Virus record (IMG/VR): IMGVR_UViG_3300002144_000620
Coordinates: 32,001-96,000 of that record
Length of the DNA: 64,000 nucleotides
Source of the DNA: a virus
Strand: one strand, 5' to 3'
The first letter of the stretch is position 1, and each line of letters starts with the position of its first letter. Under the pieces are notes generated by a model that did no database searches, was not told where the DNA came from, and saw only the letters and a list, made by a program, of their open reading frames with translations. Made by a program: the position numbers and the translations under genes. Positions 1 to 64,000 of the stretch are shown here, one piece after another.

Positions 1-192
1 GAATTCTATTTCCTTACCATCATCTTTAAATTCAGGTGAATCGGTTACACCCTCAATATCTGGAAAGGATTCTGATAAATTAAAGGGGTTTATCGGTCCC
101 TCAATTTCTTTTTCAAACTCAAATTCATATAGATCTTTAAGTTTTGTTACGTGATCACGTAAAATATTATTTATTGTTACACCAACTACCAT
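1..192 (-). CDS. Partial ORF running off the left edge; possible degenerate HAD/5'-nucleotidase-like phage protein
   Basis: Own translation from ATG at 192: MVVGVTINNILRDHVTKLKDLYEFEFEKEIEGPINPF..., open to position 1. N-terminus loosely resembles a HAD motif-I region. Confidence 0.45.
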   Translation of the reverse strand, partial: MVVGVTINNILRDHVTKLKDLYEFEFEKEIEGPINPFNLSESFPDIEGVTDSPEFKDDGKEIEF

Positions 193-243
193 GCTATTTT
201 TTTATAAAAATAATAGTAAGTTGGTGTAAAATAAAGTCTACAT

Positions 244-999
244 TTAATTTTCTCTAAATATTTGTTCTATTTTTTTTATTAAAGGGTTTCTAACAACATC
301 ATCTTCATTAAGTATGACAGTACCAACTTCATCAAAGTCACTAAATTTACCTATGATAAAGTTGAGGGAACTTTGGTCTTTTCTTTTCATGTCAATTTGG
401 TTTTCGTCACCCAAGAATATCATCTTAGAGTTTTCACCTAATCTTGTCATTATTGTTCTTATGTTATCTATTGAGATATTTTGCGCCTCATCGATTATTA
501 CGATAGAGTTATCTATGTTAATACCTCTCATGTATGCTATTGGCATTTCTTCGATCATACCAGCATTTCTTAACATCTCAACATTGTACTTACCAATAAC
601 CTTTTCAAAATTATGCATGAATGAGTACATAAAAGGTTCCATTTTTTCTTTCATAGTTCCCTTTAAGAAACCTATTTCTTCATCCTTTAAAGTTGTAACC
701 GATTTAACAATAATAATTTTTCGGTATCTACCATCATTTTTAATTAAATCTAAAGCTACAGCACATGATAGAAATGTTTTGCCAGTACCTGGTAAGCCAG
801 AACATATAACCATTTCTTTATTTTTTATCTCTTTAACTAATTTTTTTTGGTTAATTGTTTTACATTTTATATCAACCCTTAATTTATCTAAGATATTACC
901 ACCATGATGATTTGCTGACATCGATTCTAAGATGTCATGTTCCTCTTCAGGGGATAATTTTCTTTTTGATTTTCTATTAGATATTGGTCTACCACTCAT
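244..999 (-). CDS. phoH: PhoH-family ATPase
   Basis: GLPGTGKT Walker A; IGFLKG, MRG, IIDEAQN, TRLGENSK, GDENQID and VVRNPL PhoH motifs. Confidence 0.95.
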   Translation of the reverse strand: MSGRPISNRKSKRKLSPEEEHDILESMSANHHGGNILDKLRVDIKCKTINQKKLVKEIKNKEMVICSGLPGTGKTFLSCAVALDLIKNDGRYRKIIIVKSVTTLKDEEIGFLKGTMKEKMEPFMYSFMHNFEKVIGKYNVEMLRNAGMIEEMPIAYMRGINIDNSIVIIDEAQNISIDNIRTIMTRLGENSKMIFLGDENQIDMKRKDQSSLNFIIGKFSDFDEVGTVILNEDDVVRNPLIKKIEQIFREN

Positions 1000-1005
1000 A
1001 AATTT

Positions 1006-1302
1006 TTAATTTTTAAAATAATTTTCACTGTTTATATTTTTATCATCAATGAATAAATCGTAAGGTGGTTTACCGAATTTTAGTTCGTGGTATTTAACCC
1101 CCCACTCTTTAAACTGTTTCTTAGTTAATTCAGAGTGGTCTATGCCAGTGACCGAACCTCTAGCTGTCCAATAAACAATTGTATTACCTTCATCGTATAA
1201 TTTATTTATTTTATCTATTCTGTCAGGTATAGGTTTTGATTTTGTGTAATCAGTACTATCTGTCTTAAATATTGTATTATCTATATCTACGTATATTAAC
1301 AT
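1006..1302 (-). CDS. Small HAD-superfamily phosphatase (capsule-biosynthesis phosphatase-like)
   Basis: YVDIDNTI (DxD motif I), YWTARG (motif II), GKPPYDLFIDDK (motifs III/IV). Confidence 0.85.
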   Translation of the reverse strand: MLIYVDIDNTIFKTDSTDYTKSKPIPDRIDKINKLYDEGNTIVYWTARGSVTGIDHSELTKKQFKEWGVKYHELKFGKPPYDLFIDDKNINSENYFKN

Positions 1303-1305
1303 ACA

Positions 1306-2151
1306 TTACTTTCTCAAACTTTTCATTTTCGATAACTCACCACCAAATAATTCTCTTGGTCCTTCTGGTATTAATAAAGATTCTTCAATATCTCGTATAC
1401 CTTTAACCAATTTAAATAAACCAGATGGTTCAATAGATGCTGAGTGATCTGACCCCCACATACCTCTGTCTAATGTTATATGACGCTCTACCCATGTCAC
1501 ACCCATCGGTATTGTAGCAAAAGTAGTTACTAAACCGTATTCGTGTCCACTATAACCTATTTCTTTTTCGGTGTAATGGTTTTTTAACCATGTTATATAA
1601 TTTAAGTTTAATTCACTTACTGGGCATGGGTATGTTGAGTTTGTGTGCATTATAACGTCAGGGTTACACGAGTCTATACATAAAGTTACTTCATCTTCAT
1701 TACTCATACCCGTTGAGACCATTAGGTAGTCAGCTTTATCTCTAGCGTATTTACATAGTTCGATATCGGTTATTAGTGCTGATGGTATCTTCATAGCGAT
1801 TCCTAGATCACTTTTATACCTCATCATAAAGTCTACTGACGTTTTGTCCCAAACGGATGCAAACCAATTAATACCAATCTCTTTGCAGAATCTGTCTATC
1901 TCATCATATTCAATCTCACCAAACTCAGTTTTCCATTTGTATTCTAAGTAAGTTATCTCACCCCACGGTGTTTGTCTCATCTTATTTTTTTGTTCTTCTG
2001 GTACACAGATATCTGGGTTTCTTTTTTGAAACTTAACGTAATTACAGCCAGCTGCTTTAGCCACTAATATTAATTGTTTGGCAATATTAATGTCACCGTT
2101 GTGATTAATACCTATTTCACCTATTATTTTAACACTATTTTTTTTATTCAT
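1306..2151 (-). CDS. neuB: NeuB-family nonulosonic acid (Neu5Ac/KDN-9-P) synthase, without a C-terminal SAF/antifreeze-like domain
   Basis: IIGEIGINHNGD, VKFQKR, KIPSA, STGMS, HTNSTYP, GYSGHE, ERHITLDRGMWGSDHSASIEP. Confidence 0.93.
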   Translation of the reverse strand: MNKKNSVKIIGEIGINHNGDINIAKQLILVAKAAGCNYVKFQKRNPDICVPEEQKNKMRQTPWGEITYLEYKWKTEFGEIEYDEIDRFCKEIGINWFASVWDKTSVDFMMRYKSDLGIAMKIPSALITDIELCKYARDKADYLMVSTGMSNEDEVTLCIDSCNPDVIMHTNSTYPCPVSELNLNYITWLKNHYTEKEIGYSGHEYGLVTTFATIPMGVTWVERHITLDRGMWGSDHSASIEPSGLFKLVKGIRDIEESLLIPEGPRELFGGELSKMKSLRK

Positions 2152-2776
2152 TGTAATATTTTTTATTTAAAAGTATATAATCATTTTGTTTAACATTTAT
2201 TGATGATGATTTAAATATAGAGTAAAAACCTTTATTGTAAATATATTCTAAAACCTCTGGTTCTAATGTTTGTCCGTTAAAATATTCAACCTCTTCAGTT
2301 TCAATTTGTAAGACTTTAATGTTTTCCAATAAATTACCAAAGCTTTCTAGAGCCTCTAATGTGGCGCCTTCAACGTCTATTTTAACTAAGTCTGGTGTTG
2401 GTGAGTTATTTTTATTTATAAATGTATCCATTCTTTTGCATTCTAACTCAACCAATACTTCTTTAGTTTTAGATAAATTTTGTTCAAAAATACTATGTAT
2501 ACCATTTTTTTCTTTATGAAAAAAATTAGTTTTACCATCGTAATTACGTATAATCATGTTATGGAAATTAACTTTATCCGTATCTTTACCTAATAAGAAT
2601 TTTTCGTAATTATCAGGTAAACCTTCAAACCCAATAACTTTACAGTTGAATAGTTCCGATAATAGAAAACTGTCAAATCCGTTAAGGCAACCTATATCGT
2701 AAATTAATTTTATTTCAGAAGTGTTTATTTTTTTATCTAAAACACTTTTTATTGTTTGCATCTCTAATCTCGCCAT
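2144..2776 (-). CDS. FkbM-family SAM-dependent methyltransferase
   Basis: IYDIGCLNG, GFEGLPDNY, PDLVKIDVEGATLEAL. Start moved from 2839 to ATG 2776 (or 2761) to limit overlap with the upstream gene. Confidence 0.85.
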   Translation of the reverse strand: MARLEMQTIKSVLDKKINTSEIKLIYDIGCLNGFDSFLLSELFNCKVIGFEGLPDNYEKFLLGKDTDKVNFHNMIIRNYDGKTNFFHKEKNGIHSIFEQNLSKTKEVLVELECKRMDTFINKNNSPTPDLVKIDVEGATLEALESFGNLLENIKVLQIETEEVEYFNGQTLEPEVLEYIYNKGFYSIFKSSSINVKQNDYILLNKKYYNE

Positions 2777-3615
2777 TTTTCGTAAATTTTTATATATTCG
2801 TTTGCGATTATTTCTGGATCCCAATTTGCTTCCATCCATAATCTAGTTTTATACCCAATATCTAATATATCATCTAATCCAGATTCAATTAAATCTATTA
2901 ATTTATTCTCTAAATCATAATAATAGACATTTATAAACGGGTTATTTTTAGCACCTGAAGATCTTAGTAATACCTCCTCCACGCTATTGTCGGTTGAGCA
3001 TATTGTTGCAATACCCATAGCCATTGATTCTAAGCCAGATCTATGGTATGATGATGTTTTAACTTCATCTATGAATATGTTACACATCGACTTTCTATCT
3101 AGACACACTTCTAGTGGTACACCAGTTATTATATCTAACTCAACTTTACCCTTATATAGTTCTTTTATTCTATTTAAGATTGGTATGGTCTCTGAATAAC
3201 CTTTATCAGCCCATTCGGATGTTGGTTCTATCGTTGATGGAGAGTAACCTATACGTATAACTTTATCTTGGTATTTAGGTAAAAAATCTATGTCGTATAA
3301 ATCAACTGGGTTTCTAACTATTCTACAATTATGGTACTCTTTTAGTGTTGCGTGATACTGCGCTATAACCAATTTCGGTAAACTAACATTTAAGTCAACT
3401 CTAAAGGGTTCACTATGATATTGTATGATACTTTTTTTATTGGTTCTAAAGACTTTATTATGTTGATGTATGATGTCTGAATCAGGTCTTATTAATTTAT
3501 TAGGATACGAATATCCTATTACAAATGATTGATGATCAGTATATTTATTAATTACACCACTAATAGCCTCAGGAGCTTTAGCTATGCTAGTATTTTTAGT
3601 GTGTGTTATCACCAT
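2764..3615 (-). CDS. Glycosyltransferase, GT-B/GT4-like
   Basis: C-terminal IFIDEV...SGLESMAMGIATIC resembles the GT4 donor-binding E-x-M-A-x-G segment; lies in a glycosylation cluster. Confidence 0.7.
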   Translation of the reverse strand: MVITHTKNTSIAKAPEAISGVINKYTDHQSFVIGYSYPNKLIRPDSDIIHQHNKVFRTNKKSIIQYHSEPFRVDLNVSLPKLVIAQYHATLKEYHNCRIVRNPVDLYDIDFLPKYQDKVIRIGYSPSTIEPTSEWADKGYSETIPILNRIKELYKGKVELDIITGVPLEVCLDRKSMCNIFIDEVKTSSYHRSGLESMAMGIATICSTDNSVEEVLLRSSGAKNNPFINVYYYDLENKLIDLIESGLDDILDIGYKTRLWMEANWDPEIIANEYIKIYEKWRD

Positions 3616-4591
3616 AGTAAGTTATGATATTGTCTTTTTTATTGTATTCGTATGCGTTACCTATTATAAAATCCTTTTCATTATCATAGTTATGTACTTT
3701 AGATATAACATATTTTAAACCCTCTTCAGTTCTTAATATACTTTTTTCACCGTCTTTATAGAAATTAAAACCGATTAAGTTGATTTCTTTATAACCACCT
3801 AATTTTTTTAATAATTTTAACATAACTAAACCGCTAGTGGATGGGTTTGAGTCATTAGTTACCCCTAACAAATCATTATGGTGGTTGTATTTTAATATAA
3901 TACTTTGTTTAAACTTATCTAATTTCAACACAATATCTCGCCAATTTTGCATTTTATTCGATATTATAAATCTTATTGGTACAAATTTATCTAAATTAAC
4001 TACTTGTAAGTATACACTCGTATGTATTGTCGTTTTGTTACCAGTAAAAACCTTATCGATTTTATAGGAATTAAATCTAATAACTATATCGTGATCATCT
4101 ATAAATTTACCTTTTTTTAATTTTAATAGATCGGATGAATTAGCCACTAATACGATTCGCTTACCTTTAATAAATCTTTTAAAATTAATTAGTGATAAAA
4201 ACGATATTTTTTTTTTATTATTACCTAAAAATAAATTAACTTTATTATCATAATTAATGATTTCACTATTATCATTATTAATGATTTCACTATTATCATT
4301 ATTAAGGATAATATTATCCGTATTTATTTGGTGTAATTTGTTTTCGTCTATAGGGGCACAGATACCCTTTTTAATAATTATTGGTCGTGTATCTGATTTC
4401 AGATTTTTACCATCTTTAAACGTAACACGAATCGTTGTACTTGGCTGGATAGGTCCAACCATTTCTATAACTGGTTCTATAACTGGTTCTATAACTGGTT
4501 CAGGTGCCCTTACAACTGGCGCCATAACTTTATTTACGAGTTTCTTTGATTTATTATTTAGAAACTTATCTTTTCTTGTGAAGTAACTCAT
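3596..4591 (-). CDS. GT29-like (sialyltransferase-like) protein with a ~130-aa low-complexity N-terminal extension
   Basis: Sialylmotif-L-like IVLVANSSDLL..GKFIDDHDIVIRFN..GNKTT; S-like PSTSGLVML..INLIGFNFY; VS-like HNYDNE. Confidence 0.75.
   Translation of the reverse strand: MSYFTRKDKFLNNKSKKLVNKVMAPVVRAPEPVIEPVIEPVIEMVGPIQPSTTIRVTFKDGKNLKSDTRPIIIKKGICAPIDENKLHQINTDNIILNNDNSEIINNDNSEIINYDNKVNLFLGNNKKKISFLSLINFKRFIKGKRIVLVANSSDLLKLKKGKFIDDHDIVIRFNSYKIDKVFTGNKTTIHTSVYLQVVNLDKFVPIRFIISNKMQNWRDIVLKLDKFKQSIILKYNHHNDLLGVTNDSNPSTSGLVMLKLLKKLGGYKEINLIGFNFYKDGEKSILRTEEGLKYVISKVHNYDNEKDFIIGNAYEYNKKDNIITYYGDNTH
4253..4300. repeat. 24-bp in-frame tandem repeat x2 (NNDNSEII)
   Basis: attaatgatttcactattatcatt twice. 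Confidence 0.85.
4463..4501. repeat. 12-bp in-frame tandem repeat x3 (EPVI)
   Basis: ttctataactgg three times. Confidence 0.9.
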
Positions 4592-5213
4592 TTAACTCTT
4601 TTTCCGTATCAATATCAATAACATCACTTATCCCAAAAAAATAAGTTTCGTTATTATATAAATTATTATTTAGTTTATTAATCTCATTTATATTAAATAT
4701 ACTGATGTAGTGTGATATTTCAAAAATATTTGGATAATCTTGTCTACGATACATATCATGTTTAATTAGTTGGGTACCTTTATTTTCACCAGTATCCAAC
4801 ATGTATAAATACGGGTGTGTACCTTTTATATCTTTTTTACATAATAAACTTTTAATATTTTTATTAGTAAAAATATTATACACCTCTTTGATCTGATTAA
4901 ACGTTCTTTCTGGATAAGTTAAGTATAACATTATTACCACATCGTCTTCATTTAAATCACCGTTTTTTACGAGGTATTCAACAACTTCTTTTGTACTAGT
5001 TGTATCAATAGATAGCTCGTCTGGTCTAATAGATACCCTTAAACCAATTGATTCACATTTTTCGATTAAGTATTCATCGTCTGTTGATACAATTATTTGT
5101 TTATGGTATTCTTTTGGTATAACATCAATAGTTTTATTAAAAAGTAATCTATTTTTAAATGGTAATCCTTTTGAGTTCCTTCTGGCTGGTATTAGTATTT
5201 TTACGTTATTCAT
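4566..5213 (-). CDS. neuA: CMP-nonulosonate synthetase (acylneuraminate cytidylyltransferase)
   Basis: LIPARRNSKGLPFKN, VSTDD, RPDELS, RRQDYP, IDIDTEKE. Confidence 0.9.
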   Translation of the reverse strand: MNNVKILIPARRNSKGLPFKNRLLFNKTIDVIPKEYHKQIIVSTDDEYLIEKCESIGLRVSIRPDELSIDTTSTKEVVEYLVKNGDLNEDDVVIMLYLTYPERTFNQIKEVYNIFTNKNIKSLLCKKDIKGTHPYLYMLDTGENKGTQLIKHDMYRRQDYPNIFEISHYISIFNINEINKLNNNLYNNETYFFGISDVIDIDTEKELNELLHKKR

Positions 5214-5745
5214 CTATTAAAACTTTAACCTTACCGTTATTAATTAAACCATCTACTAACTTTTTTTCAATTTCTGGGTTATGACCAGACATTTTACAAT
5301 CATCTTTATAATAATGAACACCTCCAGTAAAAAAGTCGAAACCATGTATTTTGACCATATAACCTTTTGATATAAAGTAATATATCATTAGTATGCCAGT
5401 TGTAGCCCATAACCCATTAGTATTTATTATTTTATTAATTTGGTTATAAAAAATAAGTGGTACTATGGTGTGCCCACTTTTTTCAAGGATGTTTAAAGTT
5501 TCGGTGTTGTGTGGTAATAAACCTGGGTATACATAAATTTTTTCATCAAAATTAGTATCTAAATGTTTTTTAGAAAATTTTGTTCTAACCCATATGTTTG
5601 TTTTTGTACCAACAAAATCCTCATAACCGTTTAACTCAAAATCATTGAATCTAACAACGGTCTCATGTGAATCAATTAAGTCACGACATTTATTTTTCAA
5701 ACACGATGGTCCGTTACCTATTAATAATATCTCTTTAACACTCAT
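5206..5745 (-). CDS. GT29-like sialyltransferase (minimal catalytic domain)
   Basis: L-like LLIGNGPS..IDSHETVVRFN..GTKT; S-like ATTGILMI..VKIHGFDF; motif-III HYY; VS-like HNPEIE. Confidence 0.8.
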   Translation of the reverse strand: MSVKEILLIGNGPSCLKNKCRDLIDSHETVVRFNDFELNGYEDFVGTKTNIWVRTKFSKKHLDTNFDEKIYVYPGLLPHNTETLNILEKSGHTIVPLIFYNQINKIINTNGLWATTGILMIYYFISKGYMVKIHGFDFFTGGVHYYKDDCKMSGHNPEIEKKLVDGLINNGKVKVLIDE

Positions 5746-7187
5746 AATACTTTTATAGCCTTTTCTAAATCTGAATTAAAATTTTCTATATGTTTATCTT
5801 TAGTAAAATCATACTGGTAACCTAAGGCTCTTTCTCTGTTAAAACTACTTAATCTATTATGGTAATTTTTCATTTTATTTAAAAAATATTCTAAACCAAT
5901 TTTTTTATAGTGTAATAGCTTTATTGGTTCTTTGAAATAAATAACATTACCCACTGGACTAGCCACATGACAACCAAAATTAAAATTAATTTCACTAATA
6001 TCGTTAGGTTTAAACATACATAATTTATTAAAATGATCATGTTTATAACCGTATTTAACGTCATTAACTATGTTTTCAGTCGTTGTAACGTCAAAACTTT
6101 CGATTATCATGTCATAACCCTCTGGTTTCACTATAGTGGCCTCACTGTTGTTAAAATTGGTTATGTATTCGTTTATGTTTTCTGTATAGAGAAATTCATC
6201 CATATCACAGACAATAACAATATCTGATTTACCTCTAGAATTTTTCCATAAACTATTTTTTATTTGTAAGTAAGCATCGTCACGTATTTCACCACCAGTA
6301 TCGTAACTAATAATAGTTACTTTAGGGTGTTTGTTTAATATCTTAACACTATTGTCGTCAGATTTATTATCATAAACTATAATTTTATTAACCCAGTTCT
6401 CGTAATGTTTTAAAAATGATGGAATTATTTTCTCTTCGTTCCAACATAAAACATGTAGGTCTACTTTAGGTAATGATTTATCAAAAATTATTTGTGATAC
6501 ATCTTCGTTTAATGTTAGTGGTAGTTTTTCTGAATATTTTTTCTCAAAAATTTCTTTATTACTAACCCATTCATCGTTGGTACCCCCAATTGATTTATGT
6601 ATTAACTTTATATTTGATATTAAACCTAACTTAGCACCGTTTATGTGGTTTTCAAAACAGAATGATATGTCGTAAAAATGGAACCCCTTAAAAGATTCAT
6701 CAAATTTATTTTTTATCTTATTTCTATCCACAGCCAGAAATAGACCATCAAGTACAATCATTTCTTTTAATTGATTACCATAATTGGTTGAGTATTTATT
6801 TTCCCAGGTCTTATTACCATCAGTGTGTTTTACCGTACCGTGCATAGCGTTACGTATTTCCCACCACATACCATTAATCATATGGTTGGTACCAGCTACA
6901 CCTAGTATAGAATATTCTGGGTTTTTACTAAACTGTTTTATTAGTTTATCACCCCAATTTTTGGTTTCGAATATTATATCGTCATGACAAAAAACAATTA
7001 TATCACTAGAAGCTTCTTTTAAACCTTTATTGTATATTTCTGTTAGAGAGTATTCTCCGTTATTTACATAAGGTAATATTTCAACACCTTTATGTAGACA
7101 CGTTTTTTCTAGATGATCTATAAAGGATTGGTCGATTAACCTTGTTGAATAAACTATACTTATTTTAACGTTTATCATTTTCTTCAT
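5742..7187 (-). CDS. Two-domain GT-A (GT2-like) glycosyltransferase fusion
   Basis: N-domain YNKGLKEASSDIIVFCHDDI..LDGLFL..FHFYD; C-domain CWNEEKII..IVYDNKSDDNS..IVCDMDEF. Confidence 0.85.
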   Translation of the reverse strand: MKKMINVKISIVYSTRLIDQSFIDHLEKTCLHKGVEILPYVNNGEYSLTEIYNKGLKEASSDIIVFCHDDIIFETKNWGDKLIKQFSKNPEYSILGVAGTNHMINGMWWEIRNAMHGTVKHTDGNKTWENKYSTNYGNQLKEMIVLDGLFLAVDRNKIKNKFDESFKGFHFYDISFCFENHINGAKLGLISNIKLIHKSIGGTNDEWVSNKEIFEKKYSEKLPLTLNEDVSQIIFDKSLPKVDLHVLCWNEEKIIPSFLKHYENWVNKIIVYDNKSDDNSVKILNKHPKVTIISYDTGGEIRDDAYLQIKNSLWKNSRGKSDIVIVCDMDEFLYTENINEYITNFNNSEATIVKPEGYDMIIESFDVTTTENIVNDVKYGYKHDHFNKLCMFKPNDISEINFNFGCHVASPVGNVIYFKEPIKLLHYKKIGLEYFLNKMKNYHNRLSSFNRERALGYQYDFTKDKHIENFNSDLEKAIKVL

Positions 7188-7479
7188 CTTCTTCTATTAA
7201 GTCATAATCGGTATTATCTTCCTTAAATTTAAGAACTGGTATGATACCATTAACTTTTTGTATAAATGTAAATTGTAAAGCAACTTCATTTAACTCTCTT
7301 TCCAGAAAAGTAGCTAACTTATATTCTTCCGAATTCATCGGATAAACAAAAGCGTACAAAACTTTATCACCAACCTGTATTCTTTTACCAGACCATACTG
7401 TTTTATATTCAACACGCTCAAGTACATCTGGTGTAATCGTCTTGTAAGCTTTTATCTGATCTTTAAATTCGTTGTACAT
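7165..7479 (-). CDS. Hypothetical protein
   Basis: ORF packed between dUTPase and the GT. Likely start MYNEFKDQ at 7479, just after the dUTPase stop. Confidence 0.6.
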   Translation of the reverse strand: MYNEFKDQIKAYKTITPDVLERVEYKTVWSGKRIQVGDKVLYAFVYPMNSEEYKLATFLERELNEVALQFTFIQKVNGIIPVLKFKEDNTDYDLIEEDEENDKR

Positions 7480-7480
7480 A

Positions 7481-8065
7481 TCATTTAATACCTGTGGATC
7501 CAAACCCGCCATCACCTCTTTCTGAGGTTGATAACACATCTTTCTTTATAAATTTTGTTTTACCTATAGTTTGTACAGCAGAAATAACACCTTGTGCAAT
7601 TCTATCACCGTTATTAATAAAAAACCCTGAAGTCTGGTCCGTATTGTATAGAATAATACCTATCTCACCCCTATAACCAGAATCAACAGTTCCAGGGCTA
7701 TTTAGTACCATGATACCGTTTTTTAAAGCTAAACCACTTCTAGATCTAACTTGTAATTCATAACTAGAAGGGATTTCGAAATATAAACCAGTGGGTATTA
7801 AAGCTCTTTGACCAGGTTTAATCGTAATCGGTTCGTTAATAAATGCTCTAATATCAAAACCGCTATCACCATCTTTTTCATAAGATGGGTCTGGGTTATT
7901 AGATTTATTAACAAAAGAAACTTTCAATTTAACATTCATTGTTTCTGGGTCGTAATCCCAGTCACCCATTAAGTTGGTTGTTTGACCCAATAAGTCGTCT
8001 AAATCTCTTTTCATCCCGTCATTAAGGAATTCACTCATATCCATATTTTCTAAAAAATTGTTCAT
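7481..8065 (-). CDS. dut: Trimeric dUTPase
   Basis: All five motifs: SGFDIRA, RSRSGLA, GTVDSGYRGEI, GDRIAQ, RGDGGFGSTG. Confidence 0.97.
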   Translation of the reverse strand: MNNFLENMDMSEFLNDGMKRDLDDLLGQTTNLMGDWDYDPETMNVKLKVSFVNKSNNPDPSYEKDGDSGFDIRAFINEPITIKPGQRALIPTGLYFEIPSSYELQVRSRSGLALKNGIMVLNSPGTVDSGYRGEIGIILYNTDQTSGFFINNGDRIAQGVISAVQTIGKTKFIKKDVLSTSERGDGGFGSTGIK

Positions 8066-8066
8066 A

Positions 8067-9290
8067 TCAAATTAATGTTTTGTATATTTCAGCTCTAACT
8101 TTTGTTACGTTATTAATATCGTAACGATCTTTAACAGTTTCATATAATTTTTCACCTAAATCAATAACTAAATTAGGGTTATCGATTAAACGCTTTGCCT
8201 GTTGACTCCATTGTTTATGGTTTTTAGTTGTTTCTACTAGTAATGAGTTACCATCACTATTTGATGTGCCACCCTTGTTAATAGCCGATATAAGATCAAT
8301 AGTATAAGGTCCGTAATTTTGTGCAATGATAGCCTTTTTATGGAAACCAGCCTCAATAACTTTTAACTGAGATTTATATTTGTTGAATGGGCTATCATTT
8401 AGCGGTATTAGTGCTATATCGAATTCGTTATAACCTTTAGCGTAGTTATCAATATTTTTAGTCCAAATTCTTCTATAAGGCATATCTTTATCATTATAGT
8501 TTATTTCTGGATCAAATTTTAATAAGTGTTTTAGGTACTCTGACTCACCTTCTAATAATCTAAAATTATTTGTGATAAAAACCTCGTACATAAACCAGGT
8601 GGTCTCAAGTGGTTGCATTTGTCTCTCCATCCACTGATTGGTTTCTTTGTTAAAAGTCCTAACCGTACCTCTAGTATCAAAACCACACAAAACAAACTGA
8701 ATATCATTTTTGTTACCACTTGTTGTTTGTGGTATACCTTTAAGTAATTCAATATCTTTTATATGAGATGAACCGCCAAGCCACCCGAATCTAAGTCTAT
8801 CTGATTCAGTTGGATTTGGTTTAAATTGTTGTTCATTTGGGTTTATTGCGTTTGGTAAAACAATGCAATTCTTATTATGTTTTAAAACTTCTTTTTGTAA
8901 TATATCAGTAGTTACAGTAACTAGGTCAGATTTTTTAACTAGGTTAACTATAGTACCAGCATAATTATTTTGTTTAGCTTGGTGGTATAAACCGTGTGAT
9001 GGGTCTAAGTTCCAATGATCATCTAAATCTAGTATAATTTTACCACCAAATGATTTTATTTTTTTAAAAATTTCTTCACTCTGAGCATAATTAGCCCCAG
9101 GGACTCTATGAAAGAAGAATAAATGGAATTTTTTTAAATAGTTATCATCATTAAAGTCTATATTTTGGTTTATCTCAACAAAAAAATCTTCATTGTGATT
9201 ATTTTGAAGCGTTACGTGTGGGTCTATACATCTGTATTTGCCAGATCCAGCACGATCGTTTGGGTTTACTAGGATATTTATCTTACTCAT
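8067..9290 (-). CDS. Glycosyltransferase, GT4-like
   Basis: DLDDHW, VTVTT, VLPNAI, GWLGGSSH, DIALIPL..FNKYKSQLKVIEAG. Confidence 0.85.
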   Translation of the reverse strand: MSKINILVNPNDRAGSGKYRCIDPHVTLQNNHNEDFFVEINQNIDFNDDNYLKKFHLFFFHRVPGANYAQSEEIFKKIKSFGGKIILDLDDHWNLDPSHGLYHQAKQNNYAGTIVNLVKKSDLVTVTTDILQKEVLKHNKNCIVLPNAINPNEQQFKPNPTESDRLRFGWLGGSSHIKDIELLKGIPQTTSGNKNDIQFVLCGFDTRGTVRTFNKETNQWMERQMQPLETTWFMYEVFITNNFRLLEGESEYLKHLLKFDPEINYNDKDMPYRRIWTKNIDNYAKGYNEFDIALIPLNDSPFNKYKSQLKVIEAGFHKKAIIAQNYGPYTIDLISAINKGGTSNSDGNSLLVETTKNHKQWSQQAKRLIDNPNLVIDLGEKLYETVKDRYDINNVTKVRAEIYKTLI

Positions 9291-9349
9291 TAGTTACTAT
9301 TTGTATAATAATAACGAATTTAAATTAAAAATCAAAGGTTATTGTTAAT

Positions 9350-10096
9350 TTATTTGGGTGTTACAACTCCTCGTCTACTTACAACATCAGCTGATTTTTT
9401 GTTAGCGTCCATTATGGATAAACCTATATTGCCAGTAATGTAATAAGCTGATATAAATGCCGCTGTAAATGTATCCCCAGCACCACTGACATCAATTGTC
9501 TCTTGTGGATTTGGTGATGGATAATGGTTATTTTTATAACTAGCACCATTTTGACCTAGAGTTACGATGATGCCTTCATGATTTAAACTATCGTTATTCA
9601 TGAACTCATTTTCGTTTAGTTTAATAAAACTAAAATCTTTAATAATTTCATCCGTTAATTTTCTTTTACTATCTAATATAGATAACTTTGAATTACTAGA
9701 TATTTTTTTTAAATCAATGTCCGATAAAAAACCTTTGTTGTAATCACTTACAATAACAATATCCGAATCATTTATTACTTTATTGATATTATTATCATAT
9801 TTAAAAGGGGTTATAGATCTTTCACCATCATCAACACGTAAAAACATGTGATTAGATTTAGATTCAACATATCTAGTTTTTGTTATATTTTCTATCTGAG
9901 TAATTGTAGATACGTTTGATTCGTGTAGTATTACTCTGATATTAGCCTCTGTATTACCAGCCATACCGTTATTTTCGATTATTTTAATAGGGTTCAGAAC
10001 TGGAACTGGTGCTTCTGGTGATAATCTGTTTACATCGCAATAGATAAATCTATCTATACAAGTTTCACCAATAACTAAGACGTTAACGTTATTCAT
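9350..10096 (-). CDS. rfaE: RfaE/HldE-type heptose-7-phosphate kinase domain (PfkB family), stand-alone
   Basis: VLVIGE.CID..RLSPEAPVPV, VSDYNKG, VTLGQNG, DVSGAGDTF. Confidence 0.85.
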   Translation of the reverse strand: MNNVNVLVIGETCIDRFIYCDVNRLSPEAPVPVLNPIKIIENNGMAGNTEANIRVILHESNVSTITQIENITKTRYVESKSNHMFLRVDDGERSITPFKYDNNINKVINDSDIVIVSDYNKGFLSDIDLKKISSNSKLSILDSKRKLTDEIIKDFSFIKLNENEFMNNDSLNHEGIIVTLGQNGASYKNNHYPSPNPQETIDVSGAGDTFTAAFISAYYITGNIGLSIMDANKKSADVVSRRGVVTPK

Positions 10097-10100
10097 AATT

Positions 10101-10132
10101 CAAAAATAGTAAAAAAAAAGGGGGATATCAAA
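10101..10132 (-). promoter_or_regulatory. Bacteroidota-type sigma promoter (-33 TTTG, 20-nt spacer, -7 TATTTTTG) directly before the kinase ATG
   Basis: Minus strand: TTTG 10132-10129, TATTTTTG 10108-10101, ATG at 10096. Confidence 0.7.
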
Positions 10133-10140
10133 TCCCCCAA
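10111..10140 (-). terminator. Intrinsic terminator overlapping that promoter
   Basis: Minus strand GGGGGAT-TTGAT-ATCCCCC followed by T9. Confidence 0.85.
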
Positions 10141-10161
10141 TAATTTTTTTAAAAATAAAAA

Positions 10162-10347
10162 TTATTTTTCTTTGACAACTAAATTGTCAAATTTACCTGA
10201 TTTAGCAGCTTCAACAAAATCTGAAAACTGGTTTTTAGTCCAGGTAGTTATACCTTCAGGACCTTCTTTATCACCTAAAACAATAGAGTTTTCTTGCACT
10301 TCTATTACTGGGCAACATTTGTTTTTACAAAATTTAATTACATTCAT
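10162..10347 (-). CDS. Small Cys-containing hypothetical protein
   Basis: FCKNKCCPVIEV...FSDFVEAAKSGKFD; fits the operon layout. Confidence 0.7.
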   Translation of the reverse strand: MNVIKFCKNKCCPVIEVQENSIVLGDKEGPEGITTWTKNQFSDFVEAAKSGKFDNLVVKEK

Positions 10348-10352
10348 TGTTA

Positions 10353-10529
10353 TTAAATTTCTTCTGATTTCGTTTTAGAGACAATAGACCATATAATACC
10401 AATAGCTGTCATAGCAGCACCAGTTAATTCTACCATAGCGGCATCAGTTGTTAAACCTTTAGCTACAATAACACCACCAACAAAAGTTAGTATGTGTCTT
10501 ACGATTCCAATTACTTGTTCTTTCTTCAT
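10353..10529 (-). CDS. 58-aa two-TM membrane protein, putative holin (absent from the ORF track)
   Basis: Own translation: MKKEQVIGIVRHILTFVGGVIVAKGLTTDAAMVELTGAAMTAIGIIWSIVSKTKSEEI*; two hydrophobic segments and charged termini. Confidence 0.7.
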   Translation of the reverse strand: MKKEQVIGIVRHILTFVGGVIVAKGLTTDAAMVELTGAAMTAIGIIWSIVSKTKSEEI

Positions 10530-10547
10530 TTTTTTAATTAATTAATT

Positions 10548-11132
10548 TTATTTTTTATTATGTTCTTTTAGTGTCATTAATTTTCCACCAAAAATCTTAT
10601 CACCTATTTTAATCTGTATAGTTTCGTCAATAGACGATTTTTTACTAACTTGTTCCAATGTTTCCTCCACAGTTTTTTTAATTATATATTCAATTAATTT
10701 AGTATCCATTGCTGGTACCGAAGTTTCGTTAATAACCACTCTTTGTTGATCTGTGTGTAAAACATTTTCCTGAACTTGTTTTAATTCTGGTTGCGCAGCC
10801 TTTACTTTAGCTATTACACTATCTAAACCAACTGGCATTGTTGGGTCAACGATAGGGTTGCTAATGAAAGATTCTAATATTTCTTTGGGCATTTTAGATG
10901 AAGATAAATTTCTCATCGTATTTTTTTGTCCAGTATTTTTACTTTCGACTCTGGATCTCATTTCAGATTCGGAAATATACTCTGGTTCCTTTTCACTATA
11001 AGGGTCGGTATTACCTAAACCGTTATTATTAGAATTACTCCCATAGGAAGTATTTCCTTCTACTTTTTGCATTACTTTTCTAGCGTTAGCAATTCCTTGT
11101 GCTAATCTCTCTGCTTTATCTTGATTATCCAT
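10548..11132 (-). CDS. Hypothetical phage protein
   Basis: 194-aa ORF coupled to its neighbours. Confidence 0.75.
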   Translation of the reverse strand: MDNQDKAERLAQGIANARKVMQKVEGNTSYGSNSNNNGLGNTDPYSEKEPEYISESEMRSRVESKNTGQKNTMRNLSSSKMPKEILESFISNPIVDPTMPVGLDSVIAKVKAAQPELKQVQENVLHTDQQRVVINETSVPAMDTKLIEYIIKKTVEETLEQVSKKSSIDETIQIKIGDKIFGGKLMTLKEHNKK

Positions 11133-11673
11133 ATGTGTTATATATCCATTTTAAAAATCCAGAGCTATATGATTCATTGATTGTTGTTTCAAGATTTTCA
11201 TTATCCTCTGTTTCATTATCTATTTTAGGTTCTTTATCATTAGGGGTTGTTGTTCCAGCTTCTTTATTTACATCGGTGTAATATATAGCTTTATCGTTAT
11301 CCATCTTTTTATCAGAACCATCTGTTTTATAATCGTTTTTAGGTACGAATGTTTTGTATTCTCTTCCTGTTGAGTCATATAAAACTTCTATACTACCATC
11401 TTTTATTTCATCAACAATGAAAGTTTTCCACTTTTGGTTTTTAGTATTTGTAACACCAGTTGTTTGGTATCCTCTAAGCATCCATTTACCAGTACCTTTA
11501 CTTTTACCTAAAGCGACTGGTTGTACACGTCTATAGTTTTGTTTCGTGTATCTTTTTTCAGCTGGGTCACTAACTTTAATACCTCGATACCAGAATGTGA
11601 TCTCATATTTATTTTCGATCGCATCTTTAATCTTACTTAGTTTATCATCACCTTCATTTTCAATTATAAGCAT
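11125..11673 (-). CDS. Stand-alone WYL-domain-like protein
   Basis: IKDAIENKYEITFWY..RRVQPVALG..WMLRGYQ..WKTFIVDEI matches the WYL SH3-like pattern; no HTH seen. Confidence 0.7.
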   Translation of the reverse strand: MLIIENEGDDKLSKIKDAIENKYEITFWYRGIKVSDPAEKRYTKQNYRRVQPVALGKSKGTGKWMLRGYQTTGVTNTKNQKWKTFIVDEIKDGSIEVLYDSTGREYKTFVPKNDYKTDGSDKKMDNDKAIYYTDVNKEAGTTTPNDKEPKIDNETEDNENLETTINESYSSGFLKWIYNTYG

Positions 11674-11685
11674 AAAATAAAAAAA

Positions 11686-11967
11686 TTAAACCACAGATGA
11701 GTCTGGATACGTATGTGAATCTTTATAGTTGTTAACAGCGAGTAATTTAGATCTTTCTGCGATGTCGGTATCGTTACCGACAGTACCTTTACCCAAATCA
11801 CCTTTACCTTTAGTGTCACCATCACTAACAGCGTTTGGATTCGTAGCGCCATACTCAAATGAGTTTGGTTTATATTCGTTAACGGGGATTAATTTACCAT
11901 CCCTTTCGTCATTAGCAACTTGTCTAAGTTGTTCTGAAGCAGGTATTTTTAAAATGTTATTAGCCAT
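11686..11967 (-). CDS. Hypothetical protein
   Basis: 93-aa ORF co-oriented in the operon. Confidence 0.7.
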   Translation of the reverse strand: MANNILKIPASEQLRQVANDERDGKLIPVNEYKPNSFEYGATNPNAVSDGDTKGKGDLGKGTVGNDTDIAERSKLLAVNNYKDSHTYPDSSVV

Positions 11968-11972
11968 AATTA

Positions 11973-12488
11973 TTAAATTTTATTCATTAAATTTTTTATT
12001 TTATTTATATTTTCTAATAAAGCACTATTTGTCATTAAGTCAGGTGTATCCATGATTCTATCACCTAAACTAGTATCAAAATCATCATCTTTATTATCTT
12101 GTCTAAATTGTTTGTCCATACCAGCATTTGTTCTGGCCACTTTCTCACCTTTAACACGCTCTCTTTCACTTTTTATTAAACCTTGTACCCATTTATCCAT
12201 AATCTCACCACCATTTAAGTTGTACTCAATTGGGTCAACCTCATCAATATTTAAATTATCAAAATAATGTTTTATCATCACCAGATTAACGAATGGTTGG
12301 TTTGGATTGTTAACTAGATGGTTAGCTCTTTTGTAACCTTTAATTGTTTTGTGGTCAGAATATTTAGATAAAGCTTCCTTAAGAAATTCAATCACTTCGT
12401 TAGGTAAGTCGTAAAACTCATTATCTAATTTAGAATTCCTTTCCTGTAAAGCAACCTTTAGTTTAAATATATCACACAATTTATCCAT
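11973..12488 (-). CDS. Hypothetical protein
   Basis: 171-aa ORF; C-terminal LLENINKIKNLM motif. Confidence 0.75.
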   Translation of the reverse strand: MDKLCDIFKLKVALQERNSKLDNEFYDLPNEVIEFLKEALSKYSDHKTIKGYKRANHLVNNPNQPFVNLVMIKHYFDNLNIDEVDPIEYNLNGGEIMDKWVQGLIKSERERVKGEKVARTNAGMDKQFRQDNKDDDFDTSLGDRIMDTPDLMTNSALLENINKIKNLMNKI

Positions 12489-13047
12489 TATTTAAAGATT
12501 TTTTAAAATAGTCTAATAGAACGTTCTTTTCAGATTCATTCATGTTTTGGTTAAAAAATTCAATCATTTGGTCAAATTTACCTAAGATTAAGTTTTCTTT
12601 ATCTCTAATCTCTTCTATGGTAACAGGCATATTTCTAGATATTATACTACTGTCATTTGTTTTAGACATCAAATCCTCTAACATTTTAAAAGCTTTTTCT
12701 TTAGCGGCTTTTTTAAGCGTGTCTTTAGGATTAGCTGGTTTAACTTCTTTCTTAGCTTTTACTTCAATAAAGTAATCCTCAAAAGTATTTTCCAAACCTT
12801 TTTCATATAAGAAATTATAAAATTTTCCTGGTGTATCTTTGTGTTTGTCAGCTACCTCGTTAAAAGGTAATGTTGACTCACCGTAGTATCTTCTGTAATT
12901 TTGAAATACGAAAGGTTGTCTTGTCATTAAAATAGTCGCATCAGTTGTTTTACGTGAAGTGTTTTTGTGATCAAAATTTTTAAGATCACCACTTATCATG
13001 GTACCATCTGAATTGATAAATTCTTTAATTTCTTTATTATTTTCCAT
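12481..13047 (-). CDS. Hypothetical protein, first gene after a TATTTATA motif
   Basis: 188-aa ORF; TATTTATA on minus strand at 13067-13060. Confidence 0.75.
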   Translation of the reverse strand: MENNKEIKEFINSDGTMISGDLKNFDHKNTSRKTTDATILMTRQPFVFQNYRRYYGESTLPFNEVADKHKDTPGKFYNFLYEKGLENTFEDYFIEVKAKKEVKPANPKDTLKKAAKEKAFKMLEDLMSKTNDSSIISRNMPVTIEEIRDKENLILGKFDQMIEFFNQNMNESEKNVLLDYFKKSLNNG

Positions 13048-13091
13048 TAGATATTTCTATATAAATATCCTTAACTTAGGTAATATTTCAA

Positions 13092-16000
13092 TTAAACTGG
13101 AATTTCTTCATTGAACCCAGGTATTTTAAACACAATATTATCATCAAACCAATAATCTGGGTTATATGACATTTTAGCCCAGAATTCTTTTTCCATAGGG
13201 GATGGTGTGTAGAACTCTATTAAAGTATCTTGATCACCTATATCATTTGGTTGGTTATTAACTAAATTCAATTCTGATTTAAGATACATTTTCTTATCTT
13301 CTGGCTTTGTAATTAATATACCATCTCTAATATCAATTGGGTAAGACACTAATAAAGGTCTAATTTTTTTATTAAACGCATCTAAGTATTTCGGTACATT
13401 ATATTCACCTATGTAGTCTGGTTGATTTTCAATTATATCCATAGGTACTAGAGACGCATACATGTTTCCGTTTTTATCCTCCTGAGCATCACCATGTGAT
13501 TTTGTTTTACCGTTATTAACGTAATATATTGTATCACCTAAATTAATATTTAAATTATTTAAAACAGCTAATTCCATATGAGCTTGTTTTGGTAATTGTC
13601 TACCATTTTTATCAACACCCCTATTTTTATAATCACTGATACCCTTTTTAACTCTGGATTTAGTTGCTATTTTAGCTAAAGGTATTTCTTTATTATATAT
13701 CTTTTCAGCGTATTCATGGTAGTATTTAACGAAATCATAACCTTTACCCTCTAATAACATCTTTATCCCTTTATTAAGAAATTCTTCGATATATAAAGGT
13801 AATTTTTTTGACTTAATACTGTTACCAGTCAAACTAATATTACCATCGTATTCGAGTAGTGCGTAATTTTTTCTAGATAAATTAATTGTGGATGGCCATA
13901 CACCATCTAAACCTAACCCCATCTCGTTTCGCATATATAGGTCGTTAAATTCAGCCACCACAGCTTCTACACCAGTATATATCTTACCAGCTGTAACTTC
14001 ATCATTTAAACCTTTACCAACATATGTAAATGGTTCACCATCTTCTGGTGCTGTAAAGTTAACACCGTCAGTATCTAATACTGATGGTTCGTAACCTTTC
14101 TTTATAAAGAAATTAACCAGTAGTCTAAGATATTGTCTAGCTGTACACGTTATTTGTTCACTAACATCTATCTCAGCCCATTGAAACGCCATGGGGGCAC
14201 CAAGGGCACCAAACATTGAGTTAATAAATATCTTAAGCGGTAACTGTTTACGCTTATATTTATCGGCTAACTGATAATTCCCATCTTTTTTGTATTTACT
14301 AGCTAAGTTTTTAGCGTTAAATCGTTCGGTATGGAAGTATTTTAACATCGACTTCATAGCCCCATTTATATCGGCAGTGGGAAAAATATCATGCGCTAAT
14401 TGAATTGCTGGATAAAGTGAGTTGTAATCCATCTTTCTTAATTCCTCTGAATAACCAACTTTAAATAATCTAGATAAACCACCTGTAAAATCACGTCTAC
14501 CTTCTGGTACTGGAATAGCTAAATTATTTTCAAATGAATATGCCATCATTAGTAGTTTCCATAAACCAGCTGTACCCATTGTTGATACTCTTTGATAGGT
14601 TGTTGGTACTAATTTAGCTAGTAAAAATGAAGATTGGTTATAAACTTCGTCAACTTCCATAGTTTCCCATAAGTCGTCAATAAGGTATCTTTCAACAATA
14701 TATTTGCCGTCAACCTCTTCTATTGTGTCTATGTAAGCACGTAAAGCTTTAAGTGTCTGAATTAAAAAAGCATATGTTTTTGGTGCTCTAATTTGTAATT
14801 GGGATGAATCGTTACCGATACCACTTTTAGGAAAAATAATTCTTTTACCTTTATTGATATGGTGTATTATATTTTTTATACCTTGGTTAATGATAACCTT
14901 ATTATCATCAAGTTCTAGATCATTAAAAAATGAATCGTCAGTGGTTTCTGATTTTTTCTTTGTTATAATACCGATAGCGTTTGTTTCACCACGCATTTCT
15001 TTAGATTGTTCACCGTAACCACTCATTAATACATTGTCACTATAAACAAATATATCATTAGGGTTTGACTTAACGTATTCACGGGTTATGTTGTCAATAA
15101 ATTCGATTGAAGGTTTTGTTTTAGTGAAACCACCAGTTCTGTTATTGAAATAGAACTTTTCTTCAGAATACCAAGTGTTTCCAATTTTATCACCATCGAT
15201 ATAAACACGATTACTTTTATTAATTTTGTTGTATTTACAAACATACTTAAGACCAACAGACTTCATACTAGAATCAATTGCTTGTGCACGTCTAGCAGAA
15301 TGCATTATATCGATGATGCTGTAACCAAACATATTTGTTTGTTCATAGTTCTCAACCTCATTACCTAGTTTAAGCATACCAGATTTATTGTTAATTAATT
15401 CACCAACTTTAAGTGTTATAGCTATCTTTTGTATATCTAAACCCAATATTTCACACCTCTTAAAAAAGAATGGCCAGTCGAAATTAGAGCTATTGTATCC
15501 AGCGATAATAGCGGGTTTTATATCATTAATTTTATCAAAGAATTTAATGATACCTTGTCTTTCGGATTCATCATCATCTTCTATAGGTATAATTTCTTCA
15601 ATACCTTGATTGGTGTATATACCTATCATGAATATTCTACTAACTTTAGGGTCTAAGCCAGTTGTCTCTAAATCGAATACCATTTTATGTATTTCTGAGT
15701 ATTCATCGAACCCTTTGAATAAACGTTTACCTGTATGTATTAAATATTGTTCAACAGGTGATACCATTAAGAAATGGTTATTAATATCACTTCTTTTATC
15801 GTAAATGTAGATCCCACCATCTTTAAAAAATTGTAACATTCTTTGATGACCTTGATTACAAGTAACTAAGTACTTATACCCATCAATTAATTTAGGGTGA
15901 TTACCGTTTTCTAGAGACTTTATTTCGATACCAAATTTTTCTCTAGCTGATTTTATCTTGGCATGACTATTACCGTAAAAATTAACAATTTCTTTAACCT

Positions 16001-16193
16001 TATTAAGGTTTTTTATCCACATAAAAGCTAATAGCGGTTCTTTCTCAATATATAAACCTTTTTCTGGATCTTGTTTTATCTTATGGATAAGATTTGTATC
16101 ACGATCATACTCTATATTTACTATATATTTCTCATCATCATGTCCATTCAAAAACTTCTCTATTTCGTCTAAAGGTATTTTATACTCAGCCAT
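13092..16193 (-). CDS. polB: Family B DNA polymerase with an inserted domain in the 3'-5' exonuclease
   Basis: ExoI FDLETTG, ExoII GYNSSNFDW, ExoIII YLIDD; motif A DYNSLYP, B KIFINSMFG, C DTDG. True start likely ATG 16193 (MAEYK), because the track's TTG at 16214 lies within the -7 box. Confidence 0.95.
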   Translation of the reverse strand: MAEYKIPLDEIEKFLNGHDDEKYIVNIEYDRDTNLIHKIKQDPEKGLYIEKEPLLAFMWIKNLNKVKEIVNFYGNSHAKIKSAREKFGIEIKSLENGNHPKLIDGYKYLVTCNQGHQRMLQFFKDGGIYIYDKRSDINNHFLMVSPVEQYLIHTGKRLFKGFDEYSEIHKMVFDLETTGLDPKVSRIFMIGIYTNQGIEEIIPIEDDDESERQGIIKFFDKINDIKPAIIAGYNSSNFDWPFFFKRCEILGLDIQKIAITLKVGELINNKSGMLKLGNEVENYEQTNMFGYSIIDIMHSARRAQAIDSSMKSVGLKYVCKYNKINKSNRVYIDGDKIGNTWYSEEKFYFNNRTGGFTKTKPSIEFIDNITREYVKSNPNDIFVYSDNVLMSGYGEQSKEMRGETNAIGIITKKKSETTDDSFFNDLELDDNKVIINQGIKNIIHHINKGKRIIFPKSGIGNDSSQLQIRAPKTYAFLIQTLKALRAYIDTIEEVDGKYIVERYLIDDLWETMEVDEVYNQSSFLLAKLVPTTYQRVSTMGTAGLWKLLMMAYSFENNLAIPVPEGRRDFTGGLSRLFKVGYSEELRKMDYNSLYPAIQLAHDIFPTADINGAMKSMLKYFHTERFNAKNLASKYKKDGNYQLADKYKRKQLPLKIFINSMFGALGAPMAFQWAEIDVSEQITCTARQYLRLLVNFFIKKGYEPSVLDTDGVNFTAPEDGEPFTYVGKGLNDEVTAGKIYTGVEAVVAEFNDLYMRNEMGLGLDGVWPSTINLSRKNYALLEYDGNISLTGNSIKSKKLPLYIEEFLNKGIKMLLEGKGYDFVKYYHEYAEKIYNKEIPLAKIATKSRVKKGISDYKNRGVDKNGRQLPKQAHMELAVLNNLNINLGDTIYYVNNGKTKSHGDAQEDKNGNMYASLVPMDIIENQPDYIGEYNVPKYLDAFNKKIRPLLVSYPIDIRDGILITKPEDKKMYLKSELNLVNNQPNDIGDQDTLIEFYTPSPMEKEFWAKMSYNPDYWFDDNIVFKIPGFNEEIPV

Positions 16194-16211
16194 TATATTG
16201 TTTATTTTGGA

Positions 16212-16243
16212 CAAATATAGTATAAGCTTAGTTAAAAAACAAA
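16212..16243 (-). promoter_or_regulatory. Bacteroidota-type promoter for the DNA polymerase
   Basis: TTTG (16243-16240), 20 nt, TATATTTG (16219-16212). Confidence 0.75.
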
Positions 16244-16261
16244 GTTGTACTGTGTTTTTTT

Positions 16262-16663
16262 TTAAACTATGTCGGTTTTTACAAATGAATCTAGTACGTG
16301 AATGTACAGTTGTTCTTGTATTGGTGCTATTAATTCACCGTATACAGAAGTTGGGTCAGCTAAATTAAATAGCGTGATTTTAAACTCACCTAAAAAAATA
16401 CCAGGTTTGTTTGTGTCATTTTTTGTGAATTGGTATGTTATGATATAATTTTTATCAGAAGTATCCTCACATGGTTTTTCTAAAACAATATTTGCTTCTT
16501 TATTAGCTACTTTATATACACCAGTTTTCTCATCCTTCATAGCAAATGTTACCACTGCATTTTCGAGTAATTCCTCAAAGTGTCTAAAGTCGTTACGACC
16601 ATCCCTAAAAACTTTCATTTTTAAAATAGGTAATGTTGAATTTTGTCTTATACTGAATATCAT
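16262..16663 (-). CDS. BppU N-terminal-like virion structural protein
   Basis: FSIRQNSTLPIL..TFAMKD..YQFTKNDTNKPGIFLGEFKI pattern. Confidence 0.6.
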   Translation of the reverse strand: MIFSIRQNSTLPILKMKVFRDGRNDFRHFEELLENAVVTFAMKDEKTGVYKVANKEANIVLEKPCEDTSDKNYIITYQFTKNDTNKPGIFLGEFKITLFNLADPTSVYGELIAPIQEQLYIHVLDSFVKTDIV

Positions 16664-18195
16664 TAGAATAATTTATTTATAAATATCTTTCTTCCACCTT
16701 TTATCGTTTTCAAATTGTATTTAGTGGTTATGTTTTTAATAATATCTTTAATTTCCATCGTATATAGAGGTGTACATAGCATTTGAAAATCTTTAACACC
16801 ACCTAGAAAAGTGCCTGTAAAGAATTTATCTAATATAGTATCTATTTGTTTAGTGTTATCTAAATATAACGCCTCATTTAGGTTTTGAGTACCACCTCCG
16901 TATGATAAGTTATAAGGTACACCTTCTTGATAAACATCTTCAGTATCTAAACCGTGCGTTATTAATTCAATGAAATCGGTATTCCTTAAAACTAGAAATC
17001 CGTTTATGTATATCGAAAAATTACCCTTTTTATACTCACCATATTTAAGTTCACAAGCATCATTATAAGGGAAATCACGTTCAAAAACACAACTAATATG
17101 CATAAATTTCTCTTCATTTACATCTATCATGGGTTTTTTTGTGTAACACTCTTCTATAGTGAAATATTTTGTAACTATTAAACTAGTAGTGTGGTTTTTA
17201 CACGGATTATCTGGTTGTAGTACAAATGATTCGTTTGTTACACCTGAAACTTCTTGTGTTTCGCCTGTGTAACATATGTCGGTTGGGTATATTGTTCTAT
17301 AACCAATTCTACCGTCTGGTGTAATTCTTACACCTATTGAATTATAATATAAGTCAACGTATTCTTGCTTATATTTTAATTTTTTAGACTCTTCGGTATA
17401 TTTTTTACCAGTGTACATTGACCCATCATGGTAGTTATAGTAACCGATGTATTTATTAATACCATCTAATGTTATTAGATCGCTGTATGTATATATGTTT
17501 GCACCTTCTTTAGGTGCTATACCGTAACCATCGTTTAGTTTCTGAATTTCTATATCTGTTAAATCAGTAAATTTATTTTCAGCTCTAGTACCCATGTAAA
17601 ATATAAAACCTGTATTACCAGAGTAATCATCGTTTAATATATTTTTAGTCGCACCAGTTATATTTGTATACATCGGGAAATGTATTACCATGTTTGATGT
17701 CCACCCTAATCTAACTCTAGATGGAAACCATTCTACTGGTTGATTCTCAACTTTATAAAACCCTTGATAGAAACCACCGTTTAGTTGGTTATAATATTCA
17801 TTGTTATAAATCTCATTTGTATTGATATCGTAACCGTATAGACCAGTGTATCCAGAAACTGAATGGAAACAAAAGGTATCACCACTTTCGATAACATATG
17901 TTAAGGTTGGGTCGACCAATATTTCATTACCATTTTTAGTTTTAGTCGATACTGGGTTGTTTATACCGTTAAATATAGTATTATCGTTAGGTATAAAAGT
18001 ATTATCATAACCAGTTAAACTTATATTTTTAAGATATATATCATCACCACTATAAGCGTTTTTGATAGAACATAGATTATTGGTGATATCAATGTTAATT
18101 AAATCGCATTCACTATAGTCACGGTAAAAATCACGACAATCTTTACTTACGATTAAATCAAAATAATCACTTTTATCTAGTTCGTTATAAAACAT
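16663..18195 (-). CDS. Probable virion structural protein (beta-rich, ConA/LamG-like C-terminus)
   Basis: Lies between the neck and BppU-like genes; HISCVF..FSIYINGFLV..FLGGVKDF. Confidence 0.55.
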   Translation of the reverse strand: MFYNELDKSDYFDLIVSKDCRDFYRDYSECDLINIDITNNLCSIKNAYSGDDIYLKNISLTGYDNTFIPNDNTIFNGINNPVSTKTKNGNEILVDPTLTYVIESGDTFCFHSVSGYTGLYGYDINTNEIYNNEYYNQLNGGFYQGFYKVENQPVEWFPSRVRLGWTSNMVIHFPMYTNITGATKNILNDDYSGNTGFIFYMGTRAENKFTDLTDIEIQKLNDGYGIAPKEGANIYTYSDLITLDGINKYIGYYNYHDGSMYTGKKYTEESKKLKYKQEYVDLYYNSIGVRITPDGRIGYRTIYPTDICYTGETQEVSGVTNESFVLQPDNPCKNHTTSLIVTKYFTIEECYTKKPMIDVNEEKFMHISCVFERDFPYNDACELKYGEYKKGNFSIYINGFLVLRNTDFIELITHGLDTEDVYQEGVPYNLSYGGGTQNLNEALYLDNTKQIDTILDKFFTGTFLGGVKDFQMLCTPLYTMEIKDIIKNITTKYNLKTIKGGRKIFINKLF

Positions 18196-19286
18196 TATAT
18201 TATTTTAATTGGTACTGGGAAGGCTCTATATTTAAGCGCTTTATTAATTTCTTCGGCTTCAGATGACATTCTTTTTAACATTTCTAATGGGTTAAATCTA
18301 ATCATTCTATCCTCTAACTCTTTTTTAAGTGTAACCATTTCATCTTTACCTTCTGATAATAACGATTGATATTCCATTTCCATCGCAGCGTCTGGTACTG
18401 GTATTTTACCACCAAAAGTACCTCTTACTCTTCCTAAAGTCTCTTTACATAAAGCAACAAAATATCTTCTAATCCATATTTTAGCTGGGTCATTTAAATC
18501 ATCGAAATCAATGTTATCCAAAGGTACGTCCATTGGTGACTTAATAATGTCTTTATTTTTAGCTAAACAATCATCTTTTGTTTCTGGATTAATATCGTAA
18601 TACCAATACCAGCATTTACCAGCATCCATCATTGAACCTCTAAAATCAAATCTACCTCCAGGTGTGTTCATTAAGTGAACGTATTTTTTGCCGTCAGGTG
18701 CGTTTGTTATTTTATAAATTAATTCTGAACGAATCATTCTATTTTTAAGATTTCTATCCGTTGTTCTCATTAAAATATCAAAAGCTGGTAGTATGTAATA
18801 ACTACCTAAACCCATATATTCAGCACCAAATTGGTTATTCCATACACCTAAAAAGGGATCTATGACAGATTGGTCTAATGAAGCTGGTGTAAACCATAAA
18901 ACTTCATTTATTTCTCTATTAGCTGGTAATTCGTACATCTGCTGACCTTTAGATAATTCGAAGTAATCTTTTTTCATTACATAACCCCCTTCACCAGCAC
19001 CTAACCCAACTATTTTTGAGTAAGAGTATGTGTATTGTGTAACTAAGTCAAATGTTCTGTATAAAAAAGCTCTTGTTAGATCAGCTTCATTAACATTTAA
19101 ACCAACTAAGCTAGGCCATTGATGTTCAATTAACCAGTTATGGATAAATTCAACATAATCTTCTGTAGCTAGTTCCAGTAGTGAATCTAATTGCTCATTT
19201 TCTAATTGGATTTTTCTAATTGGAGCACCAAGCCTGTGTTTGGCTTGTTTGTAAATTTTTTCTTTTTCAACTGGGTTTATTCTCAT
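18195..19286 (-). CDS. Neck protein / head-tail adaptor (T4 gp13-like)
   Basis: N-terminal HRLGAPIRKIQLENEQLD; WIRRYFVALCKETLGRVRG.F..IPVP. Confidence 0.8.
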   Translation of the reverse strand: MRINPVEKEKIYKQAKHRLGAPIRKIQLENEQLDSLLELATEDYVEFIHNWLIEHQWPSLVGLNVNEADLTRAFLYRTFDLVTQYTYSYSKIVGLGAGEGGYVMKKDYFELSKGQQMYELPANREINEVLWFTPASLDQSVIDPFLGVWNNQFGAEYMGLGSYYILPAFDILMRTTDRNLKNRMIRSELIYKITNAPDGKKYVHLMNTPGGRFDFRGSMMDAGKCWYWYYDINPETKDDCLAKNKDIIKSPMDVPLDNIDFDDLNDPAKIWIRRYFVALCKETLGRVRGTFGGKIPVPDAAMEMEYQSLLSEGKDEMVTLKKELEDRMIRFNPLEMLKRMSSEAEEINKALKYRAFPVPIKII

Positions 19287-19374
19287 CTCTTAGGTATTTA
19301 TGATAAATAGTTAGATATAGGTAAAAAACACCTTATTTGGGTTTATATACCTATATAATAAATTTAAAAATATT

Positions 19375-20802
19375 ATGGGTAGACCAATAAAATATAGTAC
19401 AACTAAACTAACAGGAGCTTTAAAGAAAAGTAATTTACTTATTGGTGTCGATAAAGATGATTACGACCTTACTTGGTATAATAGTATTTCACCAACCTAT
19501 GGTTATTATGTTGTTTACGAAGCGGTACTGAGTGGTCCACCTCGTATGTATGTACCACAAAACGCTAGTGAATTAATTCGTTTGGTTGTTGATAAAGGAG
19601 GTATATCTGTTTCAACCGAAGCAGATGCTTTAGAATGGTTAGTTGGTAATGGTTATGTTATTGGTGGTAATTTTAATCATATAGTTACCGATGGTTTAGT
19701 TTTAAACTTAAATGCATCTGAGGTGTCTTCATACCCAAAACGTGGTAATATATGGTATGATTTAAGTGGTAATGATAAAAACGGCACATTAATAAACGGT
19801 ACATCGTTTAACCCTAACGGTTTTTTGGTTTTTGATGCCTCTAACGATAGAGTGACTACCAGTCAAGGTGATTTAGGTGATAACGCTAGTTATTCTGTTT
19901 CACTAAAATCATATGGTAGGGCAAATGCGTATAATATGTATATGGGTCAATATCTTCCGTATATGGGTGTTTATGAGGGTGATCGAATTGTTTATTCGGA
20001 TCGTATTAATAATGTTCAAACTTGGTTTACTACAGCGTCTGGAACCATAACAACCAATAAATTACATAATATAGTTTGTACAAGGGTTTATAATGGTTCG
20101 ACAGGTACTGACATGAAGATATATATCGATGGGGTAGAGTCGGCCTCAATTTTTAGTGTTGGTAGAAAAACTACGTTTAATGCACCTGATACAATTACAG
20201 TGGGTGATGGTGCCGCTTTTACTTGGTATCCATTTTATGGTGAAATAGTTTCAGCTCAAGTGTATAATAAAGCTTTAACTAATCAAGAAATATTAAGGAA
20301 TTTTATTGGTGAGGAGAATTTTGAGATTGATGGGGATTACCTTAAAGTTTTTAGACATTATTCTGGTACGGGTGATTTTTTTTCAAATAATAATTCTTGG
20401 GAACAAGCGAAAAGGTCAAACCCAGAAAACCCGCAAGCAAATAAATATTCTATTTTAGATAGGGTTTCTGATTTCTTAATAGATGATAAATATACATTTA
20501 AATTAAATTACCCTCAATTAGGTGTTACAAATATATGGTCACAAACAAATAACCCAGTAACTGGTAATGGTTCTGGTGGTGTTAACGGTTATGTTGATAT
20601 ATCGATTGGGTTATCGAGTAACGGTTGGGGAGGGCTGGAAAGATATGATGTTCAAACATCAACTTTTTTAGATGGTACATTAACACCTCAATCTAACTGG
20701 TATTATGCTGTTGGTGTTAAAGATTATTGGGGGGGAGCTACTACTTTCCCTGGACCTAATTCGGCAGTAAATACAGTTGAGCTTTGGGTAAAGTACAAAT
20801 AA
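19375..20802 (+). CDS. LamG/ConA-like plus fibrinogen-C-like domain protein (adhesin or decoration)
   Basis: IVTDGLVLNLNAS..SYP..WYDLSGN..IYIDG..YNKALT..EI LamG module; C-terminal KYSIL..WSQTNNP..WGGL..WYYAVG..VELWVK. Confidence 0.75.
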   Translation: MGRPIKYSTTKLTGALKKSNLLIGVDKDDYDLTWYNSISPTYGYYVVYEAVLSGPPRMYVPQNASELIRLVVDKGGISVSTEADALEWLVGNGYVIGGNFNHIVTDGLVLNLNASEVSSYPKRGNIWYDLSGNDKNGTLINGTSFNPNGFLVFDASNDRVTTSQGDLGDNASYSVSLKSYGRANAYNMYMGQYLPYMGVYEGDRIVYSDRINNVQTWFTTASGTITTNKLHNIVCTRVYNGSTGTDMKIYIDGVESASIFSVGRKTTFNAPDTITVGDGAAFTWYPFYGEIVSAQVYNKALTNQEILRNFIGEENFEIDGDYLKVFRHYSGTGDFFSNNNSWEQAKRSNPENPQANKYSILDRVSDFLIDDKYTFKLNYPQLGVTNIWSQTNNPVTGNGSGGVNGYVDISIGLSSNGWGGLERYDVQTSTFLDGTLTPQSNWYYAVGVKDYWGGATTFPGPNSAVNTVELWVKYK

Positions 20803-20822
20803 AAAGATAGTAATTAATTGAT

Positions 20823-22403
20823 ATGGGAAGACCAATAAAATATAGTACAACTAAACTAACAGGGACTTTAAAGAAGGGTAATTTGATTGTTGGTATGGAT
20901 AAAGATAATTACGACCTTACTTGGTATAACAGTATTTCACCAACTCATGGTTATTATGTTGTTTATGAAGCTGTACCAGGTGGTTCTCCACGTATGTATG
21001 TACCGCAAAACGCTAGTGAATTAATTCGTTTGGCTGTTGATAAAGGGGGGGTAGCGGTTTCAACCGAAGCAGATGCTTTAGAATGGTTAGTTAGTAATGG
21101 TTATACAACTAAAGATAAGAATCTAGACATTAATATAACCGATGGTTTAGTTTTGTATTATAACCCATCTGACGTATCATCTTACCCTGGTAAAGGTAGT
21201 GTTATATACGATTTAAGTGGTAACGGTAATAACGGTAGTTTATATAATGGTGTTACCATGTCTTCTGGTTTAATTAATTTAGATGGTATTAACGATTATA
21301 TACGTATACCTTTTAATTCTAGCATGTCTGGTTGGAATAGTGGTCAAACTATATTAATGTGGTTAAAACATAATATTTCTAGTGGTAGGCGTAATCCGTG
21401 GAATCAAGCTTATGGTGGTTATGGTACATGGACTCATGAACAAGGTAGTGATATATCACAATATTTTGGTGATGCTGGTGCTAACGCCTCGCCTTATATA
21501 GGTGTTAGCTCACCTACAATACCTAAAAATACGTGGAATTTAGTTGCCACTACACGAGATACTTCAACCCATAGTTGGTACTTAAACGGAAACTTAAGTA
21601 GTTCTAGGGGGCATTCTTATGGAGTTTTAACCACAGACACTAACCAAGTTCTTATTGGTTATGGTTATGCTGGTTATTGGCAAGGTCAAATGGGTCCTAT
21701 TACAGCTTATGATAGAGCTTTAACACAGGGTGAGATAAAATCTGTATGGTTTAATGGTGATATAGTTACTGATGGTTTAGTATTCGCTATAGACTCCGAT
21801 AATTTAGGTTCTTACGAAAAAGATTCTTTAACAACAAGTTCACTAATAGGTTCTTCCGCTGGTACCCTAACTAACGGTGTTGGGTTTAATGGTGGTGCTT
21901 GGACATTTGATGGTACTAATGATTATATTTCTTTCCCCGATAATACCGATTTAAATAGCCAATCTATTACTATGGAAAGTTGGAGTAAGTTAGATACTGT
22001 TTTTCAAAATGCATTTTTATTTGAAAAGGGTGTAGTAAACACACAGTATAGTAACTTCTATAATGGTAATGGTACTTTTTACTTTAGAACAATAGGATTA
22101 AGTTCTCATGATTTAACATTCTATTACCCTTCTTATGTAACTACTAGTACTTGGAACCATATTGTATGTACATATGCTTCTGGTATTAAAACTATATATT
22201 ATAACGGAGTTGTAGTAGCTCAAGCAACTGGGATAACAGGTACAATTTCTACAAATACCCAAATGTATATAGGGGCGTATGGGAGGGGATCCAGTTACTT
22301 TATGAACGGAAACATAGCGGTTTCTAGAGTGTATAATAAAGCGCTAACATCATCAGAAGTAACTCAAAATTATAATGCACAAAAATATAGATTTACTAAT
22401 TAA
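20823..22403 (+). CDS. Tandem LamG/ConA-like domain protein; paralog of the upstream gene
   Basis: Two TDGLV...ALT..E modules; first ~94 aa closely similar to 19375..20802. Confidence 0.8.
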   Translation: MGRPIKYSTTKLTGTLKKGNLIVGMDKDNYDLTWYNSISPTHGYYVVYEAVPGGSPRMYVPQNASELIRLAVDKGGVAVSTEADALEWLVSNGYTTKDKNLDINITDGLVLYYNPSDVSSYPGKGSVIYDLSGNGNNGSLYNGVTMSSGLINLDGINDYIRIPFNSSMSGWNSGQTILMWLKHNISSGRRNPWNQAYGGYGTWTHEQGSDISQYFGDAGANASPYIGVSSPTIPKNTWNLVATTRDTSTHSWYLNGNLSSSRGHSYGVLTTDTNQVLIGYGYAGYWQGQMGPITAYDRALTQGEIKSVWFNGDIVTDGLVFAIDSDNLGSYEKDSLTTSSLIGSSAGTLTNGVGFNGGAWTFDGTNDYISFPDNTDLNSQSITMESWSKLDTVFQNAFLFEKGVVNTQYSNFYNGNGTFYFRTIGLSSHDLTFYYPSYVTTSTWNHIVCTYASGIKTIYYNGVVVAQATGITGTISTNTQMYIGAYGRGSSYFMNGNIAVSRVYNKALTSSEVTQNYNAQKYRFTN

Positions 22404-22463
22404 TAGGTATTGAGAATAATTAGTTAAAAAGTAATTAATAATAAAAAACAAGTATTTATAAAC

Positions 22464-22724
22464 ATGGAAAGGGAATATGTGATTTTTAATGTATCTGAGT
22501 TAAGTAAGATTGACTTTTCTCAGGTATTAGAAACTTCAGCAGATACAGTTAGAAAATCTGTTGATGAAACTAAAACATTTGTAAAATGGGATGGTGATTT
22601 AAACGGACAAAATGTTCCAGTTTGCGTTCAAGGTCTTACAACTAAAGAGGGTCCTTATACGCATTCAGAAATAGTGAGTATACTGTCAACAAATGTGTGG
22701 ACAGATAATACTATAACACCTTAA
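22464..22724 (+). CDS. Small protein of a type often found next to phage LamG genes
   Basis: 86-aa ORF IDFSQVLETSADTVRKSVD..KTFVKW..EGPYTHSEI; TATTTATA 3 nt upstream. Confidence 0.7.
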   Translation: MEREYVIFNVSELSKIDFSQVLETSADTVRKSVDETKTFVKWDGDLNGQNVPVCVQGLTTKEGPYTHSEIVSILSTNVWTDNTITP

Positions 22725-22732
22725 TAAAGAAA

Positions 22733-23899
22733 ATGAGTAATAATAGTATAGAAGAATCTTTAAATAGATTAAAAGAATTATATAGTTATAGATTAAATGA
22801 ATCTAATAACATTAACGAGGTTGATTGGGATAATCAGTTTAGTGATGTTAAGAAAACTTGTATGGCACCAGAAGTGGTTGTTAAAATGCTTAATGATCAA
22901 TTAACCAGATTAAACTCTGACGGTGATAGAGCAAAGATAGATGCGAATACACCTATATTTAGTAGAGGTAATATACCTCTCAAGGATGGTGATGTTGATG
23001 TTGAACACTTTATTAAAGAAATTACCGCTAAACCTAAAATGATTTTCGATAGGAACCCTAAGATGGAAAAGGGTGATCAAGGTGGTTTACAGTACACTGT
23101 TAACACTGGTTTACCAGCTTTAAGGAGTATATTGTATGATAAAGAGGGTAATGAGTTTTATACCATAAACACTTGTCCTGGGGCTGGCGCTTGTGCTGTA
23201 AATTGTTATGCTAGAAAAGGTTTTTATATCATGAATGACGGTAAAAACTTAAAATATACACAAAGATTAAATTTATTACTTAATGATCCTGAAGAGTATG
23301 AAAATATTATTATGGACGAATTGGATCCTTTGGCTTATAAAATTAAAAGAGAATCTAGGGGGTTAGGTGAAGATATAAAATTAGTAATAAGATGGAATGA
23401 TGCTGGTGATTTCTTTGCTAAGAAGTATTATGATATAGCTAGAAGTGTAACGAGTCAATTAATTAAGGCTGGATTTAATGTTGAATCCTATGCTTATACA
23501 AAAATGGGTGATATAGCTAATATTGCTGATGACAATTTTATAATGAATTTTTCTGATGACGCTAATAAAAGAGAAACTGAAAAGGTTGATACGGATTCAG
23601 TTAAAGTTTCTAAAATAGTACCAAAGAGTTTGTTTAAAGATATCTTTATTAAAAAGGGACCGCATTATGTTAAAGATGAAAAAGGTAAAGCTACGTTTAA
23701 AGATGGTGGTGACCAAGAATTAAAAAGATTGGTAAGTTCTGAGTATAACGTACCTTACGACTCATTAGTTTATACTAGCGAATTACCATCAACACAGGGT
23801 GAACCATTAAAGTATAACGTCATTGTTTTACCAACTGGTGATAGTGATGTTGGTGCACAAAGAAGGGATGTAAAAATTAGTTTTCTTTGTGAACACTAA
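22733..23899 (+). CDS. Gp88-like (radical-SAM-related) Fe-S protein with an N-terminal extension
   Basis: TCPGAGACAVNCYARKG (Cx5Cx3C), IRWNDAGDF, YAYTK. Confidence 0.75.
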   Translation: MSNNSIEESLNRLKELYSYRLNESNNINEVDWDNQFSDVKKTCMAPEVVVKMLNDQLTRLNSDGDRAKIDANTPIFSRGNIPLKDGDVDVEHFIKEITAKPKMIFDRNPKMEKGDQGGLQYTVNTGLPALRSILYDKEGNEFYTINTCPGAGACAVNCYARKGFYIMNDGKNLKYTQRLNLLLNDPEEYENIIMDELDPLAYKIKRESRGLGEDIKLVIRWNDAGDFFAKKYYDIARSVTSQLIKAGFNVESYAYTKMGDIANIADDNFIMNFSDDANKRETEKVDTDSVKVSKIVPKSLFKDIFIKKGPHYVKDEKGKATFKDGGDQELKRLVSSEYNVPYDSLVYTSELPSTQGEPLKYNVIVLPTGDSDVGAQRRDVKISFLCEH

Positions 23900-25674
23900 C
23901 GTTTTAAACTTTTAATAACTTCTTTACTAACCGATATATCATCTTCTTTAGGTGAATCACCCATTATTGTAGCTATAATTTTCATTTTAGCTTGTAGCGC
24001 TTTATACATTATAATATCTAGAGTATCCGTAAACAATGGGTAAATGATATGTACTTTATTTTGTTGTCCTATTCTGTGTGCTCTGTCTTCGGCCTGCATG
24101 TGATTAGCTGGTGTCCAATCTAAATCATTGAATATAACAACGCTACCTTCTGTTAGTGTTAAACCAACACCAGCAGCAACAATGTTACCTAAAAATACTT
24201 TAACGCTATCGTTATTCTGAAATCTTTCTACAGCATTTTGTCTATTTACACTTGAAACAGATCCATCTATAACAACAGCTTTACTACCAAAATGTGCTTG
24301 AAATTCTTTAATTGTGTTAGTAAAACAACTGAATATAATAACTTTTTGACCATTCTCAATCATTTCTTCAGCCATTTCAATCGTACTTTGTATTTTATCG
24401 TAAGATAGTAATTGTCTAACTTTTATTAATTTAGTTAGGTGATCAGTAATGCTAGGTTTTTCACCGTTAGATTCCATTTCACTTAACCAATCATTATATT
24501 CCTCCATATATGCGTTATAGCTTTTTGAGAATTCTAGTGGTAAGTAAACTGGTTTAATTGTTTTTTGTGGTAAATCAATAGAATCGCTTTTAGTTCTTCT
24601 TAATATAACATCGGATGAAAATTCATTTAATTCTTCTAGGTTAGATGAACCTGAGCATATCCAGAATTTTTTTGTTGTACCTTTTCTGTTTAACTGTTTA
24701 CCAGCGCAATATCTTTTAACGTAACCAACCCAGTTATCAGCAACTGGTGAATTACATAGGTAAAGTAAGTTGTAAAAATCTATAGGTTTATTTGTTATTG
24801 GTGTACCTGTAAGTAACCACCTTACTGGTATTTTCATAGCAAAATCATTAAATATCTTAGTTCTATTTGAGGCTGAGTTTTTTAAATAATGAGCTTCGTC
24901 AGCAATAACTAAATCAAATTTATAATAATCTATTGGTGATACTGGTAAATCTTCTGTATTAACACCTCTTCTAGGTAGGTGGTGAAAATTCTTTAAGATA
25001 TCGTAATTAACTATAGTCCATTTTTTAGCGGTAAAATTATTACCATCAACAATACTTACGTTGTCAACAGAATCGTAATTCGATATTTCAATTTTCCAAT
25101 TTAATTTTAAAGATGCTGGGCATACAATTAGAATTCTTTCAAAACCACCTTCAACAGCCGCTATTATTGCCGAAGTTGTTTTACCCAAACCCATTTCATC
25201 TGCTAAGATAAATTTGTCATTACTTAATAATTTTTTAATAGCAACAACTTGATGTGGTTTTGGGTCTCTTTCGTATTTAGTTGGATCTATTTCTGGTTCT
25301 GGTTTGTTAGCTTTTATACAGGACTTAGATAGGTAGAATGTATAAAATTTATCACAACCTTCCTCAAAGCAACCGTGAATATGTAACATATCATCTTTAC
25401 GACTTAATAATTTTTTTATGAAAACTTTATCGGGAAAGAAATCTAACTTTAATTGTTCAGTAACAAAATTCCTACATGACGCACTTATGTCAAATAATTT
25501 ATTAACAACAACTGGTTCAACATACCCATTTCTTAGAATGTAACTACATTGGTTTTTTGTTGGTATGAACCTTTTATTACGTGAGTATTCGTTTTTTATA
25601 TTTAGTATATGGTCGTTGGTGCCATTATAAACTTTAAGTATATCTAACGCTCTTTTTTCTATCGGTAATTGCAT
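23896..25674 (-). CDS. SNF2/SWI2-family helicase (SMARCAL1-like)
   Basis: LADEMGLGKT, VCPASLK.NW, DEAH, LTGTP, GVGLTLT, QAEDRAHRIGQ. Confidence 0.95.
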   Translation of the reverse strand: MQLPIEKRALDILKVYNGTNDHILNIKNEYSRNKRFIPTKNQCSYILRNGYVEPVVVNKLFDISASCRNFVTEQLKLDFFPDKVFIKKLLSRKDDMLHIHGCFEEGCDKFYTFYLSKSCIKANKPEPEIDPTKYERDPKPHQVVAIKKLLSNDKFILADEMGLGKTTSAIIAAVEGGFERILIVCPASLKLNWKIEISNYDSVDNVSIVDGNNFTAKKWTIVNYDILKNFHHLPRRGVNTEDLPVSPIDYYKFDLVIADEAHYLKNSASNRTKIFNDFAMKIPVRWLLTGTPITNKPIDFYNLLYLCNSPVADNWVGYVKRYCAGKQLNRKGTTKKFWICSGSSNLEELNEFSSDVILRRTKSDSIDLPQKTIKPVYLPLEFSKSYNAYMEEYNDWLSEMESNGEKPSITDHLTKLIKVRQLLSYDKIQSTIEMAEEMIENGQKVIIFSCFTNTIKEFQAHFGSKAVVIDGSVSSVNRQNAVERFQNNDSVKVFLGNIVAAGVGLTLTEGSVVIFNDLDWTPANHMQAEDRAHRIGQQNKVHIIYPLFTDTLDIIMYKALQAKMKIIATIMGDSPKEDDISVSKEVIKSLKR

Positions 25675-25711
25675 AATGCGAATCCTTATTGTAGGTAATT
25701 CATTATTTTAA

Positions 25712-25742
25712 TAAAATTAAGATATTTTAATAGCAAAGTCAA
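25712..25742 (-). promoter_or_regulatory. Probable host-type promoter for the helicase
   Basis: TTG (25742-25740), 20 nt, TAATTTTA (one mismatch to TAnnTTTG). Confidence 0.5.
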
Positions 25743-25779
25743 TTCATTAATATATTAAACTATTTATATATAAATTATA

Positions 25780-26301
25780 ATGGAGAGGAAAACTAGAATA
25801 CCCAACACTAGACTGAACAAATTTTACGATGAAGATGATTTCAGATTAGAATTAGATATGGCGACAGATCTAATAGAGGGTGACATGAATTTCACTATAG
25901 TTTTATTTAGAATTGATCGGGTTAATACTCAAGTTGATGATGTTTATTGGGAAAGTAATACTTCAGATATTAGATTTAAAGCTCCTGTTGAGCTTAAAGT
26001 TATACTCAATTTGTCTAGTAGTGAGACTAAATCATACTCACCTAATGGTAATATGATGTATAAAGAATATGGTAATTTAGAGTTTACCGTTTTAAAGAAG
26101 CAGCTTGAAGAAAAAGGTGTTGATATTAGTTACGGTGATATGGTGGGTTATTCGGATTATGAAGATAATTTTAAGTATTTTAATGTCTTTGATGATGGTA
26201 GAATTAATAGTGATAACCCTAGTACACATTTTGGTTATAAAGGTTACTTCAGAAAAATAAAATGTACAAATGTTGACCCTAACATTTTTAACGGAAAATA
26301 A
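25780..26301 (+). CDS. Head closure/neck protein (T4 gp14-like)
   Basis: DDVYWES..F..PVEL..GD pattern; position before tail completion and sheath. Confidence 0.6.
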   Translation: MERKTRIPNTRLNKFYDEDDFRLELDMATDLIEGDMNFTIVLFRIDRVNTQVDDVYWESNTSDIRFKAPVELKVILNLSSSETKSYSPNGNMMYKEYGNLEFTVLKKQLEEKGVDISYGDMVGYSDYEDNFKYFNVFDDGRINSDNPSTHFGYKGYFRKIKCTNVDPNIFNGK

Positions 26302-26303
26302 AT

Positions 26304-27071
26304 ATGGCATTACCTGGTTCATTTAAAAAGAAAATTAACATAACAAAAGATCGTGCTAATATTTCATACCCGTACTCTATGCAAAGTGGTGCGGCCGAAA
26401 ATATGAAGGATATGATTATTGATAAAGACACTTATCTACCTAAAGGTGTATTACATATAGATTTAGATAGGGGTTTTAAAGAGTTTGTTAATAACGAATT
26501 GTCATTATCGCTTGATGGTGATAAAGTACCTGTTTTTATGATGGGTATTCAGGCTTGGAATGAGTTTTCACAAACATGGAAATTCTCTGATGAATATAAG
26601 AACGTTAAGATACCTTTTGTAAATATAGTTAGGAGTCCAGACACGAGGTACGGAACTAACCCATCAATGAGATACAATATTCCAACTGGTAAACATTATA
26701 CTTATTCTGAGGTACCAACTTGGGATGGTAATAATAAAGGTGTTGATATATATCAAATACCACAACCCATACCTATTGATATAATGTATTCGGTTAGAAT
26801 ATTTGCTTATAGACAACAGGAATTAAATAAATTTAACGCTAAAGTACTTAAGAATTTTCAAAGTAGGCAAGCTTACACGGTTGTTAATGGACATTATATA
26901 CCAATAGTTCTTGAAGATACTTCTGATGAGAGTCAAGTAACTGATTTAACTAACAAAAGATTTTATGTACAGTTATATACATTTAATTTACAAGGTTTTA
27001 TATTAGACCCTGACGACTTTATTGTAACTCCGTCAGTTAGTAGAACTTTAACTATAACAGAAAGTAGGTAA
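26304..27071 (+). CDS. Tail completion/terminator protein (T4 gp15-like)
   Basis: VPVFM..W..P.I.I.R..PQPIPIDIMYSV; directly upstream of the sheath. Confidence 0.65.
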   Translation: MALPGSFKKKINITKDRANISYPYSMQSGAAENMKDMIIDKDTYLPKGVLHIDLDRGFKEFVNNELSLSLDGDKVPVFMMGIQAWNEFSQTWKFSDEYKNVKIPFVNIVRSPDTRYGTNPSMRYNIPTGKHYTYSEVPTWDGNNKGVDIYQIPQPIPIDIMYSVRIFAYRQQELNKFNAKVLKNFQSRQAYTVVNGHYIPIVLEDTSDESQVTDLTNKRFYVQLYTFNLQGFILDPDDFIVTPSVSRTLTITESR

Positions 27072-27175
27072 AAATAAATAAACTTTTTTTAAAATGAACC
27101 TACTTTAAGGTTTTTTGGTAAAAAGTTTAATATTTATCAATAAGTAAAATTAAATTATAAATAAAATTAAAAGAT

Positions 27176-30100
27176 ATGGCAAACAAAGTTTATACATCAC
27201 CAGGTGTTTATACGACAGAAAAAGACTTAACATTCACAACTGAAACAGTTGGGGTAACTACTTTAGGTAGTGTTGGTGAGACATTAAAAGGCCCAGCGTT
27301 TCAACCAGTGTTTATTAGGAATTTTGACGAATTTAAAACAACTTTCGGTGGAACAGACCCGCAAAAATTTAAAAACACACAAATTGTAAAATATGAGTTA
27401 CCTTATATTGCTAAACAGTATTTAACACAATCAAACCAATTATATGTAACGAGAGTATTAGGTTTATCTGGTTACGAAGCTGGTATGTCTTGGGCTGTTA
27501 AGACTATGGGTGCTATTGATGATACAACATTATCAACTACAGGTGTTACTAAAACAACAATAAGTTTCGAGTTTGATACAGCTACTAACGAATTCTATGT
27601 AGGTTCAACGAGCTTAGCTCAGTATATTCAAGATGAAACTGGTATTAACCAGACTGAGTTTGATGTTGCTTTTGATAGTTATTTCACCACAATAGGTGGT
27701 TATGTAGACAAACCTTTTTATGATAAAAAACACTCAATGTACTGGGGTTTATTAACCAGTGGATTAGAGTCTGATATTGATACAGATGCTCTTACTGATA
27801 ACTTATCTTTACCAATTTACGTTGATTCTTATGAGTTACCGTTAACAATACCGACAGCTGATAGAGACGCTTATATACTTAACAATGAATTAGTATATAA
27901 CCCAACTACTCAAATGTATGAAGGTGTTAGTTTTGGTTTGTATTGTCATTCTTTTGTACCTGAGTCACCAAGTGTTCTTGCTGGTAAATTAGAGTTATAT
28001 ATCACTAAATTAGAAGCTGAGCCGTTTGCGGAAGGACATAATAAAACAATCGCTACTATTAGAAGTAGAGGTAATTATGTTTCAGATGTTTTACAATACA
28101 AAGTTGGATCTTTAGCAATGGTTGCTCCTGCTGATTTAGCTAATAACCCGTATTTATCATTTGATTTAACTGGAACTACAGCTAATCCATCTGGTAATGA
28201 ATTTACATACACAGTATCATTGGAAAAAGGTAAAGCTAATTATATTAAAAATGTAATAGGTTCTACTGTTGATGATAAAGACGCTTTAATATATGTTGAA
28301 GAAGTTTATGACAACTCATTAAGTTTTGGTAGATTGGGTGGTAAGATTAAAGGTTTATTTACTGAATTAATTTCAGTAAATAGCTGGGATCACTACAAAT
28401 TCCAATTCCAATCACCTGTTACACCTTTCATAGTTTCAGAATTAAGAGGTGGTTTACCTCAAAGATTGTTTAGATTGATTTCTATTTCTGATGGTAGTAA
28501 CGCAAACTTTGATATTAAATTATCTATAGCTAACGTTGATCTTTCAAAAAGAACATTTGATTTATATATTAGATCTTTTAACGATACTGATAAAGCGGCT
28601 GTTCTTTTAGAGAAATTCCTTGATTGTACAATGGATGAAACTTTAGATAATTACGTTGGTAGAAAAATTGGTACAATAGATAACAAATACCCACTTAAGA
28701 GTAGTTATGTTGTTTTAGAAATAGCTGATAACGCACCTAATGATGGTGTTGCAGCTGGTTTTGAGGGTTATGAATTTAGAACAAATGGAGAAACTGGTAA
28801 TGCAGCTCTTTTAGTACCTGAAATGCCTTATAAATTAGAATATTATGCACCTGGTGATACAATTTTTGATCCACCATTTGCTAATCCAGTTATTTCTTCT
28901 GGTGACGTTGTTCGTAAACACTACTTAGGATTTTCTTCTCAGTTTGGTTACGATAAAGACTTACTTTTATTTAAAGGTAAAATTAGTACATTAGGTGATA
29001 ACGCTTACAATACTGGAGATGATTACGTAACCAAAACAAAAGGTTTCCATATGGATATTAATGCTGGCGCTATTGTTGACTCAGTAACTAACGAAGAAGT
29101 TTTTGCTGTTGGTGTCGCTACATTTAATGACGCTACCGTTGTTGATTCTAATACTAATCATCCGTATAATAGTATGAGAACTAGAAAATTCACATGTTTA
29201 TTCTCAGGTGGTTTTGATGGATGGGATGCTTATAGGGTTAACAGAACAAATACCGATGATTATAAAATTGGTAGAACTGGTTTTATTAATAGTTCATTCG
29301 ATACATTTACAAATGTTGAATATGGAGAATTATTCGGTACTTCTGATTACTATGCTACTTTGTATGGTATGAAAACTATGCAGAATCCTGAAGAGATCGC
29401 TATTAATATTTTAACGACTCCTGGTATTGATATGTTAAACAATACAGACTTAGTTAGGGATGCTATAGAGATAGTTGAGGAGAAACGATTAGATTCAATT
29501 TACTTACCTACATTACCAGATATTAAATTACTAAACAATAGTAACGCATCTGACTCTGAAAGTTGGTATTATGCTGAAGACATTGTTGATGAGGTTGAAA
29601 ATACTGAAATCGATTCTAGTTATACAGCTATATATTACCCATGGATACAGATTACAGATACGGATAATAATGCTAACTTATTTATTCCTCCTACAGCTGA
29701 AGTAGTAAGAAACATGGCTTACACAGATAATGTGGCTTACCCATGGTTTGCAACAGCTGGTTATAATAGAGGTTTAGTTAAATGTAACAGAGCACGTATA
29801 GCACTTGATCAAGAATCTAGAGATATACTTTATCCTGGTAGAATTAATCCATTAGCAACTTATTCAGATGTTGGTGTTGTAATTTGGGGTAATAGAAACT
29901 TACAAATCAAATCAAGCGCTCTTGATAGATTAAATATTAGAAGATTGTTATTACAAGCAAGAAGGTTAATTATGAGCGTATCTAAAAGATTATTATTTGA
30001 TCCGAACGATACTACAGTAAGAAATCAATTCTTATCACTTGTTAACCCAATCTTAGACAACATAAGAAAAGAAAGAGGTTTAACTGACTTTAGAGTTACA

Positions 30101-30235
30101 GTTGAGATGGATGTTGAGGATGCGGATAGAAATACCTTAAGAGGTAAGATATTCATTAAACCAACACCTACACTAGAATTCATTGAACTTGAGTTCACGG
30201 TAACTCCACAAAACGTATCTTTCGATAATATCTAA
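27176..30235 (+). CDS. Contractile tail sheath protein
   Basis: YTSPGVYTTEKDL, GETLKGPAF, YYPW, PWFATAGYNRG, RINP, WGNRNL, RLNIRRLL, IFIKPT..LEFI. Confidence 0.97.
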   Translation: MANKVYTSPGVYTTEKDLTFTTETVGVTTLGSVGETLKGPAFQPVFIRNFDEFKTTFGGTDPQKFKNTQIVKYELPYIAKQYLTQSNQLYVTRVLGLSGYEAGMSWAVKTMGAIDDTTLSTTGVTKTTISFEFDTATNEFYVGSTSLAQYIQDETGINQTEFDVAFDSYFTTIGGYVDKPFYDKKHSMYWGLLTSGLESDIDTDALTDNLSLPIYVDSYELPLTIPTADRDAYILNNELVYNPTTQMYEGVSFGLYCHSFVPESPSVLAGKLELYITKLEAEPFAEGHNKTIATIRSRGNYVSDVLQYKVGSLAMVAPADLANNPYLSFDLTGTTANPSGNEFTYTVSLEKGKANYIKNVIGSTVDDKDALIYVEEVYDNSLSFGRLGGKIKGLFTELISVNSWDHYKFQFQSPVTPFIVSELRGGLPQRLFRLISISDGSNANFDIKLSIANVDLSKRTFDLYIRSFNDTDKAAVLLEKFLDCTMDETLDNYVGRKIGTIDNKYPLKSSYVVLEIADNAPNDGVAAGFEGYEFRTNGETGNAALLVPEMPYKLEYYAPGDTIFDPPFANPVISSGDVVRKHYLGFSSQFGYDKDLLLFKGKISTLGDNAYNTGDDYVTKTKGFHMDINAGAIVDSVTNEEVFAVGVATFNDATVVDSNTNHPYNSMRTRKFTCLFSGGFDGWDAYRVNRTNTDDYKIGRTGFINSSFDTFTNVEYGELFGTSDYYATLYGMKTMQNPEEIAINILTTPGIDMLNNTDLVRDAIEIVEEKRLDSIYLPTLPDIKLLNNSNASDSESWYYAEDIVDEVENTEIDSSYTAIYYPWIQITDTDNNANLFIPPTAEVVRNMAYTDNVAYPWFATAGYNRGLVKCNRARIALDQESRDILYPGRINPLATYSDVGVVIWGNRNLQIKSSALDRLNIRRLLLQARRLIMSVSKRLLFDPNDTTVRNQFLSLVNPILDNIRKERGLTDFRVTVEMDVEDADRNTLRGKIFIKPTPTLEFIELEFTVTPQNVSFDNI

Positions 30236-30245
30236 TTAAATTAGG

Positions 30246-30279
30246 AAAGGGGTACTCTAAAAAGTATCCCTTTTTTTTT
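30246..30279 (+). terminator. Intrinsic terminator after the sheath gene
   Basis: AAAGGGGTACT-ctaaaa-AGTATCCC followed by T9. Confidence 0.8.
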
Positions 30280-30403
30280 AAAGAAAAGTTACAAAAGAAA
30301 ATATATTATAGAGTACCTATATTAGTATTAATAATTAATTAAATTAATAATATATATTATATATAAGTACTATAGTATAGAGTACCTTGCTTAAGACCCT
30401 TAA

Positions 30404-30434
30404 CAAAAATAAACATTTGAAATGATAAAGTCAA
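30404..30434 (-). promoter_or_regulatory. Antisense Bacteroidota-type promoter, copy 1
   Basis: TTG(ACTTT) 30434-30432, 20-nt spacer, TATTTTTG 30411-30404. Confidence 0.7.
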
Positions 30435-30569
30435 GTTTTTATAAAAATAATTTTTATTTATGTTAAGAATTAAATAAAATAGTATAGAGTACTATTTATA
30501 ATAAAATAATAATATTTAATATTTATATATAAGTACTATAAGATAGAGTACCTTGCTTAAGACCCTTAA

Positions 30570-30600
30570 CAAAAATACGGATTAGAATTTACAAAGTCAA
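30570..30600 (-). promoter_or_regulatory. Antisense Bacteroidota-type promoter, copy 2
   Basis: TTG(ACTTT) 30600-30598, 20-nt spacer, TATTTTTG 30577-30570. Confidence 0.7.
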
Positions 30601-30650
30601 GTCCTGATAAAAAAAATTTAAAAAGGTGTGTACAAAGCGAAATGTGTAGA

Positions 30651-30658
30651 TATTTATA
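30651..30658 (+). promoter_or_regulatory. Putative phage late-promoter motif TATTTATA (representative site)
   Basis: Same motif upstream of genes at 22453, 25761, 27131 (TATTTAT), 32746, 36212, 38240, 41097, 60451 (+) and 13067, 19309 (TATTTAT) (-). Confidence 0.65.
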
Positions 30659-30692
30659 ATTAACAATAAAGAAAAAATTAAATATATAAAAT

Positions 30693-31181
30693 ATGGCTAA
30701 CTTATTAATGAAAATGCCTGTTCCTTACGAACCAAAGAAAAAGAACAGATTTATTTTAAGATTTCCAAGTTCACTGGGTATTAACGAGTGGTTTGTGATC
30801 TCTACATCTAGACCTAAGGTTACAATAAACGAAGTAGAGATACCTTTCTTAAATACATCAACATATGTTGCTGGTAGATTTAACTGGGAAAGTATTGATG
30901 TTACGTTTAAAGACCCTATTGGGCCTTCAGCTTCTCAAGCTCTAATGGAGTGGGTTCGTTTACACGCTGAGTCGGTAACAGGACGTATGGGTTATGCCGC
31001 TGGTTATAAAAAAGATATTGAACTAGAAATGTTAGATCCAACAGGTGTTGTTGTCGAGAAATGGATTCTTCAAGGAACATTCTTAACAAACGTTGATTTC
31101 GGATCGTTAGAGTACAGTGATGATGAAATTGCAGACATATCAGCTACATTGAGAATGGACCGTTGTATTCTGGTTTACTAA
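30693..31181 (+). CDS. Tail tube protein (T4 gp19-like)
   Basis: YEPKKKNRF, GRFNWESIDVTFKDPIGPS, YKKDIELEMLDPTG..EKW.LQG.F...FG.L.Y. Confidence 0.93.
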   Translation: MANLLMKMPVPYEPKKKNRFILRFPSSLGINEWFVISTSRPKVTINEVEIPFLNTSTYVAGRFNWESIDVTFKDPIGPSASQALMEWVRLHAESVTGRMGYAAGYKKDIELEMLDPTGVVVEKWILQGTFLTNVDFGSLEYSDDEIADISATLRMDRCILVY

Positions 31182-31209
31182 TAGAAGCTACTATTATTGC
31201 AAATTATTT

Positions 31210-31241
31210 AAAAGGGGTTGTATTTTACAGTCCCTTTTTTT
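31210..31241. terminator. Bidirectional intrinsic terminator between convergent genes
   Basis: AAAAGGGGTTGTA-ttt-TACAGTCCC followed by T7. Confidence 0.75.
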
Positions 31242-31244
31242 ATT

Positions 31245-31646
31245 TTAATCATTTAGTAGTTTACTATGTTTATCTATAAATTTATTAACCTTCTCAACCA
31301 AAATATCACCTTCCTTCATTTCATGTTCCCATATAATCAATAAAGTATAGTTATGGTCAAACTTAACTAGTTTAACTTTATATTGGTCATTCTTTAAATT
31401 ATTTCTCTGAAAAGTGTACTTAGCTTCTGGGTTATGTGTTTTACAGCAATGGTAAAAACAACCATGTGTTTCAATTATAATACCGTGATCTGGTAATAAA
31501 AAATCAAATTCTCTCTTTTTAAAAACAAAATGTTGTTCATACTTAATACCCAATTCATTAAGTATACCAGCAAACGCAACCTCTAATTTAGACGTTCCGT
31601 TCATTTTTTTTCTAACAGTACGCATTTTTACTTTCTTTTTAGCCAA
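31245..31646 (-). CDS. Vsr/DUF559-like PD-(D/E)xK endonuclease
   Basis: SKLE..F..IL, EFDFLLP..IIIETHGCFYH, ND..K, IIWEHE; TTG start. Confidence 0.8.
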   Translation of the reverse strand: MAKKKVKMRTVRKKMNGTSKLEVAFAGILNELGIKYEQHFVFKKREFDFLLPDHGIIIETHGCFYHCCKTHNPEAKYTFQRNNLKNDQYKVKLVKFDHNYTLLIIWEHEMKEGDILVEKVNKFIDKHSKLLND

Positions 31647-31760
31647 AATATTATTACTTTTAAGTAAATAGGTAATGTTATAACTAAAAAGAAAAAAATA
31701 ACCTTTACACTATTTAAGAATACACTATTATTAAAGAGATTATAATTAAATAAAAAAAAT

Positions 31761-32519
31761 ATGGACGATTCACAACAAATTTACTTTGAGCCAGCACATG
31801 ATGTTATCTCACTACCTTCGGGAGGTATGTTTTACAAGAACAAAAAAGATTCTGTTAAAGTTGCATACATGACAGCTTCAGATGAAAACATTTTAACTTC
31901 ACCAAACTTATTACAGAGTGGTAAAGTATTAGACGTACTACTAGAAAAGAAAATTCTAGATAAAGATATAAAAGCTGGTGACTTACTTCCAGGTGATAGA
32001 AACGCTATTATCTTCTTCTTAAGAGCCACTGGTTACGGTGAAATGTATCCAGTTGAGTTGACAGATCCTAAGACAGGCGATAGCTTTATCGAAGATATTG
32101 ATATTAGTCAGTTACCAACTAAAGAGGTTTCTTTAATTCCAGATGAAAACGGTGAGTGTTCATTTGTTTTACCTAAATCGGGTAAAACTGTAAAGTTTAA
32201 ATACTTAACTTCTTCAGAGGATGAAAAACTAATTAAGGATGATCAAATTAGAACTAAGAAATTAGGTTCGAACGCTATTAATCAGGTTATGACACTTAGG
32301 TTACAGAACCAAATTACTGAAGTTGATGGTATTAGGGATAAAACAGCTATTATGCAGTTCGTTGATTCTATGTCACCAATGGATTCATCAAAATTCAGGC
32401 AATACTTAACCGAAAACGAACCAGGTTTAGATTTAACCATTAACGTACAAGCTCCAAGTGGAGAGTTTTTTTTTGGTGAACTTCCGATTACAGCAAAATT
32501 TCTTTGGCCTTACGTCTGA
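31761..32519 (+). CDS. Baseplate hub assembly / tail assembly chaperone (T4 gp26-like)
   Basis: LPSGG.FY..VAYMTASDENILT..GDRNAI..LRATGYG..LP.SG..VKFKYLT..FLWP; lies between tube and tape measures. Confidence 0.8.
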   Translation: MDDSQQIYFEPAHDVISLPSGGMFYKNKKDSVKVAYMTASDENILTSPNLLQSGKVLDVLLEKKILDKDIKAGDLLPGDRNAIIFFLRATGYGEMYPVELTDPKTGDSFIEDIDISQLPTKEVSLIPDENGECSFVLPKSGKTVKFKYLTSSEDEKLIKDDQIRTKKLGSNAINQVMTLRLQNQITEVDGIRDKTAIMQFVDSMSPMDSSKFRQYLTENEPGLDLTINVQAPSGEFFFGELPITAKFLWPYV

Positions 32520-32706
32520 TTATAGGTCACAAATGATGTACGAATCGTATATCCTTGTGAAACACGCTAACTTTACATACGCTGATGTAATTAGTATGCC
32601 AGTCTTTGAAAGAAGAAAGTTTATTGAGATACTAATGGAAGAGAATGAAAAAGTAAAAGAGGCGAGAGAAAGAGAAATGCAAAAATCTAGATCTAAAAGA
32701 AAATAA
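32458..32706 (+). CDS. Small chaperone-extension ORF in the +1 frame; likely reached by frameshift, or translated from ATG 32533
   Basis: LVKHANFTYADVISMPVFERRKFI resembles the small ORF that follows gp26-like genes; overlaps the upstream stop. Confidence 0.7.
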   Translation: MESFFLVNFRLQQNFFGLTSDYRSQMMYESYILVKHANFTYADVISMPVFERRKFIEILMEENEKVKEAREREMQKSRSKRK

Positions 32707-32707
32707 T

Positions 32708-32735
32708 AAAAACCCACTTTAACGGTGGGTTTTTT
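32708..32735 (+). terminator. Intrinsic terminator
   Basis: AAAAACCCAC-tttaacg-GTGGGTTTTTT. Confidence 0.85.
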
Positions 32736-32765
32736 GTTTTGAAGATATTTATATATAAATAAAAC

Positions 32766-33530
32766 ATGAGAAAGTATATTATAACGGAATCACAGTTAGG
32801 TTTAATAGTTAAAAACGCTAGCGACTCACAATTAAACGAAACTTCTGTTCAGAATAGTTCAACACCAATAAGTTTCGATGAATTTTTAAAAGCAACTGAA
32901 GTTGATAACATTAAAAATAACGTAAATGCGAAACCAAACAACCCAGATGACATTAAAGCATTTGTACAAGCGCAAATAGCTAGCGTTGGTTCAAACAAAG
33001 GTGCTGAAATGACAGATAAGGCTCTTAAAGATATTGCTGGGGAACACTATATGGATTACCATAGAGGTTATCGTATAGAACCATTTGACGAAGTAGATAA
33101 TCTATCAATAATAGTTTGTTCTATAGTTTACTTTTACTATAAAGAAGGTAAAATCGCATCATTCAACTTAAAAGATGTTTATAGTAGTTGGGATGCCAAC
33201 TATAGATATTTACAGAAAAATGGTATAGATAACGGTAAACTAAAACAATTACTAAGAACAAAATTTAAAGCAGATTTAAATGCGTTACCAACTATAGATA
33301 GCGATAAAGAAGTTACTTTAATATCTAAAGATGGGTCTATATCAGCACAAGTATTAAAATCAAATAAAGATATAACTAGAGTTAGTTTTAATTTTTTAGA
33401 TAAAAATGGTTTAGATTATTTTTACAGTACATTTTTAAGAAATGGTAATAACCTTAAAAATATAAGATTAGCTATTGGAAGAAACGTTACACCTAGTTTA
33501 GATAAAGGGTCTTTAATATTTAAATTTTAA
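32766..33530 (+). CDS. Hypothetical protein with MRKYIITESQL leader (possible head-internal protein)
   Basis: 254-aa ORF; TATTTATA upstream; I-T-E and L-N-E motifs. Confidence 0.7.
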   Translation: MRKYIITESQLGLIVKNASDSQLNETSVQNSSTPISFDEFLKATEVDNIKNNVNAKPNNPDDIKAFVQAQIASVGSNKGAEMTDKALKDIAGEHYMDYHRGYRIEPFDEVDNLSIIVCSIVYFYYKEGKIASFNLKDVYSSWDANYRYLQKNGIDNGKLKQLLRTKFKADLNALPTIDSDKEVTLISKDGSISAQVLKSNKDITRVSFNFLDKNGLDYFYSTFLRNGNNLKNIRLAIGRNVTPSLDKGSLIFKF

Positions 33531-33535
33531 TTAAA

Positions 33536-36184
33536 ATGGTACAAGGTAACTTTGCATCTAAATTTCAAAAAGCTATCGATACTTACGATTCGTTAGTTAA
33601 ATCTGGTCAAATTAGTAACCAGACTAAGATATATAGTTTACAAAGTTCAATTAATAGTGCTGCCGAATATGCTTTAAACAAAAAAGAATCTTATCAATTA
33701 GACCTAAAAAATGAAACTATAGGTCAGTGGAGTAGAAGGGTATTTAATGAAAAAGCGGAGGAGGATAAAGTTAAATCAAATTTTAAACGTGACCAAAAAA
33801 TATTAACTAAACAAATTAACGATTACAAGAAAAAAGAGTTAAAAGCTCAAAAGTCTAATAATAAGAGTCAAGAAAAATTAATAAAGGAAAGAAGGACCCA
33901 ATTAGAGACCACTAAAAAAATGAAAGAAGCTGAATCAGAGGCTTTCAGTGCAACATCTAAAATAGCTGGTAAGGGTGGTGGTAATCCTTACATTGCTGCT
34001 ATATTAGTTGTTAGTGGTGCTATATTAAGCGCAGCAAAAAGTATTTTAGGTACTGCTGTGGGTTTACTAAAAAAATTAATACCGAAAAACTTTGATTTTT
34101 TGGCACCGTACAAATGGTTTTTAAAATTTCAAACCTTATCGGGTGATATATCGGTTAACGCTGGTTTAATAGCATCAGAATCAGCTAATTTTTTAGACAA
34201 CCTACCTATGATGATGCAGGATGTACTAGACGTTGGTGGTACATTAGAAGATATTAATAAAGTATTTAAAAAATTTAGTGAAGTAACTAATAAAAACAGG
34301 TTATTCACAAGTAAGGAGTATAAAGGTATATTAAATTTAGGTTTAGGTACATCACTTGGAGCTGAAGGTGCTGCTGATTTCGTTGGTAACTTTGAGAATA
34401 TGGGTTATTCAGTTGATAAAACATTAGAATTCACTGAATATGTTAGAGGTAAAGCAATGAGTATAAACCTTAACCAATCTAACATACTTAATAAGATTAA
34501 CCAATTAACCCTATCCTTAACAGGTTTTGGTATATCTATGGGTCTTAAAGGTATGGCTAAACTAGTAACAAAATCCGTTAAATTAAGATTTGATGTTGTT
34601 GGTTCGGTAAAAGCTTTTCAAGATGCATTTAAAGATCCAGAAGTAGCTGTTGAGGTTGCAGCCAAAGCTAAACTACTTGGTGGTAAATTCGCTTTTTATT
34701 TTGGTGACCCTTTTACTTTAATGGGTAAAAGTATATTAGAACCAGAAGAACTAACCGCTGATTTAATTGAAGCTTTAAAAGATAAAGCCTTTAAAGGTAA
34801 AAACGGTTTTGAAATCGCACCAGCTGATCGTGAAATGATTAGAGAGTTATCTAAAGCATTGGGTCAAGACCCTGAAAACATAATCACATTAGCTATCGAA
34901 CAAGGTAAGGATTTGGATAAAGTTAACGCACTTAGAAAACGAGGTATATTCGAGACTAATATGGATGAAGATAAAGCTGAGTTATTAAAAAATCTAATGA
35001 CATTAAACGAAGACGGTTCTTACAGTATACGATTATCAAATGGTGTTACACAAAGATTATCTGAGATACCTAGTAATGTAACTATATTTAAAACGTTACA
35101 ACAAGAGAGAAAAAATAACGAATCTGCACTATTAAGAAAATCGTTAGCTGAAAGAATAGGTATTGTTATCGATAGGTTTATGATTGGGTTTTCACAGGTA
35201 TTTGTTGAATTAAATAAATATTTCAGAGATTTTGATACCATAACAAATCTAGATAACACCGTTAAATCCATAAGCGATGGTATGGGTAAATTTTTAACAG
35301 ATAAATTTGATAGCGATTGGGGTGATATACTAAAAAATGGTTTAAAAACAGCTAACTTAATGATAGATAACCTATTATTAGTTTGGAACGACCCCAATAA
35401 AGGACTACCAGTTATTTTAGCCGATTCAATGGATATTATAAAAGATGCTTTAATGAAATATATGATCAAACCGTTAGAATTTTATAGCGGTAAACTAGTG
35501 TACGGAATAGGTAAAGGGCTTGATAAAAAAACTTTTGGTCTTTTCGGTAAAAGCATAATGCAATCTGGTTTAAATATGCAAAAAAGCGGTTTAGAGGGTT
35601 CTAGTACTACTTTTTATGAAAATAATGAAAATGGGTTAAGAACTCGTATCGACAATTACAACAAAAATTATGCTAATAATGATATATCATCAAACCTAAC
35701 AACTACGATAAGTAAACGAATACTTAAAAAAATACCTTTTATTGGGGCGGTTATAGGTACCGTGGAGGCGCTTGGTTACGTACTAGAAGGTAATTACGGT
35801 CAAGCTGGAATGGCGTTTGGGTCAGGTGTCTTAAGTACCGTACCAGGTCTTGGTACAGCCGCAAGTATTGGTCTTGACGCTATTAATATGGGTATTGATT
35901 CCCAAAAAGATTATAAGGTTCAGAATATCGAGAAAGCTAATGATTTAATTTACCATAGTAGCGGTTCGATAGAAAAAGGTGCCAAAGGGGACGCTAAATC
36001 ATATATAGATGAACTTGCTGGGGGTAAATCAAATAGTTACAGTAAAGCAAATAGTTTTAATCTGGTATTATCTGGTAAGATTATTAATAAATATAGAGAA
36101 GGTTTTTATGATAAAAACACTCATAATACTACCATAACTTCTTCTAAAATGGTATTAAAACAAATGATAGCTAATTTAGCTTAA
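33536..36184 (+). CDS. Tape-measure-like protein 1
   Basis: Helical, A/G/K-rich; FGDPFTLM; C-terminal LKKIPFIGAVIG..VPGLGTAASIGLD; position after the tail chaperone. Confidence 0.75.
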   Translation: MVQGNFASKFQKAIDTYDSLVKSGQISNQTKIYSLQSSINSAAEYALNKKESYQLDLKNETIGQWSRRVFNEKAEEDKVKSNFKRDQKILTKQINDYKKKELKAQKSNNKSQEKLIKERRTQLETTKKMKEAESEAFSATSKIAGKGGGNPYIAAILVVSGAILSAAKSILGTAVGLLKKLIPKNFDFLAPYKWFLKFQTLSGDISVNAGLIASESANFLDNLPMMMQDVLDVGGTLEDINKVFKKFSEVTNKNRLFTSKEYKGILNLGLGTSLGAEGAADFVGNFENMGYSVDKTLEFTEYVRGKAMSINLNQSNILNKINQLTLSLTGFGISMGLKGMAKLVTKSVKLRFDVVGSVKAFQDAFKDPEVAVEVAAKAKLLGGKFAFYFGDPFTLMGKSILEPEELTADLIEALKDKAFKGKNGFEIAPADREMIRELSKALGQDPENIITLAIEQGKDLDKVNALRKRGIFETNMDEDKAELLKNLMTLNEDGSYSIRLSNGVTQRLSEIPSNVTIFKTLQQERKNNESALLRKSLAERIGIVIDRFMIGFSQVFVELNKYFRDFDTITNLDNTVKSISDGMGKFLTDKFDSDWGDILKNGLKTANLMIDNLLLVWNDPNKGLPVILADSMDIIKDALMKYMIKPLEFYSGKLVYGIGKGLDKKTFGLFGKSIMQSGLNMQKSGLEGSSTTFYENNENGLRTRIDNYNKNYANNDISSNLTTTISKRILKKIPFIGAVIGTVEALGYVLEGNYGQAGMAFGSGVLSTVPGLGTAASIGLDAINMGIDSQKDYKVQNIEKANDLIYHSSGSIEKGAKGDAKSYIDELAGGKSNSYSKANSFNLVLSGKIINKYREGFYDKNTHNTTITSSKMVLKQMIANLA

Positions 36185-39100
36185 TAATGAATATAAAAAC
36201 AATTTCTTTTGTATTTATAGTTAAGGAATATATAGTAAATTTAATATATGGCACAAGGTGATTTTTTTAGTGATTTAAGTAATGCGGCTGATAAGTTAAA
36301 TCAAGCTGCTAAAGACGGTGTGATCAATAACTCAACCCAAGAGCAACAGATGGAACGTATGTTAGAAATGTACGAAGCTATAAACGCTAAAAAAGCCGCT
36401 GGATTCAAATGGGATTTAAAATCAGAAACAATTGGTGCTAACATCAGACGCTGGGGTAAAGGAATGGTTGATGACGCCAACAAGCTAAAAAAAGCTAAAA
36501 AGGGTTTAGTGATACAACAAAAAAGTATTAATAAACTTAATGATCTTGAGCTTAAATTAATAAAAGAGGGTAAAAAAGAAACTGCTGAGTTAGTAAAAAA
36601 GAAGAAAGAACAAGCTGTATTAGAAAAAGAAATATCTCAAGTTAATCTTAATGTTGCCAAAAGTGCTAGTAGTAAACTAGGTAGCGTTATGGCTGGCTTT
36701 AGTAACTTCGGTAAAAGCGCTATGAACCTTTTTAGTCCACTAAGTGGTATTTTTAGTTTTATATTAGGTACGGTTTTCTCAATAGGTAAATCACTATTCA
36801 ACATATTATTACCAATAGAAAAAGCATGGAAAATGTTTCTCGAAATGCAGAAAGCTGTTGGAGGCCTATCTGCTGATATTGGTTTAACCAATAAAGAGTA
36901 CATGGGTCTATTAAGTAGAATGCCTATGTTATATAGCGATATTGCTGGATATGGTGGTAAAATAGAAGATATAGCAACTATTATCGGTACTTTTAGTAAA
37001 AATACTGGTAAAAACCGATTATTCTCAAACGAAGAAATTGAAGGTATTGTTAAATTAGGTTATAGTACTGGACTAGGCGTTGATGGTGTAACCGAAATGG
37101 TTGGTGAATTTGATAACTTAGGTTATTCATTAGAACAAACAATGAAAACAGCTGACAAGGGTAGAAAACTTGCCGCTAAATTCAGTATTAATCAAACTAA
37201 GTTACTCAAAACAACAACAGATGTTGTTAAAAATTTAACAGGAACAGCCTTTGGTAGAAGTGTTGAAGATTTAACTAAATTATCAGCTAAAGCACAATCA
37301 TTAAGGTTTAATTTAGCTGAGTCAATTAAATCTTTTAAAGATTCGTTCTTTAGCCCAGAAAAAGCTATTGAGGCGGCAGCTAAAATACAGGTACTAGGTG
37401 GTGAAATGGCGCAACAATTTGGGGACCCTTTCTCATTAATGTATGATTCAATGAATAACGCTGATGGCATGGCCGAGAAATTGATTAATAGTGCTAAAAA
37501 TTTGGCTACAAAAAATAAAAACAATGAATTTATAATACCACCAGCACAAAGACAAATATTAAGAGAACAAGCTGAAGCCTTAGGTCAAAATTATGATGAG
37601 ATTGTTAATGCTGGTATAGAGCAAGCTAGAACAGCCGATAAGTTAATATCGTTAAGTAAAGCATCTGGTTCATTAACCAATTTTAATGATGATGACCAAC
37701 AAGCGTTAGCTAATCTAATGACATTAGGTAAAAACGGTTACGAGATTAAAATGCCTAACGGTATTAGTAAATTAGTTAGTACCATAACCAGCGAAGATCA
37801 ATTAAAAAACATATTATCAGCTAGACAAGCTAATGAAAATGCAGCGCAAGAAAGACTAAACTTATCTGAAAGATTCAGTATTGTATTGGATAGATTCGCA
37901 ATAGGTTTAACACCCTTATTCGTTGATTCCCAAAAAGATTATAAAGTTCAGAATATCGAGAAAGCTAATGATTTAATTTACCATAGTAGCGGTTCTATAG
38001 AAAAAGGCGCTAAAGGGGACGCTAAATCATATATAGATGAACTTGCTGGGGGTAAATCAAATAGTTACAGTAAAGCAAATAGTTTTAATCTAGTATTATC
38101 TGGTAAGATTATTAATAAATATAGAGAAGGTTTTTATGATAAAAACACTCACAATACCACCATAACTTCGTCTAAAATGGTATTAAAACAAATGATAGCT
38201 AATTTAGCTTAATAATGAATATAAAAACAATTTCTTTTGTATTTATAGTTAAGGAATATATAGTAAATTTAATATATGGCACAAGGTGATTTTTTTAGTG
38301 ATTTAAGTAATGCGGCTGATAAGTTAAATCAAGCTGCTAAAGACGGTGTGATCAATAACTCAACCCAAGAGCAACAGATGGAACGTATGTTAGAAATGTA
38401 CGAAGCTATAAACGCTAAAAAAGCCGCTGGATTCAAATGGGATTTAAAATCAGAAACAATTGGTGCTAACATCAGACGCTGGGGTAAAGGAATGGTTGAT
38501 GACGCCAACAAGCTAAAAAAAGCTAAAAAGGGTTTAGTGATACAACAAAAAAGTATTAATAAACTTAATGATCTTGAGCTTAAATTAATAAAAGAGGGTA
38601 AAAAAGAAACTGCTGAGTTAGTAAAAAAGAAGAAAGAACAAGCTGTATTAGAAAAAGAAATATCTCAAGTTAATCTTAATGTTGCCAAAAGTGCTAGTAG
38701 TAAACTAGGTAGCGTTATGGCTGGCTTTAGTAACTTCGGTAAAAGCGCTATGAACCTTTTTAGTCCACTAAGTGGTATTTTTAGTTTTATATTAGGTACG
38801 GTTTTCTCAATAGGTAAATCACTATTCAACATATTATTACCAATAGAAAAAGCATGGAAAATGTTTCTCGAAATGCAGAAAGCTGTTGGAGGCCTATCTG
38901 CTGATATTGGTTTAACCAATAAAGAGTACATGGGTCTATTAAGTAGAATGCCTATGTTATATAGCGATATTGCTGGATATGGTGGTAAAATAGAAGATAT
39001 AGCAACTATTATCGGTACTTTTAGTAAAAATACTGGTAAAAACCGATTATTCTCAAACGAAGAAATTGAAGGTATTGTTAAATTAGGTTATAGTACTGGA

Positions 39101-39952
39101 CTAGGTGTTGATGGTGTAACCGAAATGGTTGGTGAATTTGATAACTTAGGTTATTCATTAGAACAAACAATGAAAACAGCTGACAAGGGTAGAAAACTTG
39201 CCGCTAAATTCAGTATTAATCAAACTAAGTTACTCAAAACAACAACAGATGTTGTTAAAAATTTAACAGGAACAGCCTTTGGTAGAAGTGTTGAAGATTT
39301 AACTAAATTATCAGCTAAAGCACAATCATTAAGGTTTAATTTAGCTGAGTCAATTAAATCTTTTAAAGATTCGTTCTTTAGCCCAGAAAAAGCTATTGAG
39401 GCGGCAGCTAAAATACAGGTACTAGGTGGTGAAATGGCGCAACAATTTGGGGACCCTTTCTCATTAATGTATGATTCAATGAATAACGCTGATGGCATGG
39501 CCGAGAAATTGATTAATAGTGCTAAAAATTTGGCTACAAAAAATAAAAACAATGAATTTATAATACCACCAGCACAAAGACAAATATTAAGAGAACAAGC
39601 TGAAGCCTTAGGTCAAAATTATGATGAGATTGTTAATGCTGGTATAGAGCAAGCTAGAACAGCCGATAAGTTAATATCGTTAAGTAAAGCATCTGGTTCA
39701 TTAACCAATTTTAATGATGATGACCAACAAGCGTTAGCTAATCTAATGACATTAGGTAAAAACGGTTACGAGATTAAAATGCCTAACGGTATTAGTAAAT
39801 TAGTTAGTACCATAACCAGCGAAGATCAATTAAAAAACATATTATCAGCTAGACAAGCTAATGAAAATGCAGCGCAAGAAAGACTAAACTTATCTGAAAG
39901 ATTCAGTATTGTATTGGATAGATTCGCAATAGGTTTAACACCCTTATTCGTT
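35895..39952. repeat. 2,028-bp in-frame tandem duplication (35895-37924 matches 37923-39952)
   Basis: Constant offset of 2028; junction at TT (37923-37924); 9 substitutions found by eye, all synonymous. Confidence 0.97.
36248..38212 (+). CDS. Chimeric short tape-measure-like protein (TMP2 aa 1-559 plus the last 95 aa of TMP1)
   Basis: Identical to 38276..41077 up to LTPLFV, then DSQKDYK...IANLA identical to the end of 33536..36184. Confidence 0.8.
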   Translation: MAQGDFFSDLSNAADKLNQAAKDGVINNSTQEQQMERMLEMYEAINAKKAAGFKWDLKSETIGANIRRWGKGMVDDANKLKKAKKGLVIQQKSINKLNDLELKLIKEGKKETAELVKKKKEQAVLEKEISQVNLNVAKSASSKLGSVMAGFSNFGKSAMNLFSPLSGIFSFILGTVFSIGKSLFNILLPIEKAWKMFLEMQKAVGGLSADIGLTNKEYMGLLSRMPMLYSDIAGYGGKIEDIATIIGTFSKNTGKNRLFSNEEIEGIVKLGYSTGLGVDGVTEMVGEFDNLGYSLEQTMKTADKGRKLAAKFSINQTKLLKTTTDVVKNLTGTAFGRSVEDLTKLSAKAQSLRFNLAESIKSFKDSFFSPEKAIEAAAKIQVLGGEMAQQFGDPFSLMYDSMNNADGMAEKLINSAKNLATKNKNNEFIIPPAQRQILREQAEALGQNYDEIVNAGIEQARTADKLISLSKASGSLTNFNDDDQQALANLMTLGKNGYEIKMPNGISKLVSTITSEDQLKNILSARQANENAAQERLNLSERFSIVLDRFAIGLTPLFVDSQKDYKVQNIEKANDLIYHSSGSIEKGAKGDAKSYIDELAGGKSNSYSKANSFNLVLSGKIINKYREGFYDKNTHNTTITSSKMVLKQMIANLA

Positions 39953-41077
39953 AAATTAAATGAGTTTTTAGCTGATACAGGTACCCTACAAAAAATAGAG
40001 GATTTAGGTAGAGCAATATCAACACAAATGATACCATTTATTGAAGGTATTTTTACACCAGGAGGTACTGTTGATACGGGTTTAAGGTTTTTCTTAAACG
40101 ATTTTGATAAATTTTTAGTTGATGCTAAAAAAATGATGGATGGTAAGGGTGACTTCTTTACTAAAATAAAAGGTGTGTTTACAACAATGGTTAAATTTGT
40201 AGTGGACACAATATTACCATACGTACAGTATATATTTGGTAATATACTGACAGCAATGAAAGATATACCAGGTATTGGAGATGCTATGAATGTCGCTGGT
40301 CAACAACTTATAGCCAAATCATTCCAAGTTGGAAAAGATGCTGAAGGGAAACCAACTTACAATAAAGGTACTGTCGGAATGGCTGGAGGATCTACAGAAG
40401 CTAACAAACTAATAGATGTGGCTAAAAAAAATCTAACCGAATCAGAGAGTAGTAATAATTTTTTTACCAGAGCTGGTAGTTCAATTTTAAATTTACTTGA
40501 AGGTACAGCTAACAGTATAGTGGCTGGAGGTGGTGAGTATATGAATGCCGTTTACGGAACAGCCTTCGATACTGAAGGTGCTCAAAGCGCAGCTAGAATA
40601 GCATTGGAATTATCTGGAGCTCAAATTGTCGATGCTTTTGGTGGTGTTTTTTCTAAAGGTTTGGATAAAAATTCATTTGAGATGGACGCCAGAGATAGGA
40701 TGAGAGTTGACGAAGGGTATAATGCGTCAGCAGATGACCACCTTAAACACATAGGTGTTCAAGATGCTATGCTTTATTCCGATGGTAGATTAATTAAAGG
40801 TAGTAAAGGTGATGCTATTGCTTTTATAGACGAAATGGCTTACGGTAAAGCACATAGTCAATCTTCTAACAATAATTCATCAACAATGACTGTTAACGTA
40901 TCTGGTACTATCGAACACGATACACCTAATGGCACAAAAACTATAACAGCTAAACAATTATACGATTCAGATCCACAAATGTTTGGTGAGTTTATCTCAT
41001 CAACAATAGCTAAACGTGATTATGGTAGTGGTAATTATATCGTTGATTTTGGTGTAACACCTGTCAATGATATATGA
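38276..41077 (+). CDS. Tape-measure-like protein 2 (paralog of TMP1)
   Basis: Collinear motifs shared with TMP1 (DLKSETIG, KNRLFS, FGDPFSLM, KGSKGDA..IDE). Confidence 0.75.
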   Translation: MAQGDFFSDLSNAADKLNQAAKDGVINNSTQEQQMERMLEMYEAINAKKAAGFKWDLKSETIGANIRRWGKGMVDDANKLKKAKKGLVIQQKSINKLNDLELKLIKEGKKETAELVKKKKEQAVLEKEISQVNLNVAKSASSKLGSVMAGFSNFGKSAMNLFSPLSGIFSFILGTVFSIGKSLFNILLPIEKAWKMFLEMQKAVGGLSADIGLTNKEYMGLLSRMPMLYSDIAGYGGKIEDIATIIGTFSKNTGKNRLFSNEEIEGIVKLGYSTGLGVDGVTEMVGEFDNLGYSLEQTMKTADKGRKLAAKFSINQTKLLKTTTDVVKNLTGTAFGRSVEDLTKLSAKAQSLRFNLAESIKSFKDSFFSPEKAIEAAAKIQVLGGEMAQQFGDPFSLMYDSMNNADGMAEKLINSAKNLATKNKNNEFIIPPAQRQILREQAEALGQNYDEIVNAGIEQARTADKLISLSKASGSLTNFNDDDQQALANLMTLGKNGYEIKMPNGISKLVSTITSEDQLKNILSARQANENAAQERLNLSERFSIVLDRFAIGLTPLFVKLNEFLADTGTLQKIEDLGRAISTQMIPFIEGIFTPGGTVDTGLRFFLNDFDKFLVDAKKMMDGKGDFFTKIKGVFTTMVKFVVDTILPYVQYIFGNILTAMKDIPGIGDAMNVAGQQLIAKSFQVGKDAEGKPTYNKGTVGMAGGSTEANKLIDVAKKNLTESESSNNFFTRAGSSILNLLEGTANSIVAGGGEYMNAVYGTAFDTEGAQSAARIALELSGAQIVDAFGGVFSKGLDKNSFEMDARDRMRVDEGYNASADDHLKHIGVQDAMLYSDGRLIKGSKGDAIAFIDEMAYGKAHSQSSNNNSSTMTVNVSGTIEHDTPNGTKTITAKQLYDSDPQMFGEFISSTIAKRDYGSGNYIVDFGVTPVNDI

Positions 41078-41108
41078 TAAAAAAATTAATTAAAAGTATT
41101 TATAAAAT

Positions 41109-44100
41109 ATGAGTCTTAATAGTATTTCAGAAGAATTCAGAAATGAAATTCTAAATTTAAACTTACAGTCACCACCTGACATTGTAACTGGTTTAGTTAA
41201 CTTAACTAATTCGGTAACAATTAATGCATACCTAAGTTCTTTAGGTCAATACGCTGTTATACACGATTATAAAGTACTTAATCCAGGTGATGTTGATACT
41301 GATGGTATACCAACAAGAAACGCTAATTTCAGTAGAACATTAAACACGCCAACTGATATATCAAATGGTTTAAGTGATTTAACCTCTAACCAGCAATATG
41401 TTGCTAATATAGTTAATAGTAAGGGTCAATTAACTGTTATAAATGATTACGCAAACACTAATCCTAGTGATGTTTTAACAGAAGCTGTAACACCTAGAAC
41501 AACCGATATATTAAAAAACTTAAATACACCAATAGATATTACAACAGGTCTAAATGACTTATCACCAAATGCCGCTATAGCGTCACAGTATTTATCTGGT
41601 AGAGGTTCGTTTAGTATTATAAACGATTTTAACGTAATTAATCCTGGTGACGTATTAACAGACGCTATAGCACCAAGAAATTTAGATATAGCAAAAAACT
41701 TAAACACACCAATAGATATCACAACAGGTATAAATGATTTATCACCAAATGGCACTATAGCATCACAATATTTATCAGGTAGAGGCTCATTTAGTATTAT
41801 AAACGATTTTAACGTAATTAATCCTGGTGATGTATTAACAGACGCTATAGCACCAAGAACATTAGATTTCTCTAGAAACCTAAATACACCAACAGACATA
41901 ACAGCTGGTGTAAACGATTTAACACCAAACACATTACTAGCGGCCCAATATTTATCAGGCAGAGGTTCATTTAGTGTTATAAACGATTTTATTGTTAATA
42001 ACCCTGGAGATGTATTAACAGACGCTGTAACACCAAGAACTTTAAACTTCTTACAAACACTTAATACACCTACCGATATAACAACAGGTGTAAATACACT
42101 AAGCGGTGCTTATGCCGCCCAATACTTATCTGGAAAAGGAGCGTTCACTGCTATAAACACATTTCCAAATGTTAATCCTGGTGATGTATTAACAGATGCA
42201 GTAACACCAAGAAATTTAAACTTTTCTCACGGACTAAATACACCAACCGACATCACAACAGGTATAAACACCTTAAGTGGTGCGTTTGCAGCACAATACT
42301 TATCTGGACGAGGAGCGTTTACAGTTATTAACGATTACATTAATACTAATCCAGGTGACGTTGTTAACGCAGCCACAGCACCTAGAGCATTAAACTTTTC
42401 ACATACTTTAAACACACCTTTAGATATAACAGTAGGTGTAAATACCTTAAGTGGTTCATTTGCAGCCCAATACTTATCAGGTAAAGGTTTAGGTACAGTA
42501 ATTAACGATTTCATTAATGTAAACCCTGGTGATACCGTAACGGACGCATTAGTACCCAGAACATTAAATTTAAATAAAAACCTTAATACACCTCTAGATA
42601 TCACAACAGGGTTACTTAACTTAAGTGGTTCATTTGCAGCACAATATTTAGCTGGTAGAGGTTTTGATACGATAGTAAATGATTTTAACGTAATTAATCC
42701 AGGTGATGTTGAAACAGAAGCCCTATTACCAAGAACGTTAAATTTAAGTATGACTCTAACAACACCTTTAGATATTACAACAGGTATAGGTACTTTAACA
42801 GCTAACGGTACTTTAACAGCACAATATTTAGCTGGTAGAGGTACACCAACAGTAATAAACGTTTTACCGAATGTAAATCCTGGTGATGTTCAAACTAATG
42901 CTGGACCATTGAGAATAAGTTTATTTTCTTTAAATCTGGTACCAGACCCTAATGACGCAACAGATTCATACACTTTAGCGAATCCAGGTACAGTAGCAAT
43001 CGGATCTGATACGATAATAAATAATTTTACTGTAAATAACCAAGAGGAATTAACACCTTTACAATTACAGTACTTAAATGCTAATTCTAAAAATCTATAC
43101 CAGCCAGAAAATCCAGTTGTTTACGATATATTAGCTGATTTAATATTAAATCAATCACCCAATACACAGCAAAATCCTTATGTAACTGAAGATATGTTAA
43201 AAAACGCTGACCCAACTCAATTGGTTTTAGCTGATTTCCTTAACTTACCAACAGCTTCAACACCTCTAAGCGTTTTACTCGGTACCGATTTAAATTTAGC
43301 TAATTTATTAACCGAACCTGGTATAAAAAATGATACTCTATTAGCTCAAATAGGTGCTTTAGAGCTCAAGTTTCATTTAGAAGCTAGGCTTGCCGCTAAA
43401 TTAGCTTCGGAGACCTTAGGTTGGACTACAATCGATGATATGTTAACTAACCCATTAAAGATAGCAGAAGCGCTTAAAAACCCATCTTCTGTCCTTGAAA
43501 GAGGTAATGCTGATATAACAACATTTAAAGGTGGTTTAGGTAAGTTAGCTAGTTTTATTTCTGACGTTAGCGGTTTAGGTGGTTTATCTTCCGCATTCTT
43601 TAAAGACGATTCAGTTTTATTAAAACCAACTGGAGTCGAAGATTATGATTCAGACCAAAAGTTAAGGAATAGAGATATCGATAGATTGGAAGAAACTGGT
43701 AAAGGTCAAAGATTCATGGCTTTTTCTAATTTAACGTTAAATAAATATATACCAGACTATGTCAGCCAATTAACAAACATTAGTGGTAGTAGAACATACA
43801 AAAGATTAAGAAAAGGACAAGGTGAAAACCATGAAGAAGACAAATCGTATTTAGGTAATGCCACCCAAAGAATATTCGACCTACTTACAGATGGGTCTGG
43901 TAATCAGGTTAAACCAACCGCTGAGATAACTAAACTTTTAATAGAAAATAACAAATATTCAGAACCTGGTGTTGAAAATGTATCATCATACGGATCGTTA
44001 CAAACATCTTTTATATGGCGAGGCACTACAGAAGAAAGATACTGGAACCCTTTAACAGGTGGATATACAAAAGATAACAAAAATGACGATAGAGCTACTT

Positions 44101-47100
44101 TTAAATGGAATAAAAACTTAGAACAAAGTAATCTATCAGTATCGAAAACATTCCGTGATAATTCAATAATGGGTAAAACACAAGAATTATTGAATTCTAG
44201 TGAAAACAATGTTATGTTAAGGTCAATCGATCAAACAAAAACAAAATTTAGTGATGGGTATAATTTTGCGTCAAAAGGTAGTGGTGTTATATCACCATTT
44301 AAAAAATCTAGATTAAATACAAATAACGAAGTTATTGGTTATGATTATTTAGTACCAGGGTTAGACATATCTGGTAAAAGAGATGAACAAAGAATGTACG
44401 ATGAAGTTGAACTTTGTAGAACATGGACAAAAGCTAAACCATTCTCAAAAGTAACTGATTTAATTAGATGGAAAGAATTAAATAGAAAAGAAAGAAATTC
44501 GGTATTAGATAGATATGGTAATCTAAACATACACCCATCAGCACTAAACGTAAATGAAGGTTACGGTAGACTAGGTGATGGGTTAGGCGATGCTGTTGTT
44601 GAAGGCTTCGGTGAGAAAAGAGCTAGAAAATATATGTTTTCATTAGAGAATTTAGCCTGGAGAGACGCAACACTATTTAAAGACTTACCACCATGTGAAA
44701 AAGGTTCAAATGGCGGTAGAGTTATGTGGTTCCCACCATACAACATGAGATTTACCGATGACACCAATACTAATTGGACTACACATCAATTTTTAGGTAG
44801 ACCAGAACCAATATATACTTACAATAACACCGAAAGAAGCGGCACTTTATCTTGGGATATAGTTGTCGATCACCCATCGGTATTGAATTTATTGGTATCT
44901 AAAGAATTCGCATCAATAACGGATGGAGAGGTTGATGAATTATTAGCCGCTTTCTGGTCAGGTTGTTTAGAATATGATATATTTGAATTAGCTAGAATAT
45001 GGGGTGTATTTACCGATTCAGACATCGAATACTTTAAAAAAGTTATAGCTGACCTAGATATTAGATTACCTAACGAAAAAGTTAGGAATGCAGTTAAGAG
45101 CAGCGGTTCGTTTAAAAGTAAAACTGTTCAAATAGAATCAAACGAAACTATTCAACCGTTTATACCAGATTTTAACCTTTTCTTTGAAAACGATACACCT
45201 CTACCAAAGAGTGGTTATAAAACTACCGATGATTTTAAGGTAGAACCTTTTAACACTTATTTCGAAACATATAGAAAGTTAGCTAGTATGGAAGATGAAA
45301 ATGCCCCTATAGCAAAAGAAAATCATAGATACAAAAGAGCTGAAGCGAGAGGTGAATCTGTTCCTGTAGAAGCTAAATGGATTAGATATGATCAAACTAT
45401 AGGTACTAAGAGTAATACGGATCAACATTATTTCTTCGAAAAAGATAGAGAAAAGTTTATTTCAAAAGCATTTGGTTATGATGAACAATACGAAAAGATT
45501 CAAACTGATATATCAAATCTAACAGCATCAACATACGCTGCTGTTAAAGACTATAATCTTTCGGTAATCATGGAGGCTCACGCATCCCCAACAGCACCAG
45601 GACCAACAACAACAGCGATTCAAGAGTACAATGATAAACTAGCCTCTAGAAGATTCGTATCTGTTGTAAAATGGTTGGTTTTAAATGTTTTATCTAACAA
45701 TTCTAACAGTACAATTAAATGCTATAACATAACTGATGGTGCTGAAATAACAGAATCAAATATTAATAAGTTATTTAATGATGACCTAGAATTATCAAGT
45801 AACGTTGAGATACAAAGAGGTGATATCAACGAACCTAGTGTTAGACAAAAAATAACATTTACAGTAACAGCTGCCTCAGGTCTAACAACAGATGATGTAT
45901 TTGGATCAGATGAGTTTATAAATCTTTTTGGTACACCTAGTGTGGATAACGTGACAGGTGTTCAATATTACAAAGTATCTTATGGTAACGACACGTATTA
46001 CGCTGTTGCAACAAAAGACGAATTCGATAAAATAAAAGACAATTTTAAACCAAATGGTACTTTAATTGATAAGAAATTCATTGGTACATTTCTATCTGTT
46101 AGATCCAAAACGGGTGGTGGTGTAACAGGGGTTAAATTGACACAAGCTGATATTATATGTGGTAATTTATCACCACAAGCATCATATTCTAGACGTGTTT
46201 CTTTTATTACAGAGTTAGATGAAAAAGAACTTAAAATTGAAAGAACACCACCTAAAAACGAGCAACCACCTTTAATACTTGAAAGTAAAAATGTACAGAC
46301 TAACGTAACTAAAAGAGAGATAGCACAAAGAATTCTAGGTAAATTACTTACGGAATGTGATTATTTTGAATTCTTATCAGAAGAGGCACCGATTGTATAT
46401 GACAGTTTAAAACAAAAATTAAAATATTTTACACCAGCATTTCACTCAATGACACCAGAGGGTTTAAACGCTAGATTAACATTTTTACAACAATGTATGA
46501 GACCTGGTGAAACCATAACAAAAAGTAATGGTACTAGTTGTGATGCTAAAAATAGTAGTTTTGGTAGACCACCAGTTTGTGTATTAAGGATAGGTGACTT
46601 CTACCACACTAAAATTATTATTAATAACCTTAACATTAGTTACGACCCATTATTATTCGATTTAAATCCAGAAGGTATAGGTGTACAACCTATGTTAGCT
46701 AAAGTTAGTATTAATTTTAAATATATAGGTGGTCAAGGTCTTAGAAGATATGTCGATGAATTACAGACAGCTTTGTCATTTAACTATTATGCAAATACTG
46801 ACGTATACGATGAAAGAACATTTGCCAATACAGATGCTAGAGAAAGAGATTTAATAAATCTAGAACAAGATTTCTTTGCACAAAATAGTTTAGATTTAAT
46901 ACCTATTGTAAACCAAGCTGAACTCATAACACCAAGTACAGAAAACTTAGAAATACCAGTTGGTACAATAGGTGTTATAAGTACCAGACTCTTACCTAAA
47001 TTAGCTGGGGGTACTTATTATAATGATTTGGTTGGTGCAACACCATTTAGTTCTAACGTATCTTCATATAATCCAGAATCTTGTGTTACATGGCAAGGAC

Positions 47101-49880
47101 AATATTACGTTAGAAACACAACTAAAATAGTTACCGAAGGACTTAAACCAGAACCTACTGATACTAAATATTGGACAGCAATTGACCATTCAAATTTTGG
47201 TGAATTAGCATTTAGAGAAGAATATGGTAGAAACTACATACAAAGATATGAGATAAAATATGATGGTTTATTTACAGAAATGTATAAAACTTTTGGTGAA
47301 TATACTAATTTATTAGTTTACGGATCAACCAATGGTTTAGGTATAGACCCAACTGGTTTTGTCGTAACAAAATCTGATACAAAATCAGGAACAAGTATTG
47401 GTGAAAGATATAGAATAGTATCTGATATACTAAAAAATAAAAATTACAATACACTAATAACGGGTGATACAATTTCCTCTTTAATAACCAGTATAAGTGG
47501 TAATACGAATAGTACGTATGAGTCTAGCAGTATAACTGGCTTAACATATGCACAAATATTTAAGGGTGTTGCAACAACAAAGAGATATGATGAACTTGGT
47601 GAAATATTTAAAGAAAACCCATTTTTTATCGGAACAACCAAAACTAGTTTTGATCAATTCGAGGCGTTAAAACTAAATTTACACCCCCAAGAATACATGT
47701 TTAAAGTTGGTGATGGACTAGGTTTACCGTACAATTTCCAGCAAAAAAATAGTAGTTCATTGGGTGATAACGGTATGAGTACTAAATTCTTTCCAGGTAA
47801 TTTAACAAACGGATATTCGAATAATAGAGCAGATGCTTATTCTGAAACTGGTGGGGTATTCCTAAAAGGAATTAATAAATCTAGTAGAATATACCAAGGA
47901 ATAATAGATAATTTTGCTGATGAATTTAAAACAAAAATAGCGTTAAATACTTTAGCCATATGGAGTGATACATTAGAACCAACGTTAACAACATTTAATA
48001 ACTTCCATACCGATTTGGATGACGCTCATAGAATAATGTTTAAAACATACTTAAACGAAAAATTCTCTAGCTACTATTCAATGTTAACTAATTATAACAC
48101 TGAATCTAACAATGATCTTAATGATAAGATTGCTAAAATAAGTGTTATATTAGCTGGCTTATCATTACCAGCTTACGGTTATGACGCAAAATACACTGAA
48201 GATGGTAAGGCTCAGCTATACGAAATAATACCCAATGGTAAAAAGTTAACAACAGATGTTGTCAGTGGTAATATGTTTGGTTACGATCCGTATAAACAAT
48301 ACAAAAAATTAGGGTACACAGGTGGTGAGTTATTAACATTTAAAGATGTTGACAATATTTTCAAAAAATCATCATTTGGATCATGGGCATGGGGCGGCAC
48401 ACCTATGGTGGATTCCATATCTATAGAAGATTACATGTCTCTAGGTAATGGTTTGTATTTCTTTAAACAACAAACAAACACATACACAAAAGGTGATCTA
48501 GAAACAACGAATACTAACCTAGAGTATGATAGAAACATGGAATACATATCAAAAGAATTTGGTTATGAAAATATATCTGATCTACCATTCCAATATGATT
48601 TTGATAATACTTTACCTAAATCCATTCATTTATCCGTAGATAGTTCAATAACAGGGTTAACTAAAAATTACTTCTTTGACACACCATTTTCATTTAACCC
48701 AGGTGAATACGGTACAGAGACTTCATTAGAAACCAAAGCTAATAATTTAGTTATGAGATCACCACAAGGTACTATAATCAATGAAGCTGCAAATGTTTTT
48801 AATACTAATGATTATAAAATGACATATGTATGGGAAAAATTAAATTATGAAATTTTAGACTTTAGTAATAAAACTTTAGATCTAATGTTATCTGATAATT
48901 TAGAAACAGAACTAAACGATCTTGATTTTACTTATACACCGTTATATGAATTTGATACACAACTAGATGAGTTAATTATTAGTGGTTCAATAAGTGGTAC
49001 AACAACAGGTACAACAACAGGTACAACAACAGGTACAACAACAAATATTGGTAATACATTATTTTACTATGGTGACAATAAAAAACCTAACGATAATATA
49101 AAAACATTAAATTATTATTTATTTAACGAAAGCAACCCTAACATTACTGGTACCGATTTAGTAATTACATTATCAAACCTAAATAACGCTTTAGCTTATA
49201 ATTACACAATAAACGATTCGTTTATATCAGCATTACCGACAAGTAATAAAAATAAAATATATTTAGATATCGTTGGCTCAGTTAACCCTAGTTTAATTAA
49301 AATGTCAGGTATGTGTGAATTAATATTTTTAGAATTTTTACATGAATTAAGTCAAAATAAATCACTACATATTGAATCTTTAGATAAAATCTTTAGTGAA
49401 TCAATAGCTGTACCAGCTAATATAAAAAGTGACGATAAGAAAAACAAAGCCTATAGAGATAAAAAGAAAAAGAAAATTAAAAAAGTATTGGTTGATACGT
49501 TTAATTTAATTGATAAACTCATTAACTCATATAGTTCAGATGTATTAGATTTGTACATCTATAATAATGATGTTAAAGACAATACGGCTAAAAATATTAA
49601 TAAAAATGTTTTTGGTAACGAATCTACCACACTATTATCTACAAAAGAGATACAGGATAATTTAATTAAGGGTAGTGTTGACGACTACACATTAGTTATG
49701 AGAGAAACTAGTAAATTAGATGATACAATAATTAAAAACCTAAAAATCTTTACAAAGTATAAAAATAACCCTATTATTAATATAGGGACAGCATTAGAAC
49801 CTATAACTGAGCCTAAACCAACGACAACAAAGTTGGCACAACAATACAAAGAGGTTTATGGTTTAGAACCAAATAAATAA
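41109..49880 (+). CDS. Giant baseplate / tube-initiator-like protein with an N-terminal repeat array and an internal OmpA-like domain
   Basis: MFSLENLAW..WFPPY..FLGRPEPIYTY..RSGTLSW and PPVCVLRIGDFYHTKIII..L.ISYD..QPM.A.V...F..IGG tube-like segments; HAS..YNDKLASRR..RRV; followed by a LysM/gp53-like gene. Confidence 0.65.
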   Translation: MSLNSISEEFRNEILNLNLQSPPDIVTGLVNLTNSVTINAYLSSLGQYAVIHDYKVLNPGDVDTDGIPTRNANFSRTLNTPTDISNGLSDLTSNQQYVANIVNSKGQLTVINDYANTNPSDVLTEAVTPRTTDILKNLNTPIDITTGLNDLSPNAAIASQYLSGRGSFSIINDFNVINPGDVLTDAIAPRNLDIAKNLNTPIDITTGINDLSPNGTIASQYLSGRGSFSIINDFNVINPGDVLTDAIAPRTLDFSRNLNTPTDITAGVNDLTPNTLLAAQYLSGRGSFSVINDFIVNNPGDVLTDAVTPRTLNFLQTLNTPTDITTGVNTLSGAYAAQYLSGKGAFTAINTFPNVNPGDVLTDAVTPRNLNFSHGLNTPTDITTGINTLSGAFAAQYLSGRGAFTVINDYINTNPGDVVNAATAPRALNFSHTLNTPLDITVGVNTLSGSFAAQYLSGKGLGTVINDFINVNPGDTVTDALVPRTLNLNKNLNTPLDITTGLLNLSGSFAAQYLAGRGFDTIVNDFNVINPGDVETEALLPRTLNLSMTLTTPLDITTGIGTLTANGTLTAQYLAGRGTPTVINVLPNVNPGDVQTNAGPLRISLFSLNLVPDPNDATDSYTLANPGTVAIGSDTIINNFTVNNQEELTPLQLQYLNANSKNLYQPENPVVYDILADLILNQSPNTQQNPYVTEDMLKNADPTQLVLADFLNLPTASTPLSVLLGTDLNLANLLTEPGIKNDTLLAQIGALELKFHLEARLAAKLASETLGWTTIDDMLTNPLKIAEALKNPSSVLERGNADITTFKGGLGKLASFISDVSGLGGLSSAFFKDDSVLLKPTGVEDYDSDQKLRNRDIDRLEETGKGQRFMAFSNLTLNKYIPDYVSQLTNISGSRTYKRLRKGQGENHEEDKSYLGNATQRIFDLLTDGSGNQVKPTAEITKLLIENNKYSEPGVENVSSYGSLQTSFIWRGTTEERYWNPLTGGYTKDNKNDDRATFKWNKNLEQSNLSVSKTFRDNSIMGKTQELLNSSENNVMLRSIDQTKTKFSDGYNFASKGSGVISPFKKSRLNTNNEVIGYDYLVPGLDISGKRDEQRMYDEVELCRTWTKAKPFSKVTDLIRWKELNRKERNSVLDRYGNLNIHPSALNVNEGYGRLGDGLGDAVVEGFGEKRARKYMFSLENLAWRDATLFKDLPPCEKGSNGGRVMWFPPYNMRFTDDTNTNWTTHQFLGRPEPIYTYNNTERSGTLSWDIVVDHPSVLNLLVSKEFASITDGEVDELLAAFWSGCLEYDIFELARIWGVFTDSDIEYFKKVIADLDIRLPNEKVRNAVKSSGSFKSKTVQIESNETIQPFIPDFNLFFENDTPLPKSGYKTTDDFKVEPFNTYFETYRKLASMEDENAPIAKENHRYKRAEARGESVPVEAKWIRYDQTIGTKSNTDQHYFFEKDREKFISKAFGYDEQYEKIQTDISNLTASTYAAVKDYNLSVIMEAHASPTAPGPTTTAIQEYNDKLASRRFVSVVKWLVLNVLSNNSNSTIKCYNITDGAEITESNINKLFNDDLELSSNVEIQRGDINEPSVRQKITFTVTAASGLTTDDVFGSDEFINLFGTPSVDNVTGVQYYKVSYGNDTYYAVATKDEFDKIKDNFKPNGTLIDKKFIGTFLSVRSKTGGGVTGVKLTQADIICGNLSPQASYSRRVSFITELDEKELKIERTPPKNEQPPLILESKNVQTNVTKREIAQRILGKLLTECDYFEFLSEEAPIVYDSLKQKLKYFTPAFHSMTPEGLNARLTFLQQCMRPGETITKSNGTSCDAKNSSFGRPPVCVLRIGDFYHTKIIINNLNISYDPLLFDLNPEGIGVQPMLAKVSINFKYIGGQGLRRYVDELQTALSFNYYANTDVYDERTFANTDARERDLINLEQDFFAQNSLDLIPIVNQAELITPSTENLEIPVGTIGVISTRLLPKLAGGTYYNDLVGATPFSSNVSSYNPESCVTWQGQYYVRNTTKIVTEGLKPEPTDTKYWTAIDHSNFGELAFREEYGRNYIQRYEIKYDGLFTEMYKTFGEYTNLLVYGSTNGLGIDPTGFVVTKSDTKSGTSIGERYRIVSDILKNKNYNTLITGDTISSLITSISGNTNSTYESSSITGLTYAQIFKGVATTKRYDELGEIFKENPFFIGTTKTSFDQFEALKLNLHPQEYMFKVGDGLGLPYNFQQKNSSSLGDNGMSTKFFPGNLTNGYSNNRADAYSETGGVFLKGINKSSRIYQGIIDNFADEFKTKIALNTLAIWSDTLEPTLTTFNNFHTDLDDAHRIMFKTYLNEKFSSYYSMLTNYNTESNNDLNDKIAKISVILAGLSLPAYGYDAKYTEDGKAQLYEIIPNGKKLTTDVVSGNMFGYDPYKQYKKLGYTGGELLTFKDVDNIFKKSSFGSWAWGGTPMVDSISIEDYMSLGNGLYFFKQQTNTYTKGDLETTNTNLEYDRNMEYISKEFGYENISDLPFQYDFDNTLPKSIHLSVDSSITGLTKNYFFDTPFSFNPGEYGTETSLETKANNLVMRSPQGTIINEAANVFNTNDYKMTYVWEKLNYEILDFSNKTLDLMLSDNLETELNDLDFTYTPLYEFDTQLDELIISGSISGTTTGTTTGTTTGTTTNIGNTLFYYGDNKKPNDNIKTLNYYLFNESNPNITGTDLVITLSNLNNALAYNYTINDSFISALPTSNKNKIYLDIVGSVNPSLIKMSGMCELIFLEFLHELSQNKSLHIESLDKIFSESIAVPANIKSDDKKNKAYRDKKKKKIKKVLVDTFNLIDKLINSYSSDVLDLYIYNNDVKDNTAKNINKNVFGNESTTLLSTKEIQDNLIKGSVDDYTLVMRETSKLDDTIIKNLKIFTKYKNNPIINIGTALEPITEPKPTTTKLAQQYKEVYGLEPNK
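41157..42930 (+). repeat. About 10 coding tandem repeats of 58-60 aa (174/180 bp)
   Basis: NP(G/S)D anchors at 41280, 41460, 41640, 41820, 42000, 42174, 42348, 42522, 42696, 42876. Confidence 0.95.
48996..49043 (+). repeat. 12-bp coding microsatellite x4 (GTTT)
   Basis: ggtacaacaaca four times. Confidence 0.95.
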
Positions 49881-49888
49881 AAATATAT

Positions 49889-50212
49889 ATGCCTTTAAAT
49901 TATTTTAACAGATACAGAACATTAGATACTGAGGAAAAACATTCGTCAGCACCTTTTGTAAAATTAACGGAAAAATCATCTGATCAATTCACTGTATATA
50001 CAATAGGCAAATCTAGATTAGATAAAATAAGTCAACAATATTACTCAGCACCATATTATGGGTGGTTAATTTTAATGGCCAATCCAGATATCGCACCATC
50101 AGAATGGGAGATACCTGATAATACAACGATAAGAATACCTTTTCCTTTATCTGAAACATTAGGTGAGTACGAAACGAAATTACAAAATAGGGTAGATTAT
50201 TATGGCAATTAA
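49889..50212 (+). CDS. LysM / T4 gp53-like baseplate wedge protein
   Basis: RLDKISQQYYSAPYYGWLILMANP..IPDNTTIRIP. Confidence 0.8.
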   Translation: MPLNYFNRYRTLDTEEKHSSAPFVKLTEKSSDQFTVYTIGKSRLDKISQQYYSAPYYGWLILMANPDIAPSEWEIPDNTTIRIPFPLSETLGEYETKLQNRVDYYGN

Positions 50213-53033
50213 TTACGATGAAAGAATCTTATCAGTATTTGGTAAAAGAAGTGAAAAATCAGTTGACCCGAACATAGGGGACAAATTGACAAATGGTTTA
50301 TTTGTTGTCGATCCAAATAAAGTTGTAACTGAAGACGACACTATTAAACCAAGGTATATTAAGCAGGAAGATCTGGTTATGTACGCTAACATTACAGCTA
50401 GATTAAACCCAGATAGTGGTATAATAAACAATGGTTCTGATAGTACCGTAATTACAATTGGTCAAGTGGGTGTTAATTTTCTAAACCCATTAAAAACTGG
50501 TACTGTAAATCCAGAAACTGGGAATGTTGATTTTAATGGGCATACAGATAAGTTTACAACTGGTTGGTCTGATTACTTTACCTCAGATAATGAAGAGGGT
50601 AATTTTTATGACCCCGAAACTTTCGGTATATCAAATATAGATATAACCCACAATGCTAGTCTAACACCAATTATTAAAATTGATTTTATTGACGTACAAG
50701 GTAGAACACTATTAGAAAGAGGTGATGAAGAGACTAACCCATACAACATATTCTATAGATTCCCTTACCCACTATTCACTTTAACTATTAAAGGTTATTT
50801 TGGTAAAGCTATAGAGTATCCTTTGTCGATGACAAAGACCTCAACAACCTTTGATTCAACCAGTGGTAACTACATAATTAGAGCCGAATTTTTATCCAGA
50901 ACATTTTCAGTATACAATAATTTCTTAATGAGTTACGCAGCTGTAGCTCCATATATGTACCCAATAACTGGTACGGATAATGATTATTTAGGTAAAAGAA
51001 TACTAAAAGGCTTATACCAAAAACAGAATGAACATTTTAAAAAAATTTACGGTGCAGAAAGTAATGAATACAAAAAACATGAGTTCACTAAGTACCCAAC
51101 AATACAAGACTTAAGTAGAGGTAGTAAGACTTTAAATTACGGTAATTTATCTATAATAGATGACCAAAAAGAGATTAATAAAAAAAAGGAAACCGCTAAC
51201 TATCATCGCACTTCAATTGAGATAGCGTATACCGAAGCATTGGCTAGTTTAAAAGAACTTGATTCTTTTGTTAATGAAAGAAAGGATAATTACTACTTAA
51301 CAGAATCGGTTATTAATGACATAATTAATGATACTTATAAAAACATATCCGAAGTACCATTTATAGAATATGTAATTGGTAATTATAAATCCACTTTAAA
51401 GCTTTTACAAGAAGAATCTGAATTATCTGATTTAAGGGATGAAATATACAGCTCGGTAATCAACTCAAACCAATTTACTAGTGGGTATATTAACAAAATT
51501 ATTAAAACAGATTTTAGTTCAGAGCTTTTAAACGATGAACTATTCATAGTAAATAACACATCATCTAAGGATAAGAATGAGTTAAATAAAGTTTACTACA
51601 CATTTAAGTACTTCAAAAGTTTACATAAAATAATCACCAAAGTATTAGGTGAATTTTATCAAAAAGAGGAAAATACGGTAATTGATAATTTTACTTTCAA
51701 GATAAAAGATAATATTGGTTACGTACCTAATATGGCAAATGTTGTGCGTATCTTAATGAATAACATGCAGGTATTTATATCTATGTTAAATTTAGTTGGT
51801 TTAAACGCAGCTAATCAATTAACGAATAATGTTGATAGACAGAAAAATCAAAAAAGATTTGGTGAGGTTATAAACGATAAATGGTACCCATTTCCAAATT
51901 ACTATAGACAGAGGTATGATGAAATTATAGACGATTCCGTTTTAGAAAAACAATATCCTGGTAGTTATGAAACATCTGGGTGGTTTGAAGTACAATTTGT
52001 GGAAGAAATATTTAGAGGGTTAACTAGATTAGGTGAAATAGGTGACAATAATTTAGATAGTGAAAGTGAGACAACTTACGAATACAAAGACCTAAATAAA
52101 CAATCAAACAACCTCAACCTCAATCTAATCTCAGATAAAAAATTTGGTCTACTATCAACGTTATTAGTTGAAAATAATTTAGATTATTACAATATACAGC
52201 AAACTGCTACTGAAACATTCGAAGAATTTATAACCAAAATTTTAATGTTCGGCACTTTAGGTTTCATAAACGCATCTGGCACATTAAATAATATTACTGG
52301 GTTAGCTGAAATAATGACCGAACATGAATACGATTTAATAACTAGACGAATAGCTAATGTTGAAAAAATACCTAAACATACTTATCTAACCGAATTATAT
52401 AATACCTATCAGGGTGGACAAGATGAAAATAATTATGCTGGTTATTGTTCTGTACGTGTAACCGCAAATTTTATAAACGGTAATTATGAAGCTGTTATAA
52501 ACAACTTAGTTAACCCAATAAACGAATTACGGGACCTAATTGAAACAAATTACACTGATACACAATTTAAGTCCGCTTACAGTAAAATAGACGGTGTTAT
52601 TGGCGAAGCTGTTGATATTAATGATTTTAAAAGATTATACAACTATAAACCACTAGAATATAAAAACAAAAAGAATACAAATGGTTTAATTGGAATAAAG
52701 TCTTTATTTTTTAAAGGATTAGACTATCATGATGAGTACGAAGGATATTCACCATCATTGGGTAAATTTAACGAAAAATTTTTAATTTATCAGGAAGAAT
52801 TTACACCTAGCTATACGTCTGGTTATTATAATACACCTGATGTGTATCAGAACTATAAGCTATATCCTCGTTGGTATGATACTTATTTTAAATACGATAT
52901 AAACAATAAAGTCTCAGCGAATACACAAAACTCAAACGCTTTAGCTTTATCAATAAAAGATACTGGTTTAGCCGCTTTAAATCCTGATAAAAAAAATAAA
53001 AACAATACTAGATATAGTAAAATAAATCTATAA
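50202..53033 (+). CDS. Baseplate hub-like protein (N-terminal part)
   Basis: FGISNIDI..PIIKIDFIDVQGRTL..FPYPLFTLTIKGYFG..F..TSGNY.I..EF; baseplate context. Confidence 0.55.
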   Translation: MAINYDERILSVFGKRSEKSVDPNIGDKLTNGLFVVDPNKVVTEDDTIKPRYIKQEDLVMYANITARLNPDSGIINNGSDSTVITIGQVGVNFLNPLKTGTVNPETGNVDFNGHTDKFTTGWSDYFTSDNEEGNFYDPETFGISNIDITHNASLTPIIKIDFIDVQGRTLLERGDEETNPYNIFYRFPYPLFTLTIKGYFGKAIEYPLSMTKTSTTFDSTSGNYIIRAEFLSRTFSVYNNFLMSYAAVAPYMYPITGTDNDYLGKRILKGLYQKQNEHFKKIYGAESNEYKKHEFTKYPTIQDLSRGSKTLNYGNLSIIDDQKEINKKKETANYHRTSIEIAYTEALASLKELDSFVNERKDNYYLTESVINDIINDTYKNISEVPFIEYVIGNYKSTLKLLQEESELSDLRDEIYSSVINSNQFTSGYINKIIKTDFSSELLNDELFIVNNTSSKDKNELNKVYYTFKYFKSLHKIITKVLGEFYQKEENTVIDNFTFKIKDNIGYVPNMANVVRILMNNMQVFISMLNLVGLNAANQLTNNVDRQKNQKRFGEVINDKWYPFPNYYRQRYDEIIDDSVLEKQYPGSYETSGWFEVQFVEEIFRGLTRLGEIGDNNLDSESETTYEYKDLNKQSNNLNLNLISDKKFGLLSTLLVENNLDYYNIQQTATETFEEFITKILMFGTLGFINASGTLNNITGLAEIMTEHEYDLITRRIANVEKIPKHTYLTELYNTYQGGQDENNYAGYCSVRVTANFINGNYEAVINNLVNPINELRDLIETNYTDTQFKSAYSKIDGVIGEAVDINDFKRLYNYKPLEYKNKKNTNGLIGIKSLFFKGLDYHDEYEGYSPSLGKFNEKFLIYQEEFTPSYTSGYYNTPDVYQNYKLYPRWYDTYFKYDINNKVSANTQNSNALALSIKDTGLAALNPDKKNKNNTRYSKINL

Positions 53034-56000
53034 TGAGTACAAATTTACAAGCGTATTTAACACAAAGGTATTTAAATTTAAGTCACAACAATATTGGTGA
53101 CTTGATGGAGACTAGTTACACCGAAAACGAATCTGGTATATTACAAAATACGTTTAATGACAACAGAGATGGTTTTAATAGTGAATCACTAACAAAAGAA
53201 ATACACGGGGTTGATTTTTGGGATGCAGTGAATGGAGATGTTGGAACACCAATTAACCACGCAATATTTGCACAAAATATTATAGATGAAGTTAGTTCAG
53301 GAAATTTCGATAAAAGTGCTAATTTATTAATATCTAGTATAAGATCGGAATCTAACAGTAACTATATATTTTACGAAGAATTATTATCATTATTTAGAAA
53401 AACCCAGGGGTTAGTTGAAGTACCTATAAGTTTAGTATTACAGATAGGTGCTAAGTATGACGCTTATTATTACGGTTCAAAAGATGAATCAATAAACTTT
53501 AGCAAAATTAATGGGTTATTTGGTGTTAATAACCTAGATATATTTGACAATGATGATGTATCATTTAGACATTACGGGTCATACGGGTATAACCAAAAAA
53601 ACTTATCTGTAGCTACAATACCTTTCTTAAGACCGATTACCCCTAAATCTATTGAAGATAAAATGGTTTTTGGTTTTGAAAACTACACAACAACAAATAC
53701 TGTTAAAAATTACCGTGAATCTTTTTATAATTTTGAAACCAAAAGAAATGAGAGTATAAGTAATAATATATCATCACACATACCAGTATCTGGTTACGGT
53801 GTTTTAAATAATTATCTTAACGCAATGTCAAAATTATATTTTGGTATTGGTTTAGATGGTGGTGATGTTAACGAAACAGCTAACGACAATAGTGTTCCTT
53901 ACCATATAATTGGGAATTATAACGGTAGGTTAAAAACTATAAAAACATATAATGACCAGAATATTAATTTCATGGCATCATACAATAGTTACAACCCAAA
54001 TATAAAACACGATTTAAGTAACATAGTTGATGATTTTAACACGTTATCATCATCAATTACATTTGACGATGATTTCATATTCACGAATAAATATAGTGTT
54101 AAGAAAATAGAGTTTTTCCTAATTCTATCAAAAATAAAAGTAAACTTCTTAGGTGGTCACATTACATCATCAGGTGTATATAATAGTATAATAAATTTAT
54201 GTGGTGTTAATAATTTAGGTGCTAAAGAGTTAGATAGTTTTGATTTACCTGACTTTGTAGCATTATTACTATATTCAATGTACCCACCAGACGGTGCCGA
54301 ACCAGACGAAGGGTTAAACAGATTAAATAAAAATACAAAGGTATTGTCAAAATACTATGTTGACCCTAACTCATTTATAGGTATATCAACAGAAACCCCT
54401 AGTATAAATAACGATGGATTTTCATTACAAAAAGAAATTATAAGATTAAACGGTGAATATACTAACCTACCTAATATTGTTAGTGAGTTATTAATCGATA
54501 TATGGTCTAAAGAATTTAAAACTGATTCAAGTCAAAAACTAAGTAAACTTGATAAAAAAGGTACTTTTATGTTATACCCTAGCTCTGGTGGTGGAATTGA
54601 GATTAATAATCTACTAACAAATAGTAATAAGGTAACTGATGATAGAAGCTTATACCAGAATAGCCCTCAAATTAATTATAAATACAGTAAAACTAACATA
54701 GTTAGTACCGAAATAACACCTAACGACTTATCTACATCAACCTACTTAAACTCTTTAAAATACGATGATAACAATTTCACCAACTATAGTAGGGTTGTAT
54801 TAAACGATATTTTATTAAATAAAGATATTTCTGATTTCTATAGTAAATATGAAAACGCCTATAATTTAATAACAACACTAACCACTGTAGATAAAACAAT
54901 TGATAAATTTTCTGGTACGAAAACTATACCAGTAAATATTACAGAAAACGATACTGCGTTATTATATAAATTTAACCCAGTTTATTTCAAACCTCAATCG
55001 TACCTAACCGATACGAAATCAATAAATTATTTCGATAGATATGATGATGTACATATTATCGCAAACACAACAAACCCAGATGGTGTACATAAACTAAAGT
55101 TCGATAACAGAACATTAATATTAAATACTAGTAGATTATTCTGGTTCGACACACCAAAAGAAGATATAATAACAGTACCAGAGTATATCACATACAATAC
55201 CAAAAAGAGTAATGGTGGGTATCAATATAATTTAAATGTTGATGTTTTTGAATTTACACACTATATCTATGATGTAAATATTTACCCAAACGTATTTAAA
55301 GATGATATTAAAAAAGGTTTCATCAATCATCACGGCCGTGAGTTAATATACAACGAATTTACACCTGGGAAAAGTTTATACGTTGAAAATGGGCTTGAAG
55401 ATCCTAAGGAAGATTATACCGATTATGTACAACGATATGATAATACCGTAAAACCACTGATAGATATATTTGATGTAGATAAATTAGAAGACTTTAGGTC
55501 TTTATATAAACAGTTTAGTGGTGCCAGTACAGGTAGTTATTTTTCTGATACGTTTAATACCTTTAATTTTAAAAATTTAATCAAACATTTAAATATCGTT
55601 GGCTATAAAGACTTACCTAACAACTTATCTATTGACGGTAGAAACTTTAGTAAGGATGAGATTGCAACTTTACTAAACGGTTACACTGGTCATTTCATAG
55701 AATTTGCTTCCATAACGGGTTTAAATAGACTTATTAATACAGCACTAACAATTGGTCAACAAAACAAAGCTACTTTAGTTATTGATGAATTTTTAAACGA
55801 TAAAATAACTGTAAATAATTATTCAATAGCTGGACCTCTAGATGTACAAAACACTAGAAATAACCCAACAGGTATTAAAATAAATACATTTCCGTTCAAC
55901 CCTATAATAGCTTACGCTTCTCAAAATAAGTCATACGAAGATATTGTTGGTCCAGTTGGTGACATATTACTATTTAGAACTATACTATTTGGTGACCAAA

Positions 56001-57877
56001 TGATTAAACCATACAACCCAATAATAACAGATCCGTTAGGTATTGATGGTTTAATTAATAAGTATGTGTATTCAAAAGATTTAGAGGGTTACGTTAACAA
56101 CCCTTTAATCAGTACTAAAGAAATAGTCACCGAATTAACTAGGTACTTTTTTAGTAGATTAAATATAGAATTAAATTTAGGTAATTTGAAATTATTAGTA
56201 TCATATCTTAGGAGTTATTTAATGAAAACACTGGTTGATAATGGTATGATTACAGAAGATACACCTAATTACGGTTTTCATAGAAATAGGAATCTCGCTA
56301 GCGATAGAGGTTACGAGGGTGATAGGGATACTATTTTAGACGGTAAATCAGGAATATATGGTACTACATCTATAATAGCTGAAATAGTAAATGGTGTATA
56401 CACACCAACAGGTTATGAACCTACATACACCATAAATAAATTTGAGGATTTAAATATGGGTGATAATTTCGATACCTGGATAAAAGGTTTCAATAAAGAT
56501 ACTGTAGATAAAACCCTAAAATTAATTGACTCTTCGATAGAGCATTTCGATAAATTAAATTTAGACGCTGTTAATGAGATAACTGGTTCAAATACACCAA
56601 CAACAAATAACAATAATGATTCATTTGAGCCAGGTGACGTAGACCAAAAAGGTGGTACATATTATAGGATTAAGTCGTTATATGATAAAAACGTATCTTT
56701 TAAAAATATTGATCTAACAAAAACACACTTATTAAAAGGGTCTAGTGAAGAGTTAGGTAGTGTTGATGTTAATGAGATATTAAACACACCTTTATTCTAC
56801 AACTTTAACGTACAAGAATCCGATTTCTGTGAAGATTCAGATACATTTACCGAAGACAAAGTTGATGGTAGGTTAAAAGATCTATATGATTACGCTAGTA
56901 TATTAGATAGAGGTAATAACGATTACGGTACTAAAGTAATTGTTGATATAGCTAGTTTAGGTCAAATGATTGGTGAAGATATCAATAAATTGGTAGATGT
57001 CGATAAGTATACGTCTAAATCTATGTGGACTGTATTATCTAAATTAGCCTCAGATCACGAATTCCTACTACATCCATTAACATCGTATATAAATCTAAAC
57101 GGTACCACTAAAAATGATCAATCACCATACGAACTAGCGCACGACATGTTTGGTGTATTTAAAGATTTAGTGATGTGGGACTCGAACCCAGCGTTTATAT
57201 TTCAACTAGGTTCCCTAACATCTGATATAGACAGAAAAGGCGCTAAAAAGAAAGGTTTTAACCAGTCTTTTGACCCTAGCAGTACATTCTGTTTAGATGT
57301 CGCTACTAATCAGTTAGGTATTGATGGTGAAGGTCGATTATTAGATGAAAACGTACCAGCTGATATTAAAAACTCAAAAGTAACATCTTTTGTTGTTGAC
57401 TTTGCTAACCCAAACCAAAATATGTTTCAAAACATACAGATATCAACAGATGAGTTTGTGAATACCGAAGAGAGTATTAAAACAGCCGTTAGTTTAACTG
57501 ATAGTAGTCAACGTGCGGTACTCTCTACAGGTAAATTATTTAGTGCTATGGAAAGTAGATCTTACTCATGTACCGTAACCAGTCTAGGCAACGCAACTAT
57601 ACAACCATTATCTTATTTTTATCTAAGAAACGTACCGTTATTTTATGGTACTTATTGGATTACAAATGTTAGTCATAAAATAACGGCAAACAATATGGTA
57701 ACCACATTTAAAGGTGTTAGACAACCTATTGCTAGAAAACCAACAGCTAACGGAACAGTTATAAAAAATTTAATACGAACTGCTCTAGCACAAGCGGCAG
57801 AAAGTGGTTTTCTTGATAGAGAAGATCTAACACCAGCTAGAACTCAGGGTGAAATATATTCAGATAGAGGAAATTAA
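53033..57877 (+). CDS. Large baseplate hub protein with a gp27/late-control-D-like C-terminus
   Basis: RSYSCTVTSLGNATIQPLSYFYLRNVPLFYGTYWITNVSHKI...MVTTFKGVR; TAATG coupling to the upstream gene. Confidence 0.65.
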   Translation: MSTNLQAYLTQRYLNLSHNNIGDLMETSYTENESGILQNTFNDNRDGFNSESLTKEIHGVDFWDAVNGDVGTPINHAIFAQNIIDEVSSGNFDKSANLLISSIRSESNSNYIFYEELLSLFRKTQGLVEVPISLVLQIGAKYDAYYYGSKDESINFSKINGLFGVNNLDIFDNDDVSFRHYGSYGYNQKNLSVATIPFLRPITPKSIEDKMVFGFENYTTTNTVKNYRESFYNFETKRNESISNNISSHIPVSGYGVLNNYLNAMSKLYFGIGLDGGDVNETANDNSVPYHIIGNYNGRLKTIKTYNDQNINFMASYNSYNPNIKHDLSNIVDDFNTLSSSITFDDDFIFTNKYSVKKIEFFLILSKIKVNFLGGHITSSGVYNSIINLCGVNNLGAKELDSFDLPDFVALLLYSMYPPDGAEPDEGLNRLNKNTKVLSKYYVDPNSFIGISTETPSINNDGFSLQKEIIRLNGEYTNLPNIVSELLIDIWSKEFKTDSSQKLSKLDKKGTFMLYPSSGGGIEINNLLTNSNKVTDDRSLYQNSPQINYKYSKTNIVSTEITPNDLSTSTYLNSLKYDDNNFTNYSRVVLNDILLNKDISDFYSKYENAYNLITTLTTVDKTIDKFSGTKTIPVNITENDTALLYKFNPVYFKPQSYLTDTKSINYFDRYDDVHIIANTTNPDGVHKLKFDNRTLILNTSRLFWFDTPKEDIITVPEYITYNTKKSNGGYQYNLNVDVFEFTHYIYDVNIYPNVFKDDIKKGFINHHGRELIYNEFTPGKSLYVENGLEDPKEDYTDYVQRYDNTVKPLIDIFDVDKLEDFRSLYKQFSGASTGSYFSDTFNTFNFKNLIKHLNIVGYKDLPNNLSIDGRNFSKDEIATLLNGYTGHFIEFASITGLNRLINTALTIGQQNKATLVIDEFLNDKITVNNYSIAGPLDVQNTRNNPTGIKINTFPFNPIIAYASQNKSYEDIVGPVGDILLFRTILFGDQMIKPYNPIITDPLGIDGLINKYVYSKDLEGYVNNPLISTKEIVTELTRYFFSRLNIELNLGNLKLLVSYLRSYLMKTLVDNGMITEDTPNYGFHRNRNLASDRGYEGDRDTILDGKSGIYGTTSIIAEIVNGVYTPTGYEPTYTINKFEDLNMGDNFDTWIKGFNKDTVDKTLKLIDSSIEHFDKLNLDAVNEITGSNTPTTNNNNDSFEPGDVDQKGGTYYRIKSLYDKNVSFKNIDLTKTHLLKGSSEELGSVDVNEILNTPLFYNFNVQESDFCEDSDTFTEDKVDGRLKDLYDYASILDRGNNDYGTKVIVDIASLGQMIGEDINKLVDVDKYTSKSMWTVLSKLASDHEFLLHPLTSYINLNGTTKNDQSPYELAHDMFGVFKDLVMWDSNPAFIFQLGSLTSDIDRKGAKKKGFNQSFDPSSTFCLDVATNQLGIDGEGRLLDENVPADIKNSKVTSFVVDFANPNQNMFQNIQISTDEFVNTEESIKTAVSLTDSSQRAVLSTGKLFSAMESRSYSCTVTSLGNATIQPLSYFYLRNVPLFYGTYWITNVSHKITANNMVTTFKGVRQPIARKPTANGTVIKNLIRTALAQAAESGFLDREDLTPARTQGEIYSDRGN

Positions 57878-57913
57878 TAAATTAATTAAAATAAGTAAAA
57901 TAAGTAAAACAAA

Positions 57914-60412
57914 ATGGCAAATAAAGACCCGTTAGGTACCATATACCAAGGTGTTGACATTAATCAACACCCAGAATCAGAGGGTAAATTCGTTTCATAT
58001 GGTGGTAGTTGGATAGCAGTATCATACATCAACATGATGATTGATAATGACGACACTGACACCATGAAAATTAAAACATTAATATCATACTTACATAATA
58101 ACGCATGTGAGTTAGGTCAAATTAGTGGTTGGAACCTAAAAGAATCTATGGTATATTTTATCGATGTGATAACAATGGATTTATATAAGAAATTGGGTTA
58201 CGACTCTTTAGAAACTTTATCATTAAGTGAAATAATAGATACCTATTATAGAGCTGGTTGTGTAGCTGAAACAATGTTACTTAAAGCAATAGATTTAGGT
58301 GACAACCCTAGTGAACTACTTACTTATTTGTCAATAACAGAAGAAGAATTTTATAAACCAAAAACAACTACGTTTACTGATGCGAGTGGTACTAAATTAC
58401 CTGGACAAGACTCAACAACACCTAAAATAACATTTACCGATGATATAAACGCTACTTTCGAGTTGTACAAAACAACATCAACTAAAACTAATATGTGGGT
58501 TAGTGACAAAACGCCTAATAACCAACTTTCTGGTCAAGGTGTAACAACATACGGTTTAACAAATTTATGGTTTAAACCTACTGTTGGCAACAGTAGGTTT
58601 ATTGATAACCCGAGTTTACTAAATAGTACTGGCGCAATAAATTGGGCTATAGAAGAAGATAAATACGAAGCAATAACTGAAAGTCAGTATAATACTGAAG
58701 AACTTAAACCACGTAAAAATAACGGAAGTATACTTAATGATAAAATCAACGAAGATTATACTACAATTAAATCTTTTATCACTAGTGATAGAAAGTTTAT
58801 ATACGTTCGATGGATAACTCTTTATAATAACACAACACTGACTCAAGCGAATGCGCCAAATATAAAAGTAGCACCAAATTGGTTTAAAATACCAACAGAA
58901 GAGGTTATTAAAACCCGCTATGCAGCTACTTATGTTGAGGGTGAGTATGATGACTATATAAACTATGGTATTGCTACACCAGGAACAACAATAGGTCACC
59001 CTAAAGGCGCACAATTTGATTGGAAAAAAGCTAACAGTACTATTAGGAAACCATACACGTACCCAGCCGAACCATCAGGTACAACTAAAGACGACCACTA
59101 CATAGTATCATATGGTGGTATTGGTAAAACTAAAAAACACGCATTTTATAAAATTATAAAAACTAGTGAAGCTACCCCTAGTGATGCTTTAAAAATTAAT
59201 AACCACAGTTTTATCAGTGGATACGGTTACGGTAAAGATACTGGTGATCCTGATAAGGATATACTTCACGATTTTACGGTTAGAAATTCAACAACTGGTC
59301 AAACTAGTGGTGTTGATATTTTACTACAATCTACATCAAACGCTGGGTCCGTTATAGATGGATGGGTCTCACCATTACCTGGCGTACCGACATCAGTAAG
59401 CAAATTTGGTTTAAGAAATGGTAAAGAGCATGAAGGTATAGACTTACGAGCCGTACAAGGCACCGAAGTATACAGCTCTTATGACGGTATTATTGTAGCC
59501 GCTGGACTATTAAATTCAAATGGTTACGGTAATGTGGTTGTAATACAACACCAGGATGTTAATTTAACAACAATATACGGACATTTAAGTGAATTTAATT
59601 TCACTGAAAGTGGTACACAAATAAGCAAACCTGTTAAAGCTGGTGAGCTAATAGGTAAAAGTGGTGGTACTAAGGGTACTCCTGGTGCTGGTAACAGTAA
59701 GGACCCCCATTTACATTATGAGATAAGAAAAGGTTTAGCCACCAATTACTCATCATCTTTTAGTTTAACGTCTACTGATCCAGAACCATATATTATAGGG
59801 GATAACACAACAACAAACAGTAATGTAGCAACACCTGGGTCAATCCAAACTGGTAATACCGCTGATTTTTGGTCGCTATTAGCTATATGCGCACTTGAAG
59901 ATGGTTATCCACAAGGCAGAGCTGATGTCGCACAATCAATATACAATAGAGTTGGTTCACCAATGTATCAACCCACAATTGCCGAAGTAATCAAATATAA
60001 AGCAGGTTACCAACCAGCATTCGCTAATGCAAAAGGTGATATTTCACAAAATTTTGCTAATATTAAAGATAAAACTACCGCTATAAAAGCGTTAGCTGAT
60101 AAACAATACAAAAAATCTTCAGACCCAACAGCTGCCGCAACTAAGGCACTTAAAGAAACATGGGAAGCGCTTAAAGACCCTAATAACCAAAATAACGCTA
60201 AACAATTAATTCAAGGTAGAACCGATTTCAAGGCAGAACGTGAAGGTAGTGTTACCTCTAGAAATGCTAATTTAAAATCAGATGGACGAGGTATCTTTGT
60301 TCAGAGAAAACAAAAGGACAACGTATATGGGTGGTCATATAATTATATAACAAATACAACTTATGGACCACCAGCACAAACATTTTGGGATTTAGGTAGT
60401 AATAGTTTTTAA
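57914..60412 (+). CDS. Virion-associated lysin: M23 peptidase plus SleB/CwlJ-like (Hydrolase_2) domain
   Basis: HEGID..YGHLS..PHLHYE (M23); LLAICALED..ADVAQSIYNRV..TIAEVI...YQP. Confidence 0.85.
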   Translation: MANKDPLGTIYQGVDINQHPESEGKFVSYGGSWIAVSYINMMIDNDDTDTMKIKTLISYLHNNACELGQISGWNLKESMVYFIDVITMDLYKKLGYDSLETLSLSEIIDTYYRAGCVAETMLLKAIDLGDNPSELLTYLSITEEEFYKPKTTTFTDASGTKLPGQDSTTPKITFTDDINATFELYKTTSTKTNMWVSDKTPNNQLSGQGVTTYGLTNLWFKPTVGNSRFIDNPSLLNSTGAINWAIEEDKYEAITESQYNTEELKPRKNNGSILNDKINEDYTTIKSFITSDRKFIYVRWITLYNNTTLTQANAPNIKVAPNWFKIPTEEVIKTRYAATYVEGEYDDYINYGIATPGTTIGHPKGAQFDWKKANSTIRKPYTYPAEPSGTTKDDHYIVSYGGIGKTKKHAFYKIIKTSEATPSDALKINNHSFISGYGYGKDTGDPDKDILHDFTVRNSTTGQTSGVDILLQSTSNAGSVIDGWVSPLPGVPTSVSKFGLRNGKEHEGIDLRAVQGTEVYSSYDGIIVAAGLLNSNGYGNVVVIQHQDVNLTTIYGHLSEFNFTESGTQISKPVKAGELIGKSGGTKGTPGAGNSKDPHLHYEIRKGLATNYSSSFSLTSTDPEPYIIGDNTTTNSNVATPGSIQTGNTADFWSLLAICALEDGYPQGRADVAQSIYNRVGSPMYQPTIAEVIKYKAGYQPAFANAKGDISQNFANIKDKTTAIKALADKQYKKSSDPTAAATKALKETWEALKDPNNQNNAKQLIQGRTDFKAEREGSVTSRNANLKSDGRGIFVQRKQKDNVYGWSYNYITNTTYGPPAQTFWDLGSNSF

Positions 60413-60471
60413 TATTAAGTTACTATACAACACTTTAATAAAATTCGTTATATTTATAAGAAATAACAATT

Positions 60472-60693
60472 ATGAATAATATTGGAAATAAATTAGATAA
60501 TTTTCTGGGTAATCAAAATAACCCACAGATAGGTGAAGAGGTTTGTGATTTAAATGGTGTTTGCTATATTAAAACTAAAGATGGTTTAATAGAAAAAACA
60601 TTAATTGAAAAAAAATTAGTACTAGAAGATGGTAGGGAATTACTAAGAGAAGAAAGACCAATAAGCAACTCAAGTAAAAGATTTTTAAGATGA
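60472..60693 (+). CDS. Small hypothetical protein
   Basis: 73-aa ORF with TATTTATA upstream; EVCDLNGVC..KDGLIE..EDGRELL. Confidence 0.7.
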   Translation: MNNIGNKLDNFLGNQNNPQIGEEVCDLNGVCYIKTKDGLIEKTLIEKKLVLEDGRELLREERPISNSSKRFLR

Positions 60694-61400
60694 ATAAAAA
60701 ATTAGACACTATATTATCTGAAGAGATATCGAGATTTAACGATATACTATCTTACACCTTAACCGAAGGTCATCACTATAAATTTTATGAAGCTGAAGAG
60801 GAAGTTGGTACTGAAGATGTTATTGATGAACCAGGTGAAATACCTGTTGATGATACTGAAGAGGTTATTGACGACACCGATTTAGAAACTGGTGATGAGG
60901 TTTCTGACGAAACTAGTATTGATACAACAGAAATGGAACCTGAAGTAGAACCTGAAGGTGATATAGAAGTTGATGTAACGGATTTAGTTAATTCAACAAA
61001 AGAAATGAACACTAAAGCTGACGATATTGTACAAAAGATTCTTGGAACAACAACAAAAATAGAGGATATGATTAATAAAGTTGATGGTGTTGAAAAAAGT
61101 TTACAAAAGATGGACTCTTTGGTACAACAAATGCAAAGCCTAACTAAACAAGTTGAGTTAATGAGACCACCAACTGAGGGGGAAAGAAGAAAAGCTTTGG
61201 CGAAAGATTCTTACCCATTCAACGTAACACAAGACGATTACGCTGAAGGTACTGGACCAAAAACACAAACTGACTTAGAAGGTAGACCAGATAAATTATC
61301 TATGATGGATAATTTAGTAAACGATTACAATGAGACTGATATTAAACACAGTTTTTATAATGTCGAAGATAAAGAAGAGAAAAAAATAAGTAACTACTAA
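60690..61400 (+). CDS. Acidic coiled-coil protein (possible prohead core/scaffold-like)
   Basis: ILSEEISRF..LTE leader, D/E-rich tract, coiled coil. Confidence 0.65.
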   Translation: MNKKLDTILSEEISRFNDILSYTLTEGHHYKFYEAEEEVGTEDVIDEPGEIPVDDTEEVIDDTDLETGDEVSDETSIDTTEMEPEVEPEGDIEVDVTDLVNSTKEMNTKADDIVQKILGTTTKIEDMINKVDGVEKSLQKMDSLVQQMQSLTKQVELMRPPTEGERRKALAKDSYPFNVTQDDYAEGTGPKTQTDLEGRPDKLSMMDNLVNDYNETDIKHSFYNVEDKEEKKISNY

Positions 61401-61401
61401 T

Positions 61402-61707
61402 ATGAGAAACCCAGGATTACAACAAGAGATCGTAACAACATATATAACGGTTGGTGATGGTGCGTTAGTACCAGTCGATACAAACGATTATACAATTAAT
61501 TACTATTCAATACTAACATGTGGTAATACATCTGATACTATTACAGTAACATTAAACGGTGTACCAAATGTTGTGTTATCTATGATTGGTTTAGTTGAAA
61601 TGTCTATACAGTCTATAGAAGTAACATCAGTACAAAACACTAGTGGTGCTGGTGTAACTAAAGGTTTGATTGTTTACGGTTTAAAAGCGTATAAAACAAT
61701 GTGGTAA
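61402..61707 (+). CDS. Hypothetical beta-rich protein
   Basis: 101-aa ORF followed by a terminator. Confidence 0.65.
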   Translation: MRNPGLQQEIVTTYITVGDGALVPVDTNDYTINYYSILTCGNTSDTITVTLNGVPNVVLSMIGLVEMSIQSIEVTSVQNTSGAGVTKGLIVYGLKAYKTMW

Positions 61708-61730
61708 ACACAGATTAAAATTAATATTAC

Positions 61731-61758
61731 GAGACCTCTATTTATAGGGGTCTTTTTT
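61731..61758 (+). terminator. Intrinsic terminator
   Basis: GAGACCTCTAT-tt-ATAGGGGTCTTTTTT. Confidence 0.85.
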
Positions 61759-61795
61759 ATTTATTGAAGTTTTTTAACTACAAACTTGTTTTTTA

Positions 61796-61826
61796 GCTAA
61801 TTTGTTCTTAGTTTTGTACCATAACA
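61796..61826 (+). promoter_or_regulatory. Bacteroidota-type promoter for the SSB/recombination operon
   Basis: TTG 61796-61798, 20 nt, TAGTTTTG 61819-61826. Confidence 0.75.
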
Positions 61827-61842
61827 TATAAAAATATAAATT

Positions 61843-62796
61843 ATGATTGATTACAAAAAAATTGATTGGGGCAAGGCCGCTACAGACACTCTGGCTGATT
61901 ACGAACAAGAAAAAGCGAAATCAGCTAACAATTCAACACAAAGAACTAGCGTTGATTTAACCAAGTACTTCAACATCATGTTGGACAAAAGTGAGAATCA
62001 AGGTGAGAAATCCATTAGGGTTCTTCCTAACCAAGACGACCCAACTAAATGGTACAAAATTGGTTACTTCCACAACATTAAAATTGGTTCAAAGTACACT
62101 AAACTTTACGATCCAGCACAAGACAATGAACATTCACCACTTAACGACACCTATAATTTTTATATGGGTACTGGTGATAAAGATGACAGACGAATGGCTA
62201 ATAACTACAAGTCTAGACAATTCTTTATTATTAGATGTATTGAGCGTGGTAAAGAGCATGAAGGTGTTAAATTCTGGAGATTCCCAGTTGTTCAAGATGG
62301 TTCAGGTATTATGGACAAAATCGCACCACTAGTTAAGAAGTATGGTGCATTCTGGAACCCTTTTGAGGGTTACGACCTAACAATCTCTATCATCAGAGAT
62401 AATAAAAACGGAGCACCAGGTGGTGGGTATTGTAAAGCGTCTTCTATTATTCCAGATAGAGAATCTAAATTATCTGATGATGAAACCCAAACAACCACAT
62501 GGTTAAGTGATGAAATGGTTTGGACCGATATCTTTAGAAAAAAATCTAATGATTACCTACTTATTGTTGCTTCTGGTGACGAACCAATGTGGGATGCTGA
62601 AGCAAAGAAATTTGTAACTAAAGTTGAGGATGGTATAACAAACTACCAAAGTAACGATACACCAACTGAGAAAGTTGTGTACGAAACCCCAACTAGCACT
62701 AGCACTAACACCAACGGAACAGACGTTGTTAATGAAACACCTACTGAGCCAACGAATAATGCACCTCAGTTACAAATTGATGATTTACCGTTCTAA
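61843..62796 (+). CDS. Single-stranded DNA-binding protein (T4 gp32-like)
   Basis: IRVLP..FH..GVKFWRF..GYDLTI; acidic tail ending DDLPF; upstream of UvsX. Confidence 0.85.
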   Translation: MIDYKKIDWGKAATDTLADYEQEKAKSANNSTQRTSVDLTKYFNIMLDKSENQGEKSIRVLPNQDDPTKWYKIGYFHNIKIGSKYTKLYDPAQDNEHSPLNDTYNFYMGTGDKDDRRMANNYKSRQFFIIRCIERGKEHEGVKFWRFPVVQDGSGIMDKIAPLVKKYGAFWNPFEGYDLTISIIRDNKNGAPGGGYCKASSIIPDRESKLSDDETQTTTWLSDEMVWTDIFRKKSNDYLLIVASGDEPMWDAEAKKFVTKVEDGITNYQSNDTPTEKVVYETPTSTSTNTNGTDVVNETPTEPTNNAPQLQIDDLPF

Positions 62797-62810
62797 AAAC
62801 TAAAATCATA

Positions 62811-62867
62811 ATGCACGAACATTTGGGTTGGTATATAGGTATCAACTCATGTTCGTGCATTTTTTTT
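62811..62867 (+). terminator. Long (~22-bp) hairpin plus U-tract between the SSB and UvsX genes
   Basis: ATGCACGAACAT...ATGTTCGTGCAT perfect 12-bp stem, an inner 10-bp stem with G-U pairs, then T7. Confidence 0.75.
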
Positions 62868-62889
62868 AACAACATAACAAATAAATAAA

Positions 62890-63891
62890 ATGGCAGTAAA
62901 GAAAAAAGAATTCTCATTCGATGACATGAGAAATAAATATAGTTCATCAACAACATACAAACCAGACGAATTCTTAAACTGCGGTAATGCGTTTTTAGAA
63001 ATGACTGGCGTACAAGGACCAGCAACTGGCCACATTAACATGTTCTTAGGTCACTCTGACACGGGTAAAACAACTGCGCTAATTTTAGCGGCTATTGCTG
63101 CACAAAAGAGAGGTGCCGTACCAGTATTCTTAGTCACTGAAAAGAAATGGGATTTCAGTCACGCTAAACTAATGGGTTTAGATTGTGAACAAGATCCATC
63201 AACAGGTGAATGGGTAGGTCGATTTTTTTATCGTGACGATTTCTTCTATATTGAACAAATTACAGACTATATCAATAAATTACTAGATGATCAAGCTAAA
63301 GGTGATATTCCATTTGATTTAGTATTCTTCTGGGATTCTGTTGGTTCAGTACCATGTAAAATGACTTTTGATGGTAAAGGTGGTAAACAACATACAGCTG
63401 GTGTATTAGCAGAAAAAATTGGTATGGGTATTAACCAAAGAATTAATAGCACCAGAAAAGACACGTCAGAGTATACAAATACTATGGTAGTAATTAACCA
63501 ACCTTGGGTTGAATTACCAGACAACCCGTTTGGACAACCTAGAATTAAAGCTAAAGGTGGTGACGCATTTTGGTTAAACTCAACAATGATATTCTTATTT
63601 GGTAATCAGAAAAACGCTGGTACTGGTAAAATAGATGCAACTAAAAATGGTCGTAAGGTTAAGTTTGCAACAAGAACCAAAATTAGTGTAATGAAAAACC
63701 ACGTAAACGGTTTAGGTTATGGTGATGGTAAGATAATAGCAACACCACATGGTTTCATATTAGACACTAAAGAAGCTATAGACCAATATAAAAAGGATTA
63801 TTCTGACTACTGGGTTGATACTTTAGGAGCTACGGATTTTGATTTAGATGAAGAAGAAACAAAATCTGGTGTAGACTATGAAGATCAATAA
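62890..63891 (+). CDS. uvsX: RecA/UvsX-like recombinase
   Basis: GHSDTGKTT Walker A, FFWDSVGS Walker B, VINQPW, KGG, KNHVNG. Confidence 0.9.
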   Translation: MAVKKKEFSFDDMRNKYSSSTTYKPDEFLNCGNAFLEMTGVQGPATGHINMFLGHSDTGKTTALILAAIAAQKRGAVPVFLVTEKKWDFSHAKLMGLDCEQDPSTGEWVGRFFYRDDFFYIEQITDYINKLLDDQAKGDIPFDLVFFWDSVGSVPCKMTFDGKGGKQHTAGVLAEKIGMGINQRINSTRKDTSEYTNTMVVINQPWVELPDNPFGQPRIKAKGGDAFWLNSTMIFLFGNQKNAGTGKIDATKNGRKVKFATRTKISVMKNHVNGLGYGDGKIIATPHGFILDTKEAIDQYKKDYSDYWVDTLGATDFDLDEEETKSGVDYEDQ

Positions 63892-64000
63892 ACCGATTAG
63901 AAATAAGGTAACATCACTAAACTCACTATTAATTGATGGTGAGTATTTATTAAAACAAGGGTTTCATGGCGCTAAACACACTCAAGGTAAACATGGGAGT
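63878..64000 (+). CDS. Partial 5'-3' exonuclease / RNase H (PolI-N or T4 Rnh-like), runs off the right edge
   Basis: Own translation: MKINKPIRNKVTSLNSLLIDGEYLLKQGFHG..; LLIDG motif. Confidence 0.7.
   Translation, partial: MKINKPIRNKVTSLNSLLIDGEYLLKQGFHGAKHTQGKHGS

What the first reader, a model, noticed from the sequence alone, without database searches (positions are those of the whole stretch)
14742..15107. Macro-like domain inserted inside the proofreading exonuclease of the replicative DNA polymerase
Seen: between ExoII and ExoIII (YLIDD) lies a ~120-aa in-frame segment, ITREYVKSNPNDIFVYSDN..GYGEQSKEMRGETNAIGIITKK..FFND..IIFPKSGIGNDSSQLQIRAPKTYAFL. It has no intein termini (no N-terminal Cys/Ser paired with a C-terminal HN-C/S/T) and no homing-endonuclease motif. 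From memory it matches small stand-alone phage proteins (FGDN..G.GGQA..R.EPNA.GI.TK..P.DG.GTG.A.L...AP; DUF7831/macro-like, needs confirming), with the Gly-rich loops here partly degenerate. Known: macrodomains bind or remove ADP-ribose; DarT toxins ADP-ribosylate ssDNA to stall phage replication, and polymerase changes can give escape. Inference: a polymerase with a built-in reader or eraser of modified DNA at the fork (anti-DarTG), or an adaptation for copying the phage's own modified DNA.
Basis: partly seen in the sequence, partly recalled or inferred. Interest (0 to 1): 0.82.

Follow-up and report, generated by a model that had tools for sequence, protein, structure and literature searches.

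The report
Eroded macro-like domain inside phage polymerase
A large uncultured phage carries a complete extra domain of unknown function (DUF7831, shaped most like the enzymes that remove ADP-ribose marks) inside the proofreading part of its DNA polymerase. In this phage the domain's most conserved signature residues have decayed, so this copy is probably a retained scaffold and not a working eraser.

Summary
Residues 363-484 of the 1033-aa family B polymerase (window 14742-15107, minus strand) are a full-length Pfam DUF7831 domain (E 2e-34). It lies in frame between ExoII and ExoIII, is not an intein, and every polymerase and exonuclease motif is intact.

The domain is mobile. It occurs alone in phages and giant viruses, and in giant multi-domain phage proteins beside NADAR, AlkB-like and YpsA-SLOG domains. 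It is inserted at this one site in a large clade of uncultured-phage PolBs; a related clade has a 9-aa linker there.

New for this window: the copy is eroded. It keeps 25 of 34 family-consensus positions, the lowest of 54 domains, and lacks 6 of 19 near-invariant residues (GGQA to GEQS; GTGL to GNDS). Close relatives also lose K50, G46 or Q34. It is still under purifying selection (dN/dS 0.08, against 0.03 for the rest of the gene). Similar erosion arose about five times in this PolB family.

Function is untested. This scan already reported the canonical form on at least six other genomes.

The parts
13092..16193 (-). Family B DNA polymerase gene (1033 aa from the ATG at 16193; an in-frame TTG at 16214 lies 7 codons upstream)
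   Evidence: ORF list and translation. Pfam DNA_pol_B, DNA_pol_B_exo1 and RNase_H_2, and PHROG 262 DNA polymerase at E 2e-50. Homologues of 1033 aa start at the ATG. The full-length model has pLDDT 88.9 and pTM 0.78.
14742..15107 (-). Inserted DUF7831 domain (polymerase residues 363-484), an eroded variant
15660..15680 (-). ExoI motif (VFDLETT; Asp and Glu metal ligands)
   Evidence: Coordinates; D174 and E176 are invariant in 56 aligned PolBs.
15477..15497 (-). ExoII motif (YNSSNFD)
   Evidence: F238 and D239 are invariant.
14673..14687 (-). ExoIII motif (YLIDD), 18 residues after the end of the insert
   Evidence: Y503, L504, D506 and D507 are invariant. In the model the insert's last helix runs on into the strand and helix that carry ExoIII.
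14409..14429 (-). Polymerase motif A (DYNSLYP)
14208..14234 (-). Polymerase motif B (KIFINSMFG)
14067..14075 (-). Polymerase motif C (DTD)

Best explanation
A small mobile alpha/beta domain, Pfam DUF7831, was captured into a surface position of the PolB exonuclease domain just before the ExoIII helix, in an ancestor of a large clade of uncultured tailed phages. Its fold is most like a stripped-down TARG1/DarG-type macrodomain. In its canonical form the domain has a strict signature (FGDN, G-x-GGQA-x-E-x-RGEPN, TK, DG-x-GTGLA, RAP). It travels with NADAR, AlkB-like and SLOG domains in giant phage proteins, so it most likely binds or processes a nucleotide-type adduct on nucleic acid, such as ADP-ribose (inferred). 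In this window's lineage both Gly-rich loops have become polar or acidic, and sister phages lose further invariant residues. This copy has therefore most likely lost the ancestral ligand binding or catalysis. It persists under purifying selection as a folded part of the exonuclease domain, either as a scaffold or with a changed role. The polymerase itself is fully intact.
For: - **Domain identity:**
- **Clean insertion at one site:** there is a 9-aa linker in 13 related PolBs and none in the outgroups.
- **Mobility and partners:** 2337 representative clusters, many in proteins of 1500-6800 aa. Fusions occur to NADAR (P0271, P0168), AlkB-like 2OG oxygenase (P0145, L031), YpsA/cpYpsA SLOG (P0155, L059) and DUF488-N3a (P0155, P0178).
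- **Fold:** the model has pLDDT 94.7. Macrodomains fill 11 of the top 12 ranks of 48,161 chains, with 99-108 of 122 residues aligned.
- **Erosion:** 25/34 consensus positions are kept, the lowest of 54 domains. The changes are F22Y, G23S, G33E, A35S, P53S and G100D, plus P42T, T99N and L101S. Relatives with 82-95% identical polymerases (outside the insert) add D24E, Q34E, G40D, G46A/P/S and K50R, each in a different combination.
- **Canonical comparison:** canonical PolB inserts lose 0-2 of the 19 invariant residues.
- **Still selected:** dN/dS for window versus P0005 is 0.082 in the insert against 0.028 in the rest of the gene.
- **Faster change:** the insert diverges 2.05 times as fast as the rest of the protein in this subclade, against 1.49 times in canonical relatives of similar divergence.
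- **Repeated erosion:** about five lineages are affected. In the strongly eroded copies the N-terminal motif-bearing half is rewritten or deleted, while the long helix and C-terminal helix remain.
- **Polymerase intact:** all polymerase and exonuclease motifs are present.
Against: - No biochemical data exist for any DUF7831 protein.
- The window copy keeps every conserved polar residue (R9, D24, N25, Q34, R39, E41, N43, T49, K50, D63), so it could still be active with an altered pocket.
- A dN/dS of 0.08 shows function, not which function.
- The invariance figures rest partly on loci fetched through two motif patterns, which inflates the conservation of those motifs.
- I could not obtain model coordinates, so the position of the insert relative to the DNA path is unknown.
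Confidence: 0.5

Rival explanations
1. One reading: the insert is an active, polymerase-tethered eraser or reader of ADP-ribosylated DNA (anti-DarTG) that clears or senses adducts on the template at the fork.
For: The nearest folds include DarG and TARG1, which remove ADP-ribose from thymidine in ssDNA (the role of DarG K80 is given in PMC11543638). Phage macrodomain AdfM (PhiKZ gp104) counters DarT2 (PMC13309987). That paper also cites a report that DNA polymerase mutations let one phage escape DarTG2. DUF7831 is fused to NADAR, a known guanine-ADPr hydrolase family, in two proteins. The window copy keeps the conserved TK pair and all conserved polar residues and is under purifying selection.
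Against: Six of 19 invariant residues are lost here, with Glu and Asp introduced into the two Gly-rich loops. By analogy with macrodomains, where such loops hold the diphosphate and distal ribose (my knowledge, not tested here), this should hinder binding. Sister phages replace K50, G46 and Q34, which argues that the signature is no longer constrained in this subclade. No activity is known for any family member. The macro homology is unproven.
Confidence: 0.15
2. DUF7831 was never an enzyme. It is a nucleic-acid- or protein-binding module, and in the polymerase it serves as a docking or ssDNA-handling surface. The motif changes would then be tuning, not decay.
For: The domain is retained at full length with low dN/dS. 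Even in strongly eroded lineages its C-terminal half persists. It is fused to very different partners, including sigma-70 regions 3/4 and helicases.
Against: A signature of about 19 near-invariant residues rich in Gly, Asn, Gln, Arg, Glu and Lys, held across phages, giant viruses and giant proteins, is typical of a catalytic or small-ligand pocket. The partners are mostly enzymes that reverse nucleic-acid modifications.
Confidence: 0.15
3. The insert adapts the polymerase to copying the phage's own modified DNA.
For: The genome is rich in sugar-nucleotide and glycosyltransferase genes, and a dCTP deaminase/dUTPase-like gene lies nearby (earlier first-reader notes).
Against: The sugar genes read as a nonulosonic-acid and protein- or glycan-glycosylation set, not DNA-base modification. 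No DNA hypermodification gene was identified here. The same domain occurs alone and in virion-type giant proteins of unrelated phages. Related PolBs in the same family do without it.
Confidence: 0.07
4. The insert is a selfish element (intein or other spliced insertion) with no role in the mature enzyme.
For: The position is inside a conserved polymerase, where inteins are common. One relative (P0047, 1392 aa) does carry a true intein in addition to DUF7831.
Against: There is no Hint or homing-endonuclease domain and no splice-junction residues. The insert is homologous to free-standing proteins. It is predicted as a folded domain continuous with the ExoIII helix. Codon-level purifying selection is present.
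Confidence: 0.01

Closest known systems
Pfam DUF7831 (PF25176) / PHROG 2072: small stand-alone proteins of phages (Caulobacter phiCbK-like, Rhizobium, roseophages, cyanophages) and Mimiviridae, and modules of giant phage proteins
   Same: Full-length HMM match at E 2e-34. Same predicted fold: BFVD matches reach TM 0.90-0.94. About 35-41% identity to the phage proteins.
   Different: Here the domain is embedded in a polymerase instead of standing free, and it lacks 6 of the 19 residues that are near-invariant in the family. No member has a known function.
TARG1 / DarG / Poa1p-type macrodomains, and the phage anti-DarT2 macrodomain AdfM (PhiKZ gp104)
   Different: The domain is about 30-60 residues shorter and has fewer strands. 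There is no Pfam Macro hit, no Foldseek hit and no PDB profile hit. The E-x-RGEPN motif has no macro counterpart that I know of. The known proteins are free-standing or antitoxin-fused, not inside a polymerase. This copy has eroded loops.
Polyvalent / cassette-bearing giant phage proteins
   Same: DUF7831 is one of the swappable small domains in such proteins, beside NADAR, AlkB-like and SLOG domains.
   Different: The host protein here is the replicative polymerase and carries a single inserted domain at a fixed internal site. It is not a string of terminal effector domains. The 2017 paper's text does not mention the Macro, NADAR, AlkB or SLOG domains, so it probably does not describe this domain.
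Intein-bearing family B polymerases
   Same: An in-frame foreign segment sits inside a conserved PolB.
   Different: There is no Hint domain, no splice residues and no endonuclease. The segment is a retained, selected domain of the mature protein.

Membership tests
Pfam DUF7831 (PF25176) | HMM score above the gathering threshold over the full model | tested here: met
   118.5 bits against a cut-off of 27; model positions 2-117 of 118.
Pfam DUF7831 (PF25176) | Family signature residues (FGDN, GGQA, RGEPN, TK, P53, DG-x-GTGL, RAP) | tested here: not met
   Only 25/34 consensus columns and 13/19 near-invariant residues are kept. The losses are F22Y, G23S, G33E, A35S, P53S and G100D. It is a member by homology, but a signature-eroded one.
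Macrodomain superfamily | Sequence match to Macro profiles | tested here: not met
   No Pfam Macro hit at E up to 1. No PDB sequence-profile hit at E up to 10. hhalign against a 39-sequence Tk.4-type macro profile gives Prob 10%, P 0.003, over 32 columns only.
Macrodomain superfamily | Three-layer alpha/beta/alpha macro fold | tested here: inconclusive
Macrodomain superfamily | Gly-rich loops that hold the ADP-ribose diphosphate and distal ribose | tested here: inconclusive
   Canonical DUF7831 has two Gly-rich loops at collinear positions. In the window copy they read GEQS and GNDSS. Structural equivalence to the macro loops was not shown.
Macrodomain superfamily | Binding or hydrolysis of ADP-ribose derivatives | not testable with these tools
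   This needs biochemistry. No literature exists on DUF7831 or PF25176.
Anti-DarT factors (AdfM-type macro, AdfN-type NADAR) | Removal of DarT-installed ADP-ribose from ssDNA; rescue from DarT toxicity | not testable with these tools
   Only contextual hints exist: NADAR fusions of the family and the fold neighbours DarG and TARG1.
Family B DNA polymerase with 3'-5' exonuclease | ExoI, ExoII and ExoIII, and polymerase motifs A, B and C, intact | tested here: met
   All are present and invariant across 56 relatives.
Intein | Hint domain with an N-terminal Cys/Ser and a C-terminal His-Asn followed by Cys/Ser/Thr | tested here: not met
   No Hint, intein or LAGLIDADG hit, and the junctions lack these residues.

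The most novel reading that the evidence does not exclude
Canonical PolB-embedded DUF7831 is a new, minimal branch of the macrodomain fold. It works as a replisome-tethered eraser of a base adduct on template DNA, such as DarT-type ADP-ribose. Under this reading, this window and the four or so other eroded lineages are natural loss-of-function states: the counter-defence was dropped once it was no longer needed, but the domain could not be excised because it had become part of the exonuclease fold.
Probability: 0.2. Interest if true: 0.8.

Novelty: new variant of a known kind. Interest (0 to 1): 0.55.

Why it matters
No replicative polymerase is known to carry a built-in de-modification domain. 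Known phage answers to DNA ADP-ribosylation are separate proteins (AdfM, AdfN) or point mutations in the polymerase. If canonical DUF7831 removes adducts, this PolB clade would show repair or counter-defence chemistry fused directly to the replicase.

This window adds a natural series. Polymerases 76-77% identical carry an intact signature (P0012, P0013), this one and its near relatives carry an eroded one, other lineages keep only a relic, and a related clade has a 9-aa linker. That gives ready-made positive and negative constructs for assays. It is also an example of a captured enzyme domain turning into a structural part of its host protein. DUF7831 has more than 2,300 representative clusters across phages and giant viruses, and I found no paper that mentions it in the library searched.

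Tried and rejected
- **DNA similarity:** megablast of the gene against 50,697 phage records found no match.
- **Structure and sequence searches of the domain:** Foldseek against the PDB gave nothing below E 0.08, and the top rows were tyrosine phosphatases with TM 0.3-0.4, which I judged to be noise. A PDB sequence-profile search gave no hits at E up to 10. NCBIfam gave no hit for the insert or seven stand-alone members.
- **Feature search:** the ESM Atlas returned only sub-threshold leads, to the 'A1S_2505 family phage non-structural protein' (0.87-0.88) and to a viral cluster of which 11% carry Macro. I used these as leads only.
- **Profile-profile comparison:** hhalign against T4 Tk.4 alone and against a 39-sequence Tk.4-type macro profile aligned only the helix-strand-P-x-x-G-x-G segment.
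- **Literature:** 'DUF7831' and 'PF25176' gave zero papers. 'A1S_2505' gave nothing relevant. Three comparative-genomics papers from the Aravind group were checked: the polyvalent-protein and NAD/ADPr papers do not mention a polymerase-embedded Macro-like domain, and the jumbo-phage paper's polymerase passages mention no inserted domain.
- **Own genome record** (154 kb, about 52% complete): no second DUF7831, no Macro and no NADAR. The record is incomplete, so this does not show absence.
- **Gain versus loss:** the tree rooted with Salinibacter and Nostoc phage PolBs places the insert-less clade between two insert-bearing groups. Support is 0.85, on a root branch of 1.28 substitutions per site. 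I leave one gain versus gain plus loss open.
- **Position of the insert:** the tools return no coordinates, so I could not place the insert relative to the exonuclease site or the template path.
- **Neighbourhoods of stand-alone DUF7831 genes** in phiM9, CcrMagneto and Mwe-JY26: early-type regions near rIIA/B, helicase, dexA-like exonuclease and dCMP deaminase genes. This did not settle the function.
- **Intein and intron readings:** rejected.

Full report
**1. The observation**

The minus-strand ORF at 13092-16214 encodes a family B DNA polymerase. Homologues of 1033 aa begin at the ATG at 16193, so I number from there.
- Pfam finds DNA_pol_B, DNA_pol_B_exo1 and RNase_H_2.
- Between the exonuclease and polymerase hits it finds a full-length DUF7831 domain (PF25176). 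The score is E 1.1e-32 in context and 1.9e-34 for the excised 122 residues, covering model positions 2-117 of 118.
- PHROGs gives family 262 (DNA polymerase) and, for the insert, family 2072 (unknown function).
- The insert is residues 363-484, which is exactly the stated 14742-15107.
- ExoI (15660-15680), ExoII (15477-15497), ExoIII (14673-14687) and polymerase motifs A, B and C are present. Their key residues (D174, E176, F238, D239, Y503, D506, D507 and the polymerase motif residues) are invariant in 56 aligned relatives.
- There is no Hint, intein or homing-endonuclease signal and there are no splice-junction residues.

**2. What the insert is related to**

- tblastn finds 84 phage records with a free-standing homologue at about 35-41% identity. 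They are Caulobacter phiCbK-like phages, Rhizobium and Sinorhizobium phages, roseophages and cyanophages, and all the proteins are annotated as hypothetical.
- A profile search of 1.84 billion representatives finds 2337 clusters at E up to 1e-3. They split between proteins of 120-200 aa and giant proteins of 1500-6800 aa.
- In 80 viral loci the domain lies in PolBs (L001-L020, L022 and L023), in small ORFs, and in ORFs of 2000 to over 3800 aa.
- BFVD adds Mimiviridae and large crAss-like phage proteins.
- Pfam partners in fused proteins are NADAR (P0271, P0168), AlkB-like 2OG-Fe(II) oxygenase (P0145, L031), YpsA and circularly permuted YpsA SLOG (P0155, L059), and DUF488-N3a (P0155, P0178). 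Others are a PIF1/AAA_30 helicase (P0168), sigma-70 regions 3/4 (P0142) and DUF7666 (L051).
- This is the company of enzymes that reverse or sense nucleic-acid or nucleotide modifications. That is association, not proof.

**3. The fold**

- With a 54-sequence alignment, AlphaFold2 gives pLDDT 94.7 and pTM 0.86. The model has four main strands and five helices, including one long central helix.
- Foldseek finds nothing in the PDB; the best E is 0.08, to phosphatases.
- VIA-align against 48,161 PDB representatives ranks macrodomains in 11 of the top 12 places. The list includes 2afc, Poa1p, TARG1/C6orf130, M. tuberculosis DarG, PARP14, coronavirus, alphavirus and rubella macro domains, GDAP2 and PARP9.
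- At sequence level there is no Macro hit in Pfam and none in the PDB.
- Profile-profile alignment to T4 Tk.4-type macrodomains covers only the helix-strand-P-x-x-G-x-G part, at Prob 10% and P 0.003.
- The motif order is collinear between the two families: a strand ending in Asn, then a Gly-rich loop and helix; a strand ending in Thr-Lys (Thr-Gln in Tk.4); a long helix; then a strand, Pro, a Gly-rich loop and a helix. DUF7831 is about 35 residues shorter between the first helix and the Thr-Lys strand.
- DarG uses Lys80 for catalysis (PMC11543638). Whether DUF7831 K50 is its equivalent is my inference.

I rate 'macro-related fold' at about 0.6.

**4. Distribution within the polymerase family**

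- Among the best 120 homologues, those at 47% identity or more and 1015-1139 aa mostly carry PF25176. A block of 908-966-aa proteins does not.
- The alignments show one insertion site, between a conserved Y-F-x-x-x-T-G-x-Y segment and the strand before ExoIII. The short proteins have a 9-residue linker there (for example GSPGTENLM). The Salinibacter and Nostoc phage outgroups also have nothing there.
- The ingroup resolves into three well-supported groups: insert-less, the P0070 group, and the remaining insert-bearers. The root falls on a very long branch (support 0.85), so one gain versus gain plus clean loss is undecided.
- Either way, the polymerase functions without the domain in a related clade.

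**5. What is particular to this window**

I defined 34 columns that are at least 80% conserved, and 19 that are at least 98% conserved, in 52 other domains.
- The window copy keeps 25 of the 34, the lowest of all 54 domains; the others keep 29-34.
- It has lost six of the 19: F22Y, G23S, G33E, A35S, P53S and G100D. It also carries P42T, T99N and L101S.
- Both Gly-rich loops have become polar or acidic: GGQA to GEQS, and GTGL to GNDS.
- The four closest polymerases are 82-95% identical outside the insert. They share this core set and each adds different hits on invariant positions: G40D and G46A in P0005; D24E and G46P in P0007; D24E, Q34E and K50R in P0008; D24E, G46S and K50R in P0009.
- The sister group contains P0012 and P0013 with no invariant residue lost, P0010 with one lost, and P0015 and P0016 eroded independently.
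- Three further lineages (P0066-68, P0080/82, P0083) keep only 3-9 of the 34 positions. There the N-terminal, motif-bearing half is rewritten or partly deleted, while the long helix, last strand and C-terminal helix remain recognisable.

The domain is nevertheless not decaying freely.
- Nei-Gojobori dN/dS between the window and P0005 is 0.082 for the insert, against 0.028 for the rest of the gene. More distant pairs give 0.05-0.2, with dS near saturation.
- Amino-acid divergence of the insert is 2.05 times that of the rest in this subclade, against 1.49 times for canonical pairs of like divergence.
- In the full-length model (pLDDT 88.9) the insert keeps the same secondary structure. Its last helix runs on into the strand and helix that carry ExoIII.

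One caveat applies. The comparison loci were retrieved with two peptide patterns from the family's central motif, which inflates the apparent invariance of those residues. The Pfam model and the pattern-free profile search agree on the signature.

**6. Interpretation**

Shown:
- This is a real, selected, full-length DUF7831 domain inside an intact proofreading polymerase.
- The insertion is specific to a clade.
- The signature is eroded in this lineage, and erosion recurs in others.

Inferred:
- Canonical DUF7831 binds or processes a nucleotide-type adduct. This rests on its strict polar and Gly signature, its partners and its macro-like fold.
- The eroded copy has lost that activity and is kept because it has become part of the exonuclease domain's architecture, or has taken on another role.

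The supporting context is that phage AdfM, a macrodomain, removes DarT2 marks, and that polymerase mutations let one phage escape DarTG2 (PMC13309987). The idea is less likely for this copy.

I found nothing to support an adaptation to self-modified DNA. The nearby sugar genes read as glycan pathways.

**7. Context and prior notes**

- The window is bases 32001-96000 of a 153,961-bp IMG/VR record, estimated to be about 52% complete.
- It is a contractile-tailed phage: it has a tail sheath gene and a T4 gp13-like neck protein.
- The record holds no second DUF7831, no Macro and no NADAR.
- This scan has already followed up the same PolB-DUF7831 architecture on at least six other genomes, with the same 'macro-like, untested' verdict.
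- The contributions here are the erosion series, the selection measurements and the repeated independent decay.

**8. Verdict**

The architecture is, as far as I could find, not in the literature, and I class it as a new variant of a known kind: a macro-like de-modification module built into a replicase. The present copy is probably an inactive relic, which makes it the natural negative control and not the best candidate for the proposed activity.

Noticed in passing
P0047 (relative of the window PolB, 1392 aa): One PolB of the same clade carries a true intein (Pfam Intein_splicing plus LAGLIDADG_3) in addition to the DUF7831 insert. The two kinds of insertion therefore coexist and are distinguishable.
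   Followed up: no
P0080, P0082 (alignment A1 columns about 157-225 and 1010-1050): These PolBs have extra segments of about 40-70 aa in the N-terminal region and a 30-40 aa segment near the C-terminal thumb region. The P0033, P0067 and P0068 group shares a thumb-region insertion. This PolB family accepts several lineage-specific insertions.
   Followed up: no
window 41109-49880 (+), 50202-53033 (+), 53033-57877 (+), 38276-41077 (+): Four very large ORFs (2923, 943, 1614 and 933 aa) downstream of the tail sheath gene have no PHROG match at E 1e-6. They are presumably tail or baseplate or other virion proteins of an unfamiliar type.
   Followed up: partly
window 23896-25674 (-): A 592-aa helicase matches PHROG 62 (DNA helicase, E 1e-108), with weaker matches to large helicase-methyltransferase-type families. 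It sits between structural genes.
   Followed up: no
window 18195-19286 (-) and 16262-18195 (-): The polymerase gene is not in a replication module. Upstream lie a T4 gp13-like neck protein and two ORFs with no family (510 and 133 aa). Downstream lie five small unknown ORFs, a holin, a PfkB kinase and glycosyltransferases. The order is conserved in relatives L083-L085.
   Followed up: partly
P0124 (300 aa), P0142 (367 aa), L051:5995-6894, L021:895-2508: Unusual DUF7831 architectures: a tandem duplication (P0124), fusion to sigma-70 regions 3/4 (P0142), fusion to DUF7666 (L051), and a weak fusion to an MTPAP-like nucleotidyltransferase palm domain (L021).
   Followed up: no
BFVD hits A0A3G5ADK8, A0A6N1NMG5, A0A5K0U977: DUF7831 proteins with near-identical predicted fold (TM 0.90-0.92) occur in giant viruses of amoebae (Hyperionvirus, Tupanvirus, Yasminevirus). 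The domain therefore crosses the boundary between phages and eukaryotic viruses.
   Followed up: no
PMC7824862, section 3.4.8: A different uncharacterised domain, DUF4326, is described as fused to Macro, SLOG and NADAR on one side and to replication or restriction-modification components on the other, in jumbo phages and giant viruses. This parallels the DUF7831 pattern closely. Pfam did not report DUF4326 on the insert.
   Followed up: partly
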